Assembly: GCF_000012285.1 (NCBI RefSeq)
Contig: NC_007181.1
Location: 330,001-362,000, forward strand
Reading direction: 5' to 3'
From: Sulfolobus acidocaldarius DSM 639
Lineage (GTDB): Archaea; Thermoproteota; Thermoprotei_A; Sulfolobales; Sulfolobaceae
Length of the DNA stretch: 32,000 bases
Shown here: positions 1 through 32,000 of the stretch, one piece after another
Layout of the letters: the number at the start of each line of letters is the position of its first letter
Position numbering within the stretch: the stretch's first letter is position 1
The notes under the pieces: model-generated
What the model saw: the letters and a program-made list of their open reading frames with translations, nothing else
What the model was told of the DNA's origin: nothing
Databases searched by the model: none
Position numbers and translations under genes: made by a program

Positions 1-1356
1 ATTGCGATACCCTCAGGTGTCTACGCAAGCGGAAGCTTATTCTTCTACGCTGTACCATACGTAGCATGGACATTTGGAATTGCCTTATTGACAATGCCAA
101 GACTTTGGAGTATATCGAGAAGGAGAGGATACATAACTGCAGCTGATTTCGTTAAAGATAGATTTAATAACAGACCATTATCAGTGGCAGTTGCCTTAAC
201 TGGAGCAGTGGCAGAATTACCATATATTGCATTACAGATATTTGGAATGCAGGCTGTCCTTACAGTCCTACTAATCGGACTAGGTGTAACAGGAACCTAT
301 GGGGGACTATCGGTAAGCGAATGGGCACTAATTATAGCTTTCATAGTATTGGCTGCATTTACCATAACCAGTGGTCTAAGAGGAGCAGCACTTACAGCCG
401 TGTTTAAGGATATTCTTATCTGGATCACAGTATTAACTGTTATTATAGCAGTACCGTTAGCTTATGGTGGGTTCTCCCACGCATTTTCTGCAATAGAGGC
501 AATAAAAGGAAAAGGAGCTGCAGCATATGAATTTCTCAGTCCAAGCGCCATAACAAACTATTTTACGTTAGCTCTAGGGAGTGCGATGGCTCTATATCTT
601 TACCCACATTCTATAAACGGTTCATTGTCAGCACAAGATACAGATAAGCTAAAGAAGAGTACATCATTACTTCCATTATATGGAGTAGGATTAGCGCTAT
701 TAGCGTTATTCGGAATATTGATTTATGCTGTCCCATCAGCTCTGAGCATAGTTGTTTCAAACAAAAACGGCGCTTTAACTGTTCCAAGTTTAATAGCTGC
801 AACAATGCCTAGTTGGTTCGTAGGTTTAGGCTTAGTGGCAATATTCGTAGGAGGATTAGTGCCAGCGGCAATAATGGCAATAGGAGCCTCAAATCTATTG
901 ACAAGAAATGTGATAGGAGAGTTCAAAAAACTATCACCAAGGACTGAGTCGAACTTAGCTAAGATAATATCCACTGTATTTAAATTCGCAGCCTTAGCGT
1001 TCATCTTCATTGTACAGGCTACATATGCTGTGCAGCTTCAATTATTGGGAGGAATCTTAATACTTCAAACTCTTCCTGCAGTATTCTTAGGACTTTACAC
1101 TAACAAGCTAGAGGGATATTCTACTTTCGCAGGTTGGATTGCAGGTATAGCTTCAGGTGTTTACATGGTACTTTACACTAATAACTTCGGAACTTTATTA
1201 AAGTCGTATTTAGCTACTCCTTATGGTCCAATTTACATTGGAGTCTTATCGCTGGCAATAAACATACTTGTGACAGTTATTGGAACTTTAATAGCCTATG
1301 GAGTAGGCTGGAGGCCATCTCAGAAAATTAAGGCAGAAGAATTTGAAGTAGTATAA
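1..1356 (+). CDS. sodium:solute symporter (SSF) family permease; 5' end lies outside the window
   Basis: Frame 1 is open from nt 1 ([20 protein letters not shown]... precedes the listed Met at 88), so the gene starts upstream. The product is a continuous multi-TM, Gly/Ala-rich protein typical of SSF (PutP/ActP-like) transporters. Stop TAA at 1354-1356 is followed by T-tracts. Confidence 0.8.
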
Positions 1357-1374
1357 AGAATTATATAATCAGAA

Positions 1375-1399
1375 TTTTTCTAAGTTATTTCTCTTTTTT
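1375..1399 (+). terminator. T-tract terminator candidate downstream of the symporter gene
   Basis: T5 (1375-1379) and T6 (1394-1399) lie within 45 nt of the stop codon. Archaeal termination commonly uses oligo-T tracts. Confidence 0.3.
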
Positions 1400-1630
1400 C
1401 CTGTACCAATTTCAACATAAATACTATTTATATCCTGAAAGGAAAAACTCATAATAGACAAATGACTATGGAATACCATGGCAAAGACTAATAAAGCTTA
1501 AGACAAAAGTAGTAATATGAGGTGTGATAGAATGATTAGAGATATAGATTTAGACTATTACCTTACCCTAGTTGCTCTAGGATTCTATTAAGATTCTTAA
1601 TTTATTAGATAGAGTGCCTATTAGTTTAGA

Positions 1631-1996
1631 GTGGAATACCCATATTTTGACTTAAAGACTGCAAGAGAATTGTTACCATGGTTAAGAGAAAAGCTAAAGG
1701 AGATAAAGAGAGTGAAGAGATTAGTTGAGGAGAGTTTAGTTAGGGGCGATAAAAGCTCAATATTCAAGTACACTGTTCAAGTAGACATGATTGTAAGGGA
1801 AATCACAGAAAAAGGGATTGTTCTGAGGGATCCTGATATAGGACTAGTTGATTTTCCTGCCCTAATAAACAACAAACCAGCATATCTGTGTTGGAAACTT
1901 GATGAAGAAGATATTTTATACTGGCATTACGCTGAAGAAGGATTCAGAGGAAGAAAAAGAATATCTGGTACTGAGGACATTCTTAGTCTGACTTAG
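1631..1996 (+). CDS. DUF2203 family protein
   Basis: 121 aa with a GTG start. N-terminal coiled-coil-like segment, then GIVLRDPDIGLVDFPA...YLCWKLDEEDILYWH..EGFRGRK, which matches the conserved core I recall for DUF2203. The 3' end overlaps the convergent dehydrogenase gene by 14 nt. Confidence 0.65.
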   Translation: MEYPYFDLKTARELLPWLREKLKEIKRVKRLVEESLVRGDKSSIFKYTVQVDMIVREITEKGIVLRDPDIGLVDFPALINNKPAYLCWKLDEEDILYWHYAEEGFRGRKRISGTEDILSLT

Positions 1997-2858
1997 ACTT
2001 AGGTGACTTCTTATAAACTTCTATAACTGAGGCAAAATCACTATCTCCATAACCTAGACCGTCTGCCAATCTATATAATTGAAGTGATATAGAAGTTAAA
2101 GGTGTGATCACTTTTAGGTTTTGGGATTCTCTTACTGCTATTTCGAGATCTTTAGCCATATGCTTAGTTGCAAACTGTGTTGAATAGTCACCACTAATTA
2201 CTTTAGGTAATTTGAGCTCCATAAAGGGAGACTTCACACTGGCATATTGAGATAAGATCGTCTTTATCTCTTCAGGATCCAAGCCAGATCTTACTCCAAA
2301 AGTAAAAGCCTCAGCTAATGCCGTCATATATATACCAGTAAGCAAATTGTTGGCGATTTTAGCATAAAGAGCAGATCCGTTCTTGCCCACATAAATAACG
2401 TTAGCAGCTGTTTCCTTTAGAACGTCCTGAACTATGTTGAATTTTTCCTTAGGTCCTCCAACTAGTACAGTTATCTTCTTTTGCTCAACAGCAATGGTAG
2501 TGCCTATAACAGGTGTATCAAACATAATACCTCCGTGTTTAGATACTTCATTAGAAAGTGAGATAGATGTGGATGGGGATATGGTTGACATATCTACTAT
2601 TATTTTGTCTTTTACATATGGAAGCAAAGGAGTGATAAAGGATTTTACAGCCTCGTCGTCTGAAAGCATAGTGATTAAGAAGTCTACTGACTGAATTAAC
2701 GACTTTGGGTCTTCCGCGTATTTAACACCGTACTCCTTATGGAATTGCTCTGCTTTACTCACTGTCCTGTTATATACCATATTTAATTTTCCTGCCTTAG
2801 CTAAATTAGCCGCTATCCTATAACCCATTATTCCTAAACCAGCCAATCCTATACGCAT
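1983..2858 (-). CDS. NAD(P)-dependent beta-hydroxyacid dehydrogenase (3-hydroxyisobutyrate / 6-phosphogluconate dehydrogenase-like)
   Basis: N-terminal Rossmann motif MRIGLAGLGIMGYRIAANL and a C-terminal all-helical domain with the KDL motif (HMAKDLEIA) of the HIBADH family. I prefer the ATG at 2858 (Met7 of the listed ORF) because a TATA-like ATATAAGG (2881-2888) sits about 26 nt upstream of it. Confidence 0.85.
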   Translation of the reverse strand: MRIGLAGLGIMGYRIAANLAKAGKLNMVYNRTVSKAEQFHKEYGVKYAEDPKSLIQSVDFLITMLSDDEAVKSFITPLLPYVKDKIIVDMSTISPSTSISLSNEVSKHGGIMFDTPVIGTTIAVEQKKITVLVGGPKEKFNIVQDVLKETAANVIYVGKNGSALYAKIANNLLTGIYMTALAEAFTFGVRSGLDPEEIKTILSQYASVKSPFMELKLPKVISGDYSTQFATKHMAKDLEIAVRESQNLKVITPLTSISLQLYRLADGLGYGDSDFASVIEVYKKSPKSKSD

Positions 2859-3030
2859 AGAAAGAAATATGACCACGAGAATATAAGGTTTTTATAAAAT
2901 CAATTGACGTAAAAGCCAAATACAAGAGATTTAGTCTCAACACTAAAATTATTTTGAGAAGAAGAAAAACATTAAACAGATTTTAAAGCTTCATAATTGA
3001 TATAGAAAAATAAAATGTTGTTTTTATTTT

Positions 3031-3417
3031 TTAGAATCCGTATCCGTGATGGTGATGATGGTGGAAGTGTTCTTCTGCATACATGTCTTCTTCCAGTTCT
3101 TCGGTCATATTCTTCTTCACTGTCTCAAGATTATTTAGAACGTCATTCAATGTTTTTAATTCTGTTGGAACGTACTTTATTCTCCCGTGGCTCATCATAT
3201 ATGAACCAGGGCATAAGAACTGTTTGCCTACTATAATCGCCTCTGGTGGTGGATTTATAGCATTAAGTATAATGTCCATTGTAGCCTCTTTACTACCCAT
3301 ACCTGCATTCTCGTATTGTTCTACTTCTTTTTTCTCTTCGTCAATAATTCCTATAATTTCTGCCTCATCTAAGGGCTTTAGATTATACTCTTTATCATAG
3401 GTTACAGCTATTCTCAT
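3031..3417 (-). CDS. NifX/NifB-type (dinitrogenase FeMo-cofactor-binding fold) family protein with a C-terminal His-rich tail
   Basis: 128 aa. MRIAVTYD...EAEIIGIIDEE..., then a central ...EAIIVGKQF.CPGS... pattern resembling the small NifX/NifY/DUF-type alpha/beta proteins. The C-terminus is HFHHHHHHGYGF (His6 at 3046-3063, mixed CAC/CAT codons). The family call is tentative. Confidence 0.5.
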   Translation of the reverse strand: MRIAVTYDKEYNLKPLDEAEIIGIIDEEKKEVEQYENAGMGSKEATMDIILNAINPPPEAIIVGKQFLCPGSYMMSHGRIKYVPTELKTLNDVLNNLETVKKNMTEELEEDMYAEEHFHHHHHHGYGF

Positions 3418-3574
3418 TTTTAATCATTTACAAATCACTTTACAGGTTAATAAGTGTGAATATAATATGGAGTCAAATACTATTATATTTCTTTTTATAG
3501 TAAAAATAAGATTTACGAAATCTACACGAGTAAATGCTAATATTCTTCATTGCTTCAAAAGTTAATATTAAGAC

Positions 3575-3580
3575 TTTTAA
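3575..3580 (+). promoter_or_regulatory. TATA-box candidate for the Rdx-like gene (leaderless arrangement)
   Basis: TTTTAA is centred about 26.5 nt upstream of ATG 3604. The same spacing recurs at other first genes in this window. Confidence 0.35.
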
Positions 3581-3603
3581 GCTACTGGCTACATTATATC
3601 ATT

Positions 3604-3846
3604 ATGCCGACCAATGTAAAAATAGTTTATTGTAGACCCTGTGGATTTTTAGATAGAGCCCTAAATTTAGCTAGAGACCTACTTTCCTATTATGAGGGAG
3701 TTAATGTAGAGTTAGAACAAGGCAAGAATGGGATTTTCGACGTATATGTAGACGGTCAACTGATATTCTCAAGGTTCAAAGAGAAGAGATTCCCCGACAG
3801 TCAAGAAATATTGAAAGAGCTATCAAAGAAAGCTACAGCTCAATAA
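3604..3846 (+). CDS. Rdx (SelW/SelT/SelH-like) thioredoxin-fold redox protein with a CxxC motif
   Basis: MPTNVKIVYCRPCGFLDRALNLARDLL... carries the N-terminal beta-strand-CxxC-helix signature of the Rdx family, followed by ...GIFDVYVDGQLIFSR. The start is taken at ATG 3604 (Met19 of the listed TTG ORF) because the family begins right at this strand and a TATA-like box sits at -26. Confidence 0.7.
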   Translation: MPTNVKIVYCRPCGFLDRALNLARDLLSYYEGVNVELEQGKNGIFDVYVDGQLIFSRFKEKRFPDSQEILKELSKKATAQ

Positions 3847-3890
3847 GAGTAAAGAAATAAATTTCTCTTTTTATTTTATCTTTACCATTT

Positions 3891-4880
3891 TTACATCTCT
3901 CTCAATTTTAACAATCTAGCCCCTACACCCAGGAAGACTAAAGTTAAGATGATAATCGTAATCAAGTAGATAGGATTTGGTAACACGTTAAACACTATTG
4001 CCTGCCTAACCACGTCATTAACAATCGAAACTGGCTGATACTCTGCAATTAAACCTAAAATTGATGGGAATATTGATGACGAGTAGAAAGCATTACTTAT
4101 GAACATAAGTGGGAAAACGATAAATGTAGGAACAACATTAGCTAAGAAGATCTTATCCTTAGGCGTCAAACCTAATATAATGGCACCCAGACCAGAAAAC
4201 ATCAACGTCGAGAGAATTAGTACTCCCAAGAACTCTAATATAGAAACAGGGGTAAAGCCCAATATTAAACCTAAACCTAATACAACTATAGAGGATAAGA
4301 TAGTGATGAGAACCTCGTAGATCATTAAAGATAATACCCACTCATAGTCACGTAATGGTGAAGAAGCTAATCTGTCCACAAGTCTATCCCTATAATAACC
4401 TGACCCTACACCAGTAACACCAAATATACCATTAGATAAGGCTATTACCCCAATCACACCTGAAATCTCATATGCTACAGGAGTATTTCTGGTTAAGATA
4501 AGTTGAGAACTAAATATACTAGTTTGATTTGTGTAGTATGAATTTAGATAAGACTGGAGTAAAGGGACATATTCTTGTTCTAGTTGATTATAGTAGACGT
4601 TTTTGGACGTTAAGTTGATAAAAATTACAGGCTCATACTTGACTATAGAAGGAGAGCCACCAATATAAGCTGTAAATAGTCCTGATGCATTAACGTATTT
4701 TCCAACCTTCTGAGCGTTTTCACCAGTCAAATACACTGTAGCATGGGGTTGAAATGCATTCCCTAACAGCGAGAACACCAGGGCTAAAATTAACGGAAAG
4801 AATATCACAAAACCTAATGTAACTCTACTACTCAGGTTATCCTTAATTATAGCCCTAGTAGTCGGAATTACGTTTCTCAA
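3891..4880 (-). CDS. ABC-2 type transporter permease
   Basis: 329 aa. One N-terminal TM, a large extracytoplasmic loop, then 5 C-terminal TM helices, which is the ABC-2 exporter architecture. The start overlaps the stop of the upstream ATPase gene by 26 nt, suggesting an operon. Confidence 0.75.
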   Translation of the reverse strand: MRNVIPTTRAIIKDNLSSRVTLGFVIFFPLILALVFSLLGNAFQPHATVYLTGENAQKVGKYVNASGLFTAYIGGSPSIVKYEPVIFINLTSKNVYYNQLEQEYVPLLQSYLNSYYTNQTSIFSSQLILTRNTPVAYEISGVIGVIALSNGIFGVTGVGSGYYRDRLVDRLASSPLRDYEWVLSLMIYEVLITILSSIVVLGLGLILGFTPVSILEFLGVLILSTLMFSGLGAIILGLTPKDKIFLANVVPTFIVFPLMFISNAFYSSSIFPSILGLIAEYQPVSIVNDVVRQAIVFNVLPNPIYLITIIILTLVFLGVGARLLKLREM

Positions 4881-5604
4881 AGTTTTCCCCCCTTAACTCT
4901 CTCATTAACTCAAGATAAGCATCTTCCAATGAGGAGCTATTAAATTCATTTACAAGCTCCCTGGGAGAAGTCTCCTTGATCATTTTCCCCTTATAAATAA
5001 CCACAACCCTATCTGCTAACTTTTCAGCTTCGTCTAAATAATGAGTAGCTAGAAATATTGTAATTTTCTTTTCCTTTAAGGCTCGAATTATATCCCACAT
5101 CTTTCTCCTTGACTCAGGATCTAATCCAACAGTAGGTTCATCCAGAAACACAATCTTTGGGTTACCGACTATACCACAGGCTATAGCTACTCTTCTCTTT
5201 AATCCCCCAGACAAATTCCTGAATCTCTTCTTCTCATGTTCCTTTAAATCTAAAAGTTCTAAAACCTCTTCGACCTTATTTTTCGCTTTATAAAGTGAGG
5301 CAAAGTACTCAATATTTTCTCTTACACTTAAATCAGCAAAACCTTGAAATTCCTGTGGTACACTACTTACCATTTCTCTTATTTTTTTACATTCCTTAGG
5401 AACTTCATAGCCTAAGACTATAACCTTGCCCTTAGTTGGCTTTAATACACATGAGAGGATTTTCACTGTAGTCGTCTTTCCAGCACCATTGGGACCTAGA
5501 ATTGTGAAAATTTCTCCTTCATTAACATTAAAGGATATGCCCCTCAAAGCCTCTATTCCACCCTTATAAACTTTCCATAAATCTTCAATAGTTATAATAC
5601 TCAT
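4855..5604 (-). CDS. ABC transporter ATP-binding protein (ABC-2/DrrA-like)
   Basis: Walker A GPNGAGKTT, Q-loop, signature LSGGLKRR, Walker B IVFLDEPTVGLD, H-loop ATHYLDE. The start is set at ATG 5604 (MSIITIEDLWKVY...). The 88 codons further upstream in the ORF track have no ABC homology and overlap the divergent gene. Confidence 0.9.
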   Translation of the reverse strand: MSIITIEDLWKVYKGGIEALRGISFNVNEGEIFTILGPNGAGKTTTVKILSCVLKPTKGKVIVLGYEVPKECKKIREMVSSVPQEFQGFADLSVRENIEYFASLYKAKNKVEEVLELLDLKEHEKKRFRNLSGGLKRRVAIACGIVGNPKIVFLDEPTVGLDPESRRKMWDIIRALKEKKITIFLATHYLDEAEKLADRVVVIYKGKMIKETSPRELVNEFNSSSLEDAYLELMRELRGENFEKRNSDY

Positions 5605-5632
5605 ATAGTTAGCATGAGTTAGGGAACCTATT

Positions 5633-6574
5633 ATGCGTTTCGGAAAATTAAATCCTAAAGCCTTCCTCCACAGATTACCCATAGGAAATTGTGTAGTATG
5701 CCCAGGCATAGGAGAAGACGATGCATACGTAAAAGTAGAAGGCGAATATCTTGTTATACACTCTGATCCAATAACAGAAACAGGCAAGGATGCAGGATAT
5801 TTGTCTGTTGTAGTTGCCTGTAATGACGTAAATATGAAAGGGGTTGAATGTAAGTCAATAATTACCACCCTTTTACTTCATGACGAGGAAAGTCTATCTC
5901 CTGTCATTGAGGGGATAAGTGAGGCATGTAACATACTGAAGTGTAAAGTAGTTGGTGGGCATACTGAGCTAACCAAAGGATTAGACAGAGATATTGTAGT
6001 AACTACAGCTTTTTCATTTTCTAATCACGTTCTACGCCTCTCAGACGTAAGGGAAAATGACTATATAGTTCTTTTCGGTAACCCTGGAATTGAGGGCACT
6101 TGGATTTTGGCAAATGAATATGAGGATAAACTGAGTAGACTGGGAGTTAGTAGAAACCTCATTGAAAGAGCCAAGAGATTCAAATATCTTATTCCAGTGC
6201 AGGATAAAGCTATGAAAGTTAAGGACTATGCAATATCAATGCATGATGCTACGGAAGGTGGTATTTATCAAGCATTATTGGAAGTGGCTCAAGCTACTAA
6301 CCTAAGAGTAGTTGTAGAAAAGGAGAAAATACCTTTACTAGAGGAAACTGTCGAGATCACTAAAGCACTGAATATAAACCCATATACGCTAATTTCGTCT
6401 GGAGCCTTCATAGTTATAACTAGAGACTATGAAAAATTAACTCGATTAGGAGGAGTTTTAATAGGTAAACTCAAGAGGGATACACCTGCACTTGAGGTAA
6501 ACGGTGAAGTTTACACTGAGGATTTTGAAGAGGAGTTGGTAAGGTTTGAAGGCTATAATAATGGCGGGAGGTAA
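5633..6574 (+). CDS. AIR synthase-related protein (PurM/ThiL/HypE/SelD superfamily, ATP-utilising), specific function unknown
   Basis: N-terminal domain: GKL...GEDDAYVKV.G.YLVIHSDPI.....AGYLSVVVACNDVNMKGVE...VVGGHTE. C-terminal domain: MHDATEGGIYQALLEVA. These are the two PurM-fold domain signatures. The 3' end overlaps cobY. Confidence 0.8.
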   Translation: MRFGKLNPKAFLHRLPIGNCVVCPGIGEDDAYVKVEGEYLVIHSDPITETGKDAGYLSVVVACNDVNMKGVECKSIITTLLLHDEESLSPVIEGISEACNILKCKVVGGHTELTKGLDRDIVVTTAFSFSNHVLRLSDVRENDYIVLFGNPGIEGTWILANEYEDKLSRLGVSRNLIERAKRFKYLIPVQDKAMKVKDYAISMHDATEGGIYQALLEVAQATNLRVVVEKEKIPLLEETVEITKALNINPYTLISSGAFIVITRDYEKLTRLGGVLIGKLKRDTPALEVNGEVYTEDFEEELVRFEGYNNGGR

Positions 6575-7037
6575 GGGAAGTAGAATATCCCCATATAAAC
6601 CAATCCTAGAAATATGTGGTTTTCCGATGTACTACTGGGTTTATAGAAGTCTGAGAGAGTTTGCAGAGGAGATATACCTTGCAATTACCCCTTGGAGTTC
6701 CCTTATCTTCTCAGATATTCCTAAGATCATTACATATGGTAATGGTTATGAGAATGATGTTATAGAAGCTGTTAAACAAGTAGGATTTCCTGTTATAGTC
6801 ACACCCTCTGATACGCCATTAATTCCTAAACACGTGTTTATGAAACTGATCAATGATTGTAGGGCTCAAATCTGCTCCATCAAGGACGTAAAAGACTACG
6901 TAGGAATTAGCCTGTGGAAATCTTTGAAGTTAAACGAATACCAGGATATACTAGTTGAGGAAGAAATCCTAAATGTAAATACTCCTGAAGATTATAGGAA
7001 AGTCAAAAATATATGTGGCAATATAGATGAAAACTAA
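6546..7037 (+). CDS. cobY: adenosylcobinamide-phosphate guanylyltransferase, archaeal CobY type (NTP-transferase fold)
   Basis: N-terminal (M)KAIIMAGGKGSRI nucleotidyltransferase P-loop, small size (163 aa), and cobalamin gene context. The TTG start at 6546 is preferred because it preserves the beta-strand before GGKG. An alternative ATG lies at 6561. Confidence 0.6.
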   Translation: MKAIIMAGGKGSRISPYKPILEICGFPMYYWVYRSLREFAEEIYLAITPWSSLIFSDIPKIITYGNGYENDVIEAVKQVGFPVIVTPSDTPLIPKHVFMKLINDCRAQICSIKDVKDYVGISLWKSLKLNEYQDILVEEEILNVNTPEDYRKVKNICGNIDEN

Positions 7038-7783
7038 TGGCTAATAGAATTATAGTCTTCTTTCCGGTCAGGGGAATTACAGCGATTCTTTACGTATTCC
7101 TCGCCTTATTTCTGTTCATTATCTCACTTAGCTACTTCACCTATTTATTTAGACTAATAGGACTGTCCCATGGATTAGCATTCGTTTTCTCTTCTTTATT
7201 AACAATCTTCAGCTTTTTATTCAGCTCCGTGAATATTGTTGTCAAAGAGGTTCAAAGGGAAAGAGAGCTAGTACCAGAAGTAGATGTAGTTTATGTATTT
7301 GGAATCCCTCTTCCTGTTACAAGATTGTCCATAAAGCCTAGGAAAACATTGATAGCAATTAATGTTGGAGGATGCCTAATTCCCCTAATAATCTCCATTC
7401 TATTAATATACTTTGCTTTCCATAATTTACACAACATAATACTTCTCGTTGTAGATGTTATAATCCTGATTGCAGCATCAAAATACTTTTCAAAAGTCAT
7501 GGAAGGTGTAGGAGTAGTTATGAATCCTTTAATTCCGCCAATTATCGCAGGGATTTTCAGCGTTTTACTCTTTCTACATAACCCTTATCTAGTTCCTATA
7601 TCGGCATATATCAGTAGTGTATTTGGCACACTAATTGGGGCAGATTTACTTAATATAAGAAGTATATTAGAAGCCAACCCTCAAATTGTGAGTATAGGAG
7701 GAATGGGAACATTTGATGGAATATTCCTATCAGGCTTATTCTCTATAATTATAGGAGAACTCCTTTTAGCCCTAATTATCTAA
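7037..7783 (+). CDS. DUF1614 family integral membrane protein
   Basis: 248 aa with about 6-7 TM helices. The motifs INVGGCLIPL and SIGGMGTFDGIFLSG match what I recall for DUF1614. The ATG overlaps the cobY stop (TAATG at 7035-7039). Confidence 0.55.
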   Translation: MANRIIVFFPVRGITAILYVFLALFLFIISLSYFTYLFRLIGLSHGLAFVFSSLLTIFSFLFSSVNIVVKEVQRERELVPEVDVVYVFGIPLPVTRLSIKPRKTLIAINVGGCLIPLIISILLIYFAFHNLHNIILLVVDVIILIAASKYFSKVMEGVGVVMNPLIPPIIAGIFSVLLFLHNPYLVPISAYISSVFGTLIGADLLNIRSILEANPQIVSIGGMGTFDGIFLSGLFSIIIGELLLALII

Positions 7784-8063
7784 ACCTAAGCGGTTCTCCT
7801 CTCCTGGTCTTTATCTCAGCTATACCTTCTTTTCCCTCCTTATATCTCATCTTAACCTTTCCACCTTCAAAGACAGCCTCAATGTATCTAATATCCTCGT
7901 CATCCCATCTGGCGTACTCTATGATGTCACCAAGCTCAAACTTTTCAGAAATACCCCTCAGCATCCTTAATTCATAGTCCCTTATTGGCTCTCTTCTTTT
8001 AGGTGTTGTAAAAGCGTATAGTCTTCTCACAATTATTACTCTTTGGTCATACCTAATAAGCAT
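7776..8063 (-). CDS. hypothetical basic 95-aa protein, last gene of the cbi operon
   Basis: The ORF starts 6 nt downstream of the cbiF stop on the same strand. It is Lys/Arg/Glu-rich, has no Cys or His and no TM segment, and I recognise no family. Confidence 0.5.
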   Translation of the reverse strand: MLIRYDQRVIIVRRLYAFTTPKRREPIRDYELRMLRGISEKFELGDIIEYARWDDEDIRYIEAVFEGGKVKMRYKEGKEGIAEIKTRRGEPLRFR

Positions 8064-8069
8064 ACCGTT

Positions 8070-8867
8070 TTATGCTTCATCAACTACTTTCTTTTTCGGT
8101 CTAAATGAATGTGCATGGGAAGGATCGTACACACTAGACCTTATTTGATCCTTATATCTGTTTGGATCTGCAACCTTACCCACAATAATCATACTGTCCT
8201 TCGTCAACTTTTCAGCCTTAACTTTCTGAGCTATATCACCAACTGTTCCTTTGAGTATCTTCTGCTCAGGCCACGTTGCTTTGTATACTACAATTACTGG
8301 CATATCGTCAGGTACTCCTCCCTCTTTCAGTTCCCTAACTACCTTATCTATGAGTTGAACACCTGTATATATTGCCATTGAAGCACCTTTCATAAGAAAG
8401 GGTGCATAGTCTTTTATTGAACCCTCCATAGGAACTGCACCGGAAGCTCTTGTGATAATAACTGTTTGTGAAATCTTAGGTAAGGTTAACTCAATACCTA
8501 GAACACTTGCGGTTGCTATTGCAGCAGTTATCCCGGGAACTAATTCATAAGGTATTCCTGCATCTTGCAGAGCCCAAATCTCCTCTATAAGGGCGCCATA
8601 TATGGAAAAGTCTCCGGATTTTAACCTAGCTATTAACTTTCCCTCGTTGGCTTTCTTTATCATTATATCAGTTATCTCCTCCAAAGTTAAGCTTGCTGTA
8701 TTTACTATTTCAGCGTCCTTCCTAGCCCACTTTAATACTTGAGGATTAACTAATGATCCAGCGTAAAGTACTACATCAGCGTCCTCTATAACGTTTTTAG
8801 CTCTTACAGTAATAAGTTCAGGATCTCCGGGACCTGCACCTATGAAAACAACTTTACCCTTTTTCAT
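8070..8867 (-). CDS. cbiF: cobalt-precorrin-4 C11-methyltransferase
   Basis: VVFIGAGPGDPELITVRA...VVLYAGSLVNPQVL is the CbiF/CobM-specific YAGSLV signature within the class III tetrapyrrole methylase fold. Confidence 0.9.
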   Translation of the reverse strand: MKKGKVVFIGAGPGDPELITVRAKNVIEDADVVLYAGSLVNPQVLKWARKDAEIVNTASLTLEEITDIMIKKANEGKLIARLKSGDFSIYGALIEEIWALQDAGIPYELVPGITAAIATASVLGIELTLPKISQTVIITRASGAVPMEGSIKDYAPFLMKGASMAIYTGVQLIDKVVRELKEGGVPDDMPVIVVYKATWPEQKILKGTVGDIAQKVKAEKLTKDSMIIVGKVADPNRYKDQIRSSVYDPSHAHSFRPKKKVVDEA

Positions 8868-9525
8868 TATTTCTCACCTTACATATCAACATTGAAAAAT
8901 AATCTTTATCGTACTCATTTTCACTCCACGGTATAACCTTCTCCCCGTCTAAATAACACCTCCTTGCATACAGAAGATCATAGTCGTCTTTAAGTTCCTC
9001 CGATATTTTGTCCAAGTTCTCATTACCCTTCAATACTATGATGGTCTCAAAGTCCTGTTTAACCTTTGAAATCAGATCTAATCGGTCAGCGGGAATAATT
9101 GCTATAGCCTCATTTCTTAAGGCTAAAGGCATGAAAGCCTTTGAAGCACATGCAGTTATAGACGAAACACCGGGGACAATCTCAACACTATTAAAACATC
9201 CAAGATAATTACTTACCCTAAAAAATGTACTGTATAGGGAGGGGTCTCCAAGAGTAACAAAAGCCGAGAGAGACTTAGATTTACTACAAATTTCCTCTCC
9301 TATTCTTTCCAAATCCTTTGGGTCAACGTCCTTTTTCATTGGAAAACCCAAAGTGACTATCTCTGCCTTACTGTACTTCTCCACTATACTCAAGGCTAAG
9401 CTCCTGTTAGTGCCAGTTGAATAGGGCACAAAAACGACCTCAGCTTTACTTAGAATTTCCGAACCCCTTACAGTTATCAGATTTGGATCTCCAGGACCTA
9501 AACCTATAACATACAACTGTCTCAT
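8854..9525 (-). CDS. cbiL: cobalt-factor II (precorrin-2) C20-methyltransferase
   Basis: LYVIGLGPGDPNLITVRG...VVFVPYS..., 223 aa. Tetrapyrrole methylase of the CbiL/CobI type. Overlaps cbiT and cbiF at both ends. Confidence 0.85.
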   Translation of the reverse strand: MRQLYVIGLGPGDPNLITVRGSEILSKAEVVFVPYSTGTNRSLALSIVEKYSKAEIVTLGFPMKKDVDPKDLERIGEEICSKSKSLSAFVTLGDPSLYSTFFRVSNYLGCFNSVEIVPGVSSITACASKAFMPLALRNEAIAIIPADRLDLISKVKQDFETIIVLKGNENLDKISEELKDDYDLLYARRCYLDGEKVIPWSENEYDKDYFSMLICKVRNNEKG

Positions 9526-10100
9526 TTTTTCTCACCATATATTATGAAAATTGGGTTTCTTGAAATCATAGCATATCCCTTGCTCGTTTTCATTCCCTTT
9601 GCAACTATTACTTCAATCACTTCAGCCTTATAGCCTAATTCGCTGAGAGTGTGTAAAGCCTTTACTGCACTTTCAATCAGAATGGCATCAAGGACAATCA
9701 TACCTCCCCTTCTAATCTTTTCACTAACAACAGGTATGATTTCTTCTAACCTTTCAGTACCACCTATGAATGCAGAGTCAAGTTCATCATTTATTTTATT
9801 CAATACCTCTGGTGCTTCACCCTCAATAATCTCCACGTTTCTAAGGGAGAATTTCTCCACATTTTTCCTTGTAAGTTCCACAGCCTGAGGATCCCTCTCA
9901 ACAGCATACACTTTACCCTTCTCCCCAACAATTAGCCCTGCCTCTACAGAAACACTACCTGTTCCACTGCCCACATCTAGGAACTTTGCACCGTAGAATA
10001 GCCTAGCCTTGGAAAGAGCTAAAACTCTTATCTCCTCCTTAGTCATAGGGATCTTCTCCTCTCTTATAAATTCCTCATCAGGGATACCTGGGACTCTCAT
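9522..10100 (-). CDS. cbiT: cobalt-precorrin-6B C15-methyltransferase (decarboxylating)
   Basis: GIPDEEFIREEKIPMTKEEIRVLALSKARL....FLDVGSGTGSVSVEA is the classic CbiT N-terminus plus a class I SAM-binding motif. Confidence 0.9.
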   Translation of the reverse strand: MRVPGIPDEEFIREEKIPMTKEEIRVLALSKARLFYGAKFLDVGSGTGSVSVEAGLIVGEKGKVYAVERDPQAVELTRKNVEKFSLRNVEIIEGEAPEVLNKINDELDSAFIGGTERLEEIIPVVSEKIRRGGMIVLDAILIESAVKALHTLSELGYKAEVIEVIVAKGMKTSKGYAMISRNPIFIIYGEKK

Positions 10101-11164
10101 ACTTCACCACTCTTTGCCATAATTTTACCATCCTCAGAGATAACTACAACTCCTAATTTTAATTTACTCACTCTTTTTAGTTTCTCGAGTGCTCTATCTG
10201 ATACCACTTTCATAACCTTCTGCCGTTCTTCATCTGTGAGATATGATAACCCCTCTGAGATGGAAAGGGATTTCACTATTTTTTGGATTTTTTCCAGGGA
10301 AATGCCTGCTACTACCGACGAGAAAGTCAAAGTCTCTAACCTTGCGTCACCGAATTTACTGTGAGTGTTTAGCATTCCTGCAGCTACCTTAACGAGTTTT
10401 CCGGGTAAACTAACAAGAATCACTTGAGAAAACCCTAACTCCTCAGCTACCTTTAACGATGAACCTACGTTGTCCCCTATCTTGATGACTTTATCACCGT
10501 AAATTTCCCTAGCGAACTTAAAACTAGTATTCCCTGGAGCAAGGACTAAAGTTTTATGACCTGTACTTTTTACTACACACGCTTCAGACTTTATATGCTC
10601 GATATAATCCTCATCACTTACAGGATATTCAATTCCTGTAGTACCAAGTATTGAAATACCTCCTTCAACTCCAACTAAAGGGTTCATAGTGTTCTTTGCC
10701 AACTCCTCTCCCTTAGGTACATATAATTTTACGTAAACACCAGAACTTACCACTTCCTTTACAGCGTCAATAATCATCTGTTTAGCTATTGGACTAATGG
10801 ATTTATCTCCCACATCTCCTTTAAGTCCAGGTCTAGTTATTGTGCCCACCCCTTCTTCTGCTGTAATGGTTATAGTCTGAGAGTTACTCCTACCTGAACA
10901 CGCAATAATTTCAAGACCGTCAAGTATATCAGGATTGTCCCCAGAAAACTTCTTTGCAGAGGCACAAAACTCACTCTCTTTTCTACTGTAATTTCCCACT
11001 GATATCTCTAGTCTCAGACCAATAGGCGTTGGGATGGTGACAGTTTTTGGTGTTTCGTTTTTAATCAAAAAGATAACTGAAGCCTTTGATGCTGCTGCGG
11101 CAGTTGCACCAGTAGTTATTCCAAATCTCTTAAGTGTTGACATCAAGGCTGTATTTCCTCTCAT
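10097..11164 (-). CDS. cbiD: cobalt-precorrin-5B C1-methyltransferase
   Basis: FGITTGATAAAASKA N-terminal motif and about 350 aa length, typical of CbiD. An alternative start is Met8 (11143). Confidence 0.9.
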   Translation of the reverse strand: MRGNTALMSTLKRFGITTGATAAAASKASVIFLIKNETPKTVTIPTPIGLRLEISVGNYSRKESEFCASAKKFSGDNPDILDGLEIIACSGRSNSQTITITAEEGVGTITRPGLKGDVGDKSISPIAKQMIIDAVKEVVSSGVYVKLYVPKGEELAKNTMNPLVGVEGGISILGTTGIEYPVSDEDYIEHIKSEACVVKSTGHKTLVLAPGNTSFKFAREIYGDKVIKIGDNVGSSLKVAEELGFSQVILVSLPGKLVKVAAGMLNTHSKFGDARLETLTFSSVVAGISLEKIQKIVKSLSISEGLSYLTDEERQKVMKVVSDRALEKLKRVSKLKLGVVVISEDGKIMAKSGEV

Positions 11165-11885
11165 ACCCTCTTGGCGTCAATATTCTATTTCCCCACAAAT
11201 AGCTACGTGAATTCCCAACAACCACTGTAGTAATCATGTTAATTTTATCTTCGTATTCTCTCCAGTTCGAGAGCGTCGTGGTAAATACCTCTTCTGACTC
11301 CCTATAAGCACCTTTCACTATTCCCACTGGAGTCTCAGGCTTCCTATACTCTGAAATAATTTTCATGGCTTTTTCAAGAAGAGGCTTATTTATAGGGTTA
11401 TACAGGACTATTACAAAATCTGCCTCTGCAGCTTTTCTCACCCTGAATAGGATATCCTCCGCAGGGACTAGTAAGTCACTCAGACTAATTGAGGCGAAAT
11501 CCATTGATAGCGGTGAACCAAGTCTAGATGCTGCAGCTAACCCTGCAGTAACACCGGGAATTACCTCAAAGTCTACCTGAATTTTATTCTTATACATCAT
11601 TTCCAAAGTAATTCCAGCCATTCCGTAAACTTGTGGATCGCCACTTGAAATAAGAGAGACAACATTTCCTTCCATGGCTTTTTCCAAGGCTGTTCTAGCC
11701 CTATAGATCTCCTCTTTCATTCTGGCAGTTATGACTTCCTTACCGTCAGTTAGGTCTTTCACTAAATCAGCATAAGTGGTGTAAGCAACGATTACATTAC
11801 TCTCCTTTATGGCTTGAACTGCTCTAATCGTTCTCATCTCTGGTGAACCAGGACCTACACCAACAATATACAATTTGCCCTTCAT
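11130..11885 (-). CDS. cbiH: cobalt-factor III (precorrin-3B) C17-methyltransferase
   Basis: KLYIVGVGPGSPEMRTIRAVQAIKESNVIVAYTTYADLV is the CbiH/CobJ pattern (GPG, then xYxxY). Confidence 0.9.
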   Translation of the reverse strand: MKGKLYIVGVGPGSPEMRTIRAVQAIKESNVIVAYTTYADLVKDLTDGKEVITARMKEEIYRARTALEKAMEGNVVSLISSGDPQVYGMAGITLEMMYKNKIQVDFEVIPGVTAGLAAASRLGSPLSMDFASISLSDLLVPAEDILFRVRKAAEADFVIVLYNPINKPLLEKAMKIISEYRKPETPVGIVKGAYRESEEVFTTTLSNWREYEDKINMITTVVVGNSRSYLWGNRILTPRGYERKYSLDVNT

Positions 11886-12883
11886 ATCCTGACCCTCCTA
11901 ATTAGTTCATTAATTATTGCAACTGCAATATTACTTCCACCATAACTTCCCCTTACTACTATACATGGAATACCACTTTTTATCAGTTGTTCTTTTACTT
12001 CGCTTGCGTTAGTAAATCCTGGAGGAGATGCAACAACTAACGGAATGTCAACCTTTCTTTCCTCATGAATTCTTAACACCTCTAACAAAGCAGTAGGTGC
12101 ATTACCTATTACAACAATCTTTGATGAGTTTAGCCCAAGTCTCATTGCAGCTGCAGTCCTGGTTATACCCATTTTTTTAGCTAATTCTGATGAGTTATCA
12201 AGGTAATTCTCGACCTGTTCCCACCTAATACCGGCTTTCACCATTTTAACATCAGTTAGTATCGATATACCTGATCTCAAAGCTTCTAGACCACTCCCTA
12301 TTGCATCATAAGATATGTATACATGTTTAGCTAATTCAAAGTTCCCAGATGCGTAGACAGCCCTTGCGATTACCTCTAGCTCTTCATCATTAAAAACGCT
12401 GAAAATTTCTCTTAATTTCTCTCTTATCATGTTCATAGTATTTTCCTCAATCTCCTCAGGGTCTTCAATATAATGACCTTCTTCAACGTCCTTAAATGCG
12501 GATTTTATCCTGTAAAAAATAGCAAGTTTAACTAGTTCAGAATCTGCTAAAGGTTTGGTTATATATGCATAAATCCTCTTTCCGTTGTATGTTGTCTCAC
12601 TCCATCTGTAAAAGTCAGAAACGTTTAACTCGCCCATAATGTCATGGGCGACGTGATTTCCCCTGCCGAGAAATGCTAAGGCAAAAATAAAATGATCATA
12701 ACCATGTGATAAAAGTTCATTTAACCGCGTACGCCAATTAGGTTCAGTGAATTCATTATGTGTTAGATAAACTGGAATTCCCAGTTTCCTTTCCACATAC
12801 GATGTGACCTCTCCCATATCTTCAACAAACGTATTCCTTCTAGAACCATGAGTTAAAATTAAAACTGCAGTATTTTCTCGCAT
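11882..12883 (-). CDS. cbiC: fusion protein: small sirohydrochlorin cobaltochelatase (CbiX-S-like) N-domain + cobalt-precorrin-8 methylmutase (CbiC) C-domain
   Basis: N-domain: AVLILTHGSRR...PVYLTHNEF...FIFALAFLGRGNHVAHDI (CbiX-S pattern HGS ... FLxxGxHxxxDI). C-domain: DPEEIEENTMNMI...RAVYASGNFE...ILTDVKMVKAGI...VIGNAPTAL...PPGFTNA.E.K....GIPCIVVRGSYGGSNIA (CbiC/CobH pattern). The start is set at ATG 12883 (Met15 of the listed ORF), which has a TATA-like box at -26. Confidence 0.8.
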   Translation of the reverse strand: MRENTAVLILTHGSRRNTFVEDMGEVTSYVERKLGIPVYLTHNEFTEPNWRTRLNELLSHGYDHFIFALAFLGRGNHVAHDIMGELNVSDFYRWSETTYNGKRIYAYITKPLADSELVKLAIFYRIKSAFKDVEEGHYIEDPEEIEENTMNMIREKLREIFSVFNDEELEVIARAVYASGNFELAKHVYISYDAIGSGLEALRSGISILTDVKMVKAGIRWEQVENYLDNSSELAKKMGITRTAAAMRLGLNSSKIVVIGNAPTALLEVLRIHEERKVDIPLVVASPPGFTNASEVKEQLIKSGIPCIVVRGSYGGSNIAVAIINELIRRVRI

Positions 12884-12905
12884 TATGATGGATAGGGTAT
12901 CCAAA

Positions 12906-12913
12906 CATATAAA
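12906..12913 (-). promoter_or_regulatory. TATA-box candidate for the cbiX::cbiC-cbiH-cbiD-cbiT-cbiL-cbiF operon
   Basis: TTTATATG on the minus strand is centred about 26.5 nt upstream of ATG 12883. Confidence 0.35.
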
Positions 12914-13099
12914 CTTATGGCACAAACACGAATCTCTATAAAATTAAAATCGGAAGCACTATTTATAAAGCGTCATAGATTACATTAGTTACGTTAAGAC
13001 TGTAAAAATTCCCTCTATTTAGTCACATGTAACTTGTTCAGAAAGGCACTCTACATCTTACACATACAATAAACCTGAACTTGTAATCCCTTACCTTGA

Positions 13100-13756
13100 C
13101 TAACTTAATTTTACATAGACTATACTCATGTCACTGAATTTCAAGTCCATATCCAATATTTCCTTTGCCATGAAATGATTAACCTTTTCGTCACTGAAAC
13201 TGAGCCTCTCCATCACAACCATTTCAGGATTTAGACCCAAACCAACTAACCTCTCCGCTATCTTCTTTACTCCATATGAATAAGGTTCTGGGATTATCAA
13301 TAGATCCCTGCCCAAGGCTATACTCTTATCTATTTCAGTGTAATCTAATTCCCCTCTAATATGAAAAGTCATAAAGACTACCTGAGATAAATCCTTCTCA
13401 ACTAAAGCCAAAGCCCTCAATACAGAGGATATCCCAGGTACAACTTCATATTTAACATCAAACTGTCTGCATGATTCCCTGATCCTTCCAACGAACTGAA
13501 AATCAGAGACTGAGGGGTCGCCATGGTCTAATATAGCAACATCTTGTTCTCTGGCTCGTTTTACCAAATCGGGTATTTGCCTATCCTGGTCTTTATAATT
13601 TAGATATACTACCTCTTTTCCTGATAAATTAAATCTAGAAACTACACTCTGCCAACCGGCAACTATTTTACACTTCTCTATAATCTTTAGAGCCTTAAGT
13701 GTTATTAATTCAGGGTCTCCTGCACCTACACCCACTATGTAGAGCGTTTCAAACAC
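13100..13756 (-). CDS. cbiE: cobalt-precorrin-7 C5-methyltransferase
   Basis: LYIVGVGAGDPELITLKALKIIEKCKIVAGW... is a roughly 200-aa tetrapyrrole methylase of the CbiE type. It overlaps the cbiG end by 8 nt. Confidence 0.8.
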   Translation of the reverse strand: MFETLYIVGVGAGDPELITLKALKIIEKCKIVAGWQSVVSRFNLSGKEVVYLNYKDQDRQIPDLVKRAREQDVAILDHGDPSVSDFQFVGRIRESCRQFDVKYEVVPGISSVLRALALVEKDLSQVVFMTFHIRGELDYTEIDKSIALGRDLLIIPEPYSYGVKKIAERLVGLGLNPEMVVMERLSFSDEKVNHFMAKEILDMDLKFSDMSIVYVKLS

Positions 13757-14726
13757 CTGCTATTGCAACTGTTATTTTGCTCTTATAACTTATTTTCCTT
13801 AAGATCAACTTCGCAGAAGGACCTCCTGCTATGAATGCGCTGATCTCAGCTACGCCCTTTATTCCGAGTTCCTCCAATTTCTCACTAGGTGGGGTTAAAC
13901 ATTCGTCATTAAATGAATTTATAGTCTCCCAGTCGATCTTTTGAAACGGAATATTCAGACTTTTAGAGACTTCCTCTACAACCTCCCTTACTGAAGCTAT
14001 CTTCAACACCCTGTCCAATCCTACTTTCAACTGACCTAGAGCAAAATATATTGCCTCCTTAATTTCCTCGACAGAGGCTTCTTTCTTTGCACCTATTCCA
14101 ACATACAATTTCAATGGTCTGAGATAAACAGTGTTGTCGTCACCCATGTTCTCGTTTCCGTCCTTAATAACTTTAACAAAGTACTTACATTCAGCATCTT
14201 TACCTAAAACGTAATTGCCCTTAACTACTGGTAAAGAGTTCACGCCCTCAACACATACCTTTTCTCCCCTAATTAAAGCTGAGGTTACCCTGACTATCGC
14301 GTTAACATTAATCACCTTGCATATTAGTAAATTTGCCAACTCTTCTACGCTAGTCACCTGGTTTATCTCACTTGCTGTGGTTATTACGGGCGTGGCGTTT
14401 AATATTCTGGATATCTCAGAGGCGAGTTGGTTTGAACCCCAGTGGGAGCCCAACAAAGGAATAACAAACTTCAGGGAGTCATCAACTGCAATAACGGAGG
14501 GATCTACGTCTTTACTCTTAGCATACTTACATACAGTCCTTACAACTCCACCTAATGCCATAACGAAAACTAGTGCATCATAACAATTCCAAATCTTGCC
14601 TAACAAATTATCGTCATATTTAAAAAGCACACTTGGGTACTCTTTCTTAATAATGTTCCAGAGCTTTCTTGCACTGTCCTCAGCTGTAGCGTAAATTACT
14701 GCTATCCCTCTCCTCCAGTATATCAC
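13749..14726 (-). CDS. cbiG: cobalt-precorrin-5A hydrolase
   Basis: 325 aa with the three-part CbiG layout: N-terminal IAVIYAT..., middle ...[13 protein letters not shown]..., C-terminal ...[15 protein letters not shown]....L......L..IASV..K..E. GTG start overlaps the upstream stop (GTGA). Confidence 0.8.
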
Positions 14727-15553
14727 AGCTCTCCCTCAAATACATAAATTCTTTTTACCTCGCTGTCCTTTACCCCTCTTGCCATACCAATAGTATTATA
14801 ATAAGCAGATACGAAACCCTTGCTGTCTAGTCCGATCATTCCTATGTTGTCCTTACCGAAAATCGAGGTCACCTTATTTATAACGCTTCTTATGGAGTCA
14901 TCAATAGAAATACCTAAGGATACAAGAATATCAACTTCTTTAGCAGGTAATGTCCTGAGTATAATTTCTCCTATTCCAGTGGAGGAAACTGCAACTCTCT
15001 CGGTTGCGTAAAAACCTGCCCCAGGTATAGGCGAATCTCCAACCCTTCCGGGTAATTTCCCCGAAATCCCACCAGTACTAGTTCCTGCAACCAGATTACC
15101 TTCTTTATCAAGTGCTACTGCACCCACAGTGTCGCCTGATCTTAGGGGAGACGTAATTGAAGTTTCTATGGTGACAAGGGATTCCTCTCCTCTATTACCT
15201 ACCAATAGCACATGTCTTCCGTTCTTGAGAACTTTTAGAGCTTCCCTTATTGGGTTTTTAACTTTGACAGAAGCTACAGCACCAACCCTTAATGTGTTAC
15301 CATGCATTATCCCTGCATCCATCTCGACCTCGCCTTTGGAATTTTTCACACTTCCCACGCCTGCATCGAATACTCCGCAATCCTCCATGTAAGCTATAGC
15401 TTCCACAACAGCTTCGAGACTTGATCCCCTCTTAAATTCATCATAACCCCTTTCAAGAGCTTTCTCCAGTTCAACTAAAGCTCTTTCATGATTCCTCTTA
15501 TCCCAATTCCCAGCTCCACCATGGATACCTAAAATAGGAACTTTATATTTCAT
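14723..15553 (-). CDS. isoaspartyl peptidase / L-asparaginase (plant-type, Ntn-hydrolase)
   Basis: IHGGAGNW..., the autoprocessing and nucleophile site [23 protein letters not shown], and [16 protein letters not shown]. The start is set at ATG 15553 (Met9 of the listed ORF), which has a TATA-like ATTTTTAT about 27 nt upstream. Confidence 0.85.
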
Positions 15554-15574
15554 AATTACTAGAGAAGGAGAACA

Positions 15575-15584
15575 CATAAAAATT
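15575..15584 (-). promoter_or_regulatory. TATA-box candidate for the asparaginase-cbiG-cbiE transcription unit
   Basis: AATTTTTATG on the minus strand is centred about 27 nt upstream of ATG 15553. Confidence 0.3.
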
Positions 15585-15689
15585 ATTCGTGTCTTGGATA
15601 ATTACTCTTCAGAACGTGTTCATAAAGTGCATTCGGACTTTATATCCCGTAAATTTTTTCATAACACTAGAAAAATTAGTATAGTTAGG

Positions 15690-15739
15690 ATGATGTACTT
15701 TCACCCTCACTGAAAGGTGAGGATGAGTCCGACTACTGA
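15690..15739 (+). ncRNA. C/D box sRNA candidate (2'-O-methylation guide)
   Basis: C box AUGAUGU (15690-15696), 13-nt spacer, D' CUGA (15710-15713), 3-nt linker, C' GUGAGGA (15717-15723), 12-nt spacer, D CUGA (15736-15739). This is the canonical archaeal C-12-D'-3-C'-12-D layout with one extra nt. It lies in an intergenic region. Confidence 0.5.
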
Positions 15740-15778
15740 CGCAATAGAAAACTCAAGGAGGGATTAACATTCACGTTT

Positions 15779-15827
15779 TCAGTAAGGCCAGGTGCGCTCA
15801 CTAATCGCCTACTGGTGATATCATCAT
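15779..15827 (-). ncRNA. C/D box sRNA candidate overlapping the stop codon of the upstream CDS
   Basis: On the minus strand: perfect C box AUGAUGA (15827-15821), 12-nt spacer UAUCACCAGUAG, degenerate D' GCGA (15808-15805), 3-nt linker, degenerate C' GUGAGCG (15801-15795), 12-nt spacer CACCUGGCCUUA, perfect D box CUGA (15782-15779). Spacing is exactly 12/3/12. Confidence 0.5.
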
Positions 15828-17152
15828 GAAGAGTATACTGTTGCGTAAACTATGCCCCAATTAGCATATGAACCCCCTGTATTTCCGCCTATAGCAAAAG
15901 TGTATTGTCCTGCAGAATATTTAAGACCTACGTTATACGATAGAGTAGCGGTCTCACCACTATTTAAATCAGTAACTTGAGTGTATAACCATCCAGTGGA
16001 TGGGTTATAAGTAGCTTTCATGCAGACGTAAAAGTAATTGGAAGTCTGTTGAATTCCAAAACCGTTATTACCAAGTGGACCATATGGTGTAATACTACTT
16101 ATATACCCATTATTTGACGTTACGTTAAATAAATTGAAAACAGATGCACTACTTGCTCCAGATTCTATCCAATAAGGATCCCATTGTACCATAAAATAAT
16201 CTCCATTAGAATAAGGAAATATTAGTAAACCTTGTGCGTATAGCAATTCGCTTCCTATTGACGGATCTGATACATAATTTACAATACTCCCATTACGAAT
16301 ATATACAGGGTTCATGAAAAAGTAAATTTCGAATCCATCTGCAGGAGTATTTGAACCTGCACCAAAACCTCCAATTAAAAATACAGTAACATTTTTATTT
16401 TGCTGAGTAGTATAATTGAAAAATATTAGACCTTGATCATAGGTTGGTATAACTGAAGACATGCCTGAAGATATGGGTACAACTAATTCTAAGGATTGCT
16501 GATAATAATTTGGTGACCAACCAGACGGAGACGTTATTATGGGAATGTTATTATAATATAATCCGATAATTGACCCAAGTCCATAATAGTCTAATGATCC
16601 CATCTGCCTATCTCCGTCTAGGTAATTGAATATATTAGCTGAAGGCATCTTTGTTAACGAAACAGCCAATTGATAGTTATATATTGAATTTATTGATGTC
16701 GTAAAATTAATGTAAAGATTGTGGGTGAGTGGAAAACTTGTTAACCCGTTTGCAGACTCTAACAGTAAATAATTACCTGAGTAGGCGTTTACTGGTAAGC
16801 TATAAGTCGATGTGGAGTTTCTTAAGTATAGAGAAGCTCCTTGCAAATTAGAGTTGCCATTAACATAAGATTTTGTGGAAAGACTGAAATTAAGAATAGG
16901 AGTGTTCAACAGATTATAACTGTTTTGTGTAGATTGAACTGTGATTGCTGGCACATTTTCACTGTAAACTCCGTTATTAACTGTTGGTGTGATTAAAGAA
17001 GAATAATCTGGCAAACAAGAGTTTACCAAATTTTTCAGAGACACGAGAACAAAGGGTGTAAAAATTAGCTGAGCCTGAAAGAAGTAGTACACAGATGCTG
17101 ACGTTATAACGAGAGCTACAAATAATAGAGGCAACAAGAAGTAACGCCTCAA
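15824..17152 (-). CDS. N-terminally anchored or secreted glycoprotein with a C-terminal legume-lectin/ConA-like domain (putative adhesin)
   Basis: TTG start overlaps the upstream stop (TTGA). Hydrophobic N-terminus MRRYFLLPLLFVALVITSA, Asn/Ser/Tyr-rich composition, and at least 7 N-x-S/T sequons. C-terminal third: ADGFEIYFF...MVQWDPYW...ATYNPSTGWLYTQV...YTFAIGGNTGGSYANWGIVY, resembling L-type lectin beta-sandwich motifs. Confidence 0.7.
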   Translation of the reverse strand: MRRYFLLPLLFVALVITSASVYYFFQAQLIFTPFVLVSLKNLVNSCLPDYSSLITPTVNNGVYSENVPAITVQSTQNSYNLLNTPILNFSLSTKSYVNGNSNLQGASLYLRNSTSTYSLPVNAYSGNYLLLESANGLTSFPLTHNLYINFTTSINSIYNYQLAVSLTKMPSANIFNYLDGDRQMGSLDYYGLGSIIGLYYNNIPIITSPSGWSPNYYQQSLELVVPISSGMSSVIPTYDQGLIFFNYTTQQNKNVTVFLIGGFGAGSNTPADGFEIYFFMNPVYIRNGSIVNYVSDPSIGSELLYAQGLLIFPYSNGDYFMVQWDPYWIESGASSASVFNLFNVTSNNGYISSITPYGPLGNNGFGIQQTSNYFYVCMKATYNPSTGWLYTQVTDLNSGETATLSYNVGLKYSAGQYTFAIGGNTGGSYANWGIVYATVYSS

Positions 17153-17688
17153 GGGGGTACACCCCTAACTAGACTATCAGTCCCATAAGAATAGTACATG
17201 GTCAAGGAAAAACTGGATATCTGATAGGAGCCAGTGAAGTAAACTACAAAACTAACGTTATAAACCTGGTTCTGATAAACCTTTAATGGGGACTGGGAGA
17301 GAGGATAAATAGTATATGTCAAGGTTTTGGTTGAGTTTTTCAATATCATATTTACCTTATATACCATGTTCTGAGAAGCAATTGTCACGTTAGATATGTA
17401 AAAGTATCCATTGGAGTTTACTAATATCTTAAGTACATTCAGAAAATAAGCTTGAGTAGAATTAGTTATATAGAAATATAATGAGACCTTACCTTGAGAA
17501 ATCTGAGAATAAGCAAACTGGCTTACACTTAAGCCCAAAATCACTATCGGCGAATTACGGTATGATATTGTATTTGTAGACGTATAAAAAAGCACGTAAT
17601 CAGATAAGGTAGTCAGAACAAATGAGGACGCAAGCACAAGGACTAATATTAAAAAAACTTTTTTTAGTTTATCCAAAACCCCTGCCAC
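17149..17688 (-). CDS. secreted or anchored pilin-sized glycoprotein, paralogue of the upstream 206-aa protein
   Basis: Hydrophobic N-terminus (KVFLILVLVLASSFVL) and 4 sequons. ITNSTQAYFLNVLKILVNSNGYFYISNV aligns by eye with ITNATYNYYFNFMGLAVSKTGYIYLAKV of the 17699-18319 product. The exact start (GTG 17688 or a nearby TTG) is uncertain. Confidence 0.65.
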   Translation of the reverse strand: MAGVLDKLKKVFLILVLVLASSFVLTTLSDYVLFYTSTNTISYRNSPIVILGLSVSQFAYSQISQGKVSLYFYITNSTQAYFLNVLKILVNSNGYFYISNVTIASQNMVYKVNMILKNSTKTLTYTIYPLSQSPLKVYQNQVYNVSFVVYFTGSYQISSFSLTMYYSYGTDSLVRGVPP

Positions 17689-17698
17689 CTTGTCCTTT

Positions 17699-18319
17699 TT
17701 ATGGTGAGGGTAGAGGTATAGGTGGTGGAGATGCTGTCATTGGCGAAAATCCGAAGTTGACTGTTATTGTAGCTAGATCATTAGAGGGAGTCTTTGGCAG
17801 GGTTCCCTGATATGGAACTATTAGTAGGCTCACGATGTAACTCCCAGAATTAATTTGTAATGGGGTGCTAGGTAGGGTACTGTTAACTACACCATTCACG
17901 ATTAATTTATATTTGTAGACAATTTGCCCTTGTTGATTCATTATATATAGTGTGGCATTCTGAATAGGATTATTAGTTGCTGTATACGAATATGCTACTT
18001 TTGCTAGATATATATAGCCTGTCTTGCTAACCGCTAATCCCATAAAGTTGAAGTAGTAATTGTACGTTGCATTCGTGATATTTACTTGAGCAGTAAATCC
18101 GCTTCCGCCAGAGGAGGGTTGAGCATTAATATAACTTGGAACATTAGAGTTATTTCCAATTTTAGCGTTACCATTTGGCTGTATCGCAAAATACATTGGT
18201 GGGGCTACATTACCGACAGTTATTTGCCCTTGGTAGTAGTAAATTACGTCTGCAACTAGCACTGGAACAAAAACAGATACAAGAAATACCGACAACAGAA
18301 GAAGTCTCTTCTTATTCAT
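17699..18319 (-). CDS. secreted pilin-sized glycoprotein (candidate major filament subunit)
   Basis: Sec-type signal peptide MNKKRLLLLSVFLVSVFVPVLVA|DV (A-x-A-like site after residue 23). The mature N-terminus is a beta-strand-prone DVIYYYQGQITVGNV. About 5 sequons, a beta-rich Asn/Tyr/Thr composition, and a Pro-rich C-terminal tail SPPPIPLPSP. It is the first gene of the operon, with a TATA-like box at -26. Confidence 0.75.
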   Translation of the reverse strand: MNKKRLLLLSVFLVSVFVPVLVADVIYYYQGQITVGNVAPPMYFAIQPNGNAKIGNNSNVPSYINAQPSSGGSGFTAQVNITNATYNYYFNFMGLAVSKTGYIYLAKVAYSYTATNNPIQNATLYIMNQQGQIVYKYKLIVNGVVNSTLPSTPLQINSGSYIVSLLIVPYQGTLPKTPSNDLATITVNFGFSPMTASPPPIPLPSP

Positions 18320-18340
18320 AATGCTCTACTGGACTACCTA

Positions 18341-18350
18341 TTTTTAAATT
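18341..18350 (-). promoter_or_regulatory. TATA-box candidate for the three-gene surface-protein operon
   Basis: AATTTAAAAA on the minus strand is centred about 26.5 nt upstream of ATG 18319. Confidence 0.4.
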
Positions 18351-18650
18351 TGCGTTAAAAAGTTTTTTACCCCTGCTCTGAAGTAACTAAATTAAGTAAG
18401 ATATTTTACCTTTTATCTTTCTTTCAAATTGTTAATTAAACTTTAAATGAAAATCTATATATTTCGACAGATGAATATTCATATACTTATTCACATAAGC
18501 TATCTTTGTGTTTGATTTTAATGAAAGTATAACTTTAACTTTTTCATCTGTTAGTATAAAGAACTGTTACGTCGTTTTACGGAATCAAATTCCCCATTAG
18601 GGTCTAACATTGAAGAACATAATAATATTGAGGACTAAATTAAAGAGAAT

Positions 18651-19482
18651 TTAGGTTTGATAATCTATTACCATAGTTAGATTGAACTCCTTTAAAATTT
18701 GGTCACCGTTTGGTAGTTCATATTTTAATAAAATAGTTATGCCGGCTGTATATATCTCTCTACTCTCTAAAGATGAAATGTGAAAAGGATTGTAACTTAG
18801 TTTTATGGGTATTTTTAGGTAGTTTGCACCCTGTATAAGTGAGATGTTAAGGTACTTTATACTGTTGTTTAATGGAACAGACATAGCGGCTACAACTTCA
18901 TTATTAGTGTTGTCATTTATGTAGGCATTTTCAACATACTCTAGGGTACCATTCAAAGGCGTTATAATCCTTAAGAAAAAATATACCATAAGTTCCATTA
19001 AATGAAACGTTGTAAAGGTTAGCCACTAATATGATCTCTGGCTTTACCAGGTCACTGAAAGAGATATAAAATTTTGTAAAATTATACTCTCCCCCAATAA
19101 TGCCAGAAATTTGTACATTAGTTGAGTTGACCACATACTCAAATAGATTTGAAGTTATGGGTAACGTTATGTTAAATTCCCTTACAGAATGAGGAGGAAC
19201 TAACATTCCAGGGGATACAGAATAATTCCCTACTCCAGGAATAAAGACATAACCATTCATAAGAGGAATGTATGTGGAGATGGTGTTGTTCGCAATTAGC
19301 GATATTATAGTCTCATTACCGTACATCCCTATACCCATGACCTTTATATAAGGAGGTAAATTGGAAAACGTAACTACCCTTGCTAGTTTTTGCTGATAAA
19401 ATGTTATAAAAATAGAAGCTACTAGTGTAACAACTAAAATTAATATAAATATCCTGTAATAGATGTTGGTACTTGAAACCAT
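18651..19482 (-). pseudogene. split (frameshifted) gene for an N-terminally anchored, sequon-rich extracellular protein
   Basis: ORFs 18931-19482 (183 aa, N-terminal TM IFILILVVTLVASIFITF, 8 sequons) and 18651-18998 (115 aa, 4 sequons, no signal or TM of its own) overlap by 68 nt in frames offset by +1. The overlap contains a T6 run on the coding strand (18976-18981). Together they would encode a protein of about 275 aa. Confidence 0.55.
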
Positions 19483-19660
19483 ACTAATGTACTAGTTTAT
19501 CATAAACAACTTTTGAATATTTATGCTTGCATCTAAAATTCAGCTAACTTAAACAACTGACATCGAATAAACTTTAAAAGATCAAGTTGTAAACCACCGC
19601 AAGTATTTATCTCTTCTTATTCTTGGTATACGCCCTTAAAATATGGAGGTGGACATAAGA

Positions 19661-19669
19661 TTTTTATTA
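19661..19669 (+). promoter_or_regulatory. TATA-box candidate for the 19693 gene
   Basis: TTTTTATTA is centred about 28 nt upstream of ATG 19693. Confidence 0.3.
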
Positions 19670-19692
19670 GTAATTTCATAACTACATTTCAA

Positions 19693-20493
19693 ATGCGGAC
19701 AGAGTCTATCATATCGTTAATTATAGCTTTAGTCACCCTAGTATGCCTGTTTCTTATACCTGTGATGGGCTTATCGACTTACACTTATAGCATTAAAGTT
19801 ATGGGATTTTTAATGAGTGTAAGCTTTTACAACGTTAATTATACTATACTAATTCCTTCAATGGTTGCAACAATTGTCTTTGTAGCCCTGTCTGGTATAG
19901 TTCCCCTGTTTTGGAAGTCCAGGTATTCACTATACACATCTTTTGCTTTTTCAGTTTTATCCATTTCAATGCTGGTTGTTACTTATATTTGGGTCAGTAG
20001 GTACTTCCTTGTTAACAATTACCTGGTTGTACCTACAGAAAATGGAGTATTCTATCAGTTGTCCTCCTATAATTTAACCTTAGGATTCTCATCTTATTTA
20101 CTCTTTATAAATGCTTACTTTGATGGTATGAACGCAATATCTAGAAGTACATGGTTAGATAGGTTAATAGGTAGAAAAGGAACATACATTGATCTAGTAA
20201 TCGGCATAGCTAAGACATATAACATCCCATATCAAAAGACTGAGGACGGTGTAATAGTAGGTAATGACATTTTAATTACACAGGGTAACATAAATCATGA
20301 TAAGTTAGAGTCTAAAGAGATCAAGAAAATGTATATAATCAAGGATTCACATATTTTTCTCATAGATACCAGTAAAGGTGAACATGATCCACAGTTATTT
20401 GAGCTGAAAGAGGGAGTGAAAAGAATTTTGTCGGATATTGTGGAAAAAGTAGGGGATAAGATAAACATCATGTATAAGGATGACTATCCTTGA
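19693..20493 (+). CDS. hypothetical membrane protein (about 5 N-terminal TM helices plus a roughly 110-aa cytoplasmic-looking C-domain)
   Basis: Hydrophobic segments run through about residue 150, then a charged soluble region (RKGTYIDLVIGIAKTYNIPYQKTEDG...KEGVKRILSDIVEKV). I recognise no family. It is divergent from the split surface-protein gene. Confidence 0.6.
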   Translation: MRTESIISLIIALVTLVCLFLIPVMGLSTYTYSIKVMGFLMSVSFYNVNYTILIPSMVATIVFVALSGIVPLFWKSRYSLYTSFAFSVLSISMLVVTYIWVSRYFLVNNYLVVPTENGVFYQLSSYNLTLGFSSYLLFINAYFDGMNAISRSTWLDRLIGRKGTYIDLVIGIAKTYNIPYQKTEDGVIVGNDILITQGNINHDKLESKEIKKMYIIKDSHIFLIDTSKGEHDPQLFELKEGVKRILSDIVEKVGDKINIMYKDDYP

Positions 20494-20532
20494 GTGGAAA
20501 AATTGATATATAATTTGATTTAACTTTCTACC

Positions 20533-21552
20533 GTGAAAGCCGTAATTATTGAAAATGGCAGAGCGTCAATAAAGGATATGGATAAACCTTCAATCAAGGA
20601 AAAAGGAGATATTATAATAAAGATGAAAGCCTGTGGGCTATGTGGTACTGATATCGAAAAACTTCGCGGACAATACACAGCGTCTCAGCCAATTATAGGT
20701 CATGAACCATCAGGGATCATTGAGGAGTCAAGTGTAGATAGTCTAAAACCCGGTCAGAGAGTATTCGCACATCATCACGTTCCTTGTTATGAGTGTTATT
20801 ATTGCACTCATGGAAGTGCAACCATGTGTCCTCACTATAGAAGGACTAATATTGAGCCCGGAGGTTTTGCAGAATACTTTAGAGTCCCAGCCTGGAATGT
20901 GAAAAGGGGAGGTGTACTAGTTCTTCCTGATCATGTTAGTTTTGAGGAAGGAGCCTTCATTGAACCTTTGGCAACTGTTGTAAGAGCACAAAGGAGGGTC
21001 AAGTTAAACAGAGGAGATAATGTGTTGGTAGTAGGAGCAGGACCTATGGGATTGCTCCACGTAATGCTAAGTAAGGTAAATGGAGCCTCTAAAACCATAG
21101 TAACTGACATAGCAGATTTTAGGGTTGAGTATGCTTATAAAGTAGGGGCTGATTACTCATTTAATTCTAAAAAGATAGACACTATAAATGAGGTTAAGAA
21201 ACTAACAGACGGTAGAGGAGTGGATATAGCTATTATAGCTTCAGGCGCACCTTCAGCAATCTTATCAGGTCTTCTCTCTGTAAGAAAAGGAGGTCAAGTT
21301 CTCCTGTTTGGAGTTCCATTTAAGGGTACTGTCCTGAACTATGATATAAGTGATCTCTTAAACAACGAAATCTCAATAATCTCAAGTAATGCCGCTATTG
21401 AAGAAGATACTGTAGATGCGTTGAAAATAATATCTGAGAGAAAAATAGACGTTTCCAAACTAGTAACCCATAAATTTACTATTGACCAGTTCAATGAAGC
21501 CGTAAGGGTAGCTGAAGAGGGACAAGCCATAAAGGTAATAATACAAGATTGA
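20533..21552 (+). CDS. zinc-dependent medium-chain alcohol/polyol dehydrogenase (threonine/sorbitol dehydrogenase-like subfamily)
   Basis: Catalytic Zn ligands CGLCGTD...GHEPSGII, structural Zn loop CYECYYCTHGSATMC (C-x2-C-x2-C-x7-C), and Rossmann motif VVGAGPMGL. GTG start. Confidence 0.9.
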   Translation: MKAVIIENGRASIKDMDKPSIKEKGDIIIKMKACGLCGTDIEKLRGQYTASQPIIGHEPSGIIEESSVDSLKPGQRVFAHHHVPCYECYYCTHGSATMCPHYRRTNIEPGGFAEYFRVPAWNVKRGGVLVLPDHVSFEEGAFIEPLATVVRAQRRVKLNRGDNVLVVGAGPMGLLHVMLSKVNGASKTIVTDIADFRVEYAYKVGADYSFNSKKIDTINEVKKLTDGRGVDIAIIASGAPSAILSGLLSVRKGGQVLLFGVPFKGTVLNYDISDLLNNEISIISSNAAIEEDTVDALKIISERKIDVSKLVTHKFTIDQFNEAVRVAEEGQAIKVIIQD

Positions 21553-22395
21553 AAAAATAGCGAGAAAGAGGATTAGAGTCACTTTAAATAGATTTAGGGC
21601 AATTTTCACGTGGTTATCTTCTGGTAAATTCCATCCATTTAAACCCACGTTATAAAATCCAATTTTTTCTAACCGGACGTTTAGTATTGATGAAGCAAAT
21701 GAGATGGGATATTTAGCATTGGGGCTCTCTATTTTGCTCTCTTTCAGTATCCTTAGAGTGCTTTTTGGTCTTAACCCTAAAAGATATGCTGATAATAACA
21801 TCAACAAGGCAGTTATTCTGGCTGGGATGTAGTTTAAAATAGTATCTAATTTAGCGGAGAACCATCCCTGTTCCCTGTACTCAGGTGTCTTATATCCGAC
21901 CATGCTATCCATGGTATTCGCTAACCTTTGTAATAATGCACCTGGATAGCCTAAAACGAGAAACCAAAATATTGGGGATATTATTCCATCTACAGTACTT
22001 TCAAATAATGACTCTATTACGGCAGATCTAACGTGACCCTCACTTAACTCATAAACATTTCTCCTGACTAACTGCTGTGAGTATGACCTACTGTAAGTGG
22101 TAACAGGTGTGCTCTTCTTGACCAACGAATATAGTAACTTAATGGAAAAGGTGGTCTTTAGAAAAATGACCAGTAGTGGTAGTTCTACATACCAAGGAAA
22201 GTATAAAGGTATACAGAGGATGAACAGAATCGGAACGACAGACACTATCCAGAAGAATATTCCATAAAACCTGTTGGAGAAAGGTTTTATTAATCTAGAT
22301 GATATTTTCCCTACCCATACTACAGGATGTATTATAACTGGAGGTTCCCCTAAGGTAAGGTCAAAGAGTATTGAAAGATAAAGTAATGGTAACAA
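21460..22395 (-). CDS. cbiB: adenosylcobinamide-phosphate synthase
   Basis: N-terminal LFDLTLGEPPVIIHPVVWVGK (the CbiB/CobD GEP...HPV..G motif), multi-TM, 311 aa. The 3' end overlaps the convergent dehydrogenase gene by 93 nt. Confidence 0.9.
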   Translation of the reverse strand: MLPLLYLSILFDLTLGEPPVIIHPVVWVGKISSRLIKPFSNRFYGIFFWIVSVVPILFILCIPLYFPWYVELPLLVIFLKTTFSIKLLYSLVKKSTPVTTYSRSYSQQLVRRNVYELSEGHVRSAVIESLFESTVDGIISPIFWFLVLGYPGALLQRLANTMDSMVGYKTPEYREQGWFSAKLDTILNYIPARITALLMLLSAYLLGLRPKSTLRILKESKIESPNAKYPISFASSILNVRLEKIGFYNVGLNGWNLPEDNHVKIALNLFKVTLILFLAIFSILYYYLYGLSLFSYPYGFIELVNSKFMGY

Positions 22396-23108
22396 GTCTT
22401 CTCAGCAACTAGTAAGTAAATTGGAAAAGATAAAGTTATAATAGCTCCTACTATATCGCCTGACATCCCGTCAAAAACTAACTTAGCCATTAGGTAGAAC
22501 ACGAGAAGTAGGATAACGTAAGCCAAGATAAGTACAGGTGATGAGAAGAGTATTGCAAATACTTGTACGAGGAGGAATTTAATAGAGAATAGTTTGTCCC
22601 TCATTTTATCATGAAACACTTTTCCCAGATAACTACCGGGAATCGGCTTCATTAGACCTAGAAGGGATATTGCGCTTGCCCTCGCTAGAACCTCGGATGG
22701 GAGGAAGAACCACAGATTGCTTACATTCAAGTTAAGTGTAGCTATAAGAAATATAGAAAAATAAACTAAAAATAGACCTATAGCCCCCGACCCGGTCTGT
22801 AGATCATGAAGAACTTGCGGTCTTCTCTCCTTTCCCACCATCAATGCGTCCCCCATGTCCAATAGACCATCCAAATGGTGAAATCCCCTAATTATCTCCA
22901 CTGTAGGTATTAGTAGAAGAGCACCTAAGCTACCTATAAGCCTTATACCTAACAAGACAACAAACCAGTCTATTATACCTGTAATTATACCGACCATGAG
23001 TGGCGAGATGAAGGAGAACTCTGCTATCTCCTCTAAAGACGCACTCGGAGAAGGTATTATCGTGAAAAATGATAGTTGCCCTAATATTGCCTTTAATATC
23101 CTCCCCAT
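22350..23108 (-). CDS. cobS: adenosylcobinamide-GDP ribazoletransferase (cobalamin synthase)
   Basis: LGQLSFFTIIP N-terminal CobS motif, ...HLDGLLDMGDAL... motif, and about 6 TM helices. Overlaps the cbiB start by 46 nt. Confidence 0.9.
   Translation of the reverse strand: MGRILKAILGQLSFFTIIPSPSASLEEIAEFSFISPLMVGIITGIIDWFVVLLGIRLIGSLGALLLIPTVEIIRGFHHLDGLLDMGDALMVGKERRPQVLHDLQTGSGAIGLFLVYFSIFLIATLNLNVSNLWFFLPSEVLARASAISLLGLMKPIPGSYLGKVFHDKMRDKLFSIKFLLVQVFAILFSSPVLILAYVILLLVFYLMAKLVFDGMSGDIVGAIITLSFPIYLLVAEKTCYHYFIFQYSLTLP
23092..23099 (+). promoter_or_regulatory. TATA-box candidate for cobQ, embedded in the first codons of divergent cobS
   Basis: TTTAATAT is centred about 27.5 nt upstream of ATG 23123 and lies inside the cobS CDS. 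Confidence 0.3.
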
Positions 23109-23122
23109 AGGAATTAGTTATA

Positions 23123-24502
23123 ATGGCAGTTATAATAGCTTCCACAATGAGTGACTCAGGAAAATCCACAATTGTGACGGGCTTAAGCAAACTATTTCAT
23201 GTTAAACCTTTTAAAGCCCAAAACATGTCCCTGAATAGTTATGCAACATTAGATTATGGGGAGATAGCTTTTATTCAGGCTTATCAATCTATTGGCGCAG
23301 GTTTTTCCCCTGAGAGATATATGAACCCGTTATTACTTAAACCATCAGGTAACGGATTGTTAGAGGTCATCTTTTTTGGTGAATCGAAGGGTCTATTTAG
23401 ACCTCAAGACTACTATTCAACACTCAATTATTTTTGGACTGAAATAGAGAAAAATTTCTCTAATGAATTTATTGTAGAATCTGCTGGTGGTATAGAGCCA
23501 AATTTTTTAGATAAAGATTTAGCATTAAAAGTCTCTGCTAATTTTAACGTTCCAATTATTTTAGTTCTCGATATAGATAGGGGCGGAGCTTTCACATCAG
23601 CATTGGGATCTTATTTATCCTTGCCTGTTTCTTTGAGGGAAAAATTAAGGGGTTTTATAATAAATAAGTTTAGGGGAGATGAAAAGTTCCTGGAACCAGG
23701 GATAAAGTGGGTTGAGGAGAGAACAAATATGAAATACTTAGGCAGCTTACCGTATTTCGAGGAACCATTAATAATGCCAGAGGACTCCATGAACCTCAAT
23801 GAGGTAGGAAACGGAGAAATGGAGGTTAGTATAATAGCTTATCCGCAGATGAGCAATTTCAATGAGTTCTATGCCCTAAATAACTCTAATGCTCACCTTA
23901 AATTTGTAAAGAAACCTACGCAAATAACTGATTCAGACCTAGTGATCTTACCAGGTAGCAAAAATACAATAAAGAGTTTAGAGTGGCTTAAGAGCAGAGG
24001 CTTTACTGATTTCCTAAAGAGGAAACCCGTTCTCGGTATATGTGGGGGATTTCAGATCATGGGGAGTAAAATGATTGATAATAGTGGAGGACTAGAACTT
24101 GGAGATGTTAATCAGGTGGATGGACTAGGATTATTCGGAATTAACACTGTGTACGAGAAGGAAAAAGTCGTGAGTTTATCATCAGCCCAGTTAGGAATAG
24201 AGGGGTATGAAATAAGGAGAGGAAGAATAGAATACATCAATGAAGAGCCTCTAACCTACATCACGAGAAGAGGGAAAATGACGGTTTATGTGCCAGATGG
24301 AGTACTTAAAGGAGATAAGTTAGGTCTAAGTATTCATGGCTCCATGTTCTCCCCAGGAGGAAAGAAGGTTCTTAGCGAGGTATTTGGTCTTAAAATATAT
24401 GCTGAGGATTTGGAAACTGAAATAAAAAAGCAGGTAGATAATCTCTCACGCGTCTTAAAGCAACACGTAGATGTAGATAAAATTTATGAGCTATACATTT
24501 AA
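23123..24502 (+). CDS. cobQ: cobyric acid synthase
   Basis: N-terminal P-loop-like STMSDSGKSTIVTGL (CobQ/CbiP/DTBS-like domain) and a C-terminal GATase-like domain with GICGGFQIMG. Confidence 0.9.
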   Translation: MAVIIASTMSDSGKSTIVTGLSKLFHVKPFKAQNMSLNSYATLDYGEIAFIQAYQSIGAGFSPERYMNPLLLKPSGNGLLEVIFFGESKGLFRPQDYYSTLNYFWTEIEKNFSNEFIVESAGGIEPNFLDKDLALKVSANFNVPIILVLDIDRGGAFTSALGSYLSLPVSLREKLRGFIINKFRGDEKFLEPGIKWVEERTNMKYLGSLPYFEEPLIMPEDSMNLNEVGNGEMEVSIIAYPQMSNFNEFYALNNSNAHLKFVKKPTQITDSDLVILPGSKNTIKSLEWLKSRGFTDFLKRKPVLGICGGFQIMGSKMIDNSGGLELGDVNQVDGLGLFGINTVYEKEKVVSLSSAQLGIEGYEIRRGRIEYINEEPLTYITRRGKMTVYVPDGVLKGDKLGLSIHGSMFSPGGKKVLSEVFGLKIYAEDLETEIKKQVDNLSRVLKQHVDVDKIYELYI

Positions 24503-24524
24503 GCTAGTCTTGTAATTTTTACAC

Positions 24525-25646
24525 ATGGAGTTCGATCCGAAAAATTTCATTGATGAAGTAAAGCCACAATTAGAAAAGATATTAGACGGAAAGGCAATTG
24601 CTGCAGTTAGCGGAGGAGTAGATAGCACAACAGCTGCCACACTTACCTACAAATTAATGGGAGATAAGGTAATACCTATAATAATCGATACTGGATTTTT
24701 GAGAGAAGGAGAGGTTGAAAAAGTGAAAAATATGGTGAAAAACGTCTTACCTTTACAAGTTGTTGACGCAAAGGAAAAATTTCTTAGGGCATTAGAAGGA
24801 TTATCTGATGCTGAGGAAAAACGAAAAACTTTCCGAAAGATATTTTATGATATATTGTCTGAGCTGGTTAGAAAATATAACGCAAAATACCTTATACAAG
24901 GTACCATAGCAGCAGATTGGGTAGAGACGCAGGGAGGGATAAAAACACAACATAACGTCTTAGTACAATTGGGTATCGACACGGAGAGAGAATGGGGGTT
25001 TAAAGTTGTTGAGCCTTTAGCTGACCTTTACAAGAATGAGGTGAGAAAATTGGGTGAATACCTTGGATTACCAAAGGAGATATACAATAGGCAACCGTTC
25101 CCTGGACCAGGGCTTTTGGTAAGAACCGTGGGTAAACTTACGATTGAAAAACTAGAGCTGGTTAGAAAGGCTACAACAGTAGTAGAGAAATATTTAGATG
25201 GCATGGGTATATCACAGTATTTTGCGTTTATTTTTGAGGCTCAAAGTGAAAAACATGATGAACTTAGTAAAAGAGTTGGGAGCAATGTCTTCACATATAA
25301 GAAGATCAAAGCCACAGGTGTAAAAGGAGATGTAAGAGCTTATGGTAGGGTGGCTAAAATAGAAACTAATGAGGAAGACTATGAGAAACTGAGAGAATTA
25401 ATGGAAATGGTTACGAGTAGTGACGTCACCCATGTTGTTATACCAGTCGCTAGAAGAGAAGATGGTGAATATACAGTAGGAATAAGAGCTGTCTCTACGG
25501 AAGATTTTATGACAGCTGAAATAACTAAACTTGATAGAGGGATTCTCAGCAAAATAGGGAATGAAATACTCAATATATCTAAAAAAATACATGAGGTTGT
25601 TTATGATATTACTACTAAGCCACCGGCGACCATTGAGCTTGAGTAA
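24525..25646 (+). CDS. guaA: GMP synthase (glutamine-hydrolysing) subunit B (ATP pyrophosphatase subunit)
   Basis: PP-loop [12 protein letters not shown], ...[10 protein letters not shown]..., ...[19 protein letters not shown]......QPFPGPGL. The GATase subunit is not in this window. Confidence 0.9.
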
Positions 25647-26610
25647 ATTTGTCCAATAATTTAATTCTTTTTGCTGGATGTGGATGGTCACTGAAAAGGT
25701 CTGATAATATTCCTACTTTTTGTGTTCTCCAATAATTAACAAGTTCCTGTGCTTTATATGATGGAATTTCCTCATTACTCACATCTGTTCCAGAGAACAG
25801 CAGCATCTTTGCTACACCTCCACTTTTCTGCTTTACCCTATCAACTATTCCTGGGTCTGTGTAAATCACTATCTTGGCTAAGGCAGTCTGTAGGTTGCTA
25901 GCACCATTGGGAATTGTAAGTGCTGAATTAACATCAGCGTATGCTTCTCTCATCCTATTTAGGAATAACACGAAAATGTTGAATACGAAACTGACCGCAA
26001 TTAATACTATGCCTATGAGAAACAGTAAACCAGAGTTACTATTTCTTCCGCCGCCTCCACCTCCAAGTAATCCTCCCCACCATAATGAGTAGCCTAACCA
26101 ATACATTAAGGTCGGAATTAAACTTACAGCTAGTAATATCTCAGTGTCCCTATGTCTTAAATGACCTATTTCGTGTCCTATTACCGCTTTAATCTCGTCC
26201 TTATTGAGTATGTTTATAAGAGGAGTCGTTATTGCCATATTCTTTCCAAATAAAGGACTACTAAATGCAAATGCATTAGGGAAATTTACAGGTGCAACAT
26301 AAACCTTAGGCATACTCATATTGTTATAGGTTGCTACTTCCTGAACTAAGTTATATACCCAACCATAAGTTGGGTCGTCAGCCTTCACTTCAATTAGCCT
26401 ATACGCAGCTTTTATCATAAGAGGACCCAATAACCATTGTATGATTGTAAAAAATGTCACAAAGGCTAAAGCACCTGTAACGATAATCGATGTGTAAGCG
26501 AACCCAAACAAGTACCCAAGTAATCCATAAGCTACTAGAAATCCCAGAATAATGACAGATATTGCAGATAAAACCATTCCTAATCTAAATTTAAGGAGAC
26601 TTACCGCCAT
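25615..26610 (-). CDS. htpX: M48 family zinc metalloprotease HtpX homologue
   Basis: [10 protein letters not shown] (HExxH) motif, 4 TM helices, and a downstream EAYAD motif. The internal Gly run [11 protein letters not shown] is encoded by the GC-rich tract at 26048-26064. The 3' end overlaps guaA by 32 nt. Confidence 0.9.
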
Positions 26611-26671
26611 TTGTATAAAAAATCCCTATTTAACCTAATAAAGTTTTTAGTAACTTTAAGAGAATAAGGAT

Positions 26672-27079
26672 ATGGATGAGAGCTTGAGTGAACAGGATAT
26701 TGTAAAAGAGTATATGAGGTCGCCAGTGATTTCAGTAGATAAGAAGACGAAAATTAGTGAAATAGCCAAAATAATGACAGAGAAAAATATTGGTTCAGTG
26801 ATAGTTACAGAAAATAATAAGCCAATTGGCATAATCACTGAGAGAGACATAGTGAGAGCTATAGGTAAAGGTAAGAACCTGGAAAGCACTGCAGAGGAAA
26901 TTATGACAGTTTCATTAATAACCATAAGAGAGGATTCACCGATAGCAGGAGCATTATCCCTAATGAGGCAGTTTAACATAAGACACTTACCTGTAATTAA
27001 CGATAAGAGGGAATTAGTTGGGATTCTCTCCATTAGAGATGTAGCTAGAGCTATAGATAACTTACTTGAAGGTGATTAG
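26672..27079 (+). CDS. CBS domain pair protein
   Basis: Two CBS repeats: VKEYMRSPVISV...IGSVIVTENNKPIGIITERDIVRAI and AEEIMT..LITI......A..LM.....RHLPVINDKRELVGILSIRDVARA. Confidence 0.85.
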   Translation: MDESLSEQDIVKEYMRSPVISVDKKTKISEIAKIMTEKNIGSVIVTENNKPIGIITERDIVRAIGKGKNLESTAEEIMTVSLITIREDSPIAGALSLMRQFNIRHLPVINDKRELVGILSIRDVARAIDNLLEGD

Positions 27080-27085
27080 ATTTTC

Positions 27086-27301
27086 ATGAGAATCAAAGTG
27101 CCAAAAGAATGGTATGAAATTTTAAACCAAATCGCAAGGAAAAAACACATAACTCTTTCTAACTTAATTGCTGAAATAAGTAAATCCACAGAATGCCTGG
27201 GTTTACCATATATCTCCTCAACACAGTACAAGCAGATAAATGTAAGTATAGAGGACAAACAGATAGAATGGAAAATAGAAAAATTCTTATTCTGTAACTA
27301 A
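27086..27301 (+). CDS. small hypothetical protein, possibly ribbon-helix-helix (CopG-like)
   Basis: Starts 6 nt after the CBS gene stop. MRIKVPKEWYEILNQIARKKHITLSNLIAEI fits a beta-strand/helix/helix RHH pattern. A 60-aa antisense ORF (27076-27258) is the alternative reading, and I judge it less likely. Confidence 0.4.
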   Translation: MRIKVPKEWYEILNQIARKKHITLSNLIAEISKSTECLGLPYISSTQYKQINVSIEDKQIEWKIEKFLFCN

Positions 27302-27388
27302 CTTCGACTATAAGTTAGCAATAAGTGACTTTAGAGACTTATCTTTACAACGATTAAAAATAAAGTTCGGGATAAGAAACGGAAAAAC

Positions 27389-28888
27389 GTGGAAAAGAAA
27401 AAGGTAGAGGAGAAGAAAATAAGACCAATTTACGTTGGTTTATTCAATTTCGGTACGAGAATAGTTAGTGCTCCCATTTCTTTTGTATTCACTTACCTGG
27501 TAGCCCATTACCTCAGTAATTTGCAGAACGGGCAAATAATATTTGCTACATGGCAGTCTATGTTCGTACTAATAATGGGTTACTTTACCTTACCTGCAGA
27601 TATTTTCTCGTTAGTGACATCAAGGTTCTCTGTTGAAAACAGACCTGTGGGTGGAATATTATTATTAAATTTGATAACAGGTGCAATTTCCTCCCTAATA
27701 TATGTAGTATTAACCCCTTATCTCATGTCAACTATAGGATATTTTAATACTTACGCGTTCTATTCAGGAATAATAGTTATATTGACATTCTACGTACTTC
27801 GTATAACTACTGCAATAACTAGAGGATTATCGCCAAGGATGATCGGAATCTCAGGCGTGATCTTTCAGATATCTAGATTAGTAATCGTTCTGGTATTATT
27901 TTACGTTTTTAAATTAAATATACTGGCTGTATCCCTAGCTTACGGTATAGGCTATTTAGCTCAAACTCTGGTATATTCAAATTTTATAAAATCTAACCTC
28001 AAGGTTGATTTTAAAACAACTGTAGAAATAGCTAAAAAGTCACTGACCACAATAATATCATTTCTGCAACTCATATTAGAGGCTACAATAGTATGGATAA
28101 CACTGGCTATAACAAACGATGCGATTACAGTAGCTTACTTTGAGTCTGCAATAATAATATCCAACATAGTCACGTGGACATACTCGCTCTATGACGGGTT
28201 AATTGCAAAATTGAGTGAAACTAAAAGCGCTGAGGTTGTGGAGAATTTCGTTAAACTTTATTTTGTAGTATCAGCCTTTTTTCTATCCCTAGTTATAATA
28301 GAGGGTAGAGGGCTTCTATACCACCTTAGACCAGAGTATATGCAAGCCTTTATAACTTTCATAATAATTTCGATCTCCTCTTTCCTAAGAGGACTCAACA
28401 CATTATTTTATCAGGCGGTTGTAATGATCGATAGGGCTTTAGGTAGCGAAGAGCGATTTGACATTAAAAAAAGTTACACTGCAAAGTTAAATGCTTCAAA
28501 TACTATCTTCGCTATTATAGGAGTAGGTATTTCAGTAATCTTAGTCTATATTTACAAAGGATCCTCCCCTGCCCTATTATCTTCACTGATGACAATAGGA
28601 GTTACAGTAAATTCAGTTTGGATGACAATTTCCTCAGCTAGGATTTGTAAATCCCTTTATTCAATGAAAATTCCGGTAAAAGATATTGTAACTTCAACCT
28701 TCATAAGTATATTTACTACATTAGTAGGGATCATGTTCTTCTCTAGTAATTTTAGTTACCTTTACATGTTGGTATCTGCTCTGATCGGAAGCAGCATTTT
28801 CATAAGCCTCAGTTATGTATCAAGTCCCTTTGCAAGATATATTATTAAAAGAGGGTTAGTGGAGATAAGAAAAATTCTTATGCAATAA
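27389..28888 (+). CDS. MOP/Wzx-like oligosaccharide flippase family membrane protein
   Basis: 499 aa with about 12-14 TM helices, a Lys-rich N-terminus and polysaccharide-biosynthesis-protein-like topology. GTG start. Neighbouring genes are glycan related. Confidence 0.7.
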   Translation: MEKKKVEEKKIRPIYVGLFNFGTRIVSAPISFVFTYLVAHYLSNLQNGQIIFATWQSMFVLIMGYFTLPADIFSLVTSRFSVENRPVGGILLLNLITGAISSLIYVVLTPYLMSTIGYFNTYAFYSGIIVILTFYVLRITTAITRGLSPRMIGISGVIFQISRLVIVLVLFYVFKLNILAVSLAYGIGYLAQTLVYSNFIKSNLKVDFKTTVEIAKKSLTTIISFLQLILEATIVWITLAITNDAITVAYFESAIIISNIVTWTYSLYDGLIAKLSETKSAEVVENFVKLYFVVSAFFLSLVIIEGRGLLYHLRPEYMQAFITFIIISISSFLRGLNTLFYQAVVMIDRALGSEERFDIKKSYTAKLNASNTIFAIIGVGISVILVYIYKGSSPALLSSLMTIGVTVNSVWMTISSARICKSLYSMKIPVKDIVTSTFISIFTTLVGIMFFSSNFSYLYMLVSALIGSSIFISLSYVSSPFARYIIKRGLVEIRKILMQ

Positions 28889-28903
28889 CATGAAGAGAAA
28901 TTT

Positions 28904-29723
28904 ATGATTGGTTTTGAAATTAGGATGAAAAGACTTTTTGAGAGAGGCAAAGCCTTCGTAGTAGCTCTAGACCACGGTCTAGTAATGGGACCATTAAAAG
29001 GTATTGAGAGGGTAGCAGAAGTGGTTAGAAAAATATCGTTTAATGGACCAGACGCACTTCAAATGACGCCTGGTATGTTAAAGATCGTGAAGGAGAACTT
29101 CTTCTCCAGAGGATCTCCCATGTTAATAGCAAGATTAGATACGGCAAATGTATGGAGGTCTGATTATAAGAGATTCGAAAGTGGATATTATTCACAAATA
29201 TATTCTGTTAAGGATGCTATTGAGGCTGGAGCTGACGCCGTAGTTACGTATTTCGTGGTAGGATATGGAGATGATCGTGTAGAGGGATATAACATCGAGA
29301 GTTTTGGCTAAAGCGAGAAGAGAAGCAAATGACTATGGAATACCGTTTATAATCGAGCCATTATTTGTCTCTCCTGATAATCCAGATTCTGTTAAAGATC
29401 CCAAGTTAGTTAAATACGTAACTAGATTAGCCTCAGAGATAGGTGCGGACATCCTCAAAGTAGATTATACAGGGGACAAAAACTCATTTAGGGAAGTAGT
29501 AGATTTGGCTTTTGCACCAATCTTAATAAGGGGAGGTCCTAAAACAAAAAATGATACTGAATTCCTACAAATGCTAAAAGACGCTATTCAGGCGGGTGCC
29601 TCAGGAATTACGGTCGGGAGAAACTTATGGCAGTCCAAAGAGCCGGATAAAATGGCAAGAGCGATTTCTGGATTAGTTCATGAGGGAAAGGATATTGGGG
29701 AAATATTAAAAATACTGGGTTGA
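28904..29723 (+). pseudogene. class I (DhnA/FbaB/ADH-synthase type) aldolase interrupted by a +1 frameshift
   Basis: ORF 28904-29311 carries the N-half (AFVVALDHGLVMGP...GADAVVTYFVVG). ORF 29304-29723 carries the C-half with the Schiff-base lysine context ADILKVDYTG and GGPK....EFL.M..DA..AGA.G...GRN. Together they make 274 aa, the normal family length. The frames switch at the T4 run at 29302-29305; removing one T gives ...NIESLAKARREANDYGIP... Confidence 0.75.
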
Positions 29724-30874
29724 AGTTTAAACTTGTGTTTAAACAACTAATAATTAAATATTTTGGGATAATATCTGTTGTAATCCTTGCAACAATAATC
29801 TCTATTTACACCTTTTACACTGTTTCAACATTTGCGGGTATAAAGGATTACGTTGGAGACGAAGTGTGGTACCCTTCAGCTGCATATAATATATTAAAGC
29901 TTGTATTTCACGTCCAAGTACCTATGAATTTTCCATATCCAAATGAAGCTAATATACAATACTACGTAAATCCGGAGCATCCTCCACTACCTAAGTATAT
30001 CATGGCACTCTTCATATACGCTTTAGGCTATAATCCATTAGTCTGGAGAATACCTTCATGGATTTTAGGTGATCTCACAATTATTATTGCCTTTCTAATG
30101 GCTAGAAAACTTATCGGAAACAATGTATTGGGAAATGTATCTGGGTTAATTGCATCTGTACTGATTGCATTAGACCCAAACATATGGGTTATGCACGGAA
30201 TTGCTATGCTCGAGATATATGCTGGATTTTTCTCCCTCTTCACACTCTATCTTCTGCTCTCAGATAGAATAAAGTCGTCTTCTGTAGGTTTAGGTTTAGC
30301 ATTCCTGGCTAAAGAGAGCTTGCTACCCCTTCTTATACCATACATATATTATCTAGGAGAGATAGTAAAACAACGTACCAAGAGAGTTATTTATGGGATA
30401 CTTATTCCGGTAGCAATATACGTGGCTTTTTCAATACCATTAATTATCTATTTTGGTGGTATAAAACAATGGTTAGATGCGTCATTTCTGCACATGCTAA
30501 GTTGGGATGTTACTAATGGGCACATTTCCCTTTCTGCAACAAACCAGATAAGTGCACCGTGGGATTGGTTCTTAGATATTCACCCATTTTTCTTAGGCTA
30601 TGGACTATATGCTAATGTGAATCCGCTTCTAATGTGGGCTTGGGTCGTAACTACACCATTAGCCTTTATAATGAAAGACATTAAACTAATTATCTTCACC
30701 ATGTCTGCATGGTCTATATGGCTGGGTTTTGTAGCCGTATACTTTCTGGGAAATCATACATTGTTCAGCTTCTATGTTACTGATTTTGCTACAATCTCAG
30801 ATGTTTACGTGCCTATCTCATTATTTAAATTTCTTAACTGGATAGAACTAAGGAATAAGGGTGAAAATAATTGA
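29720..30874 (+). CDS. GT-C fold membrane glycosyltransferase (PMT/ArnT-like, GT39/GT83-type)
   Basis: 384 aa with about 10 TM helices. The first extracytoplasmic loop carries the acidic DE motif (YVGDEVWYPSAAY) typical of dolichyl- or undecaprenyl-phosphate-sugar dependent GT-C enzymes. TTG start overlaps the upstream stop. Confidence 0.65.
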   Translation: MKFKLVFKQLIIKYFGIISVVILATIISIYTFYTVSTFAGIKDYVGDEVWYPSAAYNILKLVFHVQVPMNFPYPNEANIQYYVNPEHPPLPKYIMALFIYALGYNPLVWRIPSWILGDLTIIIAFLMARKLIGNNVLGNVSGLIASVLIALDPNIWVMHGIAMLEIYAGFFSLFTLYLLLSDRIKSSSVGLGLAFLAKESLLPLLIPYIYYLGEIVKQRTKRVIYGILIPVAIYVAFSIPLIIYFGGIKQWLDASFLHMLSWDVTNGHISLSATNQISAPWDWFLDIHPFFLGYGLYANVNPLLMWAWVVTTPLAFIMKDIKLIIFTMSAWSIWLGFVAVYFLGNHTLFSFYVTDFATISDVYVPISLFKFLNWIELRNKGENN

Positions 30875-31644
30875 TCGAGAAGGCTGTTATTACCGCAGCA
30901 GGTAAGGGAAGTAGAATGAAATACATAACTACAGTGCTTCCAAAGGCACTTTTACCTCTTTTTAGTAGTGAAAATGGAGATCTAATTACGAGACCTGTTA
31001 TAGATCTTATTTTTGATTCTTTGTCTTCTGTTGGAGTTAAAAAGTTCTGTATAGTTGTTGGAAAACATGGAAAATTATTGATGGACTATCTATTTGATAT
31101 GGGGGTTACTTTTGTATTTCAACCTCATCCGAAAGGGTTCGGTGATGCAGTATTAAAAGCTGAAGACTTCTCTAGTAACGACCCATTCATAGTTCATGCT
31201 GATGATGGAGTATTAACAGGAGGGTATAAGGAGGCTGTCTCACTTTTTGATGAGGTAAAACCAGATGCTGTGCTTTTACTTAGAGAAGTTAAGAATCCTA
31301 AGAGATATGGTATAGTTGATGTTAAAGATGAAGGAGAGTATATGGGGCATAAAATGTATAGAGTGATTGAAGCTCAAGAAAAACCCCAAAATCCTAGGTC
31401 AAACATAGGTATATCTGCTGTATACATATTTTCTCCAAAAATATTTCAGGGTTTGAATAAGGTTAAAGTAGAGGAGGGAAAAGAGCTCGAACTAACATAC
31501 GGAATTCAAAATATCATAAGCGAAGGCGGTGAGGTATATGGAATTCTGTTGAAAGATGAAAAATGGTTAAATGTAGGAGATCCAGTAAGTTATATCGACG
31601 CTTTAAACCTCACTTACTCTTTTCATGTTAAGAAGTATCAGTGA
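30871..31644 (+). CDS. sugar-1-phosphate nucleotidylyltransferase (RmlA/GalU-like)
   Basis: (M)IEKAVITAAGKGSRM....LPKALLPL N-terminal signature, ...GFGDAV..A, ...HADD..., 257 aa. TTG start overlaps the upstream stop (4 nt). Confidence 0.85.
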   Translation: MIEKAVITAAGKGSRMKYITTVLPKALLPLFSSENGDLITRPVIDLIFDSLSSVGVKKFCIVVGKHGKLLMDYLFDMGVTFVFQPHPKGFGDAVLKAEDFSSNDPFIVHADDGVLTGGYKEAVSLFDEVKPDAVLLLREVKNPKRYGIVDVKDEGEYMGHKMYRVIEAQEKPQNPRSNIGISAVYIFSPKIFQGLNKVKVEEGKELELTYGIQNIISEGGEVYGILLKDEKWLNVGDPVSYIDALNLTYSFHVKKYQ

Positions 31645-31696
31645 TTTTCCAAGAACGATCAAGAAATCAAGTAAAAAGATAAATCATGATTTATGT

Positions 31697-32000
31697 TTAT
31701 CTTACTCTTTTAACGTATTGTGGTTTTCTCCATTTAGTCTTTGGCAATATAACATGCTTAAATCTCTCTAACCTAGTCTTATAAGGTAGTAGATCCTTTA
31801 TCATTATTTTAACATCCTCAGGTAATCTCTTTTTAGGATAAAATCCTAAGGATGGCAACACTTTCCTCTCAGGGTTGTAGTAATGCTCTTCCGCCTCCAC
31901 TCTAGGATTTTCGTATGAACCTATTTCCACATTTAATCCTAGCTCCTCTCCAGCCTTCTTTACAAATTCAGCTATTTTCTTAACACTATATATCTCTGCA
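31697..32000 (-). CDS. hypothetical protein, 3' portion only (5' end beyond the window)
   Basis: The minus-strand frame stays open from the listed GTG (31930) to nt 32000 (...AEIYSVKKIAEFVKKAGEELGLNVEIGSYENP...), so the real gene probably starts outside the window. Basic C-terminal tail. No family recognised. Confidence 0.45.
   Translation of the reverse strand, partial: AEIYSVKKIAEFVKKAGEELGLNVEIGSYENPRVEAEEHYYNPERKVLPSLGFYPKKRLPEDVKIMIKDLLPYKTRLERFKHVILPKTKWRKPQYVKRVR

Follow-up and report, generated by a model that had tools for sequence, protein, structure and literature searches.

Cobinamide kinase and guanylyltransferase activities are combined in the bifunctional bacterial enzyme CobU/CobP. 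CobY, as GTP:adenosylcobinamide-phosphate guanylyltransferase, would supply AdoCbi-GDP to CobS; the archaeal protein reportedly has no kinase activity, and salvage in archaea proceeds via CbiZ. We know of no archaea with a CobU kinase and, to our knowledge, late archaeal B12 steps that still have no assigned enzymes include threonine phosphorylation and salvage by routes other than CbiZ. Salvage genes typically show a patchy, accessory distribution. In Listeria innocua and Geobacillus kaustophilus, CblT/CblS pair a nucleotide-loop salvage kinase with a membrane protein. The PurM superfamily includes HypE, the carboxamide dehydratase of hydrogenase maturation, and true kinases such as the thiamine-phosphate kinase ThiL. 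Another relevant family, arCOG02159/COG4089/PF07758, is presented in the family passages of Makarova et al. (2015, PMC5898192) as ancestral and widespread in archaea, with Saci_0392 as the example. According to the same passages, it is linked in bacteria to SpoIIP and YphB, and a link to membrane remodelling has been proposed via bacterial SpoIIP.

The locus studied here is located in a window (the whole stretch of 32,000 nucleotides that was analysed) corresponding to positions 330,001-362,000 of the forward strand of Sulfolobus acidocaldarius DSM 639 NC_007181.1 (GCF_000012285.1). In window positions, its features are:

3891-4880, minus strand: ABC-2 permease (Pfam), divergent from the trio
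4855-5604, minus strand: ABC ATPase (Pfam), divergent from the trio; start at ATG 5604, judged by orthologue lengths of 243-256 aa
5605-5632, no strand: 28-bp divergent intergenic region between Saci_0390 and the ABC ATPase gene (sequence)
5633-6574, plus strand: Saci_0390, PurM/AIRS-fold, HypE/ThiL-like ATP enzyme of 313 aa (Pfam AIRS and AIRS_C), belonging to a Cys-rich Sulfolobaceae clade linked to CobY; stop codon TAA at 6572-6574
6546-6574, plus strand: overlap of the end of the AIRS gene with the beginning of the CobY gene, of 29 nt with the TTG 6546 start or of 14 nt with the ATG 6561 start (sequence)
6546 or 6561-7037, plus strand: Saci_0391, CobY-like MobA-family nucleotidyltransferase of 163 aa (NTP_transf_3)
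7035-7039, plus strand: TAATG stop/start junction of the CobY and DUF1614 genes, 1-nt overlap (sequence)
7037-7783, plus strand: Saci_0392, DUF1614/arCOG02159/COG4089 membrane protein (PF07758)
8070-14726, minus strand: eight cbi genes (profile matches in the window)
21460-24502: cbiB, cobS and cobQ, after the cbi genes in the window

The first-pass annotation had described three overlapping plus-strand genes inside a cobalamin supercluster. The open reading frames and both junctions were exactly as it described, and the supercluster was recovered as the eight cbi genes plus cbiB, cobS and cobQ. When read from the TTG, the N-terminus of Saci_0391 is MKAIIMAGGKGSR. Because this N-terminus is conserved in 13 of 13 aligned orthologues, TTG 6546 is the likelier start. 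The ends of the AIRS and CobY matches also overlap in the compared genomes, by 8-26 nt in eleven examples, and in relatives the CobY and DUF1614 genes either overlap by 4 nt or are 6-19 nt apart.

Comparison of 47 Sulfolobaceae genomes showed that the order AIRS-CobY-DUF1614 is kept in all 30 that carry a Saci_0390 orthologue (48-65% identity, 8 of 14 genera). The CobY and DUF1614 genes are adjacent in 42 of the 43 genomes carrying both, and the stop codon of the first frequently overlaps the start codon of the second. With the same order and tight junctions in 30 genomes from 8 genera, the arrangement exceeds what chance would give, and the proposal of a tightly coupled unit was borne out. 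Saci_0390-0392 is very probably a real operon; it is specific to the Sulfolobaceae, and conservation of the whole trio may stem from a single ancestral event. A general position beside cobalamin genes was not supported: outside S. acidocaldarius the trio is separated from CobS and CbiD by distances ranging from 50 kb to over 1 Mb, and within the Sulfolobaceae comparison the vicinity of the cbi genes is peculiar to S. acidocaldarius. The synteny comparison thus broke the proposed link between the trio and the cbi cluster and upheld the link to cobY; within the trio, the tie to B12 holds for this middle gene only. The divergent ABC pair is a frequent neighbour of CobY, also in genera that lack the AIRS gene. 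The ABC-2 transporter was considered as a B12 system and rejected, as an orthologue of the permease is found in G016, a genome lacking B12 synthesis, and in genome G020 the permease is 90 kb away from CobY.

Identification of the middle gene as cobY was supported: Saci_0391 is the best CobY candidate of the genome and is likely to be CobY. It matches NTP_transf_3 above the Pfam cut-off (40.7 bits). Its best NCBIfam matches, TIGR00454 (49.4 bits, cut-off 174.7) and CobY NF045495 (48.7 bits, cut-off 250), both fall below their cut-offs, and the NCBIfam match is confined to the N-terminal 106 residues. The best PDB sequence matches are Methanocaldococcus jannaschii CobY (2MZB/3RSB, E values 9e-7 and 2e-6), compared with 3e-4 for MobA. 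The MAGGxGxR loop (nucleotide-binding GGxGxR) is invariant in 13 orthologues, and four cysteines are invariant in the same alignment, in parallel to those of the AIRS partner. MocA and MobA are encoded by separate genes elsewhere in the genome, leaving CobY without a rival paralogue. Among the 47 Sulfolobaceae genomes, 43 carry a CobY-like gene, 44 CobS and 43 CbiD; all three are missing from G016, which is a one-contig genome. The product is probably an adenosylcobinamide-phosphate guanylyltransferase.

Assignment of Saci_0390 to the PurM fold was also confirmed. The protein matches AIRS (PF00586, 52.2 bits, cut-off 24) and AIRS_C (PF02769, 41.8 bits, cut-off 23.1), and its AlphaFold model (pLDDT 93.3) adopts the PurM fold, with HypE (Foldseek E 1.5e-24, TM 0.78) and ThiL (E 9e-23, TM 0.73) as the best PDB matches. 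All family-invariant residues are intact, namely D29, D45, D65, H110, E112, E154, H204, D205, T207 and GG; since every one of these active-site residues is kept, the protein has probably remained an ATP-binding enzyme that phosphorylates or activates a substrate. It scored below the cut-offs of the HypE (TIGR02124, 75.2 versus 251.6 bits), ThiL (TIGR01379, 55.3 versus 184 bits) and SelD (TIGR00476, 43.2 versus 125 bits) families; a paralogue, L011, is the better ThiL candidate of the genome (114.9 bits). A protein-cluster search returned generic HypE/AIRS clusters only. Five cysteines (C20, C23, C73, C99 and C104, including a CxxC) are invariant among 24 aligned Sulfolobaceae orthologues, and in the family alignment the set is present in 8 of 8 members of the CobY-linked clade and in none of the 48 others. 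This clade has 99% support and a long stem (length 1.2) in the tree. The five invariant cysteines and the long stem branch suggest that the clade may have acquired a changed substrate or a metal/redox site. The existence of this CobY-linked AIRS clade, with its long branch and five invariant cysteines, is the new observation of this analysis.

The distribution of the gene restricts the roles that can be considered. The AIRS orthologue is missing from 17 of the 47 Sulfolobaceae genomes, including the whole of three genera (g9, g12 and g13; 11 genomes). CbiD and CobS are present throughout these genera, and CobY in every genome but one, which is 87% complete. Because it is absent from genera that keep CbiD, CobS and CobY, the AIRS gene cannot be a general missing de novo step; it is accessory and not required for de novo B12 synthesis. 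A distribution complementary to that of CbiZ was looked for and not found, and both genes coexist in many genomes. CbiZ was not found in S. acidocaldarius, which has one FecCD-type importer. Families cobT, cobD, cobZ and cbiZ, thought to be missing from the window, were indeed not detected among the window ORFs scanned. The absence of CobD holds for the window only, as a CobD-like decarboxylase candidate of 317 aa is found at about 385 kb, and the supposed CobT gap is filled by an intact archaeal-type CobT (TIGR00303) near genome position 13-14 kb. An apparent lack of CobT throughout the genome according to Pfam DBI_PRT was a false negative, as revealed by weak matches in relatives, NCBIfam TIGR00303 and the intact orthologue. 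Since the archaeal CobT of Sulfolobaceae escapes this Pfam model, reconstructions of the B12 pathway could be misled.

The wider HypE-like family of Saci_0390 showed no association with B12. It is present in 167 of 201 Thermoproteota genomes, among them families that have no CobS, and it is absent from one family (f8) in which CobS was found in 28 of 28 genomes. Across the 201 genomes its distribution is uncorrelated, even anti-correlated, with that of CobS. A Pfam tally of the genes upstream of 74 relatives gave a mixed set (VanW, TPR proteins and ECF S components), with no cobalamin family among the 25 commonest neighbour families. A search of 79 loci outside Sulfolobaceae with Sulfolobus cobalamin proteins by single-sequence phmmer, an insensitive method, produced no matches. 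The family gene was found within 5 kb of CobS in only two cases outside Sulfolobaceae, and a shared operon was not indicated. In one genome (G173) a family gene is co-operonic with MetE-like genes, and in another (G184) it lies 3.4 kb from a partial CobS on the opposite strand, with the genes between them left unannotated. Genes of 175-179 aa located downstream of AIRS in Desulfurococcaceae are not CobY-like and have no Pfam match.

The third gene, Saci_0392, had been put forward as a possible corrinoid or cobalt transporter. The protein matches PF07758 at 165 bits (cut-off 23.9) and carries the invariant motifs N109-x-GG, GAD203 and GGxGTFD227G. Its model (pLDDT 94.5) has six transmembrane helices and a beta-rich loop between TM2 and TM3, reproducing the architecture given for arCOG02159 in the family passages of PMC5898192. 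The adjacency of this gene to its CobY-like partner, seen in 42 of the 43 Sulfolobaceae genomes with both genes and often with overlapping codons, speaks for a transporter serving the B12 pathway. Against it stand the archaea-wide distribution of the family and its bacterial link to SpoIIP and YphB, as these passages describe them, contexts unrelated to B12 in Thermococcus, another archaeon and an Acidoferrales bacterium, and its persistence in G016, where CobS, CbiD and CobY-like genes are missing. Comparison of the confident model with solved structures, transporters included, gave no convincing match (best Z 5.8, Foldseek E above 1), and no transporter family of Pfam or NCBIfam was matched. 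A text search of PMC5898192 found neither "CobY" nor "cobalamin", and the family passages do not mention the CobY neighbour. A corrinoid or cobalt transporter is therefore very unlikely, and a B12 link of any kind for DUF1614 is improbable. As DUF1614 has no B12 link elsewhere, membership in the Saci_0390-0392 operon is a weak predictor of function, and its place there is no good reason for the transporter label.

The same consideration applies to Saci_0390. The operon could be of historical origin only, with Saci_0390 performing the housekeeping reaction of its HypE-like family, DUF1614 having a general membrane role, and neither of them acting on B12. This is a serious possibility, somewhat short of evenly balanced, and it agrees with the distribution of the family relative to CobS, its heterogeneous neighbours, the lack of a B12 link for DUF1614 (in what PMC5898192 says of the family) and the dispensability of the AIRS gene in B12-making genera. 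It also agrees with the tree, where the clade is nearest to the TatD-linked Desulfurococcaceae orthologues and is not a fresh duplicate. However, 30 genomes from 8 genera have kept the tight overlap with cobY, the long stem and the five invariant cysteines specific to the clade point to a change of function once the gene lay beside cobY, and a second HypE-like AIRS family member in the S. acidocaldarius genome, L012, could take the housekeeping role.

Two other specific B12 functions were weighed. Saci_0390 could be the missing archaeal L-threonine kinase, replacing PduX or BluE in providing L-threonine-O-3-phosphate for CobD. The true kinases of the PurM superfamily favour this idea, as does the length of the CobD-like protein of this genome, which is too short for a Methanosarcina-type extra kinase domain; Tavares et al. 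reportedly described such a domain fused to the Methanosarcina CobD. However, the gene adjoins cobY rather than cobD or cbiB, and the three de novo genera mentioned above, in which the orthologue is absent, must therefore phosphorylate threonine in another way, making this function quite improbable. Least probable of all is a CblS-like alpha-ribazole kinase for the salvage of lower-ligand ribosides. It was suggested by some relatives (35-38% identity) that immediately follow RibU/FolT-type ECF S components, an arrangement that resembles cblT-cblS. Yet the trio includes no S component, CobT is intact in this genome, where a CblS would be expected beside a CblT-type S component and in the absence of CobT, and in 10 loci with bacterial relatives no cobalamin riboswitch was found upstream. 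Genome contigs were also scanned for a CblS sequence with the forward primer published for cblS of L. coryniformis, and no match was obtained.

The explanation that we prefer, tentatively and at nearly even balance, is a Sulfolobaceae cobY-DUF1614 operon with an accessory ATP-dependent AIRS step feeding CobY. The core of the operon would be formed by cobY and the DUF1614 gene. Directly upstream of cobY, the genomes of one sub-lineage (8 of 14 genera) carry an additional HypE/ThiL-like gene of PurM fold, which would have become translationally coupled to cobY. Saci_0390 would then catalyze an accessory step supplying CobY; whether the role of the AIRS gene is linked to B12 at all is itself almost a toss-up. 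In the preferred version, Saci_0390 would phosphorylate (adenosyl)cobinamide to AdoCbi-P, so that Saci_0390 and CobY together would provide both activities of bacterial CobU and a salvage route independent of CbiZ. Points in favour of this version are the gene order, the CobU kinase not known from archaea, the FecCD-type importer of S. acidocaldarius in the absence of CbiZ, and the patchy distribution of the AIRS gene. A specific assignment as cobinamide kinase is still doubtful, and it is equally doubtful that the Cys-rich clade is a PurM-fold kinase making AdoCbi-P or another CobY or CbiB substrate, e.g., L-threonine phosphate. If correct, no PurM-superfamily enzyme would have preceded it in archaeal cobamide nucleotide-loop assembly, and together with CobY it would give the Sulfolobaceae a CobU-like, CbiZ-independent route. 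The hypothesis is now narrowed to one accessory PurM-fold candidate with a cysteine signature in an operon with cobY, in a species, S. acidocaldarius, that is genetically tractable.

Among the known systems, HypE (PDB 2Z1E, 3VYT, 3VTI) is the best sequence and structure match of Saci_0390 (family profile E 1e-38 to 1e-40), and the two have the PurM fold in common, with counterparts of the STDS, GDTKV and RDATRGG motifs. Unlike HypE, Saci_0390 has no C-terminal PRIC cysteine tail to carry the carboxamide; its last cysteine is residue 104 and its C-terminus is EGYNNGGR. The setting differs as well, since the hydrogenase-maturation partner HypD (PF01924) had no match in the complete S. acidocaldarius genome. 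Saci_0391 is similar to archaeal CobY (PDB 3RSB) but shorter (163 versus 196 aa) and below the CobY cut-offs. Like CblT/CblS, the trio would pair a salvage kinase with a membrane protein; DUF1614, unlike CblT, is not an ECF S component. CobU/CobP offers a functional parallel, with two consecutive activities that would correspond to the putative kinase gene and the overlapping cobY, and the kinase-then-transferase gene order would mirror the reaction sequence. CobU, a P-loop protein, has no relationship to the PurM fold of Saci_0390; for simple phosphotransfer within the PurM fold, ThiL (PDB 3C9T), itself a small-molecule kinase, provides the precedent.

Pfam assigned the genes of the trio and the cobalamin genes around it as follows:

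5633-6574, plus strand: Saci_0390, AIRS and AIRS_C, stop codon TAA at 6572-6574
6546 (TTG) or 6561 (ATG) to 7037, plus strand: Saci_0391, NTP_transf_3
7037-7783, plus strand: Saci_0392, DUF1614
8070-14726, minus strand: cbi genes
21460-24502: cbiB, cobS and cobQ

The locus tags are those used for the AIRS (PurM-like) and CobY-like proteins in PMC12529230 and, for the DUF1614 protein, in PMC5898192. The window is part of a single-contig S. acidocaldarius genome, and the top protein match came from strain SUSAZ, at 96% identity. The coordinates, both overlaps of Saci_0390 with Saci_0391 (29 nt from TTG 6546, 14 nt from ATG 6561) and the TAATG junction between Saci_0391 and Saci_0392 (7035-7039) proposed in the first-pass annotation were all correct in the sequence, and Pfam bore out AIRS plus AIRS_C, NTP_transf_3 and DUF1614 as the families of the trio, as well as the cobalamin genes it had recognized nearby. 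Translation of Saci_0391 from the TTG gives the N-terminus MKAIIMAGGKGSR, a strand and glycine loop kept in 13 of 13 aligned orthologues.

A long GTG-initiated ORF (4855-5868, minus strand) that overlaps the AIRS gene was rejected as an artefact. Orthologues of the ABC ATPase encoded there are 243-256 aa long, which puts its start at ATG 5604, with 28 bp between it and the start of the AIRS gene. A 95-aa ORF (7776-8063, minus strand), which found no match in Pfam or NCBIfam, shares 8 nt with the 3′-end of the DUF1614 gene. In a genome of another genus, a homologue with 39% identity across 80 aa (locus L035:3746-4015) is likewise convergent on, and overlaps, the DUF1614 gene. Elsewhere in the window, two adjacent, overlapping plus-strand ORFs (28904-29311 and 29304-29723) correspond to the N- and C-terminal halves of the ADH-synthase/class I aldolase family (NF005556, TIGR01949) and may be a split or frameshifted single gene.

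The trio is very probably a real operon, and it is conserved. The AIRS orthologue (E < 1e-89; 48-100% identity) was found in 30 of 47 sampled Sulfolobaceae genomes, representing eight genera, and in all 30 it was followed by the CobY-like and DUF1614 genes in the same order and on the same strand, with match ends that abut or overlap. Of the 43 genomes with both a CobY-like gene and DUF1614, 42 have the two side by side, and 12 of these 42 lack the AIRS orthologue. Several genomes without the AIRS gene (genera g2, g12 and g13) have the divergent ABC-2 pair directly abutting cobY, which argues that the AIRS gene was inserted into, or lost from, an older ABC pair-cobY-DUF1614 unit. The trio had been described as lying inside a cobalamin supercluster. 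Gene order and coupling with cobY stood, but adjacency to cobalamin genes is not generally kept elsewhere: across the other Sulfolobaceae the trio is separated from CobS and CbiD by distances between 50 kb and over 1 Mb, and the neighbors of the Saccharolobus solfataricus trio are unrelated to B12. The location beside the cbi cluster is peculiar to S. acidocaldarius, and cobY is the only link between the trio and B12.

Judging from homology and gene distribution, Saci_0391 is probably CobY. It scored below the cut-offs of the curated CobY models (~49 bits, N-terminal half only). Its closest solved homologues by sequence are those of M. jannaschii CobY, and the MocA and MobA of the genome are separate, better-scoring genes. 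The distribution of the CobY-like gene in the 47 genomes tracks that of CobS and CbiD; in the single-contig genome G016 all three are missing and DUF1614 is retained. Four cysteines (C24, C105, C110 and C157) are invariant in 13 Sulfolobaceae orthologues aligned with the protein encoded at 6546-7037; they parallel five clade-specific cysteines in the PurM-like protein upstream.

The trio had been put forward as a possible missing step or steps of nucleotide-loop assembly or corrinoid salvage. Lower-ligand activation is not a gap, because the genome has an intact archaeal CobT. Although a Pfam DBI_PRT scan of the S. acidocaldarius genome returned no CobT match, weak matches in relatives led to a 347-aa protein that passed the 240-bit cut-off of the archaeal CobT model, TIGR00303, with 339.8 bits. 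An intact 340-aa orthologue, 63% identical to it, is encoded at about 13236-14231 (13.2-14.2 kb) of the S. acidocaldarius contig G000:C1 (L041:1504-2526, minus strand). In Sulfolobaceae, DBI_PRT (PF02277) overlooks this archaeal-type CobT or only just picks it up, and Pfam-based pathway reconstructions would wrongly call these organisms CobT-less. The genome also contains a candidate CobD-like decarboxylase at about 385 kb, two His_Phos_1 proteins and one FecCD permease; CbiZ and PgpA/CobZ were sought in it and not found.

The AIRS orthologue is missing from the 11 genomes of genera g9, g12 and g13, all of which keep CbiD and CobS, and 10 of which have the CobY-like gene (the exception, G038, is 87% complete). 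It therefore cannot be a step that every de novo producer needs, "the" threonine kinase for example, and what remains of the proposal is an accessory, probably salvage-type role. The operon logic favors an accessory step supplying CobY: the gene for a probably ATP-dependent PurM-fold enzyme lies immediately upstream of the gene for the probable AdoCbi-P-consuming enzyme and is translationally coupled to it, and S. acidocaldarius has no CbiZ. A distribution of the AIRS orthologue complementary to that of CbiZ was sought and not found. We consider that the chance of any B12 role falls somewhat short of even, and that the specific guess, cobinamide kinase, is unlikely. Nearly as likely as a B12 role is that the operon is historical only; conservation of the trio within one family may have its source in a single ancestral event.

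The wider AIRS family, whose members are 31-39% identical to Saci_0390, is very broad and is no B12 family. At least 599 loci turned up in genomes serving as species representatives, among them haloarchaea, Thermoplasmata, Bathyarchaeia, Clostridia and Chloroflexota. Of 201 Thermoproteota genomes sampled, 167 had the family. One Thermoproteota family (f8) has CobS in 28 of 28 genomes and the AIRS family in none, and several others, e.g. f12, f15 and f20, show the reverse pattern, with no CobS at all. Cobalamin families were not present among the 25 commonest upstream-neighbor families of the relatives, and no cobalamin riboswitch was found near bacterial members. Neighbors were mixed: several RibU/FolT-like ECF S components, TatD in Desulfurococcaceae, and VanW and TPR proteins in others. 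A comparison by eye of listed coordinates (150 of about 305 AIRS matches) gave two genomes, G173 and G184, in which, among the matches listed, an AIRS gene is no more than 5 kb away from CobS. In G184 the AIRS gene and a partial CobS are on opposite strands, 3.4 kb apart; in a third genome, G170, unrelated genes separate the AIRS gene from the cob genes.

The G173 locus (L128, G173:C1:1276000-1293000), from another family of the same order, carries a compact cluster that looks like a salvage type, with CbiZ, CobY-like, CobD-like aminotransferase, CobS and CbiB, and then Asn_synthase-like and Diphthami_syn_2-like genes. Its AIRS gene is convergent to the cluster, and overlaps and is co-operonic with two genes resembling MetE, the cobalamin-independent methionine synthase. 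RibU/FolT-like ECF S-component genes recur directly beside members of the AIRS family in Bathyarchaeia, other Thermoproteota and one Halanaerobiales bacterium (loci L003/L004/L005:7164-9023, L006:7463-8996, L028:5290-7056, L052, L062, L073 and L081). These look like an undescribed transporter-plus-kinase salvage pair; a riboswitch scan of L003 and L006 found none.

The suggestion that the DUF1614 protein is a transporter lost ground: adjacency was the one observation in its favor, G016 keeps the gene without CobS, CbiD or the CobY-like gene, and the genes around it in Thermococcus, another archaeon and an Acidoferrales bacterium have no relation to B12. PMC5898192 places DUF1614 (arCOG02159/COG4089) in the ancestral archaeal gene set and links its bacterial forms to SpoIIP and YphB. 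Homologues numbered 1669 proteins at E <= 1e-5. The model of Saci_0392 (7037-7783; pLDDT 94.5) has six helices and, between TM2 and TM3, a sheet of four strands, and found no convincing match among solved structures (Foldseek E > 1; best Z 5.8). The invariant motifs are NxGG, GAD and GGxGTFDG; the invariant aspartates of the last two (GAD, GTFDG) hint at a possible enzyme or ion site.

Saci_0390 belongs to a probably neofunctionalised PurM-fold clade. The CobY-linked Sulfolobaceae sequences had support of 99 and a long stem (1.2) in a quick maximum-likelihood tree, where they grouped with the TatD-linked Desulfurococcaceae clade and not with L012, a second S. acidocaldarius member 26% identical to Saci_0390. 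Every family-invariant residue is kept in the clade. Five positions (C20, C23, C73, C99 and C104) are cysteine throughout the clade but in no other sequence of the alignment; at the C73 position these other 48 members all have proline. C20 and C23 form a CxxCP motif immediately before the conserved GEDDA segment, and an acidic C-terminal tail, DFEEELVRFE, is conserved in and specific to the clade. Read from the alignment, these cysteines and the tail would be the signature of an altered function, or else of a metal or disulfide site gained anew.

The predicted model of Saci_0390 has a PurM fold (pLDDT 93.3), with TM scores of 0.78 to HypE and 0.73 to ThiL. A grouping with HypE or ThiL orthologues of established function did not hold: the protein was rejected as the ThiL of the genome, and its HypE score was far under the cut-off. 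HypE has a C-terminal cysteine and a HypD partner, whereas Saci_0390 lacks that cysteine and its genome has no HypD. HypE is the closest solved match to the AIRS family profile (E about 1e-39, compared with about 1e-21 for ThiL and SelD).

Follow-up and report, generated by a model that had tools for sequence, protein, structure and literature searches.

Saci_0404 of the Sulfolobus acidocaldarius thread-filament cluster: a putative thread-type tail, an L-type lectin-like domain and a possible role as thread adhesin

Which surface structure do three tightly packed minus-strand genes of S. acidocaldarius encode, and what does the last of them contribute to it? The genes lie in a stretch of 32,000 nucleotides, all of which was analysed and which we call the window. 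A preliminary description had seen in them a non-type-IV, donor-strand filament reminiscent of the S. acidocaldarius thread. The 206-aa product was 100% identical over 206 aa (E=1.4e-129) to chain A of PDB entry 7PNB, titled 'S. acidocaldarius 0406 filament'. Its residues 24-206 were 100% identical to 8RZL_C, from the second solved thread entry, and matches at 100% were also obtained among the NCBI proteins of S. acidocaldarius. Since it is identical to Saci_0406, the window carries the published thread-filament cluster saci_0406-saci_0405-saci_0404, the subunit of which was solved by cryo-EM (Gaines et al., Nat Commun 2022 and 2024; PMC9715654, PMC11607397). The locus is thus the thread locus itself. 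This identity settles the orthology for which a BLASTP comparison with Saci_0404-0408 had been proposed and, together with the published mechanism, bears out the non-type-IV donor-strand filament. The Saci_0406 family had 23 representatives among 1.84 billion proteins. We consider this explanation of the locus as a whole highly probable.

The thread operon and its first two products

The operon has the following features:

18339..18350, minus strand: TATA-like box AATTTAAAAATA, with its centre about 25 nt before the saci_0406 ATG
17699-18319, minus strand: saci_0406 ORF, 206 aa from ATG, major thread subunit, 100% identical to 7PNB_A
18251..18319, minus strand: Sec/SPase I signal peptide of Saci_0406, residues 1-23, cut after LVA
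18176..18250, minus strand: N-terminal tail and donor strand of Saci_0406, Asp24 to about Pro48, DVIYYYQGQITVGNV..., conserved across the family (PMC9715654)
17149-17688, minus strand: saci_0405 ORF, 179 aa from GTG or 175 aa from TTG at codon 5
17651..17657, minus strand: T7 run in the first codons of saci_0405, candidate oligo-T attenuator
15824-17152, minus strand: saci_0404 ORF, 442 aa from TTG, with predicted signal peptide, thread-type tail, beta-rich middle and L-type lectin-like domain

The three gene lengths, the 10-nt gap between saci_0406 and saci_0405 (17689-17698) and the 4-nt TTGA overlap between saci_0405 and saci_0404 (17149-17152) were all as first described. The overlap presupposes the TTG at 17152 as the saci_0404 start; the NCBI version of Saci_0404, of 437 aa, starts 5 codons later. 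Strain SUSAZ retains the GTG start 10 nt past the 0406 stop as well as the 0405/0404 overlap, and the 0405 and 0404 homologues abut directly in locus L002. The single TATA-like box reported ahead of the operon was found on reading the sequence, and its spacing to the ATG suggests that the saci_0406 mRNA is leaderless or near-leaderless. According to RNA-seq data cited in PMC9715654, 0406 and 0405 share one promoter, and the 0405 RNA level is below that of 0406. The T7 run may act as an oligo-T attenuator that reduces the amount of 0405/0404 transcript relative to 0406.

Each of the three products has one hydrophobic segment, at its N-terminus, as the preliminary description had it. The many N-glycosylation sequons that it mentioned number 5, 4 and 7, or 1.6-2.4 per 100 aa, compared with 0-1.2 per 100 aa in flanking enzyme and transporter genes. 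The products are also rich in Asn, Tyr, Thr and Ser, as it had claimed: the summed fraction is 0.34-0.40, against 0.14-0.27 in the other ORFs of at least 150 aa of the window outside the thread cluster; that of 0408 is 0.32.

A Sec-type signal peptide cut after LVA at residue 23 had been predicted for the 206-aa product; the solved 8RZL chain begins at Asp24, and PMC9715654 agrees. The alternating strand so exposed, thought capable of donation, is the DVIYYY... donor strand of the published thread (PMC9715654). Residues A23, D24, V25, I26, Y27, Y28, Y29 and G31 were invariant in close relatives of Saci_0406. In the thread, subunits polymerize head to tail. With its N-terminal strand, subunit n fills in the beta-sheet of subunit n-1 and extends as far as subunit n-2; there an isopeptide bond links the alpha-amine of Asp24 to Asn57 (PMC9715654). 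Asn57 is present in our product, which has sequons at residues 56, 80, 83, 121 and 146, and Saci_0406 is N-glycosylated at five sites (PMC9715654). Saci_0406 is thus exported by Sec, cut after Ala23, N-glycosylated and polymerized by strand donation.

The 179-aa product, which had been aligned with the 206-aa product by eye, is its paralogue: BLASTP gave 23% identity over 133 aa (E=2e-5), and searches with Saci_0406 and Saci_0405 each picked up homologues of the other. The predicted cut in Saci_0405 lies between TLS and DYVLFY, and the gene is conserved in SUSAZ and L002. Saci_0405 was proposed as a putative cap, since its published prediction has a tail and lacks an acceptor groove (PMC9715654), which would restrict it to the groove end of the filament. 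The Ala23 cleavage, the DVIYYY donor strand, the five glycan sites and the 0405 paralogue as 'cap' are already described.

Signal peptide, tail and C-terminal domain of Saci_0404

The function of Saci_0404 was called 'elusive' in the thread papers, and the AF2 model made by Gaines et al. was 'not conclusive' (PMC9715654, PMC11607397). We assigned three parts to the protein:

17096..17152, minus strand: predicted signal peptide, MRRYFLLPLLFVALVITSA, cut after TSA, one hydrophobic segment
17018..17095, minus strand: thread-like tail, SVYYFFQAQLIFTPFV..., residues 20-45, by profile-profile comparison
15827..16435, minus strand: L-type (legume-like) lectin-fold domain, residues about 240-442, by AF2, Foldseek and hhalign

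The leader has an Arg-Arg n-region and small residues at -3 and -1, and it could be aligned with the leaders found in its homologues and in the thread family. Profiles of the thread and 0404 families matched with E=3e-7 when the signal peptide was included. When only the mature parts were compared, position 1 fell on position 1 and the match extended over 26 columns (E=2.5e-4). An HMM of the thread tail alone matched metagenome homologues exactly at residues 24-47 (E 8e-4 to 3e-2) and gave no match to Saci_0404 itself. In 22 of 43 loci the ORF of the 0404 homologue was itself matched by the whole thread HMM, including the signal peptide. The tails of 0404 homologues (DVVFNYxGQ, SVIYYYQ, HVVFVYxA) resemble those of their cognate subunits, with which they have 6-8 of 14 residues in common. 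In some lineages the tail even tracks the cognate subunit, with a His start and a Gly-to-Ala change in L022 and L038 and 'Y.I[RK]SP' in L050 and L092. Saci_0404's own tail is the most diverged, with 4 of 14 identities to 0406. The preliminary description had instead linked the 442-aa and 206-aa products by a 'YNY...LAVS.TK' segment; this link did not hold up (E=0.16 by BLASTP; E=0.24 over 10 columns when profiles of the globular parts were compared). As judged by these alignments, the true similarity between Saci_0404 and the subunit appears to be the N-terminal strand, not this segment.

A lectin-like C-domain had also been proposed for the 442-aa product, and the structural searches agreed. 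The AF2 model had pLDDT values mostly of 70-87 for residues about 240-430; confidence was low for loops at 284-304, and the C-terminal end was weaker. The 50 PDB structures that Foldseek ranked highest for the domain were L-type lectins without exception, legume lectins, VIP36 and Emp47p among them (probability 1.00, E 1.6e-6 to 1.4e-5; TM-score normalized to the target 0.41-0.57). By hhalign, the 0404-family C-domain matched peanut lectin over 100 columns (E=1.1e-3); the register was the expected one, pairing VQWDP with VEFDT, TYNPSTGWL with IYDSSTKTL and FAIGGNTG with FGFSASGS. Saci_0404 carries the motifs PADGFEIYFF, VQWDPYW, TYNPSTGWL, FAIGGNTGG and ANWGIVY. No Pfam match at E<=1, to Lectin_legB and Lectin_leg-like or to any other family, was obtained for any of the 18 members of the 0404 family, no NCBIfam match for Saci_0404 and no PDB sequence match with the 0404-family profile. 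The C-terminal domain is described as L-type lectin-like at the level of the predicted fold only.

Judged by the ligand positions of legume lectins, the canonical metal and sugar ligands are only partly kept in the family. Conservation extends to the A-D-G motif and to the 'VxxD' Asp: A271 and G273 were invariant and D272 near-invariant in a 12-sequence family alignment, and A271 and G273 were at least 90% conserved in an 18-sequence one. The position of the Mn-site Glu is an invariant Gln323, and neither the Asn of the Asp-Gly-Asn triad nor an equivalent of the His was identifiable in the family alignment or in the peanut-lectin hhalign. The middle region, residues about 46-238, had pLDDT below 50 in the full-length model; a model of the N-terminal part reached 59-85 only for residues 79-154, and no similarity of this region to the thread head was found.

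Genomic context and possible roles of Saci_0404

Two further elements stand beside the thread genes:

18651..19482, minus strand: saci_0408 and saci_0407, conserved beside thread genes, a single gene in SUSAZ and other lineages
19693..20493, plus strand: polytopic membrane protein with a soluble C-terminal domain, divergently transcribed, conserved in thread clusters

An extra T in a T-run (18976-18981) splits saci_0408/saci_0407 here; elsewhere the intact gene encodes 254-276 aa with an N-terminal membrane anchor and a glycosylated beta-rich ectodomain. The second gene, by its position, is presumably saci_0409. It had no Pfam or NCBIfam match. Homologues were found in L005, L006, L007, L010 and L011 (E down to 2e-28), and one adjoins the 0404 homologue in 20 of 80 metagenome loci. 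We regard 0409 as a candidate assembly or anchoring factor.

The PilB, PilC, T2SSE and T2SSF families were found neither in the cluster proteins nor in the scanned ORFs of the window or the SUSAZ neighbourhood, so that the earlier remark on the lack of PilB/PilC-like genes nearby extends to the whole window. Reading the sequences also confirmed that no product has a class III leader, that is, one with a K/R-G/A motif before the hydrophobic stretch. In the absence of this motif and of T2SSE/T2SSF, membership in the type IV pilus/archaellum superfamily was rejected; thread assembly is independent of type-IV machinery and PibD (PMC9715654, PMC11607397).

The order 0406-0405-0404 is kept in L001 and L002, and 15 metagenome loci have the order thread-0408/7-0409-0404 on one strand. 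A separate thread gene lies upstream in 17 of 17 metagenome loci with a full-length-type 0404 homologue and in 0 of 9 with lectin-only relatives; the 17, counted where at least 2.5 kb of upstream DNA was available, form only two clusters at 70% identity and are non-independent. In Acidianus copahuensis, a Sulfolobaceae MAG and Ca. Aramenus, the thread loci contain homologues of 0408/7 and 0409, and none of 0404 or 0405 was found nearby.

We tentatively propose, with confidence just short of even, that Saci_0404 is a strand-donating, lectin-bearing terminal subunit of the thread, likely its adhesin, and the unit with which assembly would start, tip first. Cleavage by SPase I between TSA and SVYYFFQ would expose its thread-type tail, which would plug the free groove of a terminal Saci_0406. 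This insertion would put the lectin-like domain at that end of the thread, and Saci_0404 would therefore likely act as adhesin and starter. With the lectin at the distal end, subunit tails would face the cell and growth would occur at the base, where the membrane proteins 0408/0407 and 0409 could handle incoming subunits. The tight coupling of the genes (10-nt gap, TTGA overlap) and the early T7 run would limit the minor proteins to small amounts compared with the subunit.

Saci_0404 might instead remain outside the filament, sharing only the operon, as a separately secreted or S-layer-associated glycan-binding protein or ConA-fold enzyme. Three Sulfolobales genomes without a 0404 homologue beside their thread genes would fit this, as would lectin-domain relatives of different architecture that lie apart from thread genes (L003 of Vulcanisaeta and 9 metagenome loci), the weak similarity of Saci_0404's tail taken alone and the inconclusive published AF2 analysis. 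We still consider it fairly unlikely, given the full-length-type homologues downstream of a thread gene in all 17 informative loci, the thread-type strand, which stands precisely where the mature protein is predicted to begin and follows that of the cognate subunit, and the overlap kept in SUSAZ with the genes abutting in L002. It is unlikely, too, that the tail joins the thread at its cell-proximal end or between filaments, with the lectin domain anchoring or bundling threads by binding N-glycans: conserved membrane-anchored candidates for the proximal end are already present in 0408/7 and 0409. The same structural evidence would serve this arrangement; its N-glycan targets would be the S-layer or neighbouring threads, both proteins being heavily N-glycosylated, and threads form cables and traverse S-layer pores (PMC9715654, PMC11607397).

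A chaperone or nucleator on the periplasmic side, lending its strand to new Saci_0406 until strand exchange in the manner of PapD or FimC, would leave the lectin fold unexplained. It would also be needed in stoichiometric amounts, against the operon position and likely low expression of saci_0404, and its N-terminal amine would risk irreversible isopeptide capture, judging from the published bond chemistry. We hold this role improbable, even though the family has the thread-type strand and 0404 was 'assumed part of the assembly machinery' (PMC11607397). True homology to bacterial chaperone-usher pili is barely credible. Donor-strand complementation and the layout of major subunit, minor subunit and lectin do resemble the fim and pap operons, and to that extent the chaperone-usher-like filament of the preliminary description stands. 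However, no chaperone or usher family of Pfam or NCBIfam was found in the six cluster proteins or ten other ORFs of the window, PapD-like ones included, nor among the Pfam-annotated SUSAZ neighbours. The lectin-like domain of Saci_0404 is moreover C-terminal and of L-type fold, and its strand is proposed to be donated, not accepted. Membership was rejected on the lack of chaperone and usher and on this reversed domain layout, and the thread authors likewise concluded an independent origin (PMC9715654, PMC11607397).

Comparison with known systems

Like the thread, chaperone-usher pili (type 1 and P pili; FimA-FimH, PapA-PapG) are built from subunits that leave by Sec and whose N-terminal donor strand completes the beta-sheet of the neighbour. 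Both also have minor subunits and, encoded at the operon end, a protein of two parts that bears a lectin or lectin-like domain. The thread differs in having no PapD-like chaperone, usher or outer membrane, and in having isopeptide bonds and heavy N-glycosylation besides. In FimH the lectin domain is N-terminal and a strand is accepted, never donated; because the lectin-like domain of Saci_0404 is C-terminal and its strand would be donated, the implied polarity of the thread is inverted.

TasA/TapA of Bacillus subtilis and the AbpA bundling pili of Pyrobaculum calidifontis are, like the thread, strand-donation filaments outside the type IV family, and we know of no lectin-bearing accessory protein in either. 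No sequence or Pfam relation between them and the thread was found. This comparison, with an accessory protein proposed as nucleator or cap, was discussed in PMC9715654, which reports no isopeptide bonds for bundling pili. Sortase pili of Gram-positive bacteria (Spy0128, BcpA with tip adhesins) share covalent inter-subunit isopeptide links, and their dedicated tip adhesin is incorporated first, as proposed for Saci_0404. The thread does without a sortase or sorting signal, and its bond, which spans subunits n and n+2, runs from an N-terminal alpha-amine to the side chain of an Asn.

The C-domain of Saci_0404 has the fold of L-type lectins (peanut lectin, soybean agglutinin, ConA, VIP36, Emp47p) and, in the same order, ADG..(F/Y)F, V-x-(F/W)-D, Y-(D/N)-x-S-T-x-x-L, G-(F/I)-(S/G)-x-x-T-G and a terminal W-x-(F/V). 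Identity to them is only 11-16%, without a Pfam or PDB sequence-level match, and in Saci_0404, unlike those lectins, a thread-type tail and some 190 aa of middle domain precede the putative lectin domain.

With the published thread (arCOG10215) the locus shares the subunit, its signal peptide, DVIYYY tail, Asn57 and five sequons, the adjoining putative cap 0405, and genes 0404, 0407 and 0408. For 0406 and 0405 our analysis does not differ from the published one; only Saci_0404 gains features, namely the lectin-fold assignment, the thread-type tail and the conserved linkage to thread clusters. New relative to the literature searched is Saci_0404 as a lectin-carrying subunit and possible thread adhesin.

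Gene layout and identity of the thread locus

The preliminary description, made from the sequence alone, had placed three minus-strand genes behind one TATA-like box, with a 10-nt gap and a 4-nt TTGA overlap between them. We located the three ORFs in the window at the positions claimed, and the gap, the overlap and the box were all present in the sequence.

17699-18319, minus strand: saci_0406, 206 aa
17149-17688, minus strand: saci_0405, 179 aa
15824-17152, minus strand: saci_0404, 442 aa, from the TTG at 17152
18339-18350: TATA-like box AATTTAAAAATA, about 25 nt upstream of the saci_0406 ATG

The 206-aa product was 100% identical over its full length to PDB 7PNB chain A ('Sulfolobus acidocaldarius 0406 filament') and to 8RZL from residue 24 on, and an NCBI entry for S. 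acidocaldarius had the same sequence; the 442-aa product matched its NCBI protein with 100% identity. The genes are therefore saci_0406, saci_0405 and saci_0404, and this locus serves as type example for archaeal threads. The central interpretation of the preliminary description, a thread-type filament, was correct and already in print. As written, it is a correct rediscovery of a known system, because the filament, the subunit structure, the chemistry of donor strand and isopeptide bond, and the protein proposed as cap have all been published.

Its observations on the products were also borne out. Each product has a single N-terminal hydrophobic segment, and the three carry 5, 4 and 7 sequons, a density above that of the enzyme and transporter genes flanking the cluster. 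Their N+Y+T+S fraction is 0.34-0.40; among the remaining ORFs that reach 150 aa and lie outside the thread cluster it is 0.14-0.27, and in Saci_0408 it is 0.32. The G+C content of the window is approximately 32-42%.

Saci_0406 makes the threads, which are PibD-independent, and its signal peptide is cleaved off before Asp24 (PMC9715654; PMC11607397; bioRxiv version). The mature N-terminal donor strand (the tail) fills in the sheet of the subunit before it and extends one subunit further; the Asp24 alpha-amine appears bonded to Asn57 two subunits back, five Asn residues carry N-glycans, and conservation within the arCOG10215 family covers the first seven residues of the mature protein, a YYY motif among them (PMC9715654; PMC11607397). 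For Saci_0406, the published work has shown export by Sec, cleavage by SPase I, N-glycosylation, polymerisation through donor strands and locking by isopeptide bonds (PMC9715654; PMC11607397). Saci_0405 is co-transcribed at a lower level, and its AF2 fold is similar to that of Saci_0406; because it has the tail but no acceptor site, it was proposed as a cap, predicted to close the groove end, and threads are lost in the 0405/0406 double deletion (PMC9715654; PMC11607397). Saci_0404, Saci_0407 as well as Saci_0408 were called 'elusive', and their AF2 models 'not conclusive' (PMC9715654; PMC11607397; bioRxiv version).

The relatedness of Saci_0406 and Saci_0405, previously seen by eye, was recovered by BLASTP (23% identity over 133 aa, E=2e-5), and each protein cross-matched the homologue of the other in L002, a related locus (E about 1e-5 and 2e-6). 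Searches of Pfam, NCBIfam and PDB (phmmer/hmmsearch) gave no family assignment for Saci_0405 above noise. A T7 run at 17651-17657 (minus strand) lies within the first saci_0405 codons, 42 nt past the saci_0406 stop, and strain SUSAZ is T-rich at the same place, as judged from its Lys-Lys-Phe-Phe codons. This run could be an oligo-T attenuator, which would account for the lower saci_0405 RNA level. The 'YNY...LAVS.TK' segment said to link Saci_0406 with Saci_0404 did not stand: BLASTP gave E=0.16, and we rejected the homology after comparing profiles of the globular head of the subunit and the Saci_0404 middle region (E=0.24 over 10 columns).

The 4-nt overlap requires the TTG at 17152 as the saci_0404 start. 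The NCBI product has 437 aa and starts at a second TTG, five codons downstream; the upstream TTG (17138-17152, minus strand) adds MRRYF, which is the only positively charged n-region of the Saci_0404 signal peptide. We preferred the longer form because it supplies this Arg-Arg n-region and is conserved: together with the overlap in SUSAZ, and without it in the more distant L002, where the TTG start of the Saci_0404 homologue directly abuts the stop of the Saci_0405 homologue. The publicly annotated start probably lies five codons too far downstream.

Conserved partners of the thread subunit

A word-based search for Saci_0406 homologues returned two S. acidocaldarius proteins only. The wider family came from an exhaustive HMMER search, from which the thread-family alignment A3 was built, and related loci were searched with a six-sequence alignment of the thread subunit as the query. 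In one metagenome locus, the subunit gene (L011:420-1005, plus strand) is split between two frames, with the signal peptide and tail in one and the head domain in the other; the probable cause is an error of assembly or sequencing and not biology.

The order of the 0406, 0405 and 0404 homologues was kept in L001 and L002 (41%, 37% and 41% identity). A distant uncultured lineage has overlapping genes in the order thread subunit, fused 0408/0407 homologue, 0409 homologue and 0404 homologue, with 0405 absent; the metagenome scan gave 80 loci, 15 of them with this full four-gene order. Of the loci that have a full-length-type 0404 homologue and whose upstream DNA extends for 2.5 kb or more, 17 of 17 carried a separate thread gene upstream; these 17 form two clusters at 70% identity and, with S. 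acidocaldarius and L002, count as four clusters rather than 17 independent cases. None of nine lectin-only relatives had such a gene upstream. The genes next to the thread operon are as follows.

18651-19482, minus strand: saci_0408 (183 aa) and saci_0407 (115 aa), a membrane-anchored pair with a 68-nt overlap
19693-20493, plus strand: polytopic membrane protein of 266 aa, whose C-terminal domain is soluble and charged
8070-14726: cobalamin genes on the first side (CbiG, CbiD, precorrin methylases)
21460-24502: cobalamin genes on the other side (CobS, CbiA and a probable CobD, the last not from the family scan)

The 266-aa protein, presumably Saci_0409 by its position, had no match in Pfam or NCBIfam. 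Its homologues accompany thread genes in Acidianus copahuensis, a Sulfolobaceae MAG, Ca. Aramenus and the metagenome lineage, with E down to 2e-28, and mostly lie directly upstream of the 0404 homologue where one occurs. Among candidates for a membrane factor in assembly or anchoring, this protein ranks first. The thread loci of A. copahuensis, the Sulfolobaceae MAG and Ca. Aramenus contain homologues of both 0408/0407 and 0409, with no 0404 or 0405 homologue nearby; 0408/0407 and 0409 are therefore the commonest partners of the subunit in the loci examined. In the short L008 contig (Ca. Rehaiarchaeum fermentans) they are missing or escaped detection, and in L001 and L002 they are cut off. Among the same loci the 0404 type is frequent, and 0405 occurs only in S. 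acidocaldarius and the L001/L002 lineage. The analysis points to a conserved core in which the partners of the subunit are 0408/0407 and 0409, and not 0405.

Elsewhere saci_0408 together with saci_0407 forms a single gene, of 276 aa in SUSAZ and 254-269 aa in others. The T-run at 18976-18981 has six T in the window versus five in SUSAZ, a one-base homopolymer frameshift that could be a reference-strain mutation, a sequencing error or a slippage-prone switch. Derivatives of this strain still make threads.

The thread cluster is flanked by cobalamin-biosynthesis genes, an asparaginase and an alcohol dehydrogenase. Since the cobalamin genes lie on either side of the asparaginase, thread cluster and alcohol dehydrogenase, the cluster sits inside an otherwise coherent cob/cbi region. 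Its proteins diverge far more between the window and SUSAZ (0406, 84.0%; 0405, 84.5%; 0404, 86.6%; 0409, 89.5% identity) than the flanking enzymes (alcohol dehydrogenase, 96.5%; asparaginase, 94.0%; CbiG, 95.4%; methylase, 95.4%), as expected of fast-evolving surface proteins.

The tail and the lectin-like domain of Saci_0404

In the family alignment, the metagenome 0404 homologues start M.R.RWLLA...LA|DVVFNYxGQVxIKPTSSP, closely resembling the thread signal peptide and tail. The L002 homologue starts ...TNS|SVIYYYQNNITF, and Saci_0404 starts ...TSA|SVYYFFQAQLIF. Profile-profile comparison of the thread and 0404 families gave E=3e-7 over 45 columns with the signal peptides included; with these removed, E was 2.5e-4 over 26 columns, and mature position 1 aligned with mature position 1. 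A tail-only HMM matched residues 24-47 of metagenome 0404 homologues, with E from 8e-4 to 3e-2, but did not match Saci_0404 itself, so we relied on the family-level evidence for its tail. In loci encoding both proteins, the two tails share 6-8 of 14 residues and co-vary in some lineages, as in the following two loci.

L022: thread subunit HLIFVYEAQATVKPV; 0404 homologue HVVFVYRATITVKPV
L092: thread subunit DVIFVYTGTINAYNIRSP; 0404 homologue DVVFTYIGLINVYVIKSP

In Ca. Rehaiarchaeum fermentans, the thread-subunit gene is closely preceded on its upstream side by a 251-aa ORF (L008:401-1156, plus strand) that reads ...LTNA|SVIYYYQGNVNF. This ORF has a thread-type tail (tail-only HMM, E=2e-4), no similarity to 0404 or 0405 was detectable beyond the tail, and it may represent another class of tail-bearing accessory subunit.

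Homologues of Saci_0404 are few (12, rising to 18 with a profile). The AF2 model from the 18-sequence alignment was usable only at residues about 240-442, with pLDDT below 50 at residues 1-238. A separate model of residues 20-240 had a mean pLDDT of 43.6, and Foldseek with this low-confidence model returned generic Ig-like sandwiches (E>=0.0096), with 7PNB not among the top 50. Neither model allowed the stretch between tail and lectin domain, about residues 46-238, to be assigned a fold. The C-terminal domain had pLDDT mostly 70-87, although loops at 284-304 were of low confidence and the C-terminal end was weaker. Its best 50 Foldseek matches in PDB were all L-type lectins, including legume lectins, VIP36 and Emp47p (E 1.6e-6 to 1.4e-5, probability 1.00, TM-score to target 0.41-0.57). 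Neither Saci_0404 nor its family had a sequence-profile match in Pfam, NCBIfam or PDB (phmmer/hmmsearch); weak PA14 and SpaA matches fell in C-terminal extensions of longer relatives, below family cut-offs, and were rejected.

The hallmarks of legume lectins are, in order, ADG.AFF, VEFDT, IYD..T..L.V, GFSA.TG and W.F. The motifs conserved in the 0404 family are PADGFEIYFF, VQWDPYW, TYNPSTGWL..V, FAIGGNTGG and ANWGIVY, which we take to run in the same order. The C-domain profile aligned with peanut lectin (sequence confirmed against 1CIW) in this register (hhalign, E=1.1e-3, 100 columns). The family keeps the Asp of ADG and the Asp of VxxD; presumably the Mn-site Glu is replaced by an invariant Gln, and an equivalent of the sugar/Ca Asn is not evident. 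These results supported a predicted L-type lectin fold, with sugar binding putative, and agree at the fold level with the lectin-like C-domain of the preliminary description.

A Vulcanisaeta distributa relative (L003/L004) has another architecture, with the lectin domain only, and no thread gene was detectable nearby; for these reasons it is not evidence for thread linkage. The domain is also N-terminal in proteins of 500-1100 aa with other beta-rich extensions (L003:7992-10202, plus strand; 37 metagenome loci). These long proteins lie away from thread genes, so that hot-spring Thermoproteota have in this domain a mobile module.

Saci_0404 as a candidate thread adhesin

What remains of interest beyond the known system is a testable reading of Saci_0404. 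We tentatively propose, as a possibility and not yet as the probable answer, that Saci_0404 is both the terminal adhesin and the starting unit of the thread: the N-terminal strand that SPase I exposes would occupy the groove left free on the terminal Saci_0406, and the tip would carry an L-type lectin. As a second strand-donating protein, Saci_0404 would have the groove end as its only possible place, and would display its lectin-like domain there. If that end is distal, as expected of an adhesin, the subunit tails would face the cell, which is hypothesis 2 of Gaines et al. The tip protein would come first. Assembly would then go on at the base, and subunits with their grooves still open could be held there by 0408/0407 and 0409.

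The candidacy rests on the lectin fold, the thread-type tail and linkage to thread genes in every informative locus. The last two speak against the alternative that Saci_0404 is an unrelated secreted lectin. Saci_0404 might also be a chaperone-like protein that lends its strand, or a lectin placed otherwise: a proximal anchor, or a protein that bundles threads by binding their own glycans. Should the adhesin reading hold, it would fix the polarity of the filament, with tails cellward and growth basal where 0408/0407 and 0409 act. A second consequence would be a conserved thread module of four genes (subunit, 0408/0407, 0409, lectin subunit) spanning S. acidocaldarius, a related metagenomic lineage and uncultured lineages known from metagenome contigs alone. 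Saci_0404 is one concrete and cheaply testable candidate for all three questions, of thread assembly, direction and adhesiveness, that arise from the published work (PMC9715654; PMC11607397).

The six cluster proteins, ten further window ORFs and the SUSAZ neighbourhood contained no PilB or PilC, as previously described for the locus, and type IV membership was rejected. The same set contained no chaperone or usher. The likeness drawn earlier to chaperone-usher pili holds for the way the thread system works; membership was rejected, since chaperone and usher are missing and the topology of the putative adhesin is inverted. In those pili the adhesin accepts a strand, whereas Saci_0404, if it is the adhesin, would donate one.
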